The position numbers were made by a program, and so were the translations under genes. 64,000 nt of DNA from Pseudomonadota bacterium (GTDB lineage: Bacteria; Pseudomonadota; Gammaproteobacteria; Pseudomonadales; Moraxellaceae), in the NCBI GenBank assembly GCA_040384385.1, contig JAZKJJ010000007.1, positions 38,707 through 102,706 of the forward strand. Reading direction: 5' to 3'. Below the pieces are notes generated by a model. That model was not told where the DNA came from and did no database searches. It saw nothing but the letters and a program-made list of their open reading frames with translations. Position 1 is the stretch's first letter. Every line of letters begins with the position of its first letter. Positions 1 to 64,000 of the stretch are shown here, piece by piece.

Positions 1-32
1 TGCTGAAAAACTTCCTGACACAGACGCGCTGA
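1..32 (+). CDS. trpG: Anthranilate synthase component II, C-terminal fragment (partial)
   Basis: Frame from nt 3 reads LKNFLTQTR*, matching the LLxNFL end of TrpG; directly upstream of trpD. Confidence 0.7.
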   Translation, partial: LKNFLTQTR

Positions 33-47
33 GCTGGACGAATAGCT

Positions 48-1097
48 ATGGATATCAAGCAGGCGCTGGCCCGCGTGGTCGAGCGCATCGACCTCAACAC
101 CGCAGAAATGCAGGATGTGATGCAGGCCATCATGAGCGGGCAGTGCAGCGATGCACAGATTGCCGCGCTGCTGGTGGCTTTGCGCATGAAGGGTGAATCT
201 ATCGATGAAATCGAGGGCGCGGCGCGGGTCATGCGTGATCTCGCCACGCCGGTGAAGATCGCCAATACGCAGTACCTGGTCGATATCGTCGGTACCGGTG
301 GCGATGGCGCCAATCTGTTCAATGTCTCCACCGCTGCGGCGATGGTGGTGGCCGCTGCGGGTGGTCGTGTCGCCAAGCATGGCAATCGCGCCGTGTCATC
401 GAAGAGTGGCAGCGCCGATCTGCTCGAAGCTGCCGGCATCAATCTGGCCATCAGTGCCGAGGAAGTGGCGCGCTGCATCGACACGATCGGCGTTGGCTTT
501 CTCTTTGCGGTGAATCATCACAGCGCCATGAAACACGCCATTGGCGCGCGGCGTGAAGTCGGTCTGCGCACCTTGTTCAACATGCTCGGCCCGTTGACCA
601 ATCCGGCCTTTGTGCAGCGCCAGGTGGTCGGTGTCTTCAGCCCGGCGCTCTGCCGGCCTGTGGCCGAAGTGCTGGGCCGTCTTGGCAGCGTGCATGCGCT
701 GGTTGTGCATGCGGCAGATGGTCTCGATGAAGTCTCGCTGGCAACGCGCACGCAAGTGGCGGAATGGAAGGACGGCGTTGTGCAGGAGTACAGCGTGGTG
801 CCGGAAGATCTGGGCATCCGCAGCCAGAGCCTGATCGGCCTTATGGTCGATAGTTCGGCAGACTCGCTGGCGCTCATTCTCGATGCCCTTGGCAAGCAAG
901 CCACCGAGCAGGGCCGCAAGGCGGCGGACATCATCGCACTCAATGCCGGTGCCGCGATTTATGTGGCCGGCCTGACCACGAGCTGGAAGCTCGGCGTGGC
1001 GCTGGCCGAGGATGTTATTAGCACTGGCCAGGCGCTGGAAAAGCTTCAGGATCTGCGGCTGTTCACTCGTGCGCTATTGCCGGAAACTCAACAGTGA
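48..1097 (+). CDS. trpD: Anthranilate phosphoribosyltransferase
   Basis: Motifs [40 protein letters not shown]. Confidence 0.97.
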
Positions 1098-1882
1098 GCA
1101 CCATCCTCGACAAGGTCATGGCGCGCAAGCGCGAAGAAGTAGCGGTTCGTCGCAAGCGTCATTCGCTCAAAGATCAGGAGGCATTTGCCCGCGAGGCCGA
1201 TCCTGTGCGCGGCTTCACGCGGGCCTTGCAGACGGCTATTGCCGCTGGCCGACCCGGCGTCATTGCCGAGATCAAGAAGGCATCGCCGTCCAAGGGTGTG
1301 ATCCGCGCTGACTTTCAGCCGGCGGCCATCGCCGAGTCCTACCAGAAGGGCGGTGCCAGTTGCTTGTCCGTACTCACCGATGTCGATTTTTTTCAGGGCA
1401 GCGATGACTACCTCAAGCAGGCGCGTGCTGCTTGCGACTTGCCGGTGATTCGCAAGGACTTTCTCTACGACCCGTATCAGGTCATCGAGGCGCGTGCGCT
1501 CGGTGCCGACTGCGTGCTGCTGATCGTCGCGGCCTTGTCGGATGCGCAGTTGCAAGAGCTCAACGCCTGCGCCATCGAGCAGGGTCTGGATGTGCTGATT
1601 GAGGTGCATGATCGCGCCGAGCTGCTGCGCTCGTTGCCGCTGCACAGCCCGCTGGTTGGAATCAATAATCGTAATCTGCACACCTTCGAGGTCAGCCTGC
1701 AGGCCACGCTCGACCTGCTCGGCGACATCCCGCCCGAGCGCACGGTGATTACCGAAAGCGGCATTTTCACTCGTGATGATGTGGCGCGCATGCGCGATCA
1801 CGCTGTGCATGGCTTCCTCGTGGGCGAGGCGTTCATGCGTGCGCCGGAGCCGGGCGAGAAGCTGGCGGAATTGTTTTTCTGA
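1094..1882 (+). CDS. trpC: Indole-3-glycerol phosphate synthase
   Basis: [34 protein letters not shown]; GTG start overlaps trpD stop. Confidence 0.97.
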
Positions 1883-1885
1883 GCC

Positions 1886-1909
1886 TATACTGACTATTTC
1901 AAGTAGTCA
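1886..1909 (+). promoter_or_regulatory. -10 box (TATACT) with overlapping inverted repeat, likely TA autoregulatory operator
   Basis: TATACT 1886-1891; TGACTA-N7-TAGTCA 1891-1909; GGAGG SD before ATG 1925. Confidence 0.6.
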
Positions 1910-1924
1910 TTTTGGAGGCTAGCC

Positions 1925-2161
1925 ATGTCTGCCTATCTGTCTCAGATATCGAAAACGGAGTTCAAGGCCCGCGCGCTGGAGCTTTGCCGGCAGGTTGAAG
2001 ACAGCGCCCAGTCGCTGATCATCACCGATCATGGCCGCCCCACGCTGGAGCTGCGCCCCTGCCAGCCTGCGCAAGATCCGCTGCTGATGCTGCGCGAAAC
2101 GGTATTGCGCTACGATAATCCGCTGGAGCCGGTGGATGTGGACTGGTACGCCAACCTGTGA
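1925..2161 (+). CDS. Phd/YefM-family antitoxin
   Basis: 78 aa; SKTEFKARALE and LIITDHGRP pattern; overlaps downstream PIN gene by 4 nt. Confidence 0.85.
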   Translation: MSAYLSQISKTEFKARALELCRQVEDSAQSLIITDHGRPTLELRPCQPAQDPLLMLRETVLRYDNPLEPVDVDWYANL

Positions 2162-2556
2162 TCCTGCTTGATACACATGCGCTGATCTGGTGGGTGGGTG
2201 GCGATGCTCGCCTGCCTGAGTCGTCGGCAAAGCTGATCCGGCAAAATCTGGCGGAGTACTCCGTACTCGTCTCCGCGATCTCCGCGTGGGAAGTGGCACA
2301 GCTGGTGGCGCGAGATCGTCTGGTGCTATCGCGCCCCGTCAGTGATTGGCTGGACTTGGTGCAGGCTATCAACGGGGTGCGTTTCGTGCCCATTGATCAT
2401 CGCGTAGCGGTGGAGTCAGTGAACTTGCCCGGTGACTTTCACAAAGATCCGGCAGATCGTTTTTTGGTGGCGACGGCGCGTTTGTTGGGTGCCACGCTGG
2501 TCAGCTGTGACGATAAAATTCGCGCCTATGCGCATGTAAATACTTTTTGGTCTTGA
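2158..2556 (+). CDS. vapC: VapC-family PIN-domain toxin
   Basis: ILLDTHALIWW, SAISAWE, HKDPADRFLVATA, LVSCD acidic PIN residues. Confidence 0.9.
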   Translation: MILLDTHALIWWVGGDARLPESSAKLIRQNLAEYSVLVSAISAWEVAQLVARDRLVLSRPVSDWLDLVQAINGVRFVPIDHRVAVESVNLPGDFHKDPADRFLVATARLLGATLVSCDDKIRAYAHVNTFWS

Positions 2557-2571
2557 GGCGAGGTTCTTACT

Positions 2572-2991
2572 GTGGAAGCACGTATCACGTGGAATGGCGA
2601 TGTCAGCTTCAAGGCAAAGTCCGGCACCGGTCACGAAGTCATCATGGACGGCCCGCCCGATCTCGGTGGTCGCAACCTCGGGGCTCGCCCCATGGAAATG
2701 ATGCTGATGGGTATGGGTGGCTGCACCAGCTTTGATGTCATGAGCATCCTGAAAAAATCGCGTCAGCAGGTAACGAATTGCGAAGCCGTGCTACAGGCCG
2801 AGCGTGCCGATGCCGTGCCCGCCGTGTTCACGAAAATTCATGTGCACTTCATTGTCACCGGTACTGACTTGAAGGAAGCGCAGGTTAAGCGTGCTGTCGA
2901 GCTGTCCGCCGAGAAATACTGTTCGGCCTCCATCATGCTGCAGGCTGCCGGCGTGGTGATCACGAACAGCTACGAGATGATTGCCGCCTAA
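2572..2991 (+). CDS. OsmC/YhfA-family protein
   Basis: GARPME, GMGGCTSFDV, LSAEKYCSAS (two conserved Cys). Confidence 0.9.
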   Translation: MEARITWNGDVSFKAKSGTGHEVIMDGPPDLGGRNLGARPMEMMLMGMGGCTSFDVMSILKKSRQQVTNCEAVLQAERADAVPAVFTKIHVHFIVTGTDLKEAQVKRAVELSAEKYCSASIMLQAAGVVITNSYEMIAA

Positions 2992-3629
2992 AGGTAGTAA
3001 GTCGTTCCCGTCATCACTGTCGACATCGCCTGCATGGCTTTTTGCACCGGCTCCGGCAGTGTGGCCGCGCCCGCGCGCAAGGCCATGTCGCGATGCTCGG
3101 CTTCATCAGTGTGCATCTGCGCCAGCACGGCGCGCGTGCGCAAATCATTCAGCGGCAAGCGCGTGAGATGCCCCTGCAAATGCTCGCAGACCTGACGCTC
3201 AGTTTCCGCAACAAAGCCCAGGCTCCATTTGTCACCGGCCATCCCGGCCAATGCGCCAATACTGAATGACGCCGCATAGAACAGCGGATTAAGCACACTG
3301 GGCGATGCCCCCAGCTCATCCAGCCGTTGCTGGCACCAAGCCAGGTGGTCGACCTCTTCCTGCGCCGCATGCTCCATGTCCTGGCGTACCGTCGGCAGGC
3401 GCGCAGTCAGTGCCTGGCCGTGATACAGCGCCTGCGCGCAAACCTCACCGGTATGATTAATACGCATGAAGCCGCTGATCTGACGCTGCTCTTCCGCGCT
3501 CAGGCCGGCTTCCGGCAAGGTTGCCGCTGGCGATGGCCGTGTCGCGCTCACGGCATTGTGGGCGAGGGTGCGCAAGACCTTGTCGGCCTCGCCAATGAGG
3601 CGGTCAAAAAAGCTATAACGGCGTGTCAT
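2988..3629 (-). CDS. coq7: Demethoxyubiquinone hydroxylase (diiron)
   Basis: MRINHTGEVCAQALY, EEVDHLAWC, VAETERQV, DEAEH. Confidence 0.95.
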   Translation of the reverse strand: MTRRYSFFDRLIGEADKVLRTLAHNAVSATRPSPAATLPEAGLSAEEQRQISGFMRINHTGEVCAQALYHGQALTARLPTVRQDMEHAAQEEVDHLAWCQQRLDELGASPSVLNPLFYAASFSIGALAGMAGDKWSLGFVAETERQVCEHLQGHLTRLPLNDLRTRAVLAQMHTDEAEHRDMALRAGAATLPEPVQKAMQAMSTVMTGTTYYL

Positions 3630-3668
3630 TCAAAGCTCCCGGAAGGCCAACTTAACCGAAATACCCGC

Positions 3669-4013
3669 TCAGCCCGGCGGCCAGCTCAGGCGGCGGCCGG
3701 CGAGCAAATGCAAATGGATGTGGTACACGCTTTGGCCGCCATCCTGGTTGCAATTCATCACCACACGGTAGCCATCGTCAGCAAGGTTGTGCTCTTTGGC
3801 GAGCGCGGTAGCGGTGGTGATGAGTTCGCCCAGCAGCGCGGCCTCACTCGCCGGTACATCATTGAGCGTGGTGAAATGCTGCTTGGGGATGATCAGCAAA
3901 TGCGTGGGTGCCGCCGGAAACAGATCATGAAAGGCTACGATGCGTTCGTTTTCAAAGACGATTCGCGAGTTCACTTCATGGTGGGCGATCTTGCAGAAAA
4001 TACAATCCGTCAT
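3669..4013 (-). CDS. Histidine triad nucleotide-binding protein
   Basis: DCIFCKI start and HIHLHLL triad. Confidence 0.93.
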   Translation of the reverse strand: MTDCIFCKIAHHEVNSRIVFENERIVAFHDLFPAAPTHLLIIPKQHFTTLNDVPASEAALLGELITTATALAKEHNLADDGYRVVMNCNQDGGQSVYHIHLHLLAGRRLSWPPG

Positions 4014-4134
4014 GCCGGAAAATCCTGTTCGAGAAGGGATTGAGGGATGACCGTAGACTACGGGGTCTGCAGCACAGACTCAATCAATGGTATGCTTTCG
4101 CGCCGGTCAAGCAGCTTGCCGCCACCCCCGATCT

Positions 4135-4212
4135 TGCACCAACCTGGAGCATAGTCAGCGTAAAGGCACTGTAATGGTGATTTCTGACGCTAATATGCAC
4201 CGAGATGGCGCA
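4135..4212 (+). promoter_or_regulatory. Three NtrC-type enhancer sites upstream of glnA
   Basis: TGCACCAACCTGGAGCA (4135-4151), GGCACTGTAATGGTGAT (4165-4181), TGCACCGAGATGGCGCA (4196-4212) versus consensus TGCACCA-N3-TGGTGCA; about 30 bp spacing. Confidence 0.8.
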
Positions 4213-4231
4213 ATCTTGTGCGCTGGTGTCG

Positions 4232-4247
4232 TGGCACGCAATTTGCT
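4232..4247 (+). promoter_or_regulatory. Sigma54 (-24/-12) promoter of glnA
   Basis: TGGCAC-GCAAT-TTGCT fits TGGCAC-N5-TTGC exactly. Confidence 0.88.
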
Positions 4248-4357
4248 AAAACCGTCCAGTGATGCTGGCATGTCCTCCCGTTTTTAACGGGCAACGGCCC
4301 GAGTGTCCTGACGAATTCATCAAAAGTCTGTGCATTGCTCTGTGGAGGAGCTTAACC

Positions 4358-5767
4358 ATGTCGAACAAGGTCCTGAAACTGATCAAGGAAAACGAAGCCA
4401 AGTGGGTCGATTTCCGCTTTACCGATACCAAGGGCAAGGAACAGCACGTTTCCTACCCGTCGCACACCATCGATGAAGACACCTTCGTCAACGGCAAGAT
4501 GTTCGACGGCTCGTCGATCACTGGCTGGAAGGGCATCGAAGCCTCCGACATGATCCTGCTGCCGGATGCCGAAACCGCATTCATGGACCCGTTCTTCGAA
4601 GAGTCCACCGTTGTCGTCACCTGTGACGTCATCGAGCCGTCCACCATGGAAGGCTACGAACGCGATCCGCGCTCCATCGCCAAGCGTGCTGAGGCTTACC
4701 TGAAGTCCACCGGTATCGGTGACACCGCTTTCTTCGGCCCGGAGCCGGAGTTCTTCGTGTTCGACGAAGTGAAGTGGGACATCAACATGGCCGGCTCGTC
4801 GCACAAGATGATCGCCGAAGAAGCTGCCTGGTCGACCAACAACGATTACGAAGGTGGCAACACCGGTCACCGTCCGCGCGTCAAGGGTGGCTACTTCCCG
4901 GTTCCGCCGATCGATTCCGCTCAGGATCTGCGTTCGGCCATGTGTACAGCCATCGAAGCCATGCTGGGTGTTGGCAAGGTTGAAGTGCAGCACCACGAAG
5001 TGGCTTCCTGCCAGTCCGAAATCGGTGTGACCTTCAACACGCTGGTGCGCAAGGCTGACGAAGTTCAAGTCCTGAAGTACGCCGTGCACAATGTTGCTCA
5101 CGCGTTCGGCAAGACCGCTACCTTCATGCCGAAGCCCATCGTTGGTGACAACGGTTCCGGTATGCACGTACACATGTCCATCGCCAAGAACGGCGTGAAC
5201 CTGTTTGCTGGCGACGAATACGCTGGTCTGTCGGAAATGGCTCTGTTCTTCATTGGCGGCGTTATCAAGCACGCTCGCGCGCTGAACGCCATCACCAACC
5301 CGGCAACCAACTCGTACAAGCGTCTGGTTCCGCACTACGAAGCTCCGATCATGCTGGCCTACTCGGCTCGTAACCGTTCGGCTTCGATCCGTATTCCGTA
5401 CGTCGCCAGCCCCAAGGGTCGTCGTATCGAAGCGCGTTTCCCGGATCCGGCTGCCAACCCGTACCTGTGCTTCGCTGCTCTGCTGATGGCCGGTCTCGAC
5501 GGCATCCAGAACAAGATCCACCCGGGCGCCGCTGCCGACAAGAACCTGTACGATCTGCCGCCGGAAGAAGAAGCGAAGATCCCAACTGTGGCTCACAACC
5601 TGGAAATGGCGCTGGACGCCCTCAAGGCCGACCACGACTTCCTGACCAAGGGTGGCGTGTTCACCCAGGAAATGTTGGACGCTTACATCGATCTGAAGAC
5701 CGAAGAGGCGCGTCGCGTTAGCACGTTCGTTTCGCCGATCGAGTTCGATCTGTACTACTCGGTATAA
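4358..5767 (+). CDS. glnA: Glutamine synthetase type I
   Basis: [36 protein letters not shown], adenylylation loop NLYDLPP; GGAGG SD before ATG 4358. Confidence 0.98.
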
Positions 5768-5832
5768 GCGTGTCGGCGCAGGAGCCTCGGTGTAAGTTGC
5801 CGATGGCTGCCTGAACCGGTAGCGCTGTGAAT

Positions 5833-5868
5833 AAAAGGCCTGCTCGCAAGAGTGGGCCTTTTGTTTTT
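5833..5868 (+). terminator. Rho-independent terminator after glnA
   Basis: aaaaggcctgctc-GCAA-gagtgggcc followed by ttttgttttt. Confidence 0.8.
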
Positions 5869-5912
5869 GGCGACCGGGCTGGCATGATCGGTGTCTTGTC
5901 TTGGGGCACGAT

Positions 5913-8600
5913 ATGACGAAGTTGGCGGAACAGTGGTCTCCGTGGTTGCAGGAGCGTTTGCAGCGTGGTGTGGAGATGGCGCCGCCGCACGGCGTTGCCG
6001 AGTCGTGGCTGCTGCGTGTACAGCAAGCGGTTGCGGGTTTGCCGCTCGCCACCGAGCGACTGTTGCCGGAGCTAGCGCGCGGCGTTGATCCTTCTTGGCA
6101 AGCAGCCTTGCGCCAGCTGCGTACGCGCGAGCAGATGCGCTTTATTGCGCGTGACCTGCAACGACTCTGCACGCTGCCGGAGCTGACGCGCGAGCTCTCG
6201 GAGTTTGCCGATGCCGTGCTCGAGGTAGCGCTGGCTCAAGCCCATGCCGATGTAGCGCTGCTGCATGGCGAGCCTATGGGTGCAGACTCCGGCAAGCCAC
6301 AGCAAATGGTCATCATCGGCATGGGCAAGCTCGGCGGCCATGAGCTGAACCTATCGTCCGATATCGATCTTATGTTCACCTACGCCGAAGATGGCGAGAC
6401 TGACGGCCGTCGCGCTATTAGCAATCAGGAGTTCTTCATCAAGGTCGGCCAGCGCATCATCCAGCTGCTCGACCCGGTTACGGCGGATGGCTTCGTGTTC
6501 CGCGTGGACATGCGCTTGCGACCCTGGGGCGATGGCTCGGCGCTGGCCATGAGCTTTGATGCCATGGAGACCTATTACGAGCGCCATGGCCGCGAGTGGG
6601 AGCGCTACGCCCTGATCAAGGCGCGTATCTGTGCCGGCGACCGCACTGGCGGTGAGCAGCTCATGCGGGTACTGCGACCGTTCGTATTTCGGCGCTATAT
6701 CGACTTTGGCGTGTTCGAATCGCTGCGCGAAATGAAGGCCATGATCGAGCGCGAAGTACGCAGGCTGGATCGTGAAGACAATATCAAGCTCGGCCGTGGC
6801 GGCATCCGCGAGGTCGAGTTTATTGCGCAGGCGTTTCAGCTCATTCGCGGCGGTGTTGATACCGCCCTGCAGGAGCGGCAGCTGCTCAAGGTTCTGCCTA
6901 TGCTGGCCGAACGCGGCTTGCTGTCGGCGTCGGCGGTTGCTGGACTGATTCAGGCCTACCATTTTCTGCGCAACAGCGAGCATCGCATTCAGGCCTTGCA
7001 CGATCAGCAAACGCAAATGCTCCCGGTGGATGCTGCTGATCGCCAATGCTTGGCCGAGGCCATGGGCTTTGCCGACTGGTCGGCTTATAGCGCGGCGCTC
7101 GCGTGTGAGCGCGAGGTCGTGCATCGGCATTTTCGCGATGTGATAGATGCGCGCGAGCCTGAGCCCGAGCAAGTGGCCTTGCCGCCGGAGCAGTGGCCGC
7201 CGGTTATCCAGGCATTGCTCGATAGTCGCGCGCTGGCCCAGCTTAGTGTTGCCGGGCGCGAGCGCCTAGAGCGGCTGTTACCTGTCCTCGTTCGTGAGTG
7301 CGCGGCTCATGACCAGGGCGAGCAGGCGCTGACGCGAATCATTCCCCTGATCGAGGCCACCCTAAAGCGCTCGGCCTATCTCGTTCTGCTTAGCGAAAAT
7401 CCCGAAGCGCTGAAGCGCTTGATTGATCTCTGCGCGGCCAGCCCGTGGATGGCACAGCTGCTGGCGCGCTACCCGGCGCTGCTCGATGAGCTGCTCAATG
7501 CCGCCACATTGTTCGCGCCGCCAACGCGCGCTGAGCTGGCGGCTGATTTGCGGGCGCAGCTGGCGCGCGTGCCGGAGGATGATCTGGAGCGGCAAATGGA
7601 CATCCTACGCTTGTTCCAGAAAGGCCAGTTGCTCAGAGTCGCGGCATCCGACCTCAAGGGTACCTTGCCGCTGATGAAGATCAGCGACTCGCTGACCTGG
7701 ATTGCCGAGGCGGTGCTGCAAGAGGTGCTGCATCTGAGCTGGCGGCAGCTGGTGGCGCGTCACGGCACGCCGCTGGACCGCAACGGCAAGCCCTGCGATC
7801 CCGGCTTCATCATCGTCGGCTATGGCAAGCTCGGTGGTCTGGAGCTGGGCTACGGCTCCGACCTCGATCTCGTTTTCATTCACGATGCCGATGCCCAGCG
7901 CGACACGGTCGGTGGGATCAAGCCGCTGGATGGTGCCAGCTTCTTCGCTAGGCTCGGCCAGAAAATCATCCACCTGCTGACCACCAGCATGGGTAGCGGT
8001 CTGCTCTACGAGGTGGACATGCGCCTGCGCCCGTCGGGTGCGTCGGGCCTGCTGGTGACCTCGCTGGACGGCTTTGCCCTGTACCAGCGCGAGCAAGCCT
8101 GGACTTGGGAGCATCAGGCCTTGGTGCGCGCGCGCGTGGTGGTCGGTGATCCGGCGCTGGCCGTCCGCTTCGACGAAGTCCGTGCCAGCGTATTGGCAAA
8201 GCCACGAGCTTTGCCGCCGCTGCGCGTGGAAGTGCGCGAAATGCGGCAGAAAATGCGCGATCACCTAGCGCCGAAAAATCCTGCCGAGATTGACCTCAAG
8301 CACAGCCCCGGCGGCTTGGTAGATATCGAATTTCTCGTGCAGTACCTCACGCTCGCGCATGCCCATGCGCATCCCGCGCTGACCCAATGGCCCGATAATG
8401 TGCGCCTGCTCGACACCTTGGCGCAGGCAGGCTTGATGCCAACAGCGGATGCCGAGGCCTTGAAGTCGGCTTATCTCGCGCTGCGCCGAGCCGGCCATGC
8501 GCGCGCTCTTGCGGGGGCCGACAAGGCATTGGGGACGGATGAGCTGCTGGCCGAGCGCGAGCTGGTGCAGCGACTCTGGACTGAGATCATGGAAGCTTGA
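5913..8600 (+). CDS. glnE: Glutamine synthetase adenylyltransferase/adenylyl-removing enzyme
   Basis: Two nucleotidyltransferase repeats (GMGKLGGHELNLSSDIDL; GYGKLGGLELGYGSDLDL), each with D(M)RLRP. Start uncertain (5901 or 5913). Confidence 0.96.
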   Translation: MTKLAEQWSPWLQERLQRGVEMAPPHGVAESWLLRVQQAVAGLPLATERLLPELARGVDPSWQAALRQLRTREQMRFIARDLQRLCTLPELTRELSEFADAVLEVALAQAHADVALLHGEPMGADSGKPQQMVIIGMGKLGGHELNLSSDIDLMFTYAEDGETDGRRAISNQEFFIKVGQRIIQLLDPVTADGFVFRVDMRLRPWGDGSALAMSFDAMETYYERHGREWERYALIKARICAGDRTGGEQLMRVLRPFVFRRYIDFGVFESLREMKAMIEREVRRLDREDNIKLGRGGIREVEFIAQAFQLIRGGVDTALQERQLLKVLPMLAERGLLSASAVAGLIQAYHFLRNSEHRIQALHDQQTQMLPVDAADRQCLAEAMGFADWSAYSAALACEREVVHRHFRDVIDAREPEPEQVALPPEQWPPVIQALLDSRALAQLSVAGRERLERLLPVLVRECAAHDQGEQALTRIIPLIEATLKRSAYLVLLSENPEALKRLIDLCAASPWMAQLLARYPALLDELLNAATLFAPPTRAELAADLRAQLARVPEDDLERQMDILRLFQKGQLLRVAASDLKGTLPLMKISDSLTWIAEAVLQEVLHLSWRQLVARHGTPLDRNGKPCDPGFIIVGYGKLGGLELGYGSDLDLVFIHDADAQRDTVGGIKPLDGASFFARLGQKIIHLLTTSMGSGLLYEVDMRLRPSGASGLLVTSLDGFALYQREQAWTWEHQALVRARVVVGDPALAVRFDEVRASVLAKPRALPPLRVEVREMRQKMRDHLAPKNPAEIDLKHSPGGLVDIEFLVQYLTLAHAHAHPALTQWPDNVRLLDTLAQAGLMPTADAEALKSAYLALRRAGHARALAGADKALGTDELLAERELVQRLWTEIMEA

Positions 8601-8601
8601 A

Positions 8602-9507
8602 ATGAATATTCTGATTACCGGCAGTACCGGTCAGGTTGGCTACGAATTACAGCGCCAACTCGCCAGTCTGGGCACGATCACGGCAGTTGATCGCCAGCAA
8701 TGCAACCTTGCTGATGCCGACAGCATTCGTGCCTGTATCGAGCGCGTACAGCCTGACTGGATCATCAATGCCGGTGCCTGGACGGCGGTGGACAAAGCCG
8801 AGACCGAACGCGAAGCAGCATTTGCCGTTAACGCCGATGCACCACGCCTACTCGCTGAGCTGGCGGCGGCACGCGGTGCGCGGCTGGTGCATTACTCCAC
8901 GGACTATGTCTTTGCTGGCGACAAGCCGGGCTGCTATCGCGAGGATGACCCCGTGCAGCCGCTCAATGTTTATGGCGCCAGCAAGCTCGCCGGCGAGCAG
9001 GTGATTGCCGCGATTATTGAGCGCGATGGCCTGCAGGCGTGGACCTTCCGCACGACTTGGGTCTTTGGCACGCACGGCAACAACTTCCTGAAGACCATGC
9101 TCAAGCTCGCGCAAACGCGAGACAGCTTGTCTGTAGTCAATGACCAGTTCGGCGCACCCACCAGTGCCGCCTTGATTGCTGCTGTGACGGCGCAACTGAT
9201 CCGGCAAGTTGAGGCCGGTAAGCCCGTAATGCCAGGCCTCTATCATTTGGCTGCTGCCGGCGAAACGAACTGGCAAGCCTATGCCCAGCGCGTGATTGCG
9301 CAGGCTCGCAAGCAAGGCTTGAGCACGCGTGTTGCCCCTGAGCAAGTGCAAGGCATTGCCGCTGTGCAATACCCGACACCAGCCGCGCGCCCAGCCAACT
9401 CACGACTGGACTGCCAGCGTCTGGAGTCTGCTCTGGACATGAAGCTGCCGGACTGGACAATAGGAGTGGATGCCGTGGTGGCGGATGTGGTGCAATACGC
9501 AACCTGA
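8602..9507 (+). CDS. rfbD: dTDP-4-dehydrorhamnose reductase
   Basis: NILITGSTGQVG, AWTAVDKAE, STDYVF, YGASK, PAARPANSRL; ATG 1 nt after glnE stop. Confidence 0.93.
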   Translation: MNILITGSTGQVGYELQRQLASLGTITAVDRQQCNLADADSIRACIERVQPDWIINAGAWTAVDKAETEREAAFAVNADAPRLLAELAAARGARLVHYSTDYVFAGDKPGCYREDDPVQPLNVYGASKLAGEQVIAAIIERDGLQAWTFRTTWVFGTHGNNFLKTMLKLAQTRDSLSVVNDQFGAPTSAALIAAVTAQLIRQVEAGKPVMPGLYHLAAAGETNWQAYAQRVIAQARKQGLSTRVAPEQVQGIAAVQYPTPAARPANSRLDCQRLESALDMKLPDWTIGVDAVVADVVQYAT

Positions 9508-9563
9508 ATTTTATGACGTGTTGGCCGAACGGCTGGCGCTCAAGCCCTGTGGAGTGATTCAAG

Positions 9564-10487
9564 ATGTCGATGTCTGATCGTGATGGCGTGATCTGGTATG
9601 ACGGCGAGCTGGTGCCGTGGCGCGAAGCCAAGACCCATGTGCTGACCCACACGCTGCACTACGGCATGGGCGTCTTCGAGGGCGTGCGTGCCTACGCTAC
9701 CGCTCAGGGCCCGTCGATCTTCCGTCTCAAAGAGCATACGCAGCGGTTGTTCAATTCGGCGCACATCATGAACATGCCAATGCCGTTCAGCCAGGCCGAA
9801 ATTAACGAAGCCCACCGCACCGTGGTGCGTGAGAACAAGTTGCCGCACGCCTATCTGCGCCCCATGGCTTTTTACGGCTCCGAAGGTATGGGCCTGCGTG
9901 CCAGCAACCTGAAAGTGCATGTCATTGTGGCTGCTTGGGAATGGCCGGCTTACATGAGCCCGGAAGCGCTGGATGTGGGCATCAAGGTGCGCACGTCGAG
10001 CTACACGCGTCATCATGTCAACATTTCCATGACCCGTGCCAAGGCCAACGGCAACTACATCAACTCCATGCTGGCCTTGCAGGAAGCCATCTCCGGTGGT
10101 GCCGAAGAAGCCCTGCTACTGGATCCGGAAGGCTATGTCGCCGAAGGTTCAGGCGAGAACGTGTTCATCGTGAAAGATGGCGTGATTTTCACCCCGGATG
10201 TGACTTCCTGCCTCGACGGCATCACCCGCAAAACGGTGATCCAGATTGCCGAAGAGCATGGCTACACGGTCAAGGAAAAGCGCATCACGCGTGATGAAGT
10301 TTATATTGCCGACGAAGCGTTCTTCACCGGCACCGCCGCTGAAGTCACGCCGATTCGTGAGCTCGATGGTCGCGTTATTGGTGCTGGCCGTCGTGGCCCG
10401 ATCACTACGGTGCTGCAGAAGGCCTACTTCGAGACCGTGAATGGCGTGCGCAAAGAGCATAGCGACTGGCTGACCCCGGTGGCATAA
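9564..10487 (+). CDS. ilvE: Branched-chain amino acid aminotransferase
   Basis: LHYGMGVFEG, AKANGNY, EGSGEN, LDGITR, FFTGTAAE. Confidence 0.97.
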   Translation: MSMSDRDGVIWYDGELVPWREAKTHVLTHTLHYGMGVFEGVRAYATAQGPSIFRLKEHTQRLFNSAHIMNMPMPFSQAEINEAHRTVVRENKLPHAYLRPMAFYGSEGMGLRASNLKVHVIVAAWEWPAYMSPEALDVGIKVRTSSYTRHHVNISMTRAKANGNYINSMLALQEAISGGAEEALLLDPEGYVAEGSGENVFIVKDGVIFTPDVTSCLDGITRKTVIQIAEEHGYTVKEKRITRDEVYIADEAFFTGTAAEVTPIRELDGRVIGAGRRGPITTVLQKAYFETVNGVRKEHSDWLTPVA

Positions 10488-10508
10488 CACCCATTGCTGT
10501 GCTGTTCT

Positions 10509-10539
10509 AAAAAAGCCTGTCCTTGTGACGGGCTTTTTT
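10509..10539 (+). terminator. Rho-independent terminator after ilvE
   Basis: aaaaaagcctgtc-cttgt-gacgggc-tttttt. Confidence 0.85.
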
Positions 10540-10625
10540 ATCTATTCATGATTCTCTGTTAAAAATAACTAAGCTATTGTTTTTTATTGGTTAGGTATGT
10601 AATTTATCTATTCAGTATCTATTCA
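10539..10625 (+). repeat. Three exact direct repeats TATCTATTCA in an AT-rich spacer
   Basis: Copies at 10539-10548, 10605-10614 and 10616-10625. Confidence 0.85.
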
Positions 10626-10640
10626 TGCCAATGGCTTCCC

Positions 10641-11933
10641 ATGAGCGAAGACCTGCAAGACGCCTTGAGCAGCGGCCCGAGAACGGCGGCCGAGCTGCAA
10701 GCTACACTGGGTATCAGCCAGCCCACGCTGTCGCGCCTGCTCGCCACGCGCCCAGCGCAGGTGTGCCGGCTCGGTCGTGCCCGCGCCACGCGCTATGCTT
10801 GGCGGCGTGAAGTGCGCGGACTGGCGCCCAGTCAGCCGCTTTATCGCATTACTCGCGCCGGGCAAATCACGCAAATTGGCACTTTGCATGTCCTGCAGGG
10901 CGGCTTCTGGTTCGAAGACATCGAGCAGCCGGCTGCTAGCCAGTGGTTCGATGGCCTACCCTGGTTTCTCGCCGATATGCGCCCACAAGGCTTTCTCGGT
11001 CAGCGCTTTGTGCGCCAACTGTCTGACCTAGGTCTGCCGGAAAGCCTCAGCGACTGGCAGGATGATCACGCGCTGGTCGCGCTCGCCTGCCGAGGTGAAG
11101 ATGCGCTGGGAAACCTGATTCTCGGTGAGGCATCGCTGACGCGCTGGCAGGAAACGGCAGGCGCCGATGTGATCGCGCTGGCCGATCGTGTGGCACATTA
11201 TCCGCGCCTCGCTCAAGCTGCTTTGGCGGGCGAAGTGACGGGCACATCCTCGGGTGGCGAGCAGCCTAAGTTCACGGCGATGGTGGGCGATGGCGACCCG
11301 TACGCCGTCATTGTGAAGTTCTCCGAACCCGTCAGCTCACCAGCAGGTCGGCGCTGGGCTGATCTGCTCATTGCCGAGCACCATGCGCTGACCGTCATGG
11401 TGGCGGCAGGCCAGCCGGCGGCACAAACGGAAATCATCGAGGCCGGTGATCGCGTATTTCTCCAGACGCGTCGCTTCGATCGCGAAGATTTGCGCGGGCG
11501 CTCGGGCCTGATCTCGCTGGGCGCAATAGACGACGAATTTGTGGGTCGGCGGCAGCACTGGCTCGATACTGCTACGGCGCTGGCGCAGCAGGGTCGTTTA
11601 AGCGCTGAGTCCGTGGCTCGCGTTGCCTGGCAGCAAGCCTTCGCCGTGCTCATTGGCAACACCGACCGCCACTTCGGCAACTTGTCGGTGTGCTACGAAG
11701 GGCGCTGGCCTGCCGAAGTGGCGCCGGCCTACGACATGCTACCCATGCTTGATGCCCCGGTGCGTGGCGAGCTGCCTGAGCGTATTTTTGCACCGGTATT
11801 GCCATTGATGTGTGGCGAAACTATCGCGCGCGATGCGGCGGAGGCGGCGGTGAGATTTTGGCAGCAGGTGGCAGAAGATGCGCGCGTGTCTCCGGGGTAT
11901 CGAGCGTGCGCGGAGGCGCGGGGCTATTGCTAA
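10641..11933 (+). CDS. HipA-family Ser/Thr kinase with N-terminal HTH (YjjJ/HipH-like)
   Basis: HTH TAAELQATLGISQPTLSRLL; Gly loop GTSSGGEQPKF; catalytic GNTDRHFGN; APAYDMLP; 430 aa from ATG 10641. Confidence 0.88.
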   Translation: MSEDLQDALSSGPRTAAELQATLGISQPTLSRLLATRPAQVCRLGRARATRYAWRREVRGLAPSQPLYRITRAGQITQIGTLHVLQGGFWFEDIEQPAASQWFDGLPWFLADMRPQGFLGQRFVRQLSDLGLPESLSDWQDDHALVALACRGEDALGNLILGEASLTRWQETAGADVIALADRVAHYPRLAQAALAGEVTGTSSGGEQPKFTAMVGDGDPYAVIVKFSEPVSSPAGRRWADLLIAEHHALTVMVAAGQPAAQTEIIEAGDRVFLQTRRFDREDLRGRSGLISLGAIDDEFVGRRQHWLDTATALAQQGRLSAESVARVAWQQAFAVLIGNTDRHFGNLSVCYEGRWPAEVAPAYDMLPMLDAPVRGELPERIFAPVLPLMCGETIARDAAEAAVRFWQQVAEDARVSPGYRACAEARGYC

Positions 11934-12895
11934 GTCGCCTGCCACAATCTCCGCAACAACCGAGCTGTGACACGCGGTGCTTCCACCATCGGCAAGTGCC
12001 CGATGCCATCCAGCAGCTTGACCTCGGCATGTGGGATGAGTTGCTTAAAAGTTTCGGCGCAGGACACATGCAAAACCTTGTCTTCGATACCCCACAGCAC
12101 CAGTGCCGGGACCTTAATGCCAGAAAATGCGGGCAGCTCGGCATCTGGCTCAAATTGCATGAGATGCCGAAACAGATGCTCGTTGACATGACGTCGTGAC
12201 ACCAAGTCCCAGTACATGCCGGGTGCCATCAGCAGTGCGAGAGCACGGCTCGACATGACGGTCGAGAGCAGGCTGAACACACCCTGTGCGTTGTGGGCGA
12301 TGAGGCCATTGCGTCCACGCATCAGACCAGTCTCGAAAGCGGTGTGTACCTGCCCGGCAACGCCGGCAGCGTTCATCAGCGTGACGGTTTTAGTGAGCTG
12401 TGGATACCGTGCGGCGAGCAGGCCGGCGATGCCGCCGCCCATGGAGCTGCCGACCAGATGCGCAGGGTGCCGGATATACAGACGCAGCCATTCGGCCATG
12501 CGCGCTACTTGGGCATCCATGCCGTAGCAGGCGTCGGGGTGAAACTGGCTTTCGCCCCAGCCCGGCAGATCCACCAGAATGACGCGATAGCGCCGCACCA
12601 GGAAAGGCAGCAGCGGCAGCCAATTCTCCTTGCTGGCACCAAAGCCGTGAAGAAGCACAATGCAGTCGCCGCTGAGTTTGCCGCCTTCAAGCCAGACCAT
12701 GCGCTGGCTATCCACACGGGCATGATGCCTAGCCAGGCCGGTCACTGTGCCGTGCAAGCGGTTCAGCAACGGTAGTAGGCTGCGATAACGCCATTGCGCG
12801 ACCTGTTCGGCGTTGGGTTCGCGGGCAGAGCGAAGGTAGGCCGGCCCTACAGCGTCAATGAATTCGCGCTCCAGCGCTGTTACTTGCTCGGTCAC
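11930..12895 (-). CDS. Alpha/beta hydrolase (lipase/esterase-like)
   Basis: HGFGASKENW, DLPGWG, GSSMG nucleophile elbow, WGIEDKV, GIGHLP. Confidence 0.88.
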   Translation of the reverse strand: MTEQVTALEREFIDAVGPAYLRSAREPNAEQVAQWRYRSLLPLLNRLHGTVTGLARHHARVDSQRMVWLEGGKLSGDCIVLLHGFGASKENWLPLLPFLVRRYRVILVDLPGWGESQFHPDACYGMDAQVARMAEWLRLYIRHPAHLVGSSMGGGIAGLLAARYPQLTKTVTLMNAAGVAGQVHTAFETGLMRGRNGLIAHNAQGVFSLLSTVMSSRALALLMAPGMYWDLVSRRHVNEHLFRHLMQFEPDAELPAFSGIKVPALVLWGIEDKVLHVSCAETFKQLIPHAEVKLLDGIGHLPMVEAPRVTARLLRRLWQAT

Positions 12896-12917
12896 GATGT
12901 GAAGCTCCTCCTAAGGG

Positions 12918-13613
12918 TCAGACGATCAGAAAAGTTTCGAGATGGTCGGCTACGCGCGAGTACAACTCTCGCGGCAGATGCGGCGCGAGCTTGCGCAGCA
13001 TGCGTTTGAACAGTGTTCGTACGAGAGCGATCACGCCATTCAAGGTCTTGTCGACGATGAAGTTGAATTTCATGAGGTCTTTCGGCTGAATGGCCAAAGG
13101 TATAATGGCTTCCTCTACCGCTTCGATCAGCAGTTCGATGCCTTCGTCGATGCTGGTGGCGCTACCATCATGCAGACTGGCGAGCACACGCTGGGCATCG
13201 ACGGCGAGGCGTGCTGACAGATTGAACGCCATGTAGGGCTTCATTCCGTCGCCCAGATCAAGCTGATGCATCATGCCGTAAAAATGTGCAATGACTGGCG
13301 GCAGGCGTTCGTTGGCGAGGAAGCCTGCGACCCAGCCCAAGTAATGTCGGGCCTTGTCCTTGATGTCTTCGGCCACGGCCTGGGCTTCGATCAGCACCTT
13401 CGAGGCGTGGGTGCGATTTATGTCGTCGAGCAGGTGCGTGAAGCAGGCATCAATCAGGTCACAGTAGACCTCGGTGAGAAGGCTGATGCCCATCTTCTTG
13501 TCGGCATCTGACAGTTGCGTGCGTGAGCGCTGATACAGGCCTTCAAGGGCATCAGGCACATGTGCTTGCAACGGGCTGGCAATAAAAGGTCGTTTCAAGC
13601 TCATTTGAGACAT
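12918..13613 (-). CDS. Hypothetical, probably helical protein of unknown function
   Basis: ORF tightly packed between the BVMO and hydrolase genes; start uncertain (13604, 13613 or 13634). Confidence 0.7.
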   Translation of the reverse strand: MSQMSLKRPFIASPLQAHVPDALEGLYQRSRTQLSDADKKMGISLLTEVYCDLIDACFTHLLDDINRTHASKVLIEAQAVAEDIKDKARHYLGWVAGFLANERLPPVIAHFYGMMHQLDLGDGMKPYMAFNLSARLAVDAQRVLASLHDGSATSIDEGIELLIEAVEEAIIPLAIQPKDLMKFNFIVDKTLNGVIALVRTLFKRMLRKLAPHLPRELYSRVADHLETFLIV

Positions 13614-13617
13614 CTCA

Positions 13618-15138
13618 TTATGCCGATTCGACATTAAAGTCGCTGAGCTTCAACGTGCCCATCTGCTGTGCATATTGCGTGGCAAAGCCCGGATACATGG
13701 TGGCGTTGAAGCCATCTTCGGTCAGGTACCAGCTCTTGCAGCCGGAGTTCCAGTTGGTGCGTGCCAGGCGCTTCTGGATGGCGCGGTTGTATTGCGCCTG
13801 CACCTCTGGCTTCACGTCGAGCAGGCGCAGCTTCTTCTCGCGCAGTATCTTGATGGTCTCCACGATGTAGCCGATCTGCGACTCCATGTAGACCAGCGCC
13901 GAGTTGTGGCCTGGCCCTGAGTTCGGCCCGAGAATGAACGAAAGGTTGGGATAGCCCGACACATTCACGCTCTTATAGGCCTGCGCGCCGCGTGCCCATT
14001 CCTCCGCGAGCACGCGACCTTGAATGCCGCGGATGGTGAACGGGGTACCGGCCTTGCTGACCTCGAAGCCGGTGGCAAACACAATGCAATCCACCTGATG
14101 CTCAATGCCCTCAGCGGTGCGGATACCCTTGGGCGAAATGGTCGCGATGGGCCAGGTGATGAGCTTGCAGTTCGGCTTTTGCAGGGCTGGGTAGTACTCG
14201 CTAGACATCAGTACGCGCTTGCAGCCGATGCGGAAGTCCGGTGTGAGCTGGCGACGCATCCACGGATCGCTGACCTGCTGCTTGAGGAAGGCCGCACTGA
14301 TGCGCTCGACCACACGCGTCATCGGCGTGCTCCAGATGAAGCTGAAGGCCATCGACTCATGGCCCCAGAATAGCGCCCGGCGTAGCAGGCTCTGCGTGGC
14401 TGGCACGGCACGGAACAGGGCCTTGCTCCATTCCGGCGAACGGTAGTCCATGCGCGGCATGACCCAGCCCGGCGTACGTTGAAATACCGTGACTTTGTCG
14501 GCGACCTTAACCAGCTCAGGGATGATCTGGATGGCGCTGGCACCGGTACCGATCACGGCCACACGCTTGCCCTTGAGATCATAGCTGTGGTCCCAGCGTG
14601 CACTGTGGATGCGCTTGCCTTCAAATGTGTCGATGCCGGGAATCTTGGGCAGGCTGGGGTTGGCGAGGCCGCCGGAGGCCATCACCAGCGAACGCCCGCG
14701 AAAGCTTTCGCCGTCGCTGGTGGTCACGACCCAGTGGCCTGCTGTCTCATCGAAAGCAGCTTCACTGACGGTGCGGCCGAAGCGGATTAGTGGGCGCAGA
14801 TCATTGCTGTCTGCCAAGTGGCAGGCGTAGCCAAGAATTTCGCTACTGCCGGAGTAGGCCCGTGACCAATTTGGATTCGGTGCAAACGAGTACGAATACA
14901 GGTTAGATGGAATATCGCAGGCGGCACCGGGGTAGGTGTTATCACGCCAGGTGCCGCCGACTTCATCTGCACGCTCCAGAATCACGATGTCGCTGATGCC
15001 CTGCTGACGCAGCCGAATGGCCGTGCCCAGCCCGCCGAAGCCGGCACCGATGATCAGCACTTCGCTGACCGCCGCCGGCATGTTGGCTTTCTTTGATTTG
15101 CGAGCACGCGGCGCCGGAATTTTCACTTCTGCATTCAT
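13618..15138 (-). CDS. Flavin-containing monooxygenase, type I Baeyer-Villiger-like
   Basis: GAGFGG, GGTWRDNTYPGAACD, fingerprint FEGKRIHSARWD (FxGxxxHxxxWD), GTGASA, ATGF. Confidence 0.92.
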   Translation of the reverse strand: MNAEVKIPAPRARKSKKANMPAAVSEVLIIGAGFGGLGTAIRLRQQGISDIVILERADEVGGTWRDNTYPGAACDIPSNLYSYSFAPNPNWSRAYSGSSEILGYACHLADSNDLRPLIRFGRTVSEAAFDETAGHWVVTTSDGESFRGRSLVMASGGLANPSLPKIPGIDTFEGKRIHSARWDHSYDLKGKRVAVIGTGASAIQIIPELVKVADKVTVFQRTPGWVMPRMDYRSPEWSKALFRAVPATQSLLRRALFWGHESMAFSFIWSTPMTRVVERISAAFLKQQVSDPWMRRQLTPDFRIGCKRVLMSSEYYPALQKPNCKLITWPIATISPKGIRTAEGIEHQVDCIVFATGFEVSKAGTPFTIRGIQGRVLAEEWARGAQAYKSVNVSGYPNLSFILGPNSGPGHNSALVYMESQIGYIVETIKILREKKLRLLDVKPEVQAQYNRAIQKRLARTNWNSGCKSWYLTEDGFNATMYPGFATQYAQQMGTLKLSDFNVESA

Positions 15139-15163
15139 GATTCAGCTCTCGTTCAAGACAGGT

Positions 15164-16090
15164 TCAGGCAGCCGGATTCCAGGTCAGTTCCTTGACCCAG
15201 CTCGGAATCGGCGGCATCACGCGTTTCGGGATGAAGTCGGTGGCGCGCACCAGGGCATCCACCGGAATGTGATACAGGCGGTTCTGACGGTTGGTGACCC
15301 AGCCGCCATGACGGCTGATGACCTGATACCAGGGGTTGCGCCGGCCCTGTTCGGTACGGCCGCCGATCTTGCGGAACTTGTTCATGGCGGCGTACAGGCT
15401 TTCTTCTTTCAAGCCCAAATTGACGATGTTGTCGCGCATGCGGTTGAGCAGCGGCACATAAGACAGGATGCCGAGGATCAGGCGCGGATCCGCCATGGTT
15501 GCGACCATCTTCAGCGTGTTCTGGTAGACCTTGCCGTGGCCCTGCATCTCCAGCACATGGAAGCCGACCCCTAGGTGACGCGACTCGTCATCGTTGATGT
15601 GAGCGAAGGCCTGATGGCAAACCGGGTCGGCCACCGTGTCGAGCAGGAACTTGCAGAGCGCGCCATCGAGGGCGATTTCCAGCATGGGGATGACCGAGCC
15701 CAGGGCCTCCAGCGGCATGTCGTCGCTGTAGCGATCCAGCCATTCGATGACCAGGCGCAGGTTGATGTTGGGCTCTGGAATCGTGTCGCCATCGAGCATG
15801 CCCCAGCGCTTCATCAGCGCCATTTCAGCATTGGCATGACGCTGCTCTTCGGCATGGAAATAGACATAGATTTCCTTCAGCGTGTCGTTCGGGGCCTTCT
15901 TCGCCATGGCGGCAAAACCGCGCGCGCCGACATGTTCGATCCACATCAGATCGGCCATGAACTCCTTCAGCTTCGGCCACTGCTCCGGCGTGATCAGCTC
16001 GGCACCGGGGGCATCCCAGTCGATGTCGGCGAGCGCCCACTGGCTGCTCTTGATCTTGGCCAGCATGTTTTCCAGATTGATCGTTGCCAT
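15164..16090 (-). CDS. Ferritin-like diiron protein
   Basis: Ligand pattern WIEH ... EEQRH ... LEIALD ... DESRH (E / ExxH / E / ExxH). Confidence 0.8.
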   Translation of the reverse strand: MATINLENMLAKIKSSQWALADIDWDAPGAELITPEQWPKLKEFMADLMWIEHVGARGFAAMAKKAPNDTLKEIYVYFHAEEQRHANAEMALMKRWGMLDGDTIPEPNINLRLVIEWLDRYSDDMPLEALGSVIPMLEIALDGALCKFLLDTVADPVCHQAFAHINDDESRHLGVGFHVLEMQGHGKVYQNTLKMVATMADPRLILGILSYVPLLNRMRDNIVNLGLKEESLYAAMNKFRKIGGRTEQGRRNPWYQVISRHGGWVTNRQNRLYHIPVDALVRATDFIPKRVMPPIPSWVKELTWNPAA

Positions 16091-16107
16091 GATGTTGCTC
16101 CTGAGAA

Positions 16108-16935
16108 TTAAAGGCTGCTGCCGGCGTAGCGATTGATGAGGCCGGCACCACGGGCATAGAGCGCCGGAGCCAGACGCTTGCTGCGCCAGATCATGCGAGC
16201 GTCGAATTGCGGCAGTACGTAGAGCTGGTTTTTGTCGAGGGCATCGAGAGCTGTTTTAGCCACGCGTTCGGGGGCGAAGCCGATCCAGCTCATGATTTTC
16301 TCCGCCATGCGCGATGAGCCTTCGGTGATGCGGCCATCGCGCGCGATATTGGTTTTCACGAAGGTCGGGCAGAGCGCGGTCACCGCAATGCCAGTGCCGG
16401 CCATCTCGGCGGACAGCGTTTCCGACAACGCCAATGCGGCGGCCTTGCTCACGTTGTAGGCACCCATGCGCGGGGCGGCGGAAAAGCTGGCGGTGGAGCA
16501 GACATTGATGATGCCGCCGCGACCGAGCGCACGCAGGCGTGGTGCAAACACATGGCAGCCGTGAATCACGCCCCAGAGGTTGATGCCTAGCGCCCACTGC
16601 CAATCGGCCATCGGCAGCTCGCCAACGACCTGGCCACCGGCACCGACGCCGGCGTTGTTGATGATCAGATCCACCGGGCTGCGTAGCCAGGCCTCAGCCT
16701 GCTCGGCCAGTGCTTCGACATCGGCGAGCTGGCTGACATCGCAGCGAAGCGCATGGGCTTGACCACCTTGGGCGATAATCATCGCGACAGTTTCTTCTGC
16801 CGTGGCCAGATTGATGTCGGCGCAAATGACGCGGCCGCCGCGTGCCGCCAGTTCCTGCGCAAAGGCACGGCCGATGCCGCTGCCGGCACCGGTGACAACA
16901 GCGGATGCCTGGGCTGAAATCTTCTGCTTGGCCAT
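16108..16935 (-). CDS. Short-chain dehydrogenase/reductase
   Basis: TGAGSGIG, NNAG, YNVSK. Confidence 0.93.
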   Translation of the reverse strand: MAKQKISAQASAVVTGAGSGIGRAFAQELAARGGRVICADINLATAEETVAMIIAQGGQAHALRCDVSQLADVEALAEQAEAWLRSPVDLIINNAGVGAGGQVVGELPMADWQWALGINLWGVIHGCHVFAPRLRALGRGGIINVCSTASFSAAPRMGAYNVSKAAALALSETLSAEMAGTGIAVTALCPTFVKTNIARDGRITEGSSRMAEKIMSWIGFAPERVAKTALDALDKNQLYVLPQFDARMIWRSKRLAPALYARGAGLINRYAGSSL

Positions 16936-17046
16936 GAGTTCACTCCTTCAATGTCGTTCAATAATGTGACAGTGAAGAATGTTACTTGTTGGTCGCCATG
17001 GTGAAAGGCTATGCTCGGACAGGTTTTTGTCATTAGCAGACGAGTT

Positions 17047-18069
17047 ATGGCTGTTGCACTGCGAGCATCCGAGGGCGTTCTGGTCGCGCGCTATCTGCAA
17101 TTCATGCTGGATTTTATGGCGGCGCGTGGCGTTTCCGCCGAGCAGCTACTGGCCGACACCGGCCTGCACGCGGATGAGCTGCGCGCCAACCCGGACTACT
17201 TTGTCTCGCTGCCGGCCATTCTGCGCACGCTGCAGAATCTGCATCGCCTCGATACTTCACCGACCTTGTCGTTCGAGCTTGGCGCCACCTTCAACATTGG
17301 CAGTCACGGCTTTCTCGGCTATGCCGTGCAGGCCAGCCCGAATCTGGCGGAAGCCCTGCTGCTGGTGAATCGCTATGCCCTGACCCGCACGCAGTTGTTG
17401 CAGATCAGCTTTGTGCCGGACGGCGATGCGGTGATGCTGGAAATCACCGATCAAGGCCTGCTCGGGCCATGGTTTCCGCATCTGATCGAGGCTCTGCTGG
17501 GCTGCTTCCAGGTCATTGCCTTTGAGCTCTTCCCGGACTTTTCGCACGATGGCGTGAGCATGCAGTTCAGCTTCCCCGAAGCTCCCCAGCATGTGCTGCT
17601 GCGCCTGCTGGTGCAGGACAGAATCCAGTTCGACTGCGCCGTAACGCGCATCAAATTCCCGATGGCGCTGCTCGCCAGACCCTTGCCGCGCTCCGATACC
17701 CAGCTCGCTGCCTTAGCCGCCGCGCGCTGCGCCGAAGAGCTGGAGCACGCCGAGGCCAGAGCCGACTTCCTGACACGACTGCGTAGGCTGACGCAGCAGC
17801 ATCTCGCCGAAGCCAATGCGCAGGAGCAGGTCGCCGCGAGCCTGAACATGACGCCGCGCACGCTGCACCGGCGCTTGCAGCAAGAGGGTCTGAGCTTCAA
17901 GCAGCTGCTCGATGATCTGCGCCGCAACACAGCGGCGAATATGCTGCGCCATGAGCGCATGGCCATCGGCGATATTGCGCAATCGCTGGGCTATCAGGAT
18001 CAGGCCAATTTCGTCCGAGCCTTCAAGCGCTGGACGGGCAGCACGCCGAGCCAGTTCAGAAAAGCCTGA
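17047..18069 (+). CDS. AraC-family transcriptional regulator
   Basis: C-terminal double HTH (VAASLNMTPRTLHRRL; LGYQDQANFVRAFKRWTG); divergent from the SDR operon. Confidence 0.92.
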   Translation: MAVALRASEGVLVARYLQFMLDFMAARGVSAEQLLADTGLHADELRANPDYFVSLPAILRTLQNLHRLDTSPTLSFELGATFNIGSHGFLGYAVQASPNLAEALLLVNRYALTRTQLLQISFVPDGDAVMLEITDQGLLGPWFPHLIEALLGCFQVIAFELFPDFSHDGVSMQFSFPEAPQHVLLRLLVQDRIQFDCAVTRIKFPMALLARPLPRSDTQLAALAAARCAEELEHAEARADFLTRLRRLTQQHLAEANAQEQVAASLNMTPRTLHRRLQQEGLSFKQLLDDLRRNTAANMLRHERMAIGDIAQSLGYQDQANFVRAFKRWTGSTPSQFRKA

Positions 18070-18128
18070 GGCGTCGGTTATGCTGTGCTCATCACGCCGC
18101 GCCCAATTACAAACTCCCGGAGTTCACG

Positions 18129-18632
18129 ATGTCTGATAACTTGCCGCTGTCGCAGCTACCGAAACTACCCTGGTGGCTGGCCTTGCCGGCCTTCGGCCTC
18201 GGTTCCGGCTACAGCCCGAAAGCACCGGGCACCATGGGCTCGCTGGTGGCGCTGGTGCTTTTCGCCGGCCTCGCGGCCTTGCCGCTGCCCGCCTACCTGA
18301 TCGTGATTCTGGTCAGCACCGTCGCCGGCATTGCCATTTGCGATGCCGCCGCGACGCGCATGGGCGTGCACGATCACTCCGGCATCGTCTGGGATGAATT
18401 CGTTGGCCAATGGATCGCGTTGCTGCCACTGGTACCAGTGGCAGCCTGGGATACGCGTACGCTGCTGGCGGTGGCTGCCGGTTTTGCACTGTTCCGTCTC
18501 TTCGATATCTGGAAGCCGTGGCCGGTGCGCTGGGCTGATCGTCGTGTCGAAGGTGGCTTCGGTATCATGCTTGATGATCTGATTGCCGGTGCCATGGCAG
18601 CGCTGGTGCTGGTGCTGCTCCTGCGTCTGTGA
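18129..18632 (+). CDS. pgpA: Phosphatidylglycerophosphatase A
   Basis: GSGYSPKAPGTMGS, HDHSGIVWDEFVG, FRLFDIWKPWP, GIMLDD. Confidence 0.95.
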   Translation: MSDNLPLSQLPKLPWWLALPAFGLGSGYSPKAPGTMGSLVALVLFAGLAALPLPAYLIVILVSTVAGIAICDAAATRMGVHDHSGIVWDEFVGQWIALLPLVPVAAWDTRTLLAVAAGFALFRLFDIWKPWPVRWADRRVEGGFGIMLDDLIAGAMAALVLVLLLRL

Positions 18633-18636
18633 AAGT

Positions 18637-18645
18637 TGCTACAAT
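18637..18645 (+). promoter_or_regulatory. Extended -10 promoter of ribA
   Basis: TGcTACAAT about 32 nt upstream of GTG 18678; GGAG SD in between. Confidence 0.5.
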
Positions 18646-18677
18646 CGCGGCCCTTGATGATTTCCGGAGCTAGCCCG

Positions 18678-19277
18678 GTGGCCTTTGTTTTTGTTGCCTC
18701 CTCCCGTTTGCCCACGCGTCATGGCGAATTCAGCATTCACGCCTTTGAAGATGTCGAGACCGGCAAAGAGCATGTCGCCCTGAGCATGGGCGATCTCGCC
18801 AATGGTCAGCCGGCATTGGCGCGTCTGCACTCCGAATGTCTCACTGGCGATGGCTTCGGCAGCCTGCGCTGCGACTGCGGCCCACAGCTGGAAGAGGCCA
18901 TGCGTCTGGTCGCCCAAGCCGGTCACGGCGTGATTCTGTATTTGCGCCAGGAGGGTCGCGGCATTGGCTTGGTCAACAAGATCCGTGCTTACGCCTTGCA
19001 GGATGCCGGTGCCGATACCGTCGAGGCCAACGAGCAGCTGGGCTTTGGCGCTGACCTGCGCGAATACGCGATGTGCGGCGATATGCTGCGCCACCTCGGC
19101 GTTACGCAGGTGCGCTTGATGACGAACAATCCGAAGAAGGTGGCGGCGGTGGAAGCCAATGGCGTGCAGGTGGTTGAGCGTGTGCCGCTGATCTCCGGCC
19201 TCAATCCGCACAACGAAGGCTATATGCAGACCAAGACCGACAAGATGGGGCATTTGCTGCCCGACGATTCGGTCTAA
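18678..19277 (+). CDS. ribA: GTP cyclohydrolase II
   Basis: [35 protein letters not shown]; GTG start inferred from SD. Confidence 0.96.
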
Positions 19278-19295
19278 GCTTTAGCGTTTCAAGAT

Positions 19296-19319
19296 AGCCC
19301 GGTTCTGCCGGGCTTTTTT
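19296..19319 (+). terminator. Rho-independent terminator after ribA
   Basis: agcccgg-ttctg-ccgggct followed by a T run; lies between convergent ribA and dxs. Confidence 0.75.
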
Positions 19320-19320
19320 A

Positions 19321-21255
19321 TCAGAGCCGCGCGCGAATCGACGCCGCTATGCCGGCAGCATCCAGCCCGCAATCCGCGAGCATTTCTGCCGGGCTGCCAT
19401 GCTCGATGTAGGCGTCGCGTATGCCGAGCATCAGCATGGTGTTGCGCAGACCTTCCTGATGCAGAAACTCACTTACGGCCGAACCGGCCCCACCCGCGAC
19501 TGCATGCTCTTCCACCGTCACCAGCAGTTCATGTGATACGGCCAGCTCGCGAATCAACGCGGCATCCAATGGTTTTACCCAGCGCATGTCGACCACGGTG
19601 GCATTCACGTTGCCGGCTTGCGCGAGCTGTTCGGCAGCACTCAGGGCATCCTGCAAACGCGCCCCAAAATTGAGGATGGCGACGCGCTCGCCCTGGCGAC
19701 GGATCACGCCGCGCCCAATCGGCAGCATCTTGGTCTGGCGCTCGATGACGCTGCCGGGGCCGGTACCGCGCGGGTAGCGCACGGCGGCCGGGCCGGGATG
19801 CTGCCAGCAGGTTTCCAGCAGCTGACGGCATTCGTTTTCGTCGCTGGGGGCGGCGATGATGAGGTTGGGCAGGCAGCGCATGAAGGCGAGGTCGTAGGCG
19901 CCGGCATGGGTCGGGCCATCCTCACCGACGAGGCCAGCGCGGTCGATGCCGAAGGTGACATCGAGATTCTGCAGCGTGACATCGTGAATGAGCTGGTCGT
20001 AGCCGCGTTGCAGGAAGGTCGAATAGATCGCCACCACCGGCTTCAGGCCCTCGCAGGCGAGGCCGGCGGCAAAAGTCACGGCGTGCTGCTCTGCAATCGC
20101 AACATCGTGGTAGCGCTCGGGATACTCGGCGGCGAAGCGCACCATGCCCGAGCCTTCGCACATGGCCGGGGTGATGGCGATTAGGCGCAGATCCTTGGCG
20201 GCGACATCACAGAGCCAGTCGCCAAAGACATCTGAATATTTCTTTTTCGGCGAGGGCGTGCTCTTAGGCTCGGTGGTGCTCGCCACGGGTGCGATCACCT
20301 GCGCCACACGCTCGCTCACCGGCGCAATCTTGGTGATGGCGTGATAGCCGATGGGGTCGGCCTCGGCCGGCGCGAAGCCCTTGCCCTTGGTGGTGAACAC
20401 ATGCAGCAGTTGCGGGCCCTTGGCCTCGCGCAGATTGCCGATGGTCTCGACCAGCTCTTCCAGATTGTGGCCGTCGATGGGGCCGACATAATTGAAGCCG
20501 ATGGACTCGAACAGCGCGCCCGGCGAGTCGGTGACCAGCGTCTTCAGGCTTTCTTCGCTGCGACGGGCAAAGTTCATCGCTGTCGGCATGGATTGCAGCA
20601 CGCGTTTGCCGCCTTCGCGCATGGCGATATAGCTCTTGCTGGCCCAGATCCGCGAGAAATAGTTGGACAGGCCACCGACGGCTTTCGAGATCGACATCTG
20701 GTTATCGTTGAGGATGACCAGCATGTCGGTGCCCTGATGGGCGGCATCGTTCAGCGCTTCGAAGGCCATGCCGGCGGTCATCGCGCCATCACCAATGACG
20801 GCGACGACCTTGCGATTGCTGCCGGTGAGCTGGGCGCCACGCGCCATGCCCAACGCGGCGGAAATAGAGGTGGACGAGTGGCCGACGCCAAAGGTGTCGT
20901 ACTCCGACTCTTCGCGGCGCGGGAATGCCGCCAGGCCGTCCTTGTGACGGATGCTGAGCATGGCGTCTTTGCGGCCGGTGAGAATTTTGTGCGGATAGGC
21001 CTGATGGCCAACATCCCAGACCAGTCGATCGGATGGCGTGTTGTAAACATAGTGCAGGGCGATGGTGAGTTCGACGACGCCGAGGCCGGCTCCGAAGTGG
21101 CCGCCGGTCTGGCTGGTGGACCAGAGCAGGTACTCGCGCAGTTCAAGAGCTAACGCGGGCAGGGCATCTTCGGGCAGTTCGCGCAGCTTGTCCGGCGTCG
21201 GCACCTGGTCGAGGAGCGGCGTGTGCGGGCGGCTGAGCGGAATCTCGTGGAACAT
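19321..21255 (-). CDS. dxs: 1-deoxy-D-xylulose-5-phosphate synthase
   Basis: [47 protein letters not shown]. Confidence 0.98.
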
Positions 21256-21284
21256 CGGTAATCATCCTGACGCGTTGTGCGGGA

Positions 21285-21290
21285 ATTATA
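21285..21290 (-). promoter_or_regulatory. Consensus -10 (TATAAT) upstream of dxs
   Basis: ATTATA on + strand in the ispA-dxs gap; no clear -35. Confidence 0.4.
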
Positions 21291-21298
21291 CCTGCGGA

Positions 21299-22186
21299 TC
21301 AATGGTCGCGGGCGAGCAGAAAGCGGGCGAGCTCGCGTAGCGGGTTGGCATTGACGCCCAGTGGTGCCAGTGCGGCCAGGGCTTCTTCGGTGAGCTGCTG
21401 CGCCAGTGCTTTTGCAGCGTCCAGCCCGAGCAGGGCCGGGTAAGTCGACTTCTCGTGGAGCTGATCGGCACCAGCCTGCTTGCCGAGTACAGCGGTATCG
21501 CCGATGACATCGAGTACATCGTCGTGGACCTGGAAGGCGAGGCCGAGGCGGTCGGCATAGTGGTCAAGCGCGGCCAGCTGCTCCGGTGTGGCTTGCGCGG
21601 CGAGTGCGCCGAGGGCTACCGCGCTGCGAATCAGCGCGCCGGTTTTGTGGCGATGCACGGTTTCCAGCGGTGCCAGGCTCAGGCGCTGGCCTTCGGCGGC
21701 GAGGTCGAGTTGCTGGCCAACGACCATGTTGAAGGCGGCAGTGGCCAGTGCGGCAGTCTGTGCGGCCTGCGTTGCCGCGGCCAGCGATGAGCTGGTCAGG
21801 GCGCGGAAGGCCAGCGCTTGCAGGGCATCGCCGGCGAGCAGTGCGGTGGCTTCATCGAACTGGCGATGGCAGGTGGGTTGGCCTCGGCGCAGATCATCAT
21901 CATCCATGCAGGGCAGGTCGTCGTGCACCAGCGAGTAGCCGTGGATGCATTCGACGGCGAGCGCGGCGCTATCAGCCGTTGCCCAACCACCACCAACAGC
22001 CAGGCTGGCGCCCCAGGCCAACGCCGGTCGCACGCGCTTGCCGCCGTTTTGCATGGCGTAGGCAATGGCGTTGATCAGACGGGCATCCAGTTGATTCTGC
22101 TCTGCCAAGAAGGCACTGAAGTTATCGGTGAAGCGAGCCTGGGAGGCACGCAACAGGGCGGGTAGCACAGTCATGTTGGAGGTCAT
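21299..22186 (-). CDS. ispA: Farnesyl diphosphate synthase
   Basis: GGKRVRP, SLVHDDLPCMDDDDLRRG, KTGALI, FQVHDDVLD; AGGAG SD before 22186. Confidence 0.95.
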   Translation of the reverse strand: MTSNMTVLPALLRASQARFTDNFSAFLAEQNQLDARLINAIAYAMQNGGKRVRPALAWGASLAVGGGWATADSAALAVECIHGYSLVHDDLPCMDDDDLRRGQPTCHRQFDEATALLAGDALQALAFRALTSSSLAAATQAAQTAALATAAFNMVVGQQLDLAAEGQRLSLAPLETVHRHKTGALIRSAVALGALAAQATPEQLAALDHYADRLGLAFQVHDDVLDVIGDTAVLGKQAGADQLHEKSTYPALLGLDAAKALAQQLTEEALAALAPLGVNANPLRELARFLLARDH

Positions 22187-22211
22187 GTGGGCGCTCCTGT
22201 CGCGGTGCAGA

Positions 22212-22463
22212 TCAGGCGTCGTCGCGCGTGGGGGCAAACGCACTGAGTTCGACGCTGCCGTCGGCACGAGCCAGCAGCATCTGCACTTTCTGCTCGGCTT
22301 GATCCAACGCCTGCTGGCATTGACGAGTGAGTTGAACCCCCGACTCGAAGGCCTGTAGGGCAGCTTCTAGCGTCAGTTCGCCAGACTCGAGCTGATGCAC
22401 TTGTTGTTCGAGCTCGGCCAATGCCTTCTCGAAATCGATAGCGGCAACAGGGGCGGTAGACAT
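22212..22463 (-). CDS. xseB: Exodeoxyribonuclease VII small subunit
   Basis: FEKALAELE ... LESGELTLE ... FESGV ... AEQKV; canonical xseB-ispA-dxs order. Confidence 0.93.
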
Positions 22464-22537
22464 GGCAGAGCTCCGTGATTCAGCGTGATTCAGAACGCGA
22501 ACGGTAGCGACTGCACGCGTGCTGGTCAATTGCCGTG

Positions 22538-24598
22538 TCAGAAGCTAATCCGAATGCCGATCACACCGCCACGCCCCGGTGCTGGAGCCACATCTTTGAT
22601 GAACGAGGTGGAGCGGCGGATGTCATCGTTGAGCAAGTTGGTGCCGCGCAGAAAAAGACTGGCGCGCCCGAAACCGATGCGTTGCGGGATGGCGTAGCTG
22701 AGGTCGGCATTGAGCAGGTTATAGCCAGCGGTCTCGGTTTCGAAGCTGCTGCCGATGCGATCCTGGCGCGCGGCATGGGTCAGGCTCAAGTTGCCGCTAT
22801 AAGCGCCGCGATGGCCATGCAGGCTGACGCCGATGCGATACGGTGGCAGGCGCGGCACCGCGTTGCCATCATCAAGCTCGCCACGCACGCCATCGGTAAA
22901 CAGGCGGGCATCTATGTTTTGCCCGGGCTTGTTCTGCAGTGCCCAAGTGACCGCTGCTTCGTAGCCGTGGAAGCGCGCGCTTTGCTGGGCGTAGCTGATC
23001 AGATTGAAGGTCTCGGCATCAACCAGCACTGCGCCTTGATCTTGAGCGTAGATGTAGTCCTGTACGCGTTTGGCATAGATGCTGGCTTCGTAAGTCAGTG
23101 CGCCAACATGATGATCAATGCCCAAATCGAGATTCAGGGCACGCTCTTTCTTTAGATTGGGATCGCCGACTTCAAGTGTCCCGGTGGCCACATGGGTGCC
23201 GAAAGCGTAAAGCTCTTCCGAGGCCGGTGCGCGCTCGGCGTGTGTGATCGCGGCCTTGATGTGGGTGTCGTCACTGATCGGATAAACCGTGCCTAATGAC
23301 AAGCTGATCGGTGTAAATCGGCGAGCGCGATTATCGGCCGTGCGATTGATGTCGGAGCCATCTACCTCAATGCTGGCGGCACCTGCGCCGGGCTCATGGC
23401 GCACGCTATCTACGCGCGCGCCAATTTCAAGCTTGCCGAGCGCCGTCTCGCGTTCCTCCACGATAAAGACGCCGAGCTGCTTAGTGATGACCGTTGGCAC
23501 ATAAGCTTCGTCACCATTAGCGGCAAAATCACGATGCCCCAATTGCATACCGACCACGCCACGGAAGCCGGCCACCGCCTTGTGTACAGCTTCAACACGC
23601 GCCTGATATTCGTCATTATTGAAGACGGTGCCGGGCACGCCGGGTGCTTCAAATTCGGTGTGCTTGTAGCGCGCACCACCGGCTCGCAGCTTGAGCGACT
23701 CCAAGCCTGCCGTGGGATTGCGCAGCACAATCTGGCCATCAACACGGGTTTGCTTCATATCAATGAAGGCTTCTTCTTCGTTCGGCAAACCATAAGTATT
23801 TTCATAGCGCGACAAGGCGATGCCGGCGCTGTTGCCGTTGTCATCCACATGCGTATAAGCGATGGCACCGTTGCGCAGCTCGGTATCGCTATTGGGCAGG
23901 CGCTTGTCGCTGCCGCTGCCATCAACATGACTGTTGTTCGGAATGCGGTAGTCGTCGCTACGCGTCTGCGTCATGTCGAAATGCAGCTGGTGATTGCCGA
24001 TGCCATAGTTCAGATCAGCGGCTACCTGATTCTCCTGAGCGACGGTGCCGGCACTGGCTTCGACCGCGCCGGACCAGCCCGGTGTGACTTCCGTGACCAG
24101 ACGACTATCGCTGACATTGACGGCACCGCCCGTGGCGCTGCTGCCATAGAGCAGTGTGGCCGGGCCTTTCAGTACTTCAATCTGGCGCGAGATTAGCGGG
24201 TTGATCGCCACCGCATGGTCGGGGCTGAGATTGGATACATCCATGGCACCGACGCCGTTGGTGAGCACATCAACGCGCGGGCCGGACTGGCCACGAATCA
24301 CCGGCCGCCCCGCGCCGCTGCCGAAGTCTGTGCTGGAAACACCCAGCTCCTGTGCCAGCGTTTGCCCGAGTGTGGCTTGACGCTTGTTGTCTAGCGTTTC
24401 GCCAGCGAGCACTAGGGCGGGTTGCACCATGTCATCAGCCGTGCGCCCCAACGGGTTGGCGGTGATGGTGATTTCCATGAGTTGCTGGCCTTCGCTGGGA
24501 CTCACGGGAGCCTCTTCCGCGTGAGCTGACAGGCTTAGGGCTGCTGTTAGCGGAAAGGTGGCGGCAAGCGGGAGTAGTGCGAAACGGAATGGATGCAT
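22538..24598 (-). CDS. TonB-dependent receptor, ZnuD-like (zinc uptake)
   Basis: Signal peptide; plug GRPVIRG and [13 protein letters not shown]; [11 protein letters not shown]; C-terminal Phe; Zur box upstream. Confidence 0.88.
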
Positions 24599-24624
24599 GG
24601 GCTGGCAATCTCAAATGAGCATGT

Positions 24625-24643
24625 ATTGTTATAATATAACTTT
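24625..24643. promoter_or_regulatory. Zur box
   Basis: att-GTTATA-A-TATAAC-ttt palindrome matches the gammaproteobacterial Zur core; 27 nt upstream of the receptor ATG. Confidence 0.8.
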
Positions 24644-24728
24644 AATGATGCTGACGGCAAGCAGGTCTGCCTTGCCTGTGTGAGTGAGCACGCTATGATG
24701 GCGCATCATTGAAATCGCGGAGGCGGGC

Positions 24729-25223
24729 GTGACGATCGATAGTCGAGCACTGACAGAGTTGAAGGCGATTCGCGTGGAGTGTCAGCGTCGTGTCAAACGA
24801 AGTGCCTGGGCCTCTGCCGGTGCGGCAGCCATTCCCGTGCCTCTGCTGGATGTGGTGGTGGATGTTGGCCTGCTGATGAAGCTCATCCCCGAAATCAACC
24901 AGGCCTTCGGCTTGCAGCCCGAGCAAATCGAGGCGATGTCTGACGAGACGCGTTTGCAGGTGTGGAAGCGCCGCGCCGAGCGTGGCAGTGAGCTCATCGG
25001 CATTGTGGTGACGCGTGAGCTGATCAAACGCAGCGTGCAAGGCTTGGGCACGCGACTGGTGGCGCGCCAGATCACCAAGTTCATCCCGCTCGGTGGCCAG
25101 ATCGTGGCGGCGACCATCGGGTATTGGGTCATGCGCCGGCTGGCCATGAGCCATGTGGATGATTGTTTTGAAGTGGCGTGCACCGCGCGCGGTGTGAGTG
25201 CTGCGGCGACAGCCAGGGCCTGA
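24729..25223 (+). CDS. Conserved hypothetical protein
   Basis: 164 aa with AAAIPVPLLDV and KFIPLGGQIV segments; GGAGG SD before GTG. Confidence 0.7.
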   Translation: MTIDSRALTELKAIRVECQRRVKRSAWASAGAAAIPVPLLDVVVDVGLLMKLIPEINQAFGLQPEQIEAMSDETRLQVWKRRAERGSELIGIVVTRELIKRSVQGLGTRLVARQITKFIPLGGQIVAATIGYWVMRRLAMSHVDDCFEVACTARGVSAAATARA

Positions 25224-25250
25224 GCGACCGGTGAACGATTTGACGAGAGA

Positions 25251-25976
25251 ATGGATATGAGCGTTGAAGTTTTAGCGAACAAAGACAAGAAACCCAAGGC
25301 CGTAGCATCGGCGCGCGCCGAGCCGGGTAGGCGTTATCGCGGTGTTAGCGAGGAAGTGCGCCGTACCGAGCGCCGTCAGCGTTTCATCGAAGCCGGGCTT
25401 GATGTGTTCGGTGGGCGGGGCTATCACAGCTCTACGGTGCGCAGCATTTGTGCGTCTGCCGGGCTCACCGAGCGCTATTTCTACGAGTCATTCGAGAACA
25501 GTGAAGACCTACTTTGCGTCGTTTACAAGGCGTGTGTGCAACGCGTGCGTGAGCATGTGCTCGCCGCCTTGATTGATGTGCCGAAAGAGCCTGAGCAGAT
25601 GGTGCGCATTGCCTTGCACCGCATTTTCGAGGGTGTGCGTGAGGATCCGCGTTTGGCGCGCATCCTGTTCATTGAAGTGCTCGGCGTTAGTGATCGTGTC
25701 GACATGATGTACCGCGACACGGTGGTGGACTCGTCCGCGCTGCTGGTGCGTTTGATGAGGCCGCTGTTTGGCGAAGGCACACTGCCGGCGCCACTCGATG
25801 CCGACATCATCGCCAATGCCCTCATGGGCGCCATCGTAGCCTCAGCCGGGCGCTGGCTGCTGATGGGCTTCACCACCCCGATCGAGGTCGTGGTCGAGAA
25901 TTTAAATACGATCTTTATTGGTGTGATCCGTCAGCTGCTTAGCGTGGCGGACGCACATAGTTCATCCGCCGGGTAA
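25251..25976 (+). CDS. TetR/AcrR-family regulator
   Basis: N-terminal HTH TVRSICASAGLTERYFYESF; 3' end overlaps convergent mtgA by 38 nt. Confidence 0.9.
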   Translation: MDMSVEVLANKDKKPKAVASARAEPGRRYRGVSEEVRRTERRQRFIEAGLDVFGGRGYHSSTVRSICASAGLTERYFYESFENSEDLLCVVYKACVQRVREHVLAALIDVPKEPEQMVRIALHRIFEGVREDPRLARILFIEVLGVSDRVDMMYRDTVVDSSALLVRLMRPLFGEGTLPAPLDADIIANALMGAIVASAGRWLLMGFTTPIEVVVENLNTIFIGVIRQLLSVADAHSSSAG

Positions 25977-26628
25977 TGATGCGGGTGCGTCGCTCCAAAT
26001 AGCGTGTGGAGCGATGTTTGTCGTAGTAGCGCGGGTTCGGCACCATCGCGGCCAGCCGCGCCGCCTCTCTGGCGGTCAGTGCTGATGTCGGCTTGCGGAA
26101 GTAGTGGCGAGCTGCTGCCTCGGCGCCAAAGACGCCATCGCCCCACTCGATGACATTTAGATAGATCTCGAAAATCCGGCGTTTGCTCATCATCTTCTCC
26201 AGCATGAAGGTAATGATGGCTTCCTCGCCCTTGCGCCAAGGCGTGCGCTTGCCGGACAGAAACAGATTCTTCGCCAGCTGCTGCGAGATGGTCGAACCGC
26301 CGGCCACGATGCGGCCCTTCTTCAGATTTTTCCCCCAAGCCGTCTGCATGCCTTCCCAGTCGAAGCCATCATGCTGCAGAAACTTGGCATCTTCCGAGGC
26401 CATCACGGCACGCTTGAGATTGGGCGAGATGCGCTCGTAGGGCACCCAGCGATGATGCAGCTCGGCCTCCGGGTCGTCGTCGCGCAGATCAGCTAGGCGA
26501 GCGCTCATGAATGCGGAGCGCGACGGGTTGTGGTCTATCCACCAGCACACATGTGCGAACAGCCAGCCTTGGTAAAGCACGCAGAGTGCCAGGCTGATCA
26601 GCAGCAGTCGCCAGAGCAGTCGCTTCAT
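25939..26628 (-). CDS. mtgA: Monofunctional peptidoglycan transglycosylase
   Basis: SEDAKF, GGSTISQQLAKNLFL, RKGEE, EIYLNVIEWG. Confidence 0.95.
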   Translation of the reverse strand: MKRLLWRLLLISLALCVLYQGWLFAHVCWWIDHNPSRSAFMSARLADLRDDDPEAELHHRWVPYERISPNLKRAVMASEDAKFLQHDGFDWEGMQTAWGKNLKKGRIVAGGSTISQQLAKNLFLSGKRTPWRKGEEAIITFMLEKMMSKRRIFEIYLNVIEWGDGVFGAEAAARHYFRKPTSALTAREAARLAAMVPNPRYYDKHRSTRYLERRTRIITRRMNYVRPPR

Positions 26629-26642
26629 TGCGCTTCAGACTC

Positions 26643-27641
26643 TCAGGCGTGATAGGCCGTGGCGCGTTCAACCTCGGTGCGGGCACCGAGAATGACGGGG
26701 ACGCGCTGATGCAGGCCGGTCGGGGCGATATCCATGATACGCACGCGACCGGTGGTGGCGGCACCGCCAGCTTGCTCGACTAGCCAAGCCATGGGATTGG
26801 CCTCGTACATCAGGCGCAGCTTGCCGCCCTTGCTCGCGGTCTTGCTGTCCAGCGGGTAGAGGAACACGCCACCACGGGTCAGGATGCGATGTACATCGGC
26901 GACCATGGCCGCGACCCAGCGCATATTGAAGTCTTTGCCGCGTACGCCGGCCTTACCTTCCAGCAGTTCGCCCACATAGCGCTGTACCGGTGCTTCCCAG
27001 TGACGCTGGTTGGACATGTTGATGGCGAATTCCTGCGTCTCTTCTGGGATTCTCATGCCGGACTGCGTCAGTACGAATTCGTCGCTGTCGGGGTCGAGCG
27101 TGAAGGCATCGACACCATGACCGAGCGTGAGGATGAGCTGGGTGGCGGCGCCATAGACCGCGTAGCCAGCGGCGACCTGCGCAGTGCCCGGTTGCAGAAA
27201 CGGGGCGACCTCGGCGGTGTTGCTGCCGGGCGCGGTGGCCAGCACCGAGAAAATGGTGCCGACCGGGGCATTGATGTCGATGTTCGAGGAGCCGTCGAGC
27301 GGGTCGAAAAGCAGCAGGTAGCGGCTGTCGGCGCTGGTGGTGACCGGAAACGGATCATCCATTTCTTCCGATGCCATACCGGCGAGATGCCCGCCGCTGG
27401 CATGCGCTTCGAGCAGCATGTCGTTGGAAATCACATCGAGTTTTTTCTGGTCTTCACCTTGGATGTTTTCGCTGCCAGCCTGACCGAGCACGCCGGTGAG
27501 CGCACCACGGGCGATGGCGGCGCTGATCTGGCGGCAGGTTGTGGCGGTGATTTCCAGGGTTTGGATTAGGTCGGCTGGCAGGTCGCCGGCGGCTTGATGA
27601 GGTGAGCGTAACCACTGTGCAAAGGTAATGCGTGAAGACAT
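26643..27641 (-). CDS. fbp: Fructose-1,6-bisphosphatase class 1
   Basis: [34 protein letters not shown]. Confidence 0.96.
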
Positions 27642-27705
27642 GAAGCACTCCGGCGACAGGTGCCGACTCGGGTACGAGTACGGCATCTAAATAGATTTTG
27701 CGGCG

Positions 27706-27714
27706 AGTATAGCA
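27706..27714 (-). promoter_or_regulatory. Extended -10 promoter of fbp
   Basis: Reverse complement reads TGcTATACT, about 65 nt upstream of the start. Confidence 0.5.
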
Positions 27715-27831
27715 GCCTCGCAGCAGGCTTCCTTAGCATGAATCATGGCATCGTCAAAGCATGGACAGCGCACGATGGCGACCGCAGAATCAGGCCGAAT
27801 CTTTTGATCACTATTCCCCGAGGAGCAGGAC

Positions 27832-28248
27832 ATGAGCCTGATGAAAGAGTTTCGCGAATTTGCCATGCGTGGCAATGTCATTGATCTGGCGGTCGGCGTC
27901 ATTATCGGCGCCGCTTTCGGCAAGATAGTTTCGTCGTTTGTCGGCGACATTGTTATGCCGCCGCTGGGCGTGCTGATCGGTGGTGTCAACTTCACTGATC
28001 TTTCCGTGACCTTACAGGTGGCGGTTGGCGACAAGCCGGCGGTGTTGTTGGCTTATGGCAAGTTCATCCAGACCATCTTCGATTTTCTGATTATTGCCTT
28101 CGCAGTGATGATGGGTGTGAAGGCGATGAATAGTCTCAAGCGCCCTACGCCAGCTGCCCCAGCACCCGAACCGGTGGCTCCGGCCGCGACGGCAGAGCAG
28201 GTTTTGCTCGCTGAAATTCGCGATCTACTTAAAACATCGAAGAGCTGA
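27832..28248 (+). CDS. mscL: Large-conductance mechanosensitive channel
   Basis: [21 protein letters not shown] ... LLAEIRDLL. Confidence 0.97.
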
Positions 28249-28256
28249 ACCAGACC

Positions 28257-29687
28257 ATGGCCTTGATGCTTGAGCAATCCCTGCTGCGCCTGAAGCGCAT
28301 GGAAGCAGCCTTAATTCGCGGTCAGCTGGCGCATCCGGAAGTGCTATCGCAGGCAGATTACGAGTTGTTGCGCTATGCCCTCGTGCTGGGTCGCCTGCAG
28401 GCTTTCACGCCGGGCGTTGCAGGTGCTTGCGCAGCACCAGCGGGCGTCCATGAGGTCACGCTGTCCGAGGCCCCGATCACGACCTTGCGCGTGATCTTGC
28501 TGGAGCTGCTCTACGAGCCCTTGCGTGAGCAGCGCGGTCTACTCTTGCGCATGGCCCAGCTCCGGCAGCGTGTGGAAGCCGTGCGCCAGGCCACCAAGCA
28601 GGCGCGTGATGCTGTTCTGGCCGCACATATGCAGGACTTCAGTGCCGCAGAGCTAGATGCCGAGATTTGCCACAAGGTACTGGTGCTGGCACCGGGCGGC
28701 GGTGGTGGCTCCGGCTATGTTTACATTGGTTTGGTGGCGCGCTTGCAGGCGGCGGGCATTCAACCCAGCTATATTGTCGGGGCCTCTATTGGGGCCTTGC
28801 TCGGCGGCTTGATGGCGCGCGATCAAACGCCCGATGTCGATGCCCTCATGGCTTGGGGCAAAGGTCTGAAGGTGCGGCACATTTTTTCGCGTCCGAAAAT
28901 CGGTGCAGCGCTGAGCTTGCCCGGCTTGGTGCGCCTGCACCTGCGCGGCATGGACAAAATGCTGCGACATCCTGATGGCAGCCCGCTGCGTATCAAGGAT
29001 CTGGCGATTCCCTACGATGCCATGATTGCCGGTGTGCGCTTGTCGGCCTACCAGGCGCTGCCGGATATCCCGAATAAGCGTCCGCACTTGCTCGGTATGC
29101 CGCTGCTGATTGCCGAGCGCATGTTGCAATTGATTAGCTATTTCAGCCCGCAGGTAACCAAAGAGATTGTGCTCGGCCGTGATGAGGCGACGCGTGAGCT
29201 GCGTGTGGTGGATGCCATCGGCTTGTCGTCGGCCATCCCCGGTATTCTTCAATATGCGCCTTACACGGAAGATGCCAAGAGCCTGGAAATTCTGCAGGGT
29301 CTGCGCGAGAAGCACGGCCTGTTTGCCTTCATGGATGGCGGCACGGTGGCCAATGTGCCGGCGCGTGCGGCGTGGGTAGGTGTGGAGTCGGGCCGTATTG
29401 GCACGCGCAACGCGTTCTTTCTTGCGCTCGATTGCTTCCATCCGCAGTGGGGCGCTGGTCATGCCTGGCTGATCCCGGTGACGCAGGCGATTCAGGCCCA
29501 GCTGCCGGCGCAGCGCCCGTATTACGACTGGCTGGTGCGCTTCCAGCCCACGCCATCGCCAGTGAATCTGCTGCCCTCGGAAGAAGTTTTCGACAAGGCT
29601 TTTGAGTGGGGCTGGAAGCAGGCGGATGCTGTTTTGCCACAACTGATCGAGGCGTTGCGCCCGTTGGCCGTGCCAGAGCTGGGCTGA
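28257..29687 (+). CDS. Patatin-like phospholipase
   Basis: Gly loop PGGGGGSG, GASIG nucleophile, DGG motif. Confidence 0.85.
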   Translation: MALMLEQSLLRLKRMEAALIRGQLAHPEVLSQADYELLRYALVLGRLQAFTPGVAGACAAPAGVHEVTLSEAPITTLRVILLELLYEPLREQRGLLLRMAQLRQRVEAVRQATKQARDAVLAAHMQDFSAAELDAEICHKVLVLAPGGGGGSGYVYIGLVARLQAAGIQPSYIVGASIGALLGGLMARDQTPDVDALMAWGKGLKVRHIFSRPKIGAALSLPGLVRLHLRGMDKMLRHPDGSPLRIKDLAIPYDAMIAGVRLSAYQALPDIPNKRPHLLGMPLLIAERMLQLISYFSPQVTKEIVLGRDEATRELRVVDAIGLSSAIPGILQYAPYTEDAKSLEILQGLREKHGLFAFMDGGTVANVPARAAWVGVESGRIGTRNAFFLALDCFHPQWGAGHAWLIPVTQAIQAQLPAQRPYYDWLVRFQPTPSPVNLLPSEEVFDKAFEWGWKQADAVLPQLIEALRPLAVPELG

Positions 29688-29755
29688 TCCCGGGTCATTT
29701 CGATAAAGGCGAAGCGACCGGCATGACTCGCCGGTCGTCGATTCCTTGAAATTCT

Positions 29756-29815
29756 AGTGAACGAGTGTTGACTTAAAAAAGTTACATGCGTACTCTGAGT
29801 GTGTAGTCGTTCACT
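29756..29815. promoter_or_regulatory. Two inverted DesT/FabR-like operator sites
   Basis: AGTGAACGAGTGTTGACT (29756-29773) and AGTGTGTAGTCGTTCACT (29798-29815) upstream of the desaturase operon. Confidence 0.65.
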
Positions 29816-29827
29816 TGGAGACGCAAA

Positions 29828-30922
29828 ATGTCGTCACAGTTTGTTTTGCCAGCATTCATCAGCCGCACCCTGCAGGCTGTCGTTACACCAACCGTCCTCG
29901 ATTTCTGGGCCGCCGAACTCGGCTTTGATGCCCGTATCGAGCGCACCATGAGCCGTGTCGTCGCTCGTTGGATGGAAACGCCGGACACCGTCACCCTGGT
30001 GCTCAAGCCCAACAAGAATTTTCGCGGCTTCAGCGCCGGCCAGCACGTCAACCTCACCGTCGAGATTGATGGCGTGCGCCACACCCGCTCTTACAGCTTC
30101 AGCGAAGCGCCGGCCGCTACCGGCCTCGTCGCCATCACCATCAAGAAGATGCCGAACGGTCGTGTCAGCACACACCTGGTCGACAAGGTCGTGGTCGGTG
30201 ACACCATCGAGCTCGGTCAGGCTTTTGGCGACATGACCTTCAGCGCTGGTGCCCCGGAGAAGATGCTCTTCCTTGCCGCCGGCAGTGGCGTCACGCCGCT
30301 GATGAGCCTGCTGCGTCAGCTCGTCGCCGAGGGCATGAGCCGCGATGTCGTGTTCATGTACTGGGTGCGTACGCGTCAGGACCTGATCTTCGGCAAAGAG
30401 CTGAAGGCGCTGGCTGAACAGTACCCGAACTTCCGCCTGCAGCCGGTTTACGAGCTGGAGCCTGAGCTGGAAGCCGGCGAATTGTCCGGTCGCCCGAGCC
30501 GCGAGCAGTTGGCCGGTGTGGTCACCGACCTCTGCAAGCGTGCTGTTTATGTCTGCGGCCCGACCGGCTTCATGAACGCCGTGCAGGCGCTGGTGGCTGA
30601 TGATGCCCTGGCTTTCCACGCCGAAGCGTTCTCGCCGCCAGTATTCGTGCCGAGCAAGAGCACGGGCATCGCCAAACTGTTCCTGAGCAAGTCCAACCGC
30701 ATGCTGGAAGTGCCGGAAGGCATGCCGCTGCTCGACGCACTGGAAGCCCAGGGCATCAAGCCACAGTCCGGCTGCCGCATGGGTATCTGCAATACCTGTG
30801 CTTGTGGCAAGGCTAGCGGTGTGACCCGCAACCTGCTGAACAACGAATTGTCTGTAGATGCCAACGCCAGTTTGCGCATCTGCGTGAATGCCGCCGTCGG
30901 CGACATCACCCTCGATCTGTAA
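29828..30922 (+). CDS. Ferredoxin reductase (FAD/NAD(P)H + 2Fe-2S), desaturase partner
   Basis: RSYS, AAGSGVTP, VCGP, GCRMGICNTC...C. Confidence 0.92.
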   Translation: MSSQFVLPAFISRTLQAVVTPTVLDFWAAELGFDARIERTMSRVVARWMETPDTVTLVLKPNKNFRGFSAGQHVNLTVEIDGVRHTRSYSFSEAPAATGLVAITIKKMPNGRVSTHLVDKVVVGDTIELGQAFGDMTFSAGAPEKMLFLAAGSGVTPLMSLLRQLVAEGMSRDVVFMYWVRTRQDLIFGKELKALAEQYPNFRLQPVYELEPELEAGELSGRPSREQLAGVVTDLCKRAVYVCGPTGFMNAVQALVADDALAFHAEAFSPPVFVPSKSTGIAKLFLSKSNRMLEVPEGMPLLDALEAQGIKPQSGCRMGICNTCACGKASGVTRNLLNNELSVDANASLRICVNAAVGDITLDL

Positions 30923-30952
30923 GATCTCTTAAGTAGAGTCTGGAGAAATATC

Positions 30953-32071
30953 ATGAGCAAGAGCAAAACCCTGAGCGCCGCCGAAATCGAAGCCTTTGGT
31001 GCTGAAGTCGATGCCATCAAGAAGCGTCATCTGGCCGATGTTGGCGAGAAAGATGCAACCTACATCCGCAAGGTCGAGAAGGCCGTGCGTTACACCGAGA
31101 TTGCCGGTCGCGGGCTGCTGATGGCCGGCATTTTCCCACCGGCTTTTGTGGCTGGCACTGTGCTGCTCGGCGTGTCGAAAATTCTCGACAACATGGAGCT
31201 GGGCCATAACGTCATGCACGGTCAGTACGACTTCATGCAGGACCCGCGCTTTAGTGGCCAGACCTTCGAGTGGGACACCTGGTGTACTGCCGACAACTGG
31301 CGCTACAGCCACAACTTCATGCATCACACCTATACCAATGTGCTGGGCAAGGACCACGACATTGGCTACGGCGTGCTGCGTATCTTCCCGGAACAGAAGT
31401 GGGAGCCACGCTTCCTCGCCAACCCGGTGCTGGCCGTGCTGCTTGCTGTGTTCTTCGAGAACCTGCTGGCCCTGCAGACGCTGGAGCTGGAAAAGCTGGT
31501 TTCCGGTGAGAAGTCCTGGAAAGAAATTCGCGAACAGGCTAAGCCGACCGTAAAGAAAGGTTTCCGTCAGGTCGCTAAGGACTACGTGTTCTTCCCGCTG
31601 CTCGCCGGTCCGTTCTTCCTGCCGGTGCTGGCCGGTAACTTCATCGCCAACATCATGCGTAACCTGTGGACCTTCACCATCATTTTCTGCGGTCACTTCA
31701 CTGAAGATTCGGAAGTGTTCGCGCTGGAAACGCTGGATAACGAAACCCGCGGCCAGTGGTATCTGCGTCAGATGCGCGGCTCCGCCAACCTCACCGGCGG
31801 CAAGCTGTTCCACATCATGAGCGGCAACCTCAGCCATCAGATCGAGCATCACCTGTTCCCGGAAGTGCCGGCTCATCGCTACGCTGAAATGTCGGTGGAG
31901 ATGCAGGAAATTGCCAAGCGCTACGGCCAGAACTACAACAGTGCCTCGCTGGTAAAGCAGTTCGGCACCGTGGTTGGTCGCATTCTGCGTCACTCGCTGC
32001 CGAGCAAGCCGAAAGCAGAGTTGGTCGTACTGGCCAAGGCTGATCCGGTTTCGCTGGCTAGCGCTGCCTGA
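30953..32071 (+). CDS. Membrane acyl-CoA desaturase (DesB/DesA3-like)
   Basis: His boxes GHNVMHG, SHNFMHH, HQIEHH. Confidence 0.93.
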   Translation: MSKSKTLSAAEIEAFGAEVDAIKKRHLADVGEKDATYIRKVEKAVRYTEIAGRGLLMAGIFPPAFVAGTVLLGVSKILDNMELGHNVMHGQYDFMQDPRFSGQTFEWDTWCTADNWRYSHNFMHHTYTNVLGKDHDIGYGVLRIFPEQKWEPRFLANPVLAVLLAVFFENLLALQTLELEKLVSGEKSWKEIREQAKPTVKKGFRQVAKDYVFFPLLAGPFFLPVLAGNFIANIMRNLWTFTIIFCGHFTEDSEVFALETLDNETRGQWYLRQMRGSANLTGGKLFHIMSGNLSHQIEHHLFPEVPAHRYAEMSVEMQEIAKRYGQNYNSASLVKQFGTVVGRILRHSLPSKPKAELVVLAKADPVSLASAA

Positions 32072-32094
32072 GACGGTACGCGGAGGAGATGGCC

Positions 32095-33321
32095 ATGAGT
32101 CTGCATCCGGTGGTGGTTGATAGTGGTCGCCAGTTGCAGCGCATCGCGCGTGACACGGATTGGCGAGCTGTGGTTTGGGGCGTGCAGGGGCTGGGTCATC
32201 TCGCCCTGCACAGTGCCGCCGAGCTCACCGAGCTTGTCACTGAAATGGATGGCACGATTCGTCAGGCTCCGCTGCCACTGGGTCAGGTTGGTGAGTCGCC
32301 GCGTCAGCGCGCGCCCTGGCCGTACCGGCTGGTGGCGCATGTCTTCCGCACGGCGGCCGGGCTCTTGCAGCGCTTGCCGCTGCAGGCCGACATCCGTCAG
32401 TCACATGCTCTGGCTTTACCGCTGCTGAGTGCCGCCAACGGCGTGCTCGGCGACAAGCTCGAGCGCTGGCAGAGTCCGCTGGCGTTGGGCATGACCTTGC
32501 GTGCTGAGGACAGCGAAGTGCTGGCCTGGTCGCAGCTGGCGACGACGCCGAAAGCGCGTGTGGCCGTGTTCATTCACGGTCTGTGCTGGAGCGAGCGCGA
32601 GTGGCAGACGCCGGCGCAGAAGCAGTTCCAGTCGCTGTTGCAAAACAAGGGCTGGACCTCGGGCTGGCTGCGCTACAACAGTGGTCGCAGCATTTGGCGC
32701 AATGGCGCAGATCTGTCGGACTGGCTCGAAGCCGCGCTGGCAGCACACCCGGTGAAAGAGCTGGTGCTGGTCGGTCATAGTCAGGGTGGTCTGCTCATTC
32801 GCAGCGCCTTTGCTCATGCCGAAGCGGCTGGCCATGCCTGGCCGCAAAGCGTGTCGCGTGCAGCCTATCTGGCCACGCCGCATCAGGGCGCGCCGTTGGA
32901 GCGTGCCGGTCGCTGGGCAAACGCCTTGCTCTCGCATTCACCCTATACGCAACCGCTGATGCGCCTCGGCAACATCCGTAGCGCAGCCATCAAGGACCTG
33001 CGCTATGGCGTGATCACCGAGGCCGAAGCGCAGGGTCTGCGTGATGACCTCAGCGAAGATCCACGCCAGCAGGCCGTGACCTTGCCGGATCATGTGCGTC
33101 ATCTGTTTTTGGCGGGCAGCCTCAATCCGGAAGCCGCCGAGAGCTGGCTGGGTGACGGCCTGGTGCCGGTACACAGCGGGCTTGGCCTGCATCGTCGCGA
33201 GGCCTTGCAGCTGAATGCGTCGGACCTGAGTCGCGTCGAGCTGGATCGCATGGATCACATGAACATGCTCGGTGATGTCCGCGTCTGGGATGCCGTGGCT
33301 GATTGGTGGTGGCGGCGCTAA
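32095..33321 (+). CDS. Esterase/lipase-family alpha/beta hydrolase (PGAP1-like)
   Basis: FIHGLC, GHSQGG, LATPHQGAPLE, GDGLVP, DHMNML; GGAGGAG SD. Confidence 0.82.
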   Translation: MSLHPVVVDSGRQLQRIARDTDWRAVVWGVQGLGHLALHSAAELTELVTEMDGTIRQAPLPLGQVGESPRQRAPWPYRLVAHVFRTAAGLLQRLPLQADIRQSHALALPLLSAANGVLGDKLERWQSPLALGMTLRAEDSEVLAWSQLATTPKARVAVFIHGLCWSEREWQTPAQKQFQSLLQNKGWTSGWLRYNSGRSIWRNGADLSDWLEAALAAHPVKELVLVGHSQGGLLIRSAFAHAEAAGHAWPQSVSRAAYLATPHQGAPLERAGRWANALLSHSPYTQPLMRLGNIRSAAIKDLRYGVITEAEAQGLRDDLSEDPRQQAVTLPDHVRHLFLAGSLNPEAAESWLGDGLVPVHSGLGLHRREALQLNASDLSRVELDRMDHMNMLGDVRVWDAVADWWWRR

Positions 33322-34025
33322 GCTGCTTCACGTTTAGTCAGCGGCGCCGTGAGCCAGCCGATTAGGCTCAAGGCCGCCAGCGCGCCTAATACTTGCGCCA
33401 CGATGAAGCCGCTCACATCCGCCGGGCGTATACCGGCAAAGCTGTCGCTGGCGGCGCGTGCCAAAGTCACCGCCGGATTGGCAAAGGAAGTTGATGCCGT
33501 GAACCAGTACGCTGCTGTGATGAAGGCAGCAACGGCAAACGGCGTCACCGCTGGCCGGCTCCGACTACAGCTGATAATCACCGCAATCAAACCAAAACTG
33601 GCGACAAATTCACTGAGCTGCTGAGCCATGCCAGCGCGCACATGCGTCGCTGCACTGAACCACGGTTGCGACATCAGCTCGCCTGCTGTTTGCGCATTGC
33701 TGAACATGCCATGTGCCACGGCCACCCCTGCGAATGCCCCACCGATTTGTGCCGCCCCGTAGCTCAGGCCATCGCGCCAATTCAGCTTGCCCAGCAAGAC
33801 TTCGCTGAGACTGACGATGGGATTGAAATGCGCGCCCGAGATTGGTCCGAAGGTCAGGATCAAAGCAACCAAGCCTGCCCCGGTGGCGATGGTGTTGGCG
33901 AGCAGCGCCAGTGCGGTCAGGTCTCCGCTGAGTCGCTCGGCCATGATGCCGGAGCCGACCACGGTCGCCAGCAACAGCGCCGTGCCCAGTGCTTCGGCAG
34001 TGAGTCGTCGTGACAATGACAACAT
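33318..34025 (-). CDS. MIP/aquaporin, arsenic-associated AqpS type
   Basis: SGAHFNPIVS and TSFANPAVT loops; third gene of the ars operon. Confidence 0.88.
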   Translation of the reverse strand: MLSLSRRLTAEALGTALLLATVVGSGIMAERLSGDLTALALLANTIATGAGLVALILTFGPISGAHFNPIVSLSEVLLGKLNWRDGLSYGAAQIGGAFAGVAVAHGMFSNAQTAGELMSQPWFSAATHVRAGMAQQLSEFVASFGLIAVIISCSRSRPAVTPFAVAAFITAAYWFTASTSFANPAVTLARAASDSFAGIRPADVSGFIVAQVLGALAALSLIGWLTAPLTKREAA

Positions 34026-34028
34026 GCT

Positions 34029-34508
34029 TCAGGCACCCAGACTGGCGATGCGATCCATCTCGGCTTTAAGCGCTGCGCCATCGTGCTTTAGTGCTTCCAG
34101 CGGCAGCGCCAGAAAGGCCTCGATGCGCGTGCGCAGAATGCGATAGGCAGTCATGAATGCGGCATCGATTTCCGCGTCGGTGCCGGTGGCATGCGCCGGA
34201 TCATCCACACCCCAGTGTGAACGCAACACCGGCCCAAGATAGGCCGGGCAAACCTCGTTGGCAGCATTGCCGCAGACCGAAATAACGATGTCGGGCGTGA
34301 CCGGCAGATCATCCCAGGATTTGCTGAAATAGCCGTCGGTGACGATGCCTTCACGCGCCAGCAGCGCCAGCGAGCGTGGATGCACATAGCCCGCCGGCTT
34401 GCTGCCAGCGCTGAGCGCGCGCCAGCCAGCCGGAGCAAGATGATTGAAGGTGGCTTCGGCCAGAATCGAGCGGCAGGAGTTGCCGGTGCAGAGCATCAAC
34501 ACATTCAT
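34029..34508 (-). CDS. arsC: Arsenate reductase, LMW-PTP fold
   Basis: LCTGNSCRS P-loop; resolving Cys pair VCGNAANEVCP; WGVDDP. Confidence 0.92.
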   Translation of the reverse strand: MNVLMLCTGNSCRSILAEATFNHLAPAGWRALSAGSKPAGYVHPRSLALLAREGIVTDGYFSKSWDDLPVTPDIVISVCGNAANEVCPAYLGPVLRSHWGVDDPAHATGTDAEIDAAFMTAYRILRTRIEAFLALPLEALKHDGAALKAEMDRIASLGA

Positions 34509-34882
34509 TTCAGGTTTCCGTTTTGAGAAGTGGTGTCGCACTGAGCAGCGCCGTCGCCGCAGATAGGCATCAGCGCCACCGCGCCGCAGAGTTCGGGGTG
34601 ACCGGCACAGCAGTCATCGGTGAGATAGGCAATGAGCTCGACCATGACACCGATCGTGGCGCGATAACGCAGAAAGCGCCCCTCGGCCTCGGCAGCAATC
34701 AGCCCAGCCTGCGTCAGCGCCTTCAAATGAAAAGAGGCGTTGTTCGCTGCCAATCCCTGCGCGCTGGCAATCTGACCGGCCACAAGGCCGCTCGGGCCAG
34801 CCTTGACCAGCAGACGATAGATGGCCAATCTCACCGGCGAAGAGAGAGATTCAAAGACGAGCACGGCGGTTTCTGAGTTCAT
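34505..34882 (-). CDS. arsR: ArsR/SmtB repressor with C-terminal CC..C arsenite site
   Basis: LSSPVRLAIYRLLV, SFHLKAL, DDCCAGHPELC. Confidence 0.92.
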   Translation of the reverse strand: MNSETAVLVFESLSSPVRLAIYRLLVKAGPSGLVAGQIASAQGLAANNASFHLKALTQAGLIAAEAEGRFLRYRATIGVMVELIAYLTDDCCAGHPELCGAVALMPICGDGAAQCDTTSQNGNLK

Positions 34883-34922
34883 TCTTCAACATTACAAGAA
34901 CTATTGAAATAAAGGAAGGGCC

Positions 34923-35591
34923 ATGAGCTGGGAACTCACCCGATGTGATGATGGCGTGCTGCGTTGTGGCTGGTGCACGGCCACGCCGGCGTATCAGCAG
35001 TATCACGATCAGGAGTGGGGGAGGCCGACCGCCGATGATCGCCGCCTGTTCGAGAAGCTCTGTCTGGAGAGCTTTCAGGCTGGTCTGAGCTGGCGCACGA
35101 TCTTGGAAAAGCGCACCAACTTGCGTGCGGCCTTTCATCAGTTCGACTGGGTCGCCATGGCCGCGATGGGCTCGCAGGATGTTGAGCGCCTGCTGCAGGA
35201 TGCCGGCATCATTCGCCATCGCGGCAAAATCGAGGCGGTGCTCAACAATGCTGGGCGCATGCCCGACATGCTCGCCGAGTTCGGTTCGCTGGGGGCCTTT
35301 GTCTGGTCGTTTGAGGCGCTGATGCCGGCACAGCCGGAGATCGTCACGCTTGCGCATGTCTGCGCCAACACCACCAGCCCGGCGTCCGATGCTATGGCGA
35401 AGGCGCTGAAGCAGCGTGGCTGGAAGTTTCTTGGCAGCACCACCATTCATGCTTTTATGCAGTCGATGGGGCTGGTCAATGATCATCTCAGCGGTTGTGC
35501 CTCGCGTGATCCGGCGTTGCTGGCGCGTGATGCGTTCATCGTTCCGTCATCAGCGGCCGTTAACATGGCACGCGTAAAAAATCTGAATTGA
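34923..35591 (+). CDS. tag: DNA-3-methyladenine glycosylase I
   Basis: RCGW, YHDQEWG, LCLESFQAGLSW, IIRHRGKI, GLVNDHLSGC. Confidence 0.93.
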   Translation: MSWELTRCDDGVLRCGWCTATPAYQQYHDQEWGRPTADDRRLFEKLCLESFQAGLSWRTILEKRTNLRAAFHQFDWVAMAAMGSQDVERLLQDAGIIRHRGKIEAVLNNAGRMPDMLAEFGSLGAFVWSFEALMPAQPEIVTLAHVCANTTSPASDAMAKALKQRGWKFLGSTTIHAFMQSMGLVNDHLSGCASRDPALLARDAFIVPSSAAVNMARVKNLN

Positions 35592-35607
35592 GTCGGGAGA
35601 GTTTGCC

Positions 35608-36954
35608 GTGAATGCGTTGTCACCTGCTGTAGATCGTCGTGCATTTTTGCGCCAGTTGTTCTTGCTGGCCGGGGCTGCCGGCATGGCTCCGTTGTTGTCT
35701 GCGTGCGGCAATGATACTGGCGGCACGGCTTCTGCCATGGCGGCTAGTCGCTTGAAGCAGCCGCGTCCGCCTGGTCGCTTTGCCAATCTTGGCCCGCTCG
35801 GTGAGCCCAATGCCTTTGGCGTGCGCCTGCCTGCCGGCTTCGACATGCGCGTGATCGCCGAAGCCATGCAGCCGGTAGGCGATACGGACTATCGCTGGCA
35901 TATTTTCCCCGATGGCGGCGGCGTAATGGCGAAGCCCGGTGGCGGCTGGTTCTATATGTCCAACAGCGAAGTTCCGGGCTTTGGCAGCCTCGGTTTTGTG
36001 GTGCCTGAGCTGGCGCCGCTAGCAAATCCGCTGGAGCGCCTGACTCCCGGTCTCGGCGGTGCCAGTGCCATCGAATTTGATCGCGACGGCAATATTGTTG
36101 ATGCCTTCCAGATATTGTCCGGCACCACGTTCAACTGCGCCGGCTGCGTCACGCCTTGGCAGACTTGGCTGTCTTGCGAGGAGATTCCCGAGGGGCTGGT
36201 CTGGGAGTGCGATCCGGTCGGTCGCAGTGCCGCACAGCCACGCCCGACGCTGGGCCTGTTTTCGCACGAGGCGGTGGCGATTGATGCCGGCCGCCGCGTC
36301 ATCTACATGACTGAAGACATGCCCGAGGGGCGGCTCTACCGCTGGTTGCCGGCGGTGGGTGACTGGCCTGCGGGTGGCCGTCCGGCGCTGACCAGTGGCG
36401 TGCTGCAGGTCATGGATGTGCCGACTGGCGTGGCCCAGGCGCTGACCCAGCCGCAGCGCGTGATCTGGCGCGATGCTCTGGAGCCGGCGCTGGCGCAGAG
36501 CGAACATCGGCGCGAGGATTCGGCAGCGTTTGATGGCGGCGAAGGCATCTGGCTGTTCGACGACTTCATTTTCTTTGCTACCAAGGGCGACAACCGCATC
36601 TGGGTTTACGACATCCAAGGCGAAACGCTGGAAGTGCTCTACGATCTCGCCACCGACAGCAATCCCATCCTCTCCGGCGTCGACAACATCACCGTCACCG
36701 ATCGCGGTGATGTGCTGGTGGCCGAAGACGGTGGCGATTTGCAGGTCGTGGTGATCCTGCCGGATGGCCAGCTCAAGCCGCTGCTGCAGATCGTCGGGCA
36801 GGACCCGTCAGAGGTCGCCGGTATCGCCTTCTCGCCGGATGGCCGTCGCCTGTATTTCACCAGCGATCGTGGCAGCAATCAGGACATCGGCGGGCAGCGT
36901 GCCGGCTTGGGTGTGACTTACGAGTTGCTGCTGCCGGCTCAGTTCAGCGTTTAA
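35608..36954 (+). CDS. PhoX-like (DUF839) protein, Tat-exported lipoprotein
   Basis: RRAFL Tat motif plus LSAC lipobox; SCEE, FSHEAVA, YMTED, DNITV, AEDG. Confidence 0.82.
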   Translation: MNALSPAVDRRAFLRQLFLLAGAAGMAPLLSACGNDTGGTASAMAASRLKQPRPPGRFANLGPLGEPNAFGVRLPAGFDMRVIAEAMQPVGDTDYRWHIFPDGGGVMAKPGGGWFYMSNSEVPGFGSLGFVVPELAPLANPLERLTPGLGGASAIEFDRDGNIVDAFQILSGTTFNCAGCVTPWQTWLSCEEIPEGLVWECDPVGRSAAQPRPTLGLFSHEAVAIDAGRRVIYMTEDMPEGRLYRWLPAVGDWPAGGRPALTSGVLQVMDVPTGVAQALTQPQRVIWRDALEPALAQSEHRREDSAAFDGGEGIWLFDDFIFFATKGDNRIWVYDIQGETLEVLYDLATDSNPILSGVDNITVTDRGDVLVAEDGGDLQVVVILPDGQLKPLLQIVGQDPSEVAGIAFSPDGRRLYFTSDRGSNQDIGGQRAGLGVTYELLLPAQFSV

Positions 36955-37355
36955 GCCTCTTTTGCCAGGCCGCTGGTCACCCGGATCGGGTTGCTCAGCA
37001 GCTTGTGCACCGGGCAGATCTTGGCAATCTGCAACAGGCGCTCGCGAGCTTCGGCATCGAGCGCCCCCTCCAGCGTGATGATGCGTGTGATATCGCTGCC
37101 GTCCGCCGCGACCACCATGTCGAGATGTACCTGCACGCTGGTCAATGGCCAGTCTTTGCGCTGTGCATACATGATCAGCGTGATCGCGGTACACGCGCCC
37201 AGCGACGACAGCAGCAGCTCCATCGGTGCCGGTGCGCTGTCGCCGCCGCCAACATCGGCGGGCTCGTCAGCGAGCCAGTGATGGGCGCCATCGCTGAGAC
37301 TGACCTGATAAGGCGTGCCGGCGATGCTGGCGGTGACGGTGTGTATTGTGCTCAT
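36951..37355 (-). CDS. OsmC-family protein
   Basis: ADEP..GG.D..PAP, SLGACTAIT, ICPVHK. Confidence 0.88.
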   Translation of the reverse strand: MSTIHTVTASIAGTPYQVSLSDGAHHWLADEPADVGGGDSAPAPMELLLSSLGACTAITLIMYAQRKDWPLTSVQVHLDMVVAADGSDITRIITLEGALDAEARERLLQIAKICPVHKLLSNPIRVTSGLAKEA

Positions 37356-37469
37356 GGAGGTGCTCTCTTTGTGGAATTCTGCCGCATGGCTCTTTGCTTG
37401 CTTGTACCTGCTCACAAGCTCGCGTACAACCGAGGTCTCGTTTTTTCACTGTTAGCCCCGGAGTAAGCT

Positions 37470-38351
37470 ATGGCCTACAACACTCTTGATTATCGTGTCG
37501 AAGATCGCATTCTCACGCTGACACTGAATCGTCCTGAGCAGCTCAATGCCTTTACGGTCGAGATGGCCGATGAGCTGGTCGCCGCCTTCGGGCGCGCCAG
37601 CGAGGATGATGATGTTGCGGTGATCGTGGTCACCGGCAGCGGTCGTGCCTTCTGCGCCGGCATGGACCTGTCGGTGCCGGGCAATGTCTTCGGTCTCGAC
37701 GAGACGCAGCAGCCGACTGTAGCCGACATGCACGAACGCCTCGATGATCCGGCCATTCATCGCGGTGTGCGCGATACCGGTGGCCGCGTGACGCTGGCCA
37801 TCTACGAATGCAAGAAGCCGGTTATTGGTGCCATCAACGGCGCGGCGGTGGGCATCGGTGCCACCATGACGCTGGCGATGGACATTCGCCTAGCCTCGGA
37901 GAAGGCGCGTATCGGCTTCGTTTTCGGCAAGATCGGCGTGGTGCCGGAAGCTTGCTCAAGCTGGTTCTTGCCGCGCATCGTTGGCATTCAGCAGGCGCTG
38001 GAGTGGGTCTACACCGGTGACATCCTGACCGCCGAGCAGGCGCTGGCCGGCAAGCTGGTGCGTTCGGTGCATGCGCCGGATCAGTTGCTGCCGGCTGCCT
38101 ACGAGCTGGCGCGCAAGTTTAGCCAGAACAAATCACCGGTGGCCGTCGCCTTCGCGCGCCAAATGCTTTATCGCAATTCTGCGCAGCCGCACCCGATCGA
38201 AGCGCATCGCATTGATACGCTGGCGATGTTCTATACCAGTCTGGAAGATGGCAAGGAAGGCGTCAGCTCATTCCTGGAAAAACGCGATCCGGCGTATACC
38301 GGCAAAGCTAGTGCCATGCCGGCGTTTTATCCGTGGTGGAACAAGGCTTGA
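37470..38351 (+). CDS. Enoyl-CoA hydratase/isomerase family protein
   Basis: LNRPEQLNA, AFCAGMDL, AINGAAVGIG, PEACSSWFLP. Confidence 0.92.
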   Translation: MAYNTLDYRVEDRILTLTLNRPEQLNAFTVEMADELVAAFGRASEDDDVAVIVVTGSGRAFCAGMDLSVPGNVFGLDETQQPTVADMHERLDDPAIHRGVRDTGGRVTLAIYECKKPVIGAINGAAVGIGATMTLAMDIRLASEKARIGFVFGKIGVVPEACSSWFLPRIVGIQQALEWVYTGDILTAEQALAGKLVRSVHAPDQLLPAAYELARKFSQNKSPVAVAFARQMLYRNSAQPHPIEAHRIDTLAMFYTSLEDGKEGVSSFLEKRDPAYTGKASAMPAFYPWWNKA

Positions 38352-38365
38352 AAAAGCGGAACAAG

Positions 38366-38392
38366 GCCTGAATCAGCGATGCTGAGTCAGGC
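38366..38392. terminator. Hairpin between convergent crotonase and rhlE genes
   Basis: gcctgaatcagc-gat-gctgagtcaggc; no U tract. Confidence 0.45.
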
Positions 38393-38406
38393 TCGTCCAG
38401 TCTGAC

Positions 38407-39792
38407 TTAGAGACCAGCGCGCGGCGGACGGCGATTGCCACCGCCGGTGTTGCCATTGCCGTTACCACCGCCGCCGTTACCGGAGTTACCACCGGCCGGG
38501 CGTGGCCCGTTCGGGCGCTGACCACCGGGACGGCCTGAGCCAGCGGGCTTGCCAGCAGCAGGCTTGCCGCCGGCACCACTGCGCGAGGGCTGACCCTGAC
38601 GCGGCGGACGTGCCTGCTGCGGTTTGCGCAGCGGCTCCGGCTTGGCGTTCGGGTCCGGCTCGAAGCCGGGCACAATTACGCGTTCGATCTTCTGGCGGAT
38701 GGTGCGCTCGATATCTGCCAGCAGCTTGTGCTCATCCACACAAACCAGCGACACGGCCTCACCGCCGGCACCAGCACGACCGGTACGGCCGATGCGATGC
38801 ACATAGTCTTCCGGCACATTCGGCAGCTCGTAATTCACCACATGCGGCAGGGAATCAATATCGATGCCACGGGCGGCAATGTCGGTCGCGACCAGCACGC
38901 GCAGACGATTGGCCTTGAACTCGCCGAGCGCCTTTTCACGCGCGGCCTGACTCTTGTTGCCATGAATTGCCATGGCCGGAATACCATCTTTGTCGAGGCC
39001 TTCGGCAAGACGGTTGGCGCCGTGCTTGGTGCGGGTGAAGACCAGCACCTGCGACCACTGGCCATCAATAATGAGCTTTTCCAGCAGCGCCTTCTTGGCG
39101 TCGCGATCGACCGGATAGATCTTCTGCGTCACGCGCTCGGCCGTCGTGGTCTGCGGCGCGACTTCGATGCGCTCCGGGTTGCTCAGCAGCGAGCTGGCGA
39201 AGCTGCGAATTTCCGGCGCGAAGGTGGCCGAGAACAGCAGGTTCTGGCGCTGCTTCGGCAGCAGGGCGAGGATGCGTTTGATGTCGCGGATGAAGCCCAT
39301 GTCGAGCATGCGATCGGCTTCATCGAGCACGAGAATTTCGACGCCGCCGAGATCCAGCGTGCCCTGACCAACATGATCGAGCAGGCGGCCCGGTGTCGCC
39401 ACCAGAATGTCCAGACGCTTGCGCAGACGGTCGCGCTGCGGGTTGGCATTGACGCCGCCGAAGATGACCATCGAGCTCAGGTTCAGGTCCTGGCCGTACT
39501 GGCGCACGCTTTCTTCGACTTGTGAGGCGAGCTCGCGCGTCGGTGTTAGCACCAGCGCACGGATGCGATGCTTGGTCGACGGATGCAGCACCGGCGTGGT
39601 ACTCAGGCGTTGCAGCAGCGGCAGCGTGAAGCCGGCGGTCTTGCCGGTACCGGTCTGGGCGGCGGCGAGCAGGTCACGACCGGACAGCACGACCGGGATG
39701 GCCTGCTGTTGAATCGGGGTGGGCGTGGTGTAGCCGACGGCGTTAAGCGCGCTCAGCAACTCGGGCATGAGACCGAGATCAGCAAAAGACAT
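38407..39792 (-). CDS. rhlE: DEAD-box RNA helicase, RhlE-like
   Basis: Q motif, [34 protein letters not shown]; G/N/P/R-rich tail. Confidence 0.92.
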
Positions 39793-39843
39793 GGAGTATC
39801 CGGGGGGAGCAAAGAAGGTTGCTATGGTACTCGAAAGCGGCTC

Positions 39844-40998
39844 TCAACGGGGCGTCGAGGTCGCGAGCAGCAAATCGATGTAGAACGTGCTGCCGGTTGG
39901 CGAGCTTTCGCGAATGCCAATATTGCCCTGCATCTGCTGCATGAAGCCGCTGGCGATCGGTAGGCTCAGCCCCAGTCCGGCACGAGATGCAGAGGCGTCA
40001 TGATGTGTACTGGAGAACTGCTGAAAAACGGATTCTTGCAGATCTTGCGAGAGGCCAGGGCCGTTATCAGCGATATTGATACGCAGCCTGTTGGCGGAAA
40101 TGGCCTCGGCATTCAGCTCGATGCAGCTATCAGGTCGCGAATAGCGGATGGCGTTATCGATCAGCGTGGAAATGACACGTTTGAGACGGAAATTGTCAGC
40201 CCAGACCCAATGTCCTGCTGCCCTACTGGCGGAAGGCAGTCGAATGCACTTTACATTAGCGGCCGGCTGCAACTCATCCAGAACTTGCTGCAGGATAGGT
40301 TGCAACTCATGGCTGGCCAGTGGGATATCAATGGCACTGTTGCTGAGCTGCTCGGCATCCAGCAATTGTTGCGTCAGGCGTTGTAGGCGGATGCTGTGGC
40401 GCAGCGCCATGTCGACAAAATCCGTGGCATTGGACGGCAGGATCACGATTTCTGGCATCTTGAGTAGGCTCAGGGCACCGATGATGGCCGTCAGTGGTGT
40501 TCGCAGCTCATGGCTCATGACTGAAATCAGTGACTGCCGCAAGTGTTCCAGCCGCTTCTGCTGAGTGATGTCACGAATCACACTGATATAGCGGCTGCGG
40601 AACTCCGCGGGCAGGATGGAAATAACCATGCCGATGTGGAAGATGGAGCCATCCTTGCGTTCGCCCTTGAGGTCCAGTACGGGACCGAACAGGTCGGGGC
40701 GGGTAGTCCCCGAGTTACGCGCTAGGATGCTGTCGTGCCGGGAACGATAAGGCTCAGGCATGAGCATCGAGATATTCTGACCAAGCACTTCTTCGGCACG
40801 GTAGCCGAACATATTCAGCGCGGCGGTGTTGGCACGCTGAATGATCCCGCGCTCATCAATGCTGATGATGCCGTCGGCAATACTGGCCAGAACTGTGTCG
40901 AGATAAACATCGGCCTCATAGCTGGTATCTCCGCTGGCGGGCGCAGCGGAAGCGTATGGAAAAGGACAACCTGAGTGCTGTGGTGGGATGCTTTTCAT
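39844..40998 (-). CDS. Soluble PAS-domain sensor histidine kinase
   Basis: PAS (LMPEPYRSRHDS), H box SHELRTPL, N box DNAIRYS, DNGPG, GLGL; no transmembrane segment. Confidence 0.9.
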   Translation of the reverse strand: MKSIPPQHSGCPFPYASAAPASGDTSYEADVYLDTVLASIADGIISIDERGIIQRANTAALNMFGYRAEEVLGQNISMLMPEPYRSRHDSILARNSGTTRPDLFGPVLDLKGERKDGSIFHIGMVISILPAEFRSRYISVIRDITQQKRLEHLRQSLISVMSHELRTPLTAIIGALSLLKMPEIVILPSNATDFVDMALRHSIRLQRLTQQLLDAEQLSNSAIDIPLASHELQPILQQVLDELQPAANVKCIRLPSASRAAGHWVWADNFRLKRVISTLIDNAIRYSRPDSCIELNAEAISANRLRINIADNGPGLSQDLQESVFQQFSSTHHDASASRAGLGLSLPIASGFMQQMQGNIGIRESSPTGSTFYIDLLLATSTPR

Positions 40999-41115
40999 GT
41001 GACGACTGTAACTTAGCGGCTGCGGTCACATGTTCTGATGTTGTTACTCCTAAGCCGATTTTTGTCAGTAGTGTGTCTGCACATTGCGCAGACACACTGG
41101 AAAGCCGTATTTAGG

Positions 41116-41943
41116 TCAGACGCCGTGATCCTTGAGCCAGTCTCGCGCCAGCTTCCAGGCATAGTCGGCGGCAGCCTTGTCATAAGTCGGACGGTAGTCG
41201 GCATTGAAGCCATGGTTCAGGCCGGGGAACACCACGATGTCTGAGCCCGAGCCCGACTTTTGCAGCTCGGCGCGCATCTGATCAACCACCGTGTCGGGAA
41301 TGAAACTGTCTGTGCCGGCATACAGCCCCAGCACGGGCACCTTCAGGGTAGCGGCCATGTCAATCGGGTCTTTCGGTTTGATCTCGGACTTCAGCCCGCT
41401 AAGGAGTCCGTAATAAGCCACGCCGGCCTTCACCGCCGGATTGTGCTGACTGTAAAGCCAGACCATACGCCCGCCGTAGCAGAACCCCACCGTACCGAGC
41501 TTGCGTGTATCGGCATGGCCTGATGCCTTGGCGAAGGCGATGCTGGCATCAATGTCGGCAAAGACCTGGGCATCCGGCACTTTTGAGACTACCTGCGACA
41601 GAATGTCTCCGATATCAGTCATCTTCGAAACATCGCCCTGGCGGGCAAAAAGTTCTGGCGCGATGGCGTAGTAACCGAGCTTGGCAAGGCGGCGGCAGAC
41701 ATCTTTGATGTGCTCGTGCACCCCGAAAATTTCCTGAATCACCACAATCGTCGGGTGCTTGCCGGGCTTTGCTGGCATGGCGCGATAGGCCGGCATGCGG
41801 CCATCTGCTACCGGTACGCTGACTTCGCTAGCGATTAGGCCGCGCGTGCTAGTGGTGATGGCCTGTGCCAGTAGCGGCGACGATGCCAGGGCAAAGCCGC
41901 TGGCCAGCGAGCTCACAATAAATTCACGACGATTGAGTTGCAT
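41116..41943 (-). CDS. Dienelactone hydrolase family protein, Tat signal
   Basis: RREFI Tat motif; QEIFG, GFCYG, HGF triad. Confidence 0.9.
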   Translation of the reverse strand: MQLNRREFIVSSLASGFALASSPLLAQAITTSTRGLIASEVSVPVADGRMPAYRAMPAKPGKHPTIVVIQEIFGVHEHIKDVCRRLAKLGYYAIAPELFARQGDVSKMTDIGDILSQVVSKVPDAQVFADIDASIAFAKASGHADTRKLGTVGFCYGGRMVWLYSQHNPAVKAGVAYYGLLSGLKSEIKPKDPIDMAATLKVPVLGLYAGTDSFIPDTVVDQMRAELQKSGSGSDIVVFPGLNHGFNADYRPTYDKAAADYAWKLARDWLKDHGV

Positions 41944-42084
41944 GTGTGTGCTCCCGATTTAAGTACTGATGAAACTAGGGAGAAGCGCGGTGAAAAACAA
42001 CTACACGCGGCGAGCATTTTCATGGCTTGCACCCGTTCGCTTATTTGTTAGAGTCAGTCACCAAAAATAACCCAGCAAGCTGCC

Positions 42085-42471
42085 ATGAATCTTCGTCTTG
42101 TATTTTTTCTCGTGTTGTCACTGGCGTCACTGTCTGGGCTCTGGTGGCTGTGGCCCAAGCCTGCCCAACCCGTGGCTGCCGCCGATACTCCCATGGCTAG
42201 CCCGGGCTATCTCATTCACTGGCGGGTTCGGGCTGGCCAGCGCGTACAGGGGCCGGAAAAATTTGCCGTGCGTGTAGGCGATATGGTGACGCTGGAAGTC
42301 GCCTCTGACCGTAACGATGTGCTGCATATCCATGGCGATGACTTGAAGGTGCCGCTGCTCGCCGACAAAAGCATCCGCATTGACTGGACGCCCGTTCACA
42401 GTGGTCGTTTTGACATGGAGCTGCACGACGCGGGCTTGACGCTGACGCAGGTCGATGTACTGCCGCGCTGA
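42085..42471 (+). CDS. Membrane-anchored cupredoxin-like hypothetical protein
   Basis: N-terminal hydrophobic helix; beta-strand pattern VRVGDMVTLEV..LHIHG..GRFDMELH; no Cys. Confidence 0.65.
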   Translation: MNLRLVFFLVLSLASLSGLWWLWPKPAQPVAAADTPMASPGYLIHWRVRAGQRVQGPEKFAVRVGDMVTLEVASDRNDVLHIHGDDLKVPLLADKSIRIDWTPVHSGRFDMELHDAGLTLTQVDVLPR

Positions 42472-42510
42472 GCGTCTTAGCATCCCCTAATTTTTTCTGG
42501 AGCAGCGCGT

Positions 42511-43350
42511 ATGTCCGCTCAATACACGATTTTGATCACCGGCTGTTCGACCGGCATTGGCCATGCCTTGGCGAAGACGCTGCACGCTCGCGGGCAGCGC
42601 GTCATTGCCACCGCACGCAAGCTCGAAAGCCTGCAGGATCTAACGGCGCTGGGTATCGTCACGCGTTTTCTGGATGTTAACGATGTGGCCTCGCGCCAGG
42701 CGTTGGTCGACGAACTGTCGCTCTTGCAGCTGACGCCGAACATGCTCATCAACAATGCCGGCTATGGTGCCATGGGGCCTCTGGCCGAGATGCCATTCGC
42801 TACGCTGGCCGCGCAATTCGAGACCAATGTACTGTCCTTAATGGCGATGACGCAGGCCGTGATTCCCGGCATGGTGGCGCAAAAGCGTGGCCGTATCGTC
42901 AATCTCGGCTCAGTCTCGGGCGTGCTCACCACGCCGTTTGCCGGTGCCTACTGTGCCACCAAAGCCGCTGTGCATGCTCTCTCGGATGCCCTGCGCATGG
43001 AGCTGGCACCCTTCGGCATCGATGTCATCATTGTGCAGCCTGGCGGTATTCAGTCGGAGTTTGGTGCCACCGCCAGTCGTGATGTGCAAGCCCGCCAGGC
43101 CGGGCTCTCGCTCTATGCGCCACTGGCCGATGCCATCGCTAAGCGCGCTGGTGCATCGCAGCAACAAGCTACATCGGTGCAGGATTTTGTCGATGCCATG
43201 AGCGATGCCATCTTGGCGCCGACAGCCGAGCCGGTGGTGCGCTTGGGCCATGGCAGCACGCTGTTGCCGATGGTGCAGCGCTGGTTGCCGGTGCGTCTGC
43301 GTGACCGTATCTTGAGCAGGCGTTTCGGCCTCGCGCAATGGCGTCCCTGA
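42511..43350 (+). CDS. Short-chain dehydrogenase/reductase
   Basis: TGCSTGIG, NNAGYG, YCATK, QPGG. Confidence 0.92.
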   Translation: MSAQYTILITGCSTGIGHALAKTLHARGQRVIATARKLESLQDLTALGIVTRFLDVNDVASRQALVDELSLLQLTPNMLINNAGYGAMGPLAEMPFATLAAQFETNVLSLMAMTQAVIPGMVAQKRGRIVNLGSVSGVLTTPFAGAYCATKAAVHALSDALRMELAPFGIDVIIVQPGGIQSEFGATASRDVQARQAGLSLYAPLADAIAKRAGASQQQATSVQDFVDAMSDAILAPTAEPVVRLGHGSTLLPMVQRWLPVRLRDRILSRRFGLAQWRP

Positions 43351-44780
43351 GGTACTGGCCGCAACGCGCGTTACTACTTCTGCCGGCATTTCCCGGCAGT
43401 GCCAGCGCGCATTCCTTCGGTCAGCTTTATAACCTGCCGGTACCGCTGTGGATGTATCTCTACGGTGCCGCTGCTGCCTTGCTGGCCTCTTTTGTGCTGA
43501 TCGCGGTCTTTCTGGTGCCGGCACAAACGGTAAGGTCAGCAAATGTCGCCCGCCAATCCGAGCCGGGCTGGTTTTCACTCCTTGCTCGGTACACTCGCCC
43601 ACTGCTGCGTATCCTCAGCGTGTTGCTGTTGCTGTTGTGTATGGCTACCGGTTTCTGGGGCACGGCAAACCCGTATCTGAACTTCAACATGACCTTCTTC
43701 TGGATCATGTTCGTGCTTCTTTTCACCTACCTCACGGCATTCGTGGGCGATGTCTTCCGCTTTATCAGCCCGTGGCGAGTGCTCAGCGACGCCTTGCCAT
43801 CACGCTGGCGCCAAGGCTTTTTCGTGTACCCCAAGCGCCTCGCTTACTGGCCCGCGCTGCTGCTCTATATCGGCTTCATTAGCCTTGAGCTGTTTGGCAA
43901 AATCAATCCGCAAGGCTTGGCCTGGCTGCTCTTCGGCTATACCGTGGCTAATCTTGTTGGTGTTGGCCTGATCGGGCAGCGGGCTTGGTTTCGCCATGTC
44001 GAATTCTTCGCCGTGTTTCTGCGTCTGGTGGCGATGATGGCGCCGCTGAGCTGGTATCAGGGCAGGGCGCACTGGCGTATGCCGGGTAGCGGCCTAGTCG
44101 GGCAGCGCGCGGAAAGTTACAGCCTCGTGCTCTTCATTCTCTTCATGCTGGCCTCCACCGCGTTTGACGGCCTACGCGGCACGGTGGTCTGGGTTAATGT
44201 TTTCTGGGCCGATACCTTCAACGTCCTGACGCCTTTTTTGGGCAAGCCGCCAGTCTATTTCTATCTCCAGCTCAGACCGTGGTACACCGTTTATGAGGTG
44301 AGCTGGCTGTGGCTGTCGCCGCTGATCTACTTCACGGTGTTCGGCTTTTTTGTAGCCTGGGCCGCGCGTCTGGCCGGCACGAAACTGCCTGTGCGTGAAT
44401 GGCTGCTGCGCTCGGCGTTCTCGCTATTGCCCATCGCGCTGGTCTATCACATTACGCACTACTACACGCTGATCCTGACTCAAGGCGTGAAGATCGTGAG
44501 CATGCTCTCGGACCCGTTTGGCTACGGTTGGGATCTTTTCGGGACAGCGGGTGGGTGGCGTTCGGCCATTCTGCCGGACATGAATTGGGTCTGGCACAGC
44601 CAGGTGGCGTTGATTGTTTTCGGGCACATCGCCAGCGTCTATCTGGCACATCACGAGGCGATGCAGTTGGCAGTATCACCGCGTCGTGCGGTGTTAAGTC
44701 AGCTGCCCATGCTTGCACTGATGATGGCCTTCACCGCCTCCGGACTGTGGATTCTGGCCCAGCCCATCAGCGGTGGCTAA
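43338..44780 (+). CDS. Polytopic membrane protein of unknown function, predicted mature N-terminal His
   Basis: Signal peptide ending SASA|H; many hydrophobic segments; His in late helices (YHITHY, FGHIASVYLAHH). Confidence 0.78.
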   Translation: MASLRYWPQRALLLLPAFPGSASAHSFGQLYNLPVPLWMYLYGAAAALLASFVLIAVFLVPAQTVRSANVARQSEPGWFSLLARYTRPLLRILSVLLLLLCMATGFWGTANPYLNFNMTFFWIMFVLLFTYLTAFVGDVFRFISPWRVLSDALPSRWRQGFFVYPKRLAYWPALLLYIGFISLELFGKINPQGLAWLLFGYTVANLVGVGLIGQRAWFRHVEFFAVFLRLVAMMAPLSWYQGRAHWRMPGSGLVGQRAESYSLVLFILFMLASTAFDGLRGTVVWVNVFWADTFNVLTPFLGKPPVYFYLQLRPWYTVYEVSWLWLSPLIYFTVFGFFVAWAARLAGTKLPVREWLLRSAFSLLPIALVYHITHYYTLILTQGVKIVSMLSDPFGYGWDLFGTAGGWRSAILPDMNWVWHSQVALIVFGHIASVYLAHHEAMQLAVSPRRAVLSQLPMLALMMAFTASGLWILAQPISGG

Positions 44781-44786
44781 GCGAAT

Positions 44787-46247
44787 TTACTTGTCTGCCC
44801 AGGCCCCGTTGGTAACACGCACAGCATAGAAGCCGCTGAAGCCGTCGGTGTACCAGATCTCCTTGCGCTCGGGCACGAAGCTCGGGCTCGACATGGCCCA
44901 ATTGCTTTCTTCCGGAAAGTTGCGCGGGCTGGTCGGGGGATTGAAGTAGGCGATCTCGCGCGGATGGAAGGGGTCGCGAATATCAAATACACGCAGGCCG
45001 GAGATGATCATGCTGCAAGCCACGATGGTCGGATCGACGCGCGTCGGCACATTGCAGTAATGCCCACCATAACCCTGCACTGGCAGATTGGCGCCCGGAT
45101 CACCGTCACGCACGGCCTTGTTTTCGGGTTGATGCACTTCCAGACGCAAATTCGAAATCACCTTTGGCTTGGTTTCGTCACTGATGTCGATGATGCGACC
45201 GGCCCCAATGTTGCCGGCACCGCTGGGCGAAGTGGTGGAGTCGGTGTACTCGTCGATTTCCACCAGATACGGCTTGCCCTTGATAGTGATGGGAATGGCG
45301 TTCTGCGGAATACTGATCGAAGGCCAAGTCACGCGTGAAATTTCACGCACAGTTGGCTTGGGCTTGCGTGCCTGAATTTCCGAGACATCCAGGATCACCA
45401 TGCCAGAGGCGTTTTCGGGGCCGGAGCTGCCTGGCATGTTGCCGCCACCGCCAGCAATATAGGCACGGTTGCCATCAGCACTGATGGATAGCCCGTGCGA
45501 CTTGAGCGGGATGGTCATGATCGGCACCGGCACTGATAGGTTGGTCAGATCGATGGCCGTTAGCGTCGGCGTGCCGGGCGATGCCGAGTAGAACGTCTTG
45601 CCATCCGGCGAGAAGCCGCTTTCGTGCCCGAGCACGCCCACCGGCGCTACCGACTTCAACACGGGGTGACGGCAGTCGCCGGAAATGTCGTAAACATCGA
45701 CCACGCCGGGGCCGAAGGCCGGGTTGCCGAGAACGGCAGCGAGCACACCGCGCTCCTTACTCAACACCAGCGACTCATGCGGCGACAGCATGGCCGGCGT
45801 GAGCAGCTGGGCGGTCAATACTGGCTGGGTGGGGTCGCTCATGTCGAGCACGTTGACGCCGCCCTGAGCATCAATCAGATTGGTCGGAAACAGCAGTGTG
45901 GTGTCGTAATACGCGCAGTCATGGCCAGCTGCATCGGTATAGCGTTCGACCTTGAAGCCGCCCACAGTGCCGAAATTATTCTGCTTGCTGTACGAGCCGA
46001 TCATCTCGGTGTTGCAGGTAAAGCCCTCGCGGGTGCGGCCGCTGGTCAGGTCTTCGCGACTGACACGACCCTGGATGCCGGTCTCTGGGCGTGAGCCGGG
46101 GCCACAGGTGGCGCGTGGCGTTGGCTGAGGCACTTCCGAGGCGCTGGCGGGTGGTTTGCTGGTGCTGTTGTTGCTGCCCGATGAGCAGGCGCTGATCAGC
46201 ACGGCCAAGGTTAGTAAGCTGATCGTGCGCAAAATGGGGAGGGGCAT
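44787..46247 (-). CDS. LVIVD-repeat beta-propeller lipoprotein
   Basis: Lipobox ISAC; repeats VNVLDMSDP, VDVYDISGD, LTAIDLTN, MVILDVSE, RIIDISDE, LRVFDIRDP. Confidence 0.82.
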   Translation of the reverse strand: MPLPILRTISLLTLAVLISACSSGSNNSTSKPPASASEVPQPTPRATCGPGSRPETGIQGRVSREDLTSGRTREGFTCNTEMIGSYSKQNNFGTVGGFKVERYTDAAGHDCAYYDTTLLFPTNLIDAQGGVNVLDMSDPTQPVLTAQLLTPAMLSPHESLVLSKERGVLAAVLGNPAFGPGVVDVYDISGDCRHPVLKSVAPVGVLGHESGFSPDGKTFYSASPGTPTLTAIDLTNLSVPVPIMTIPLKSHGLSISADGNRAYIAGGGGNMPGSSGPENASGMVILDVSEIQARKPKPTVREISRVTWPSISIPQNAIPITIKGKPYLVEIDEYTDSTTSPSGAGNIGAGRIIDISDETKPKVISNLRLEVHQPENKAVRDGDPGANLPVQGYGGHYCNVPTRVDPTIVACSMIISGLRVFDIRDPFHPREIAYFNPPTSPRNFPEESNWAMSSPSFVPERKEIWYTDGFSGFYAVRVTNGAWADK

Positions 46248-46316
46248 GGCGTGCGCTCTTGTTATTTTCGCGCGAGCATCGCAGGCCGAGCAGGGCTTGT
46301 CTAGCCCGGCCTGGCC

Positions 46317-46856
46317 TCAGTTTTTACGCACGGGCAACATGCGTCGCAAGGTGTTGTCCTTGTTGAAATAGTGATGCCAGAGCGCGGCACCAGCATGGAT
46401 GCCGATTAGCACGATCAGCACTTCCGCCAGGTCCTCGTGCCATTCCTTGATGATTTTTGCCAGCGGCATGTCTGTTGGCGCAATGCTGGGCAATTCAAAC
46501 AGGAAGAACCAGGAAATCGGCTTGCCAGCGGCACTGCTCATCCACCAGCCGAGGCAGGGGATTACCAGCAGCAAGCCGTAGAAAGCGACATGCACAGCTT
46601 TCGCCGCCATTTGCGTGGCGCGCGATTCGCCTTCCGGTGCTGGGCGCTTCAGGGGCAGCGTAAAGATCATGCGCAGCACCATCACTGCCAGCACCGTAAT
46701 GCCGAAGGACTTGTGCAGCATGACCAAATTGCGCTGTAGCTCCTTGTCAGTCAGGTCATCGGCCAGCCAGACCAGGGTGACGGCACTAAGTACCAGTGCC
46801 ACCACCAGCCAATGGAAGAAAACGATCAGCGCGGGGTAGCGCACAGGACGGGTCAT
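46317..46856 (-). CDS. Cytochrome b561 (YceJ/CybB-like)
   Basis: FFHWL, LHKSFG, VHVAFY, WHE, IHAGAALWHH heme-His pattern. Confidence 0.9.
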   Translation of the reverse strand: MTRPVRYPALIVFFHWLVVALVLSAVTLVWLADDLTDKELQRNLVMLHKSFGITVLAVMVLRMIFTLPLKRPAPEGESRATQMAAKAVHVAFYGLLLVIPCLGWWMSSAAGKPISWFFLFELPSIAPTDMPLAKIIKEWHEDLAEVLIVLIGIHAGAALWHHYFNKDNTLRRMLPVRKN

Positions 46857-46874
46857 GGTCTGGCTCCTCTGTCA

Positions 46875-48857
46875 CTAAGGCGTGACGATATTAAAGCTGC
46901 CGTTGGGCTGTTCGAAGAGTGTGAAGAAGCGCACCAGATCCACACGGCTGCCTTCCACCTTGAGATCGTCCGAGAGTAGCGTGTCGTTGATGCCAGCCTT
47001 GCCAGTGATCATCTTGAGATAGATCGCGTGCGTCAACTTCAGCGTGGCATCGGCCTTGGGGTCATTGCCAGCACGATGATGCAGGACCGAATTCTTCAGG
47101 TGCAGCACATAGCTTTCCTTCAGATCGGTGAATACGAAGTTGATGGTGTACTCCTTGCCCTCGGCCTTGTCGGCCTTCAGGCGTGCGGCCATGGCATCCA
47201 TGAAGCGCGGCATCGGCGTGCTGCGCAAGAGCTCGATGGTGCTGCTCATGTCCAGAACCTGCTTCGGTGTGCCGTGGCGCAGCTCGTAAGCGCCGGTCAG
47301 ATAGGCATCGCGCCAAGGTGCCGATTCGGCCTGATAGCCAAGCTGGTCGTAGGTTTTCGCCAGCAAGGCTTTCGCGGCCGCATTGCCCGGCTCGGCAAAG
47401 ACCAGATGATTCAGCACTTCGGCGGCCCAGCGATACTCGCCATCGTCATAGGTTTTCTGCGCCTTCTCCAGCACGGCATCGGCACCGCCCATAAACTCCA
47501 CATACTTCTTGCCGGCATTCTCTGGCGGCAGCGGGTTCAAGTTGGCCGGGTTGGCGTCATACCAGCCGAAGTAGAACTGATACACGGCCTTGGTGTTGTG
47601 TGCCACGGTGCCGTAATAGCCACGGCTGGAGAAGACCTTGTTCAGGCTCGGCGGCAGCTTGACCTGCTCGGCAATCTCGCGCGAGGTGAAGCCTTGCAGC
47701 GCCAGATGCAATGTTTGGTCGTGGATGTACTTGAAGGTATCGCGCTGCGACTCCAGCAGTGCCTGCACGCGCTCTTTGCCCCAGACCGGCCACTGATGGC
47801 TGCCGACATAGACTTCGGCATCGCCAAACAGACTCAGCGCTTCGTCCAAGTAGCCGCTCCACTTCAGCGCATCACGCACCTTGGCGCCGCGCAAGGTATA
47901 GAGGTTATGCAGCGTATGCGATGCCAGCTCGGCGCCCAAAAAGGCTTTCAGCTCCGGCAGGTAGAAAGTCATTTCCGCCGGGGCTTCCGATGCCGGCGTG
48001 TTCTGGAAGACAAAGCGCAGGCCATCAATATCAAGCTCTTGACCGGTACGCGTGATCAGCTCGGTCGGTGCCATGATGCCGACGGTGCCATAGGCCGGGG
48101 CCTTGCCCAGGCCGGTATCAATATGGCCGCGTGGCGTGTGTGCCAAGCTTTTGCCGTACATGAACATGGAGCGGCGCAGCATGGTTACGCCGGCCAGCAC
48201 ATTCTCACTGGTGGCCTCTTCCATGAAGCCATCAGGCGCGATGATGCGCAGCTTCTGCTGGCGCGCCTGCTCGGCACTGACAATGCCGAGAATGCCGCCA
48301 AAGTGGTCGACATGGCTGTGCGTGAAAATCACCGCGACGATAGGCTTCGTGCCCAGATGCTCGCGCGCAAAGGCAATGGCGCGTGCGGCAGTCTCCTGCG
48401 CCGTCAGCGGATCAACAATGATCCAACCGGTGCGGCCCTCGATGATCGTCATGTTGGACAGGTCATAGCCGCGCAGCTGATAAATGCCATCTCTGACCTT
48501 GAACAGACCGTGGATGTTGTTCAGCTGCGCCTGCCGCCACAGGCTCGGATTCACGCTGTCGGGAGCAGCACCCTTGAGAAAGTCGTAGCTAGGCATGTCC
48601 CAAACGGTGCTGCTGCCATCTTCGGTGGTGCGCAGGATCTTCAGCATCGGATCGCGGGCGATGAGGCCACGCTCGGCGTCGGCAAAGTCCTGGCGATCAT
48701 TGAAGTCGAGCTCGGTGAGCATCTTGGCATTGGCATCACGGGTGGCTGCGGTGGCGGCGCTATGGCCTTGGGCATCAGCACCGGCTTCGTGGGGTGCCTG
48801 GCCGCAGGCGGCGAGGGCGGAGCAGAGCGCCAATGCAAGTAGTCGTGAAGTGTTCAT
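46875..48857 (-). CDS. Alkyl/aryl sulfatase (SdsA1/BDS1-like), lipoprotein
   Basis: LAACG lipobox; THSHVDHFGG metallo-beta-lactamase motif; HNLYTLRGA; C-terminal SCP2-like domain. Confidence 0.92.
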   Translation of the reverse strand: MNTSRLLALALCSALAACGQAPHEAGADAQGHSAATAATRDANAKMLTELDFNDRQDFADAERGLIARDPMLKILRTTEDGSSTVWDMPSYDFLKGAAPDSVNPSLWRQAQLNNIHGLFKVRDGIYQLRGYDLSNMTIIEGRTGWIIVDPLTAQETAARAIAFAREHLGTKPIVAVIFTHSHVDHFGGILGIVSAEQARQQKLRIIAPDGFMEEATSENVLAGVTMLRRSMFMYGKSLAHTPRGHIDTGLGKAPAYGTVGIMAPTELITRTGQELDIDGLRFVFQNTPASEAPAEMTFYLPELKAFLGAELASHTLHNLYTLRGAKVRDALKWSGYLDEALSLFGDAEVYVGSHQWPVWGKERVQALLESQRDTFKYIHDQTLHLALQGFTSREIAEQVKLPPSLNKVFSSRGYYGTVAHNTKAVYQFYFGWYDANPANLNPLPPENAGKKYVEFMGGADAVLEKAQKTYDDGEYRWAAEVLNHLVFAEPGNAAAKALLAKTYDQLGYQAESAPWRDAYLTGAYELRHGTPKQVLDMSSTIELLRSTPMPRFMDAMAARLKADKAEGKEYTINFVFTDLKESYVLHLKNSVLHHRAGNDPKADATLKLTHAIYLKMITGKAGINDTLLSDDLKVEGSRVDLVRFFTLFEQPNGSFNIVTP

Positions 48858-48960
48858 GGTGTGCCTCGGGTGCAGACGGTGGCGGGCTATTGAGCCTCGC
48901 TCGTCATTTCTTGTTAGTTGTGCGACTGGCCGAGACTAACCGGTTGCTGGCCAGCGGCCA

Positions 48961-48998
48961 AGAAAAAACCCGCCAGGCTTTACGCCGGGCGGGCTTTA
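48961..48998 (-). terminator. Rho-independent terminator of tmRNA
   Basis: Minus strand reads gcccgcccggcg-taaa-gcctggcgggt-tttttct. Confidence 0.75.
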
Positions 48999-49010
48999 GG
49001 TCTTGCAGTT

Positions 49011-49365
49011 TGGTGGAGATGGCGGGTATCGAACCCGCGTCCGCCAGCACTCTACCCTCGGATCTACATGCTTAGTCTTCTCTATTGATTTAACCCGACA
49101 CGGCCCGAGAGACAGGGCATGGAAGGCGATCCTCTAGGGTTTTAGCGACGCAACACGAGGCGGGTTACGAAGCGATCCGGTATTTTTTGCGCTGACCGCC
49201 CCCGCATACCGGCATGCAAGTTTGGTCATAAGCCGGGATTAGGCGGCTAGTGCGTAGTTTTCGTCGTTTGCGACTATTTTTTTGGAGCGTTTATTTAGGA
49301 GAGACATTCCACTCTCCGCATGCACCTGCGGGCTTCATAACCAGCGTCGAAGCCATGTCATCCCC
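49011..49365 (-). ncRNA. ssrA: tmRNA
   Basis: 5' GGGGATGACATGGCTTCGAC; 3' T-arm GCGGGTTCGATACCCGC and ATCTCCACCA; tag ORF 49271-49239 encodes ANDENYALAA*. Confidence 0.97.
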
Positions 49366-49495
49366 AGAGCAAGCCTAGTGTGCGCCGACTGCCAGCGCTT
49401 GTCACTAAGGCATGCGTCATCAAGTGTGTGCCCTTGCCGTAGACTGCGTGGTCATTTACTGTTCGCGCAGTCAAAAATAACGAGAGATGCCAACG

Positions 49496-52018
49496 ATGCG
49501 TCCAACGAGTCCACTCAAATTTGCCGCACTGAGCTTGGTGCTGGCCCTCACGGCTTGTGGTTTCGGTAGCGACAGCTCGTCATCTGGTTCGGGCGCCCCG
49601 CGTGTTGGCAGCTACGATGCTCGCATCGTGCGTACGCAAATGGGCATCCCGCATATCACCGCCAACGATTTTGGCAGCCTCGGCTACGGTCAGGCCTATG
49701 CCTTCGCCGAAGACAATCTCTGCGTCATGATGGAAGATTTCGTCACCAGCCGTGGCGAGCGCGCCCGCTATTTTGGGGCCGATGGCAGCTATCGCATCGA
49801 GCCTAATGGCTCCGTGGCCGACAATGTCTCCAGTGACTTTTTCTGGAAATTCATGCTCGACGATGCCGCCTGGCAGCGCACGCGCAACAAGACCGAGCCG
49901 CAGTTCCGCGAGCTCGTGACCGGCTATGTCGCCGGCTTCAATCGATACATCGCCGAGCTCAAGGCGGGTCAGCATCCCGGCCGTCATGCCGCCTGCGCCA
50001 AGGGTGACTGGCTGCAGCCGATTGTCGATGCCGATATGTATCGTCGCTTTGTGCGGCTTTCGATTCTGGCCAGCAGCTCGGTCTTTGTCAGCGAGATCGC
50101 CAATGCCCAGCCGCCGGCTATCCCGCCAAGCGCCAGTGCTGCGCGCAGCAATGCCAAGCCAGCTCAACGTCTAGCCTCGCTGAATGCAAGAAAGCTAGCG
50201 TTGGCTCAGGCTCCCGGCCCGTTTGCCGATCTGCAGCAGAAGGATCACTTCGGCAGCAATATGTACGCCATCGGCAAGAACGGCAGCGCCAGCGGCCAGC
50301 CGATTGTTTTTGGTAATCCGCATTTCCCGTGGCGCGGCACCGAGCGCCTCTATATTTCGCATAACACCATCCCTGGCAAGCTCGACATCATGGGCTCGTC
50401 GCTCTATGGCGTGCCGGCAGTGCTGATCGGCTTCAATGACAAAGTGGCGTGGAGCCACACGGTGTCCACGGCATACCGCTTCACGCTGTATGAGCTGAAA
50501 GTGAATCCGGCGAATCCGACGCAGTATTTTTACGAAGGTGGCCTGCGTGACATGACTGCCGTGCCGCTGAAGGTGCAGGTCAAGCAGGCAGATGGCAGCT
50601 TGCAGGAGATGACGCGCACGCTCTACAAAAGCCATTTCGGCCCAATGATCACGCTGTCTGCCTCGGGCGTGCCTATCCTGCCGTGGGCGAACGGCCTGGC
50701 GTATACCCTGCGCGATGCCAATTACGAAAACGACCGTCTGATCAATCAGTTCGGGCGCTGGAATACCGCGAAGAGCCTCGACGAATTCATCAGCCTGCAC
50801 AAATCGATTCTGGGCGTGCCCTGGGTCAACACCGTGGCCAGCGGCCCCAATGGCCGCGCCTATTATGGCGATGTCACCGTAGTGCCGAATGTCACCGATG
50901 CCCAGGTCACCAGTTGCAGTACATCACCCCTGGTGCCGGTGATCGGTCAAGTCGCACCCGGCTTGCCGTTGCTCGATGGCTCGCGTGCCGCTTGCGAGTG
51001 GAACACCGATGCCGATGCGCCAGCACCGGGCATCTTCGGCGGCAAAAACTTGCCCACGCTGGTGCGCGACGACTATGTGCATAACTGCAACGACAGCTAC
51101 TGGCTGACCAATCCGAAGGCACCGATCACCGGCTTCAATCGCATCATCGGCGATGAGGGCACGGAGCGTTCACTGCGCACTCGCCTGTGCATTCTGCAGG
51201 CCGAGCGTCGCCTTGCCGGTACGGACGGTCGCTCCGGAAACATGTTCACGATTCCGGCGTTGCAAGACATCGTGCTGTCCAGCCAGATCTACTCGGTCGA
51301 GCTTGCCCGTAAGCAGGTGCTCGATAGCTTGTGCACGCAGCCTGGCTTGATCGGCAGTGCTGGCCCGGTGGCTGCAGCCGATCAAGCGGCAGCCTGCGCG
51401 GTACTGACGAAGTGGGATGGCAAGGACAGTCTGACCTCGGTGGGTGGTCATGTCTGGCGCGAATTCTTCCGTCGCGTAGTCGGCAATCCAGGCGGGTTGC
51501 CCGTGGGTTTGCCGGCCACGCCGCTGACCGGCATCTGGCAGAATGCCTTTTCGGCCAGCGATCCAGTGAATACGCCAAACACCCTCAACACCAAAACGCT
51601 GCAGGTGCAGCAGGCCTTTGCCGATGGCATTGCGGCGGTTAAAGCGAGCGGCATTCCGTTCGACCGTCCGCTGGGTCAGATTCAGTATTCCGGCGTGCAG
51701 AAAAAATCACGCATTCCGATCTTCGGCGGCGAGGGCAGTGAGGGTGCGTTCACGATTGTCTCTACCCAAGGCGAGAACCTCACTAAAGATGGCTACGGCA
51801 TTGTTTATGGCAACAGCTATATTCAGACGGTAACTTGGGATGCCAAAGGTCAACCACAAGCCGAGGGATTCATTACCTACTCGCAATCTACGGATCCCGC
51901 CAATCCGCACTTTGATGATTTCACTAAAGCATACAGTCAGAAGCAGTGGCAGAAGTTTCCTTTCAGCGCTGCTGACATCAGCCAGCAAAAAATTTCCGAA
52001 TTACGTTTGCAGCAATAA
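49496..52018 (+). CDS. Ntn-hydrolase acylase (PvdQ/QuiP/penicillin acylase family), lipoprotein
   Basis: LTACG lipobox; GIPHI, G-SNMYAIG nucleophile Ser, NPHFPW, NCNDSYWL. Confidence 0.9.
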   Translation: MRPTSPLKFAALSLVLALTACGFGSDSSSSGSGAPRVGSYDARIVRTQMGIPHITANDFGSLGYGQAYAFAEDNLCVMMEDFVTSRGERARYFGADGSYRIEPNGSVADNVSSDFFWKFMLDDAAWQRTRNKTEPQFRELVTGYVAGFNRYIAELKAGQHPGRHAACAKGDWLQPIVDADMYRRFVRLSILASSSVFVSEIANAQPPAIPPSASAARSNAKPAQRLASLNARKLALAQAPGPFADLQQKDHFGSNMYAIGKNGSASGQPIVFGNPHFPWRGTERLYISHNTIPGKLDIMGSSLYGVPAVLIGFNDKVAWSHTVSTAYRFTLYELKVNPANPTQYFYEGGLRDMTAVPLKVQVKQADGSLQEMTRTLYKSHFGPMITLSASGVPILPWANGLAYTLRDANYENDRLINQFGRWNTAKSLDEFISLHKSILGVPWVNTVASGPNGRAYYGDVTVVPNVTDAQVTSCSTSPLVPVIGQVAPGLPLLDGSRAACEWNTDADAPAPGIFGGKNLPTLVRDDYVHNCNDSYWLTNPKAPITGFNRIIGDEGTERSLRTRLCILQAERRLAGTDGRSGNMFTIPALQDIVLSSQIYSVELARKQVLDSLCTQPGLIGSAGPVAAADQAAACAVLTKWDGKDSLTSVGGHVWREFFRRVVGNPGGLPVGLPATPLTGIWQNAFSASDPVNTPNTLNTKTLQVQQAFADGIAAVKASGIPFDRPLGQIQYSGVQKKSRIPIFGGEGSEGAFTIVSTQGENLTKDGYGIVYGNSYIQTVTWDAKGQPQAEGFITYSQSTDPANPHFDDFTKAYSQKQWQKFPFSAADISQQKISELRLQQ

Positions 52019-52032
52019 CTCGAGAACCTGAT

Positions 52033-53424
52033 ATGACATCTATCCAGCAAGCCTTTGATGCTCAGCGCGACACTGCTCTGCGTCTCCGCCAATCGACTTT
52101 GGCCGAGCGCAAAGCGAAGATTCTGAAACTGCGCGATGCCATGCTCAAGTATCAGGAGGAAATCGTGCAGGCAGGCTGGGCCGACTTCCGCAAGCCGGCC
52201 GCTGAGGTGGATCTCACCGAAGTGCTGCCGGTGGTGGCCGAAGCCAACGACGCCATGCGCAATCTGAAGGCGTGGATGAAGCCGCAGGGCGTCTGGCCAT
52301 CACGCATGATGATTGGCACCAAGGGCTACATGCAGTACGAGCCCAAGGGTCGCTGCCTAATTGTGTCGCCGTGGAACTACCCGGTGAACCTCAGCCTGGG
52401 CCCGCTGGTCTCCGCCATTGCCGCTGGCAACACCGCCATTATTAAGCCATCGGAGATGACTCCGCATGCGGCGGCCATCATCAGCAAGATCGTGCGTGAA
52501 GTGTTTGATCCCAGCGAAGTCACGGTCATTGAGGGCGATGCTCCGGTCGCGCAGGCGCTGCTTGAGCTGCCCTTCGATCACATCTTTTTCACCGGCTCGC
52601 CGGCCATTGGCAAGGTCGTCATGGCGGCGGCGGCCAAGCACCTGACCAGCGTCACGCTGGAACTGGGTGGTAAATCACCGACCATCGTTGATGAAACGGC
52701 GGATATCGAGCTGGCGGCGAAAAACATCCTCTGGGCCAAGTTCACCAACAATGGCCAGACCTGCATCGCCCCCGACCATATTTATGTACACGAAAAGGTA
52801 CGCGGCGCCTTCGTCGACGCCTGTGCGCGGGTGCTCAAAGATGTCTATGGCGCCAACCCGCAGGCCAGTGACTCGCTGGCACGCGTCGTCAACTCGCGCC
52901 ATACCGGCCGTATTAATGCCTTACTGGAAGATGCCGTTGCCCGTGGCGCGAAAGTGCTTGCTGGCGGCCAGACCGATGTTGGCGATAGCTACATCGCACC
53001 GACCTTGCTCGGCGATATCCCAGCCGATGCCCTGATCATGCGCGAAGAGATTTTCGGGCCGTTGTTGCCGGTAATTTCATTCACCAATCTGGATGAGGTG
53101 GTTGCGCGAATCAACGCTGATGCCAAACCGCTGGCTCTGTATGTCTGGAGTCGCAACGAAGCCAACATCAAGCGTGTCATGCAGCAGACCACCTCTGGCG
53201 GTGCTTGCATCAACCATTGCGTGGTGCAGTTCCTGCACGGCAACCTGCCGTTCGGTGGTGTTAACAACTCCGGCATCGGCAGTGCTCATGGCCATCATGG
53301 CTTCAAGGCTTTCTCGCACGAGCGTGCCGTGGTACGCACGCGAATCATGCTGGCGAAAATGTTCTTCCCACCCTACACACCGTTTACGCGCAAGCTGATT
53401 TCGATTTTTATGAAGACGGTTTAA
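52033..53424 (+). CDS. Aldehyde dehydrogenase (class 3/coniferyl-type)
   Basis: PWNYP, KPSE, FTGS, LELGGKSP, GQTCIAPD, EEIFGP. Confidence 0.94.
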   Translation: MTSIQQAFDAQRDTALRLRQSTLAERKAKILKLRDAMLKYQEEIVQAGWADFRKPAAEVDLTEVLPVVAEANDAMRNLKAWMKPQGVWPSRMMIGTKGYMQYEPKGRCLIVSPWNYPVNLSLGPLVSAIAAGNTAIIKPSEMTPHAAAIISKIVREVFDPSEVTVIEGDAPVAQALLELPFDHIFFTGSPAIGKVVMAAAAKHLTSVTLELGGKSPTIVDETADIELAAKNILWAKFTNNGQTCIAPDHIYVHEKVRGAFVDACARVLKDVYGANPQASDSLARVVNSRHTGRINALLEDAVARGAKVLAGGQTDVGDSYIAPTLLGDIPADALIMREEIFGPLLPVISFTNLDEVVARINADAKPLALYVWSRNEANIKRVMQQTTSGGACINHCVVQFLHGNLPFGGVNNSGIGSAHGHHGFKAFSHERAVVRTRIMLAKMFFPPYTPFTRKLISIFMKTV

Positions 53425-53996
53425 AGCCCGAACTGGCGACCTGCACCGAGCAGTGTCGCCACGCCCAGCACGGCAAAAATGGCCGCTGCAACGCCATGAA
53501 TCCAGCGCGTGGGCAGGGTGTTGGCAATGCGATCGCCGAGCAGTACCGCTGGCACATTGGCCAGCATCATGCCTGCGGTCGTACCCAGCACAACCGCCAG
53601 CAAAGACTGATACTGCGCGGCCAGCATGATGGTAGCGATCTGTGTTTTGTCACCGATTTCGGCGAGAAAAAAGGTAGTCAGCGTGGTGGCGAAAATGCCG
53701 AAGCGGCTCAGTCTTGCCTCTGCGTCGTCGATCTTGTCCGGCACCAGAATCCAGGCAGCCATGGCTAGGAACGAAATGCCTAGGCCATAGCGTAATGACT
53801 CTGGCGAGAGTTGCGTGGTGATCCATGCGCCCAGAGCGCCGGCCAGCCCGTGGTTGAGCAGTGTCGCGACCAGAATGCCAAGGATGATCGGCACAGGCTT
53901 GCGAAAGCGGGCCGCCAGAATGAAGGCCAGCAACTGAGTTTTGTCGCCGATTTCAGCGAGTGCAACAATCCCGGTTGAAACGAAAAACGCTTCCAT
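53421..53996 (-). CDS. TMEM165/GDT1 (UPF0016) Mn2+/Ca2+ transporter
   Basis: Two AEIGDKTQ motifs. Confidence 0.93.
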   Translation of the reverse strand: MEAFFVSTGIVALAEIGDKTQLLAFILAARFRKPVPIILGILVATLLNHGLAGALGAWITTQLSPESLRYGLGISFLAMAAWILVPDKIDDAEARLSRFGIFATTLTTFFLAEIGDKTQIATIMLAAQYQSLLAVVLGTTAGMMLANVPAVLLGDRIANTLPTRWIHGVAAAIFAVLGVATLLGAGRQFGL

Positions 53997-54016
53997 ATCT
54001 GAACCTTGAGTGAGGG

Positions 54017-54487
54017 CTAACCTCTGTCTCGCATGATTCGGCCCTTCTCCCGGGCCCAGTCACGACTCTTCTCGGCATCGCGCTTATCATGAAGCTGCTT
54101 GCCTTTCACCACCGCAATTTCGAGCTTGGCGCGACCGCCGCTCCAGTACATCGCGAGCGGCACGCAGGTGTGGCCCTTCTGCTGGATATCACCAATCAGA
54201 TTGTTGATTTCGCGACGATTCAGCAGCAGCTTGCGCGTGCGCGTTGGGTCGGCAACCACATGCGTCGATGTCGCCAACAGCGGCGTGATGTGAATGCCGA
54301 TGACCCAGGCTTCGTTGTTCTTCAACAGAATGTAGGCATCGGTGAGGTTGCACTTGCCGGCGCGAAGCGACTTCACTTCCCAGCCGAGCAGGCAAAGACC
54401 GGCCTCGAATTTATCTTCAATGAAAAACTCGTGACGGGCGCGGCGGTTTTGGGCGATGGTCGCAGAGGACCCTTTGGACTGACTCAT
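54017..54487 (-). CDS. smpB: SsrA-binding protein
   Basis: [37 protein letters not shown]. Confidence 0.97.
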
Positions 54488-54579
54488 GGCGCAGGATTAT
54501 AGGCGGATTGGCGAGCTTGTATACGCGCCATTCAGTCCCGACAATAGCCACTGGTTTCAAAATTTCTGGATGAATTGAA

Positions 54580-55728
54580 ATGCGTGTGCAAAGTGAATCC
54601 CCGGCCTGGCAACGTGGCGGCCAATTGTTGGCGCTGATGCTGGCCCTGAGCGTGATATTTATTCCTGCCACGGGGTTTTCCTGGCCACTCGGGCTACTCG
54701 GTGCTGTCTTTGTCGGCCTGCCGCTGTTGTTGGCCGAACAGGCGATGGCAGTTCGAGCCAAGCAGCCGGGTATCGCCGGTATGCAGGCGCTAACGCGAGA
54801 GGCCGATGCCGCGCGTGGCTGGCGCTTCCCTGCCTATGTTGGTTTGGCTCTGAGCCTTGTCGTCAGCGCTGCGCTGGCATTGACCAGCGGCTTGCTGCTT
54901 ACGCAGGTCTTGCAGACTCTCTGGCAACCGTTGGTTAGTGCTGTTGGCCTCACAGCGAATGCCGTGCCGGCCGGTGCCGCATTATGGTCGGTGCTTACGC
55001 TGCTGTCGTTGCTGATTGCCCTGGGGCGCAGCTTCCGCACGGTGCCGATGTGGCTCTGGCTGACAGTGACCTTGATTCTGCTGGTCTTGCTAGTCCTGCA
55101 AATGCTTAATCACCAAACCATTCCACTGGTCACTGACTTGAGCCTGATGTCCGGCCTGCCCAACACCGGCACAGCCAGTGCCAGTTTGCTGGCTGGCGCG
55201 TTGGTGGCAGGCGGCGGCATGGGTACCGCGGCGACCTTGCGCCTGCACTATGGTGAGTTCAAGTCGGCGTTTGCGCTGCCGGCCATGGTTGCTCTCTTTA
55301 TTGTGGCGGTGTTTGCCTTGCACCACGCTGACTGGTGCGTGGCGGCTGCCTTGCTCGGAGTTGTGGTGACTCAGCTCGGTTTGAGCGCCAGCTTGGCGCC
55401 CGCGCTGGCCGAAGCCCGCCAGCGCCATCTGCCGGCACTTGCGGCGCCTATGGCGGTGATCATCCCGGTCACGCTGCTGGCCGAATCGCTGTGGCTCTGG
55501 GGCGATGTTAGCTCGCTGAGCCTACTGGTGCAGCTGATGGCTGTCGCCTTGGCGCTGAATCTGCTGGTGTTGTCGCTCTATGCGGGCTGGATCATGAAGA
55601 TCAGTCATCTGCGCAAGGCCGTGAGTCTGCCGTCTGAGCTGCTTTATAACCTTCTGCGTATTGCCCTGCGCTGGCTCGCACCGCTGACCTTGCTGCTGGC
55701 GCTGGCCAAGGCTTGGGGCCTGCTTTGA
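54580..55728 (+). CDS. Highly divergent NSS (sodium:neurotransmitter symporter)-like membrane protein
   Basis: Remnants GLPLLLAEQ, LYAGW, LRWLAP; position next to smpB; TM1 GNxWRFP signature absent. Confidence 0.6.
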   Translation: MRVQSESPAWQRGGQLLALMLALSVIFIPATGFSWPLGLLGAVFVGLPLLLAEQAMAVRAKQPGIAGMQALTREADAARGWRFPAYVGLALSLVVSAALALTSGLLLTQVLQTLWQPLVSAVGLTANAVPAGAALWSVLTLLSLLIALGRSFRTVPMWLWLTVTLILLVLLVLQMLNHQTIPLVTDLSLMSGLPNTGTASASLLAGALVAGGGMGTAATLRLHYGEFKSAFALPAMVALFIVAVFALHHADWCVAAALLGVVVTQLGLSASLAPALAEARQRHLPALAAPMAVIIPVTLLAESLWLWGDVSSLSLLVQLMAVALALNLLVLSLYAGWIMKISHLRKAVSLPSELLYNLLRIALRWLAPLTLLLALAKAWGLL

Positions 55729-56027
55729 TGCGCATCGAGGTGGCCTATGCGCGCCCGGATCAGCAGTATTTGTTGAGTCTGGACTTGCCCGCAGGCAGCA
55801 CACTCAGTGATGCTCTGGCGGCGGCTGGGCTGGCGGAGCATTGCCCCGAGCTGGCTGGCGGAGAGTTTGTGGTTGGCATCTGGGGGCAGATTGAGAAGTC
55901 GCCAAAGACGCGGCTGTTACAGGCGGGGGATCGTGTCGAGGTGTATCGGCCACTGACGGTGGATCCGATGGTGGCTCGCAAGGCGCGTGCTGACAAAGTT
56001 CGTCAGCAGCGCGTTGGCGATGCCTGA
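55728..56027 (+). CDS. ratB: RnfH/RatB ubiquitin-like protein
   Basis: IEVAYA, VGIWG, GDRVEVYRPLTVDP...R. Confidence 0.9.
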   Translation: MRIEVAYARPDQQYLLSLDLPAGSTLSDALAAAGLAEHCPELAGGEFVVGIWGQIEKSPKTRLLQAGDRVEVYRPLTVDPMVARKARADKVRQQRVGDA

Positions 56028-56034
56028 GGTCTGC

Positions 56035-56568
56035 TCAGGGCTGGATTTCCGGTGGCAAAGCGATGGTGTCAGGCTGGCTGGTTGGCGCCGATGGTCGAGC
56101 ATCCGCCGGCGTGATCTTGTTTTGTTCCTGATTAGCCTGCTCGCGTACCGTGGTGTCGTTGGCGCGCACGGCGCTGTCTTTGCTGCCAGGCAGTGAGGCT
56201 GTTTTCGCGGGCAAGGCGCTGTCAGACTCTGTGCGTTCAACCACACCTGCGGAAAAAATCACGCTGAAGCGGCGATGCGGTACGGCGGCAATTTTGCTTT
56301 CAAGCGCATAAGTGCCGGGAATGAACTTGTAGGCGTAATCCCAGCGGCTCGGGTTCAGTGTGTCAGTCACCAGCGGCGTGCCCAGCACATAGCGCACTTG
56401 TGCCGGCGTCATGCCAGTCTTGATTTGATCGGCCTGCTCCTGCGTCACGGTCTGACCCTGCACAACATCGATGCGGTAGGCGCGGAACAGATTTTTGCAG
56501 CCGGAGGTGGCTAGTGTTGTTGTTGCCACCGCAGCAAGCATCACGGCGGTCATCAGCTTTCTTTGCAT
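56035..56568 (-). CDS. bamE: Outer membrane assembly lipoprotein BamE
   Basis: TSGC lipobox; YRIDVVQG, GMTPAQVRYVLGTP, RWDY. Confidence 0.94.
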   Translation of the reverse strand: MQRKLMTAVMLAAVATTTLATSGCKNLFRAYRIDVVQGQTVTQEQADQIKTGMTPAQVRYVLGTPLVTDTLNPSRWDYAYKFIPGTYALESKIAAVPHRRFSVIFSAGVVERTESDSALPAKTASLPGSKDSAVRANDTTVREQANQEQNKITPADARPSAPTSQPDTIALPPEIQP

Positions 56569-56679
56569 GGGCCGGCGGCTCCTGGTCAGTCATCTCGGTT
56601 AAAAGCCGGTCAGCGGGAGTGGTCCCATCGCCGGTCAGGTCGCGCTATCATACGGCATCGCCCGCTCAGAGATGAATCC

Positions 56680-57114
56680 ATGTCGATCAGCAATAATGAA
56701 TTGCGCAAAGCCGGTCTTAAGATCACGTTGCCGCGTGTGCGCATTCTCGAACTGCTCGAAAGTTCGCCGATTCACCACCTCAGTGCCGAAGATGTCTATA
56801 AGGCATTGCTCGCGGCTGGCGAAGATGTCGGTCTGGCCACGGTCTATCGCGTACTGACCCAGTTCGAGGCCGCCGGCATCGTTGAGCGCCATCATTTCGA
56901 GGGCGGTCATTCGGTTTTTGAGCTAAAGGATGATGAGCATCACGATCACATCGTCTGCACCGATTGCGGCCGCGTCTGTGAGTTTCATGACGATGTCATC
57001 GAGGCCAGACAAATTGCCATGGCCGAGTCGCTGGGCTTTAGCCTGACCGGGCATTCGCTGCATCTTTATGGCAGCTGCCTGAAGGGTGGTTGTTCCGGCA
57101 AACCGGGCATCTGA
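56680..57114 (+). CDS. fur: Ferric uptake regulator
   Basis: LRKAGLKITLPR, GLATVYRVLTQFE, HHDHIVC. Confidence 0.96.
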   Translation: MSISNNELRKAGLKITLPRVRILELLESSPIHHLSAEDVYKALLAAGEDVGLATVYRVLTQFEAAGIVERHHFEGGHSVFELKDDEHHDHIVCTDCGRVCEFHDDVIEARQIAMAESLGFSLTGHSLHLYGSCLKGGCSGKPGI

Positions 57115-57126
57115 CTGCTCCAGCTT

Positions 57127-58782
57127 TCAATTGACCAGCATCATCTCGGCGTGTTTGCGGGTTTCATCGGTGATGGTGAGGCCGCCTGACATGCGCGCAA
57201 TCTCTTCGATGCGCTCTGCCGGCGACAGCAGCACCACGGTGCTGTGCGTATTGCCTTCGTGCACACGCTTCTCCACGCGCAAATGCTGATGCCCGCGTGC
57301 CGCGACTTGCGGCTGATGCGTGATGCTGAATACCTGTGCGTGCTCGCCCAGTGCCTTTAACAGGCGCCCGACCACTTCCGCAATGCCGCCGCCAATGCCG
57401 ACATCGACCTCGTCAAAAACCATGACTGGAACCGGTGAGTGGCGTGCGTGCACGACCTGAATCGCCAGCGACAGGCGCGACAGCTCGCCGCCGGAGGCGA
57501 CCTTGCCCAGCGGCCGCAGCGGTTGGCCGGGGTTGGCGCTGAACAGAAACTCGATGTCATCCAGCCCATGTGCGGATGGCTTGGCGAGCGCGGTCAGCGT
57601 TAACTCCAGGCGGGCATTGCCCATGCCCAATCCTTGCAGGAAGCCCTGAATCTGTTCGCAGAAAGTGCTGGCAGCTTGCTGGCGGCCGCTGCGTAGCTGT
57701 TCCGCAAGCTGCATGAAACTCTGCTTGGCAAGACGGGCGTCGTTGGCCAGTTGCGCCAGGTCCTGCGCCTCGCGCAAGGCCTGGCATTCCTGATTAAGCT
57801 GCTCGGCCACCATCACCAGCTCATGCGGTGTGACGCGATGCTTGCGTGCGAGCTGATGGCAATGGCTCAGCCGCTGCTCCAGCTGCTCCAGCTCACCGGG
57901 ACTGGCTTCGAGGTCATCGAGAAAGTGCCGCAGGCCAGGACTGGCCTCTTCAAGCTGAATCAATGCGCCGCGCAGCAGCTCGACCGTGCTGCTCAAGGCC
58001 GGCGCGCGATGGGCATGGCTTTCCAGTGTTTTCACGGCGCGTTGCAGCAGTCGGGAGGCAGTGTCGCCATCGCCTTCGGTCATTAGCGTTAGCGCCAACT
58101 CGCCATCTTGTTGCAAGCTGCCGAGGTGCGCCAAGGTGTCGTGGCGCTGTTCAATGGCTTCATATTCGCCGGCGTTGAGGCCCAGCTGCTCCAGTTCGCG
58201 CAACAGGTGCTCGACGATTTCCAGGCGCGCACTTTGCGCTGCACCGGCACTTTCCGCTTTTTGCAGCTTTTCGGCAGTGCTTTGCCAGTGGCGATAATGC
58301 TGTGCAGCATCCTGTGCCAGCGTTTGCAGGTCGGCATAGCTGTCGAGCATCTGGCGATGACTGTCTTTGCGCAGCAAGGTCTGGTGCTCGTGCTGGCTGT
58401 GAATGTCGATGAGCAGCTCGCCGATGTCACGCAGGTCGCTGAGCGTGGCCGGGCGACCATTGATGTAGGCGCGTGAGCGGCCATCGCGGGTGAAGGTGCG
58501 GCGCAGCGTGCAGTCTTCGCCTTCATCGAGCTCGCGGGCCTGCAGCCAAGCCACAGCCTCAGGCAGATGGCCGACGATAAAAAGCGCGCTGATATCGGCC
58601 CGCTCAGCACCAGCACGCACCACGCCGCCATCGGCACGGTCGCCAAGGCACAGGCCGAGGGCATCCATGAGGATGGATTTACCGGCGCCGGTTTCACCGG
58701 TGATCACGGAAAACCCTTTGGAGAACTCCAGTTCCAGGTTTTCCACGATGGCAAATTGACTGATTTTGAGCAGGCTCAGCAT
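57127..58782 (-). CDS. recN: DNA repair protein RecN
   Basis: TGETGAGKS, ASGGELSR, FDEVDVGIGG, ITHQPQVAA. Confidence 0.96.
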   Translation of the reverse strand: MLSLLKISQFAIVENLELEFSKGFSVITGETGAGKSILMDALGLCLGDRADGGVVRAGAERADISALFIVGHLPEAVAWLQARELDEGEDCTLRRTFTRDGRSRAYINGRPATLSDLRDIGELLIDIHSQHEHQTLLRKDSHRQMLDSYADLQTLAQDAAQHYRHWQSTAEKLQKAESAGAAQSARLEIVEHLLRELEQLGLNAGEYEAIEQRHDTLAHLGSLQQDGELALTLMTEGDGDTASRLLQRAVKTLESHAHRAPALSSTVELLRGALIQLEEASPGLRHFLDDLEASPGELEQLEQRLSHCHQLARKHRVTPHELVMVAEQLNQECQALREAQDLAQLANDARLAKQSFMQLAEQLRSGRQQAASTFCEQIQGFLQGLGMGNARLELTLTALAKPSAHGLDDIEFLFSANPGQPLRPLGKVASGGELSRLSLAIQVVHARHSPVPVMVFDEVDVGIGGGIAEVVGRLLKALGEHAQVFSITHQPQVAARGHQHLRVEKRVHEGNTHSTVVLLSPAERIEEIARMSGGLTITDETRKHAEMMLVN

Positions 58783-58878
58783 AGTGGCATTCCGCTAAAT
58801 ACAGACCGTAATCATAGGTCAGGCCGGCGACCTTCGCGATGTCTCGCCTAGGAGTTTTTTCCAGATGCCGATTCAGCC

Positions 58879-58908
58879 CTTGAAATTCCGGCGGGCAATC
58901 TCCACTTG
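58879..58908 (+). promoter_or_regulatory. Sigma32 promoter of grpE
   Basis: CTTGAAA-N14-CTCCACTT. Confidence 0.7.
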
Positions 58909-58955
58909 AGGGGCATGGCTTTAAAAGCGCGCTGCAAGCGCATGAGGAGAGAAAA

Positions 58956-59501
58956 ATGACTGATTCAACCCCCGAGAATGATGTTCAGCCAACATCGGAA
59001 GAGACTGCCAGTGTTGAACAGACTGTCGAAGCCGTGAGTGAAGTTGATTGGGCTGCCCGCGTTGCAGATTTGGAGCTGCAACTGCGCGACCAACAGCTGC
59101 GTGCCCAGGCGGAAGTGCAGAACATCCAACGTCGCGCCGAGCGTGATGTCACCAACGCGCACAAATTCGCGCTGGAGAAGTTCGCCGGCAGCCTGCTGGA
59201 AGTGGTGGACAATCTTGAGCGTGCGCTCGGCTCCGTGCCATCCGAAGAGCCGGCGGTGAAGGCTTTGCAGGAGGGCGTGAGCCTGACCCACAAGCTGTTC
59301 AGCGACACGCTCAAGCGTTTCGCCGTGGAGTCGGTGGATCCGCTCGGTGCGCTGTTTGATCCCGAGCAGCATCAGGCCGTGTCCATGCAGCCATCGACCA
59401 CGGCCGAGCCGAACACGGTCACTGCCGTGTTCCAGAAGGGCTACACCTTGTCTGGCCGCCTCTTGCGCCCTGCCATGGTGGTTGTGGCAACAGCAGGTTA
59501 A
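58956..59501 (+). CDS. grpE: Nucleotide exchange factor GrpE
   Basis: LRAQAEVQNIQRR, DNLERAL, FDPEQHQAV, QKGY...RPAMVVV. Confidence 0.96.
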   Translation: MTDSTPENDVQPTSEETASVEQTVEAVSEVDWAARVADLELQLRDQQLRAQAEVQNIQRRAERDVTNAHKFALEKFAGSLLEVVDNLERALGSVPSEEPAVKALQEGVSLTHKLFSDTLKRFAVESVDPLGALFDPEQHQAVSMQPSTTAEPNTVTAVFQKGYTLSGRLLRPAMVVVATAG

Positions 59502-59510
59502 GCATTCGTT

Positions 59511-59550
59511 TGGGTCGATGCCCTTGAAAAGGACGCATCGACCCACATAT
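59511..59550 (+). promoter_or_regulatory. Sigma32 promoter of dnaK embedded in an 11-bp inverted repeat
   Basis: CTTGAA 59523-59528; CCACATAT 59543-59550; arms tgggtcgatgc / gcatcgaccca. Confidence 0.75.
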
Positions 59551-59612
59551 TCCCTACATATTGATCAAAAGCGAGCGGTTAAATAACCGGCGCAAATTTA
59601 TTGGAGAGCATC

Positions 59613-61550
<1,938 letters not shown>

Positions 61551-61571
61551 GTCTTTCAGCGACTTCACGAT

Positions 61572-61599
61572 GCAGACGCGGGGGCCTCCCCGCGTTTGC
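61572..61599 (+). other. Strong intergenic stem-loop between dnaK and dnaJ
   Basis: gcagacgcgggg-gcct-ccccgcgtttgc; no U tract. Confidence 0.7.
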
Positions 61600-61669
61600 G
61601 CATCCGATCATTGTAAATGTGCAATGACTGAAAACCAGCTGAAACGGGCGCGCTGCCCCAGGGGTCAAC

Positions 61670-64000
<2,331 letters not shown>

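What the first reader, a model, noticed from the sequence alone, without database searches (positions are those of the whole stretch)
42085..46247. Candidate undescribed periplasmic metal (copper) module: cupredoxin-like protein, N-terminal-His membrane protein and His-lined LVIVD propeller
Seen: (1) an anchored cupredoxin-like protein with HIH and ELH but no type 1 Cys; (2) a polytopic membrane protein whose signal peptide (SASA|H) would expose His1, plus intramembrane His (YHITHY, GHIASVYLAHH); (3) a convergent lipoprotein propeller, ending 6 nt away, with His at similar blade positions (PHESL, GHESG, SHGLS, GGHYC) and several Cys. Known: mature His1 is the copper-binding brace of CopC, YcnI, PmoB and LPMOs, and some propeller enzymes such as methanethiol oxidase are copper-dependent and need maturation partners. 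Inference: the first two capture or deliver metal for the propeller enzyme. I know of no characterised function for this set.
Basis: partly seen in the sequence, partly recalled or inferred. Interest (0 to 1): 0.72.

Follow-up and report, generated by a model that had tools for sequence, protein, structure and literature searches.

The report
Cupredoxin, His1 membrane protein, phosphotriesterase-like propeller
A tethered cupredoxin-like protein and a membrane protein with an exposed first histidine form a widespread, uncharacterised, probably metal-handling gene pair that here lies beside a lipoprotein of the phosphotriesterase-type propeller family (the FedA/FedB pairing), so copper catalysis in the propeller is unlikely.

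Summary
All three proteins are present as described.

- **Protein 1 (42085-42471)** is a membrane-tethered cupredoxin-fold protein. H81, H83, E112 and H114 are invariant and it has no Cys.
- **Protein 2 (43338-44780)** belongs to a large family with no Pfam or PDB relative (about 4,900 clusters). Sources name some members "fenitrothion hydrolase FedB". The His after the A-x-A cleavage motif is present in 140 of 141 relatives. E184, D277, H374, H430 and H438 are also near-invariant.
- **Protein 3 (44787-46247, minus strand)** is a lipoprotein homologous to the binuclear-manganese phosphotriesterase Sb-PTE (E = 2.6e-20). It keeps five of six metal ligands. A Ralstonia relative is named "FedA".

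Proteins 1 and 2 are a conserved cassette found from Gammaproteobacteria to mycobacteria. The propeller is a facultative neighbour (about 13 of 83 loci). More often the neighbour is an M19-like lipoprotein, and sometimes a GDSL or tannase-type hydrolase.

The cassette probably handles metal, as shown by a Cu/Zn-SOD fusion and by mycobacterial copper-island and archaeal P19/ATPase contexts. Copper catalysis in the propeller is not supported.

Verdict: observation confirmed, interpretation partly supported, function unproven.

The parts
42085..42471 (+). cup128: a membrane-tethered cupredoxin-fold protein of 128 aa. It has an N-terminal TM helix (aa 3-22), a variable linker, and a beta-sandwich of about 85 aa.
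   Evidence: ORF. AF2 pLDDT 92.7. Foldseek matches to Cupredoxin_1, CupA, FtrB, EfeO and CuA domains. PDB profile hit to a CuA domain at E = 1.3e-6. Pfam Cupredoxin_1 hits 14 of 22 relatives, but not the window protein itself.
42325..42426 (+). Putative metal site of cup128: H81 (42325-42327), H83 (42331-42333), E112 (42418-42420) and H114 (42424-42426). The residues lie at the ends of beta-strands 4 and 7, where cupredoxins bind copper. There is no Cys or Met ligand.
   Evidence: These residues are invariant in 22 relatives with 21-69% identity, including mycobacterial lipoprotein versions. Codons checked. The site geometry is inferred from fold homology and was not measured.
42511..43350 (+). 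Cytoplasmic short-chain dehydrogenase/reductase, 279 aa, with no signal peptide. It lies between cup128 and the membrane protein, and its stop overlaps the next start codon.
   Evidence: Pfam adh_short E = 6.9e-43 and NCBIfam PRK05693 at 324 bits. It is absent from this position in L001-L004 and L084. In Perlucidibaca and Paraperlucidibaca the order is cup-SDR-742aa-mem (L065, L071).
43338..44780 (+). mem480: a polytopic inner-membrane protein of 480 aa with about 10 TM helices, FedB-like. The family has no Pfam model and no solved relative.
   Evidence: More than 1,700 homologues. 4,924 clusters at 50% identity with E <= 1e-3. No Pfam, NCBIfam or PDB hit, even with a profile. AF2 pTM 0.80, with no Foldseek PDB match (best E = 0.069). 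33.6% identical over 99% of its length to the Ralstonia protein named "putative fenitrothion hydrolase protein FedB".
43338..43412 (+). Signal peptide (aa 1-24, ending A-S-A) and the predicted mature N-terminal His25 (43410-43412).
   Evidence: Among the window protein and 150 representatives, position 24 is A in 130, and position 25 is H in 140 of the 141 sequences that have an N-terminus. Cleavage is predicted from the motif and has not been shown.
43887..44651 (+). Conserved polar residues of mem480: E184 (43887-43889), D277 (44166-44168), H374 (44457-44459), D392 (44511-44513), H430 (44625-44627) and H438 (44649-44651). By my topology reading, E184, D277 and H374 lie near the periplasmic face, and H430 and H438 lie deeper in TM9.
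   Evidence: Conservation is 144-150 of about 150 for each residue. Codons checked. The topology is inferred from the AF2 helices and the positive-inside rule. It is supported by a C-terminal periplasmic SodC fusion in P0381.
44787..46247 (-). Lipoprotein propeller of 486 aa from the Sb-PTE / HAD / "FedA" family. It is convergent with mem480, with 6 nt between the two stop codons.
   Evidence: phmmer against PDB hits 5HRM and 5IOJ (haloalkylphosphorus hydrolase) at E = 2.6e-20 over aa 45-478. The lipobox is LISA|C21 (46185-46187). The Ralstonia homologue is named "putative fenitrothion hydrolase protein FedA". More than 6,300 homologues.
45060..45776 (-). Predicted hub metal site of the propeller: E158 (45774-45776), H208 (45624-45626), H251 (45495-45497), E333 (45249-45251) and H396 (45060-45062). 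Q315 (45303-45305) replaces the sixth Sb-PTE ligand. H157, E209, D332 and C398 are additional conserved residues of this subfamily.
   Evidence: A MAFFT alignment with the 5IOJ sequence and 19 relatives maps these residues onto Sb-PTE E201, H258, H317, E407 and H475, with H389 replaced by Gln. Codons checked. The ligand numbering is recalled from Mabanglo et al. 2016; all six recalled positions fall on E or H in the 5IOJ chain.
46317..48857 (-). Context on the propeller's strand, upstream of it: an alkyl sulfatase (46875-48857) and a cytochrome b561 (46317-46856). The gaps are 18 and 69 nt, so the three genes may form one transcription unit.
   Evidence: Pfam Alkyl_sulf_dimr E = 6.4e-63 and Ni_hydr_CYTB E = 2.4e-29. 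Close relatives keep the sulfatase and vary in the b561 and propeller genes. Co-transcription was not tested.

Best explanation
The region contains two units.

Unit 1 is the operon cup128-SDR-mem480 on the + strand. Its core is a conserved two-gene cassette. One partner is a membrane-tethered cupredoxin-fold protein with an invariant His-x-His...Glu-x-His site. The other is a 10-TM protein whose signal-peptide cleavage exposes an invariant His1. That protein also carries near-invariant Glu, Asp and His residues near the periplasmic face and two His residues deeper in TM9.

I propose that the cassette is a metal-relay device. The tethered cupredoxin domain binds a metal ion at its His3Glu site and exchanges it with the His1 site of the membrane protein. 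The membrane protein moves or holds the ion at the membrane surface. The cassette thereby serves exported enzymes encoded beside it.

Unit 2 is the convergent lipoprotein. It is a seven-bladed propeller hydrolase of the Sb-PTE/FedA family with a carboxylate-bridged binuclear site. That site most probably binds Mn, Zn or a similar divalent ion, not copper. In this genome the propeller is the candidate client of the cassette, equivalent to the FedA/FedB pairing. It probably hydrolyses an ester, such as a phospho-ester, on a hydrophobic substrate.

Shown: the folds, homologies, residue conservation and gene linkage. Inferred: metal binding, the direction of transfer, the identity of the metal, and the client relationship.
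For: Cassette linkage:
- cup128 lies directly upstream of mem480 in 35 of 80 species-representative loci.
- The same pairing occurs in mycobacterial plasmids, where the genes overlap.

Metal-binding signatures:
- cup128 has a cupredoxin fold with invariant H81, H83, E112 and H114.
- Its nearest structural analogues are non-redox metal handlers: CupA (also TM-anchored), FtrB, the EfeO Cup domain, and Cupredoxin_1 crystallised with Cu or Zn.
- In mem480, H25 is present in 140 of 141 sequences, and E184, D277, H374, H430 and H438 are near-invariant.

Metal contexts of relatives:
- M. gallinarum: CopC, a metal-sensitive regulator, DUF1326, DUF302 and oxidase-assembly genes.
- Haloarchaea: P-type ATPase and P19-type Fe/Cu proteins.
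- P0381 is a mem480 core fused to a C-terminal Cu/Zn-SOD domain (E = 6.6e-34).

Client link:
- A propeller lies within 4 kb of mem480 in 13 of 83 loci. Several are on the same strand with gaps under 70 nt (L010, L030, L032 twice, L066, L068, L081).
- The convergent arrangement seen in the window is kept in L003 and L084.
- The Ralstonia genes are named FedA and FedB.
- An M19-like, HxH-bearing lipoprotein lies in the same operon in about 49 of 83 loci.

Propeller site: five of six Sb-PTE ligands are kept.
Against: - No metal binding has been measured for any of the three proteins.
- The propeller is convergent, so it is not co-transcribed with the cassette. It is absent from the closest relatives L001 and L002.
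- In L004 the same slot holds a GDSL/SGNH lipoprotein. Elsewhere tannase-type serine hydrolases sit next to mem480. These enzymes need no catalytic metal.
- Sb-PTE orthologues on Sphingobium plasmids have no mem480 neighbour. From my own recollection, Sb-PTE was produced active in E. coli without such a partner.
- A cytoplasmic SDR inside the operon, and the lipid- and ester-metabolism genes across the window, fit a catabolic role better than metal homeostasis. The window contains no copper genes.
- I could not read the model coordinates, so the clustering of H25, E184, D277 and H374 is unverified.
Confidence: 0.38

Rival explanations
1. The cassette is a self-contained metal uptake or resistance system. 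It would be analogous to FtrB/FtrC, EfeO/EfeU or CopC/CopD, with mem480 acting as the permease. The propeller next to it in this window would be an unrelated neighbour.
For: The closest relatives L001 and L002 keep cup-mem but lack the propeller. The orientation is convergent. Structural analogues of cup128 are FtrB, EfeO and CupA. The archaeal and mycobacterial contexts are transport or resistance genes. The family has about 4,900 clusters, many of them solitary.
Against: Within the clade of the window, most loci place an exported hydrolase gene in the same operon or slot: about 49 M19-like, 13 propeller, 5 DUF6351, plus GDSL. The FedA/FedB naming and the same-strand pairs with gaps under 70 nt also argue against it. 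mem480 has no FTR1 or CopD signature.
Confidence: 0.22
2. mem480 (FedB-like) is a catabolic component rather than a metal handler. It would be either a transporter or a membrane-embedded enzyme acting on hydrophobic esters or their products. These would be released by whichever exported hydrolase sits beside it, and the SDR would process the product in the cytoplasm.
For: The neighbouring hydrolases are interchangeable: propeller, GDSL, tannase-like and M19-like. An SDR sits in the operon here and in L065 and L071. Fatty-acid desaturase, AraC, FadD and OmpW genes lie nearby elsewhere. The window is rich in lipid and ester hydrolases. The host clades (Nevskiales, Zhongshania, Spongiibacter, Marinobacter, Perlucidibaca) are, by my own knowledge and not tested here, commonly described as hydrocarbon or lipid degraders.
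Against: This model does not explain the invariant His1 and the His/Glu/Asp set, the obligate cupredoxin partner, the SodC fusion or the copper-island contexts. The products of such different hydrolases are unlikely to share one transporter.
Confidence: 0.17
3. The cassette is itself a copper oxidase or monooxygenase. A composite site would be built from His1 of mem480 and the HxH of the cupredoxin domain, echoing the PmoB CuB site and the intramembrane PmoC site. It would oxidise hydrophobic substrates, and the SDR would oxidise the resulting alcohol.
For: The His1 plus HxH-in-cupredoxin arrangement resembles the PmoB ligand set (my recollection of pMMO). Conserved intramembrane His, Asp and Glu residues are present. 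An SDR lies in the operon. AlkB-like FA_desaturase genes neighbour relatives.
Against: There is no sequence or fold similarity to PmoA, PmoB or PmoC. No reductase partner is conserved. The resemblance comes from memory and was not tested.
Confidence: 0.1
4. One reading: the propeller is a copper-dependent enzyme, like methanethiol oxidase, and is matured with copper by the other two proteins.
For: The hub of the propeller is lined with His. There are very weak local PDB hits to the tricopper enzyme thiocyanate dehydrogenase (E about 0.23, aa 152-220). The cassette has copper-flavoured contexts elsewhere.
Against: The full-length homology is to Sb-PTE. The same bridging Glu and terminal Glu and His ligands of a binuclear Mn site are retained. 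No methanethiol oxidase hit was found. Carboxylate-rich sites are atypical for catalytic copper.
Confidence: 0.06

Closest known systems
Sb-PTE / haloalkylphosphorus hydrolase (HAD) of Sphingobium sp. TCM1 (PDB 5HRM, 5IOJ)
   Same: It is homologous to the window propeller over almost the whole length (E = 2.6e-20, aa 45-478). Both are exported seven-bladed propellers. Five of the six binuclear-site ligands are conserved: E158, H208, H251, E333 and H396.
   Different: Identity is only about 25%. Sb-PTE H389 is replaced by a conserved Gln (PQN motif). The window subfamily has extra conserved H157, E209, D332 and C398. The window protein is a lipoprotein. Sb-PTE orthologues have no FedB-like neighbour. 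Neither the substrate nor the metal is known here.
FedA/FedB, the fenitrothion hydrolase genes of Burkholderia sp. NF100 plasmid pNF1, known here only through names transferred to Ralstonia syzygii R24 and mycobacterial proteins
   Same: The Ralstonia propeller homologue is called FedA (34.5% identity to the window propeller). The Ralstonia mem480 homologue is called FedB (33.6% identity over 99%). They lie in one same-strand cluster. The window holds the same two families side by side.
   Different: The window genes are convergent rather than co-directional, and they come with a cupredoxin-like gene and an SDR. The Ralstonia cluster instead has a DUF6765 gene between the pair. The original papers were not available, so the role of FedB and the true NF100 sequences were not checked.
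CupA of Streptococcus pneumoniae (PDB 4F2E) and B. anthracis Cupredoxin_1 (4HCF, 4HCG)
   Same: cup128 has the same architecture as CupA, an N-terminal TM anchor followed by a cupredoxin-like domain. These are among the top Foldseek matches (E about 1e-5, TM 0.55-0.58 on the query). They are non-redox metal-binding cupredoxin folds.
   Different: Sequence identity is 12-16%. cup128 has a His3Glu motif rather than the Cys/Met Cu(I) ligands I recall for CupA. Its partner is a FedB-like protein, not a P-type ATPase.
FtrABCD and EfeUOB metal uptake systems (FtrB 8VUK; EfeO 7WGU; P19/FtrA, Pfam PF10634)
   Same: The cupredoxin-like periplasmic component resembles cup128 in fold. Haloarchaeal mem480 homologues sit next to P19-type proteins. 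One sits next to a Dyp peroxidase, which recalls EfeB.
   Different: mem480 is not an FTR1/EfeU permease. It has no Pfam hit and no REXXE-type signature was detected. The bacterial loci carry no P19 or polyferredoxin gene.
Histidine-brace proteins (CopC, YcnI, PmoB, LPMOs)
   Same: A His is predicted to become residue 1 after signal-peptide cleavage, and it is near-invariant.
   Different: The known brace proteins are soluble or tethered beta-sandwich domains. mem480 is an all-helical polytopic membrane protein with no detectable homology to them. No second brace ligand has been identified.

Membership tests
Sb-PTE / HAD / FedA-type propeller phosphotriesterases | Full-length sequence homology to the solved enzyme | tested here: met
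   phmmer against PDB: 5IOJ and 5HRM at E = 2.6e-20, query aa 45-478.
Sb-PTE / HAD / FedA-type propeller phosphotriesterases | Bridging Glu-201 and beta-metal ligands His-258 and His-317 | tested here: met
   E158, H208 and H251 align with these residues and are conserved in all 21 aligned sequences. The ligand list is recalled from Mabanglo et al. 2016. All recalled positions fall on E or H in the chain.
Sb-PTE / HAD / FedA-type propeller phosphotriesterases | Alpha-metal ligands His-389, Glu-407 and His-475 | tested here: inconclusive
   E333 and H396 are conserved. H389 is replaced by Q315, which is conserved as PQN in this subfamily; His is kept only in L068 and the Sphingobium enzymes.
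Sb-PTE / HAD / FedA-type propeller phosphotriesterases | Metal-dependent phosphotriesterase activity | not testable with these tools
   This needs an enzyme assay.
FedB-like membrane proteins (unnamed family) | Full-length homology to proteins that sources name FedB or fenitrothion hydrolase | tested here: met
   33.6% identity over 99% of the length to the Ralstonia syzygii protein named FedB. Mycobacterial homologues are named "fenitrothion hydrolase" in UniRef.
FedB-like membrane proteins (unnamed family) | Adjacency to a FedA-like propeller gene | tested here: met
   The propeller is convergent and 6 nt away in the window. The pairing is facultative across the family, at 13 of 83 loci.
Cupredoxin fold (Pfam Cupredoxin_1, PF13473) | Greek-key beta-sandwich of cupredoxin topology | tested here: met
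   AF2 pLDDT 92.7. Foldseek gives probability 1.00 for Cupredoxin_1, CuA, nitrosocyanin and multicopper oxidase domains. PDB profile hit at E = 1.3e-6.
Cupredoxin fold (Pfam Cupredoxin_1, PF13473) | Match to the Pfam model | tested here: inconclusive
   The window protein has no hit at E <= 0.01. 14 of 22 relatives hit Cupredoxin_1, with a best E of only 4e-4.
Type 1 (blue) copper proteins | Cys-His-His(-Met) ligand set | tested here: not met
   The protein has no Cys. The C-terminal ligand loop is replaced by E112-L-H114.
Histidine-brace copper proteins (CopC, YcnI, PmoB, LPMO) | His as residue 1 of the mature protein | tested here: inconclusive
   A-x-A|H is conserved in 140 of 141 sequences, but cleavage is only predicted.
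Histidine-brace copper proteins (CopC, YcnI, PmoB, LPMO) | Beta-sandwich domain that supplies the second His ligand; homology to a known brace family | tested here: not met
   mem480 is all-helical and polytopic. It has no Pfam, PDB or Foldseek relative.
Methanethiol oxidase / SELENBP1-type copper propellers | Sequence homology | tested here: not met
   No such chain appears among PDB hits at E <= 1. The only copper propeller hits are thiocyanate dehydrogenase, at E about 0.23 over 69 residues.
FTR1/EfeU or CopD permeases | Match to the family models | tested here: not met
   There are no Pfam or NCBIfam hits for mem480 or for 13 diverse relatives at E <= 1.

The most novel reading that the evidence does not exclude
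mem480 may define a new class of membrane-embedded metalloprotein whose signal-peptide-exposed His1 forms a brace-type site. Working with a dedicated tethered cupredoxin that carries a His3Glu site, it would act in one of two ways. It could be a general periplasmic metal insertase for exported enzymes such as propeller phosphotriesterases, M19-like hydrolases and Cu/Zn-SOD. Alternatively, through a composite His1 + HxH site, it could be a previously unrecognised membrane copper oxidase.
Probability: 0.25. Interest if true: 0.85.

Novelty: new variant of a known kind. Interest (0 to 1): 0.6.

Why it matters
How exported enzymes obtain the correct metal in the periplasm is largely unsolved outside a few copper cases such as Sco/PCuAC, NosL and CueP.

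This locus involves a large membrane-protein family of about 4,900 clusters, found from Proteobacteria to Actinobacteria and haloarchaea. It has no Pfam model and no solved relative. It has a near-invariant exposed His1 and a dedicated cupredoxin partner, and it is repeatedly wired to exported hydrolases. That makes it a concrete and testable candidate for such a system.

The result also gives a possible role to FedB, the unexplained second gene of the fenitrothion hydrolase locus. It enlarges the Sb-PTE phosphotriesterase family, which is of bioremediation interest, with a lipoprotein subfamily that has an altered metal site.

If the catabolic rival explanation is right instead, the family would be a new membrane component of ester degradation.

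Tried and rejected
- **Family scans.** Pfam and NCBIfam scans of the three proteins gave only a sub-threshold LVIVD hit and a weak choice-of-anchor hit.
- **mem480 profile searches.** Profile searches against Pfam and PDB, and Foldseek of its AF2 model, found nothing. Model coordinates are not exposed, so His-His distances could not be measured.
- **Literature.** The Sb-PTE structure paper, Abe et al. 2014, two Bigley et al. papers, and anything on FedA or FedB were not held. Other papers only cite them. The ligand list and the FedAB story therefore rest partly on memory and on database names.
- **Promoter and terminator scan of 41800-46500.** It gave no promoter and no more terminators than shuffled sequence.
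- **Sequencing runs.** Only DNA metagenomes (freshwater, groundwater, watershed) hold the locus, so no transcript evidence was available.
- **Methanethiol oxidase analogy.** Rejected because no homology was found.
- **Di-haem cytochrome b reading of mem480.** Considered because of the conserved TM His residues. H374, H430 and H438 do not show the paired 13-14-residue spacing that, by my recollection, is typical of cytochrome b, and H420 is not conserved. This reading is not excluded.
- **P0347 C-terminal domain.** Whether it is a fused cup128-like domain remains inconclusive (hhalign probability 28%).
- **Paralogues in the window.** A search for paralogues of the three proteins, or of the 742-aa, DUF6351, GDSL or desaturase partners, elsewhere in the window found none by tblastn.

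Full report
**What is in the sequence**

The interval holds four genes, not three.
- 42085-42471 (+) encodes a 128-aa protein, here called cup128.
- 42511-43350 (+) encodes a 279-aa short-chain dehydrogenase. Pfam adh_short gives E = 6.9e-43 and NCBIfam PRK05693 gives 324 bits.
- 43338-44780 (+) encodes a 480-aa polytopic membrane protein, here called mem480. Its start overlaps the SDR stop.
- 44787-46247 (-) encodes a 486-aa lipoprotein. Its stop lies 6 nt from the mem480 stop.

None of the three proteins of interest reaches a Pfam or NCBIfam threshold. Only a weak LVIVD hit (E = 0.0034) is seen for the propeller.

On the propeller's strand, an alkyl sulfatase and a cytochrome b561 lie directly upstream with gaps of 18 and 69 nt. 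The wider window is rich in lipid and ester metabolism genes. These include a patatin-like phospholipase, a ferredoxin reductase plus fatty-acid desaturase, a PGAP1-like hydrolase, a PhoX-like protein, an enoyl-CoA hydratase, a dienelactone hydrolase, a penicillin amidase and an aldehyde dehydrogenase. There are no copper homeostasis genes. The closest relatives are Moraxellaceae MAGs (Perlucidibaca and Paraperlucidibaca) from fresh water and groundwater.

**The propeller**

A sequence search of the PDB finds the haloalkylphosphorus hydrolase of Sphingobium sp. TCM1 (Sb-PTE; 5HRM, 5IOJ) at E = 2.6e-20 over residues 45-478.

As I recall from Mabanglo et al. 2016, which was not available here, Sb-PTE is a seven-bladed propeller with a binuclear Mn centre. 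Glu-201 bridges the two metals. His-389, His-475 and Glu-407 bind one metal, and His-258 and His-317 bind the other. All six recalled numbers fall on Glu or His in the 5IOJ chain, which supports the recollection.

In a 21-sequence alignment, the window protein has E158, H208, H251, E333 and H396 at five of these positions. A conserved Gln (Q315, PQN motif) replaces His-389. The subfamily also conserves H157, E209, D332 and C398.

The observation of a His-lined propeller is correct. However, the site is a carboxylate-bridged hydrolase site, not a copper site. No methanethiol oxidase similarity was found. The only copper-propeller hits are thiocyanate dehydrogenase at E about 0.23 over 69 residues. 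The family is very large, with more than 6,300 hits.

**cup128**

Only 16 close homologues were found by word search. An HMM built over fetched loci, plus the mycobacterial proteins, gave a 22-member alignment at 21-69% identity.
- H81, H83, G107, E112 and H114 are invariant.
- The N-terminus is a conserved TM anchor in Proteobacteria and a lipoprotein signal in mycobacteria.
- 14 of 22 members weakly hit Pfam Cupredoxin_1 and 9 hit Cu-oxidase_2.
- The profile finds the CuA domain of ba3 oxidase (E = 1.3e-6), nitrosocyanin and two-domain laccases.
- The AF2 model (pLDDT 92.7) matches B. anthracis Cupredoxin_1 crystallised with Cu or Zn, the TM-anchored copper chaperone CupA, FtrB, the EfeO Cup domain, CuA domains and N2O reductase.

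The four invariant residues sit at the ends of strands 4 and 7. That is where cupredoxins bind copper. This placement is an inference from fold homology.

**mem480**

More than 1,700 homologues were found by word search. A full HMM scan found 4,924 clusters at 50% identity with E <= 1e-3, of which 1,011 have E <= 1e-30. There is no Pfam model and no PDB relative, even with a profile. The AF2 model (pTM 0.80) has no Foldseek match; the best hit has E = 0.069 and TM 0.13.

Conservation across the window protein plus 150 representatives:
- Position 25 is His in 140 of the 141 sequences that have an N-terminus.
- Position 24 is Ala in 130 sequences.
- E184 (147), D277 (150), H374 (147), D392 (144), H430 (147) and H438 (144) are near-invariant.
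- H371, H420 and H439 are not conserved.

Distant members from Ralstonia, mycobacteria, rhizobia, roseobacters and Haladaptatus keep A|H. One Haloferax protein does not.

My reading of the helices together with the positive-inside rule puts both the N- and C-termini in the periplasm. E184, D277 and H374 would lie near the outer face, and H430 and H438 deeper in TM9. A natural fusion supports a periplasmic C-terminus: P0381 carries a C-terminal Cu/Zn superoxide dismutase domain (PF00080, E = 6.6e-34).

**Gene neighbourhoods**

A scan of one genome per species returned 80 loci, from Nevskiales, Spongiibacteraceae, Marinobacter and Moraxellaceae. Further loci came from plasmids and metagenome contigs.

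- **cup128.** It lies directly upstream of mem480 in 35 of the 80 loci. In three more, genes are inserted between the pair. The same pairing, with overlapping genes, occurs on mycobacterial plasmids.
- **The SDR.** In the nearest relatives (L001-L004, L084) no SDR separates the pair. In Perlucidibaca and Paraperlucidibaca the order is cup-SDR-742aa-mem. The SDR is therefore a lineage-specific but recurrent member of the operon.
- **The commonest neighbour.** This is a lipoprotein of about 742 aa, found in 49 of 83 loci and on the same strand upstream in 34. It has invariant HxH, DH, H and D motifs. It gives weak Peptidase_M19 hits (6 of 15 members, best E = 8.6e-4) and beta-trefoil hits. It is absent from the window.
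- **The propeller.** It lies within 4 kb of mem480 in 13 of 83 loci.
  - It is on the same strand with gaps under 70 nt in L010 (cup-prop-mem), L030, L032 (twice), L066 and L068.
  - In Ralstonia L081 it is on the same strand but separated from mem480 by a DUF6765 gene.
  - It is convergent, as in the window, in L003 and L084.
  - It occurs as convergent tandem pairs with a fatty-acid desaturase and an AraC gene in L085-L087. L011 has convergent tandem propellers downstream, with its desaturase gene upstream of mem480. L089 carries two unnamed ORFs of 484 and 496 aa about 4 kb downstream, before an AraC gene, which I did not test for propeller homology.
- **Variation in the propeller slot.**
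  - L001 and L002 (86-87% identical mem480) lack the propeller.
  - In L004 (82% identical) the identical slot, convergent and 6 nt from the mem480 stop, holds a GDSL/SGNH lipoprotein.
  - Elsewhere the adjacent gene is a tannase-type hydrolase (L006, L008, Sagittula) or a GDSL lipase (L086, L087).
- **Propellers without mem480.** These are followed by a DUF305 gene in Paraburkholderia and Tsukamurella. Sb-PTE orthologues have neither partner.
- **Distant mem480 homologues.**
  - In M. gallinarum the gene lies in a copper island with CopC, a metal-sensitive regulator, DUF1326, DUF302, oxidase-assembly genes and TlpA.
  - In haloarchaea it lies beside P-type ATPases and P19-type Fe/Cu proteins, and in one case a Dyp peroxidase.
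  - In two alphaproteobacteria it lies beside xanthine-dehydrogenase-family genes and ABC transporter genes.

**Names**

UniRef calls one mem480 homologue "Fenitrothion hydrolase FedB". In Ralstonia syzygii R24 the propeller is named "putative fenitrothion hydrolase protein FedA" and the membrane protein "...FedB". Mycobacterial homologues are named "fenitrothion hydrolase".

The propeller + mem480 pairing therefore corresponds to the fedA/fedB pair reported from Burkholderia sp. NF100. The papers were not in the library. This link rests on transferred names, and the role of FedB remains unknown to me.

**Interpretation**

The following are shown directly:
- the three folds and homologies;
- the conservation of His1 and the other polar residues;
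- the tight cup128-mem480 linkage across phyla;
- the recurrent but facultative placement of exported hydrolase genes next to the cassette.

Metal binding by the cassette is inferred, with good support. The support comes from the cupredoxin site, the His1/His/Glu/Asp set, the SodC fusion, and the copper and iron contexts.

The link to the propeller is inferred with less support. The most likely model is that the cassette relays a metal ion at the periplasmic face of the membrane and serves the neighbouring exported enzyme. In this genome that enzyme is a FedA/Sb-PTE-type hydrolase whose own site is of the Mn/Zn type.

The main counter-evidence has three parts. Some interchangeable neighbours (GDSL and tannase-type enzymes) need no catalytic metal. 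The propeller is absent from the closest relatives. The operon carries a cytoplasmic SDR in a lipid-metabolism neighbourhood. These points keep three rivals alive:
- a stand-alone metal transporter;
- a catabolic transporter or enzyme;
- a composite His1 + HxH copper oxidase.

**Verdict**

The propeller is a new member of a known family with a variant metal site. The cupredoxin and His1-membrane-protein cassette is a large and essentially uncharacterised system that deserves experimental study.

Noticed in passing
L013:7762-9945 (+), L065:7748-9976 (+), L057:7355-9583 (+) and about 46 other loci; not present in the window: A lipoprotein family of about 742 aa is the commonest neighbour of the cassette (49 of 83 loci; usual order 742aa-cup128-mem480). 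It has no Pfam, NCBIfam or PDB assignment. It has many invariant Cys residues and invariant HxH (H194, H196), D542-H543, H569 and D624. Weak Peptidase_M19 and ricin/fascin beta-trefoil hits suggest a beta-trefoil joined to an amidohydrolase-like metallohydrolase.
   Followed up: partly
P0381 (661 aa, representative): This is a natural fusion of the mem480 core to a C-terminal Cu/Zn superoxide dismutase domain (PF00080, E = 6.6e-34), followed by one more hydrophobic helix. It is a single cluster representative and its N-terminus is truncated. Its genomic origin was not checked.
   Followed up: partly
L004:11447-12823 (-): In a relative with 82% identical mem480, the slot held by the propeller in the window is occupied by a 458-aa GDSL/SGNH lipoprotein. 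The slot is convergent and 6 nt after the mem480 stop. The exported hydrolase next to the cassette has been swapped.
   Followed up: yes
L094:7479-8144 (+) and L096:7430-8176 (+): In Paraburkholderia megapolitana and Tsukamurella tyrosinosolvens plasmids, the propeller homologue is followed directly by a DUF305 protein rather than a FedB-like protein. This may be an alternative partner.
   Followed up: partly
L081:3491-4906 (+): In Ralstonia syzygii, a 471-aa DUF6765 protein lies between "FedA" and "FedB" on the same strand.
   Followed up: no
L099:5149-6219 (-), L100:5022-6089 (-), L083:6159-8807 (+): Haloarchaeal mem480 homologues lie next to P19-type Fe2+ transport proteins (PF10634 + DUF7350) and heavy-metal P-type ATPases. 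The Haloferax protein lacks the N-terminal His.
   Followed up: partly
P0352, P0355, P0345 (689-920 aa): Some family members carry a Cys-rich insert (CxxC...CxxC...CxxC) in a cytoplasmic loop and a C-terminal extension of about 400 aa with no Pfam match. P0342 carries C-terminal TPR repeats.
   Followed up: no
window 46317-48857 (-): An alkyl sulfatase (SdsA-like metallo-beta-lactamase fold) and a cytochrome b561 lie just upstream of the propeller on the same strand, with gaps of 18 and 69 nt. Close relatives keep the sulfatase but vary in the b561 and propeller genes, so this junction gains and loses genes.
   Followed up: partly
window 28257-38351 and 49487-53424: The surrounding window is dense in lipid and ester metabolism genes: a patatin-like phospholipase, a ferredoxin reductase plus fatty-acid desaturase pair, a PGAP1-like hydrolase, a PhoX-like protein, an enoyl-CoA hydratase, a penicillin amidase-family protein and an aldehyde dehydrogenase.
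   Followed up: no
L085:3489-6457, L086:9923-12884, L011:12497-15479: Tandem pairs of propeller paralogues lie convergent to mem480. In L085-L087 they lie together with a fatty-acid-desaturase-family gene and an AraC regulator on that side. In L011 the desaturase gene lies on the other side of mem480. Two loci carry two mem480 copies (L032, L067).
   Followed up: no
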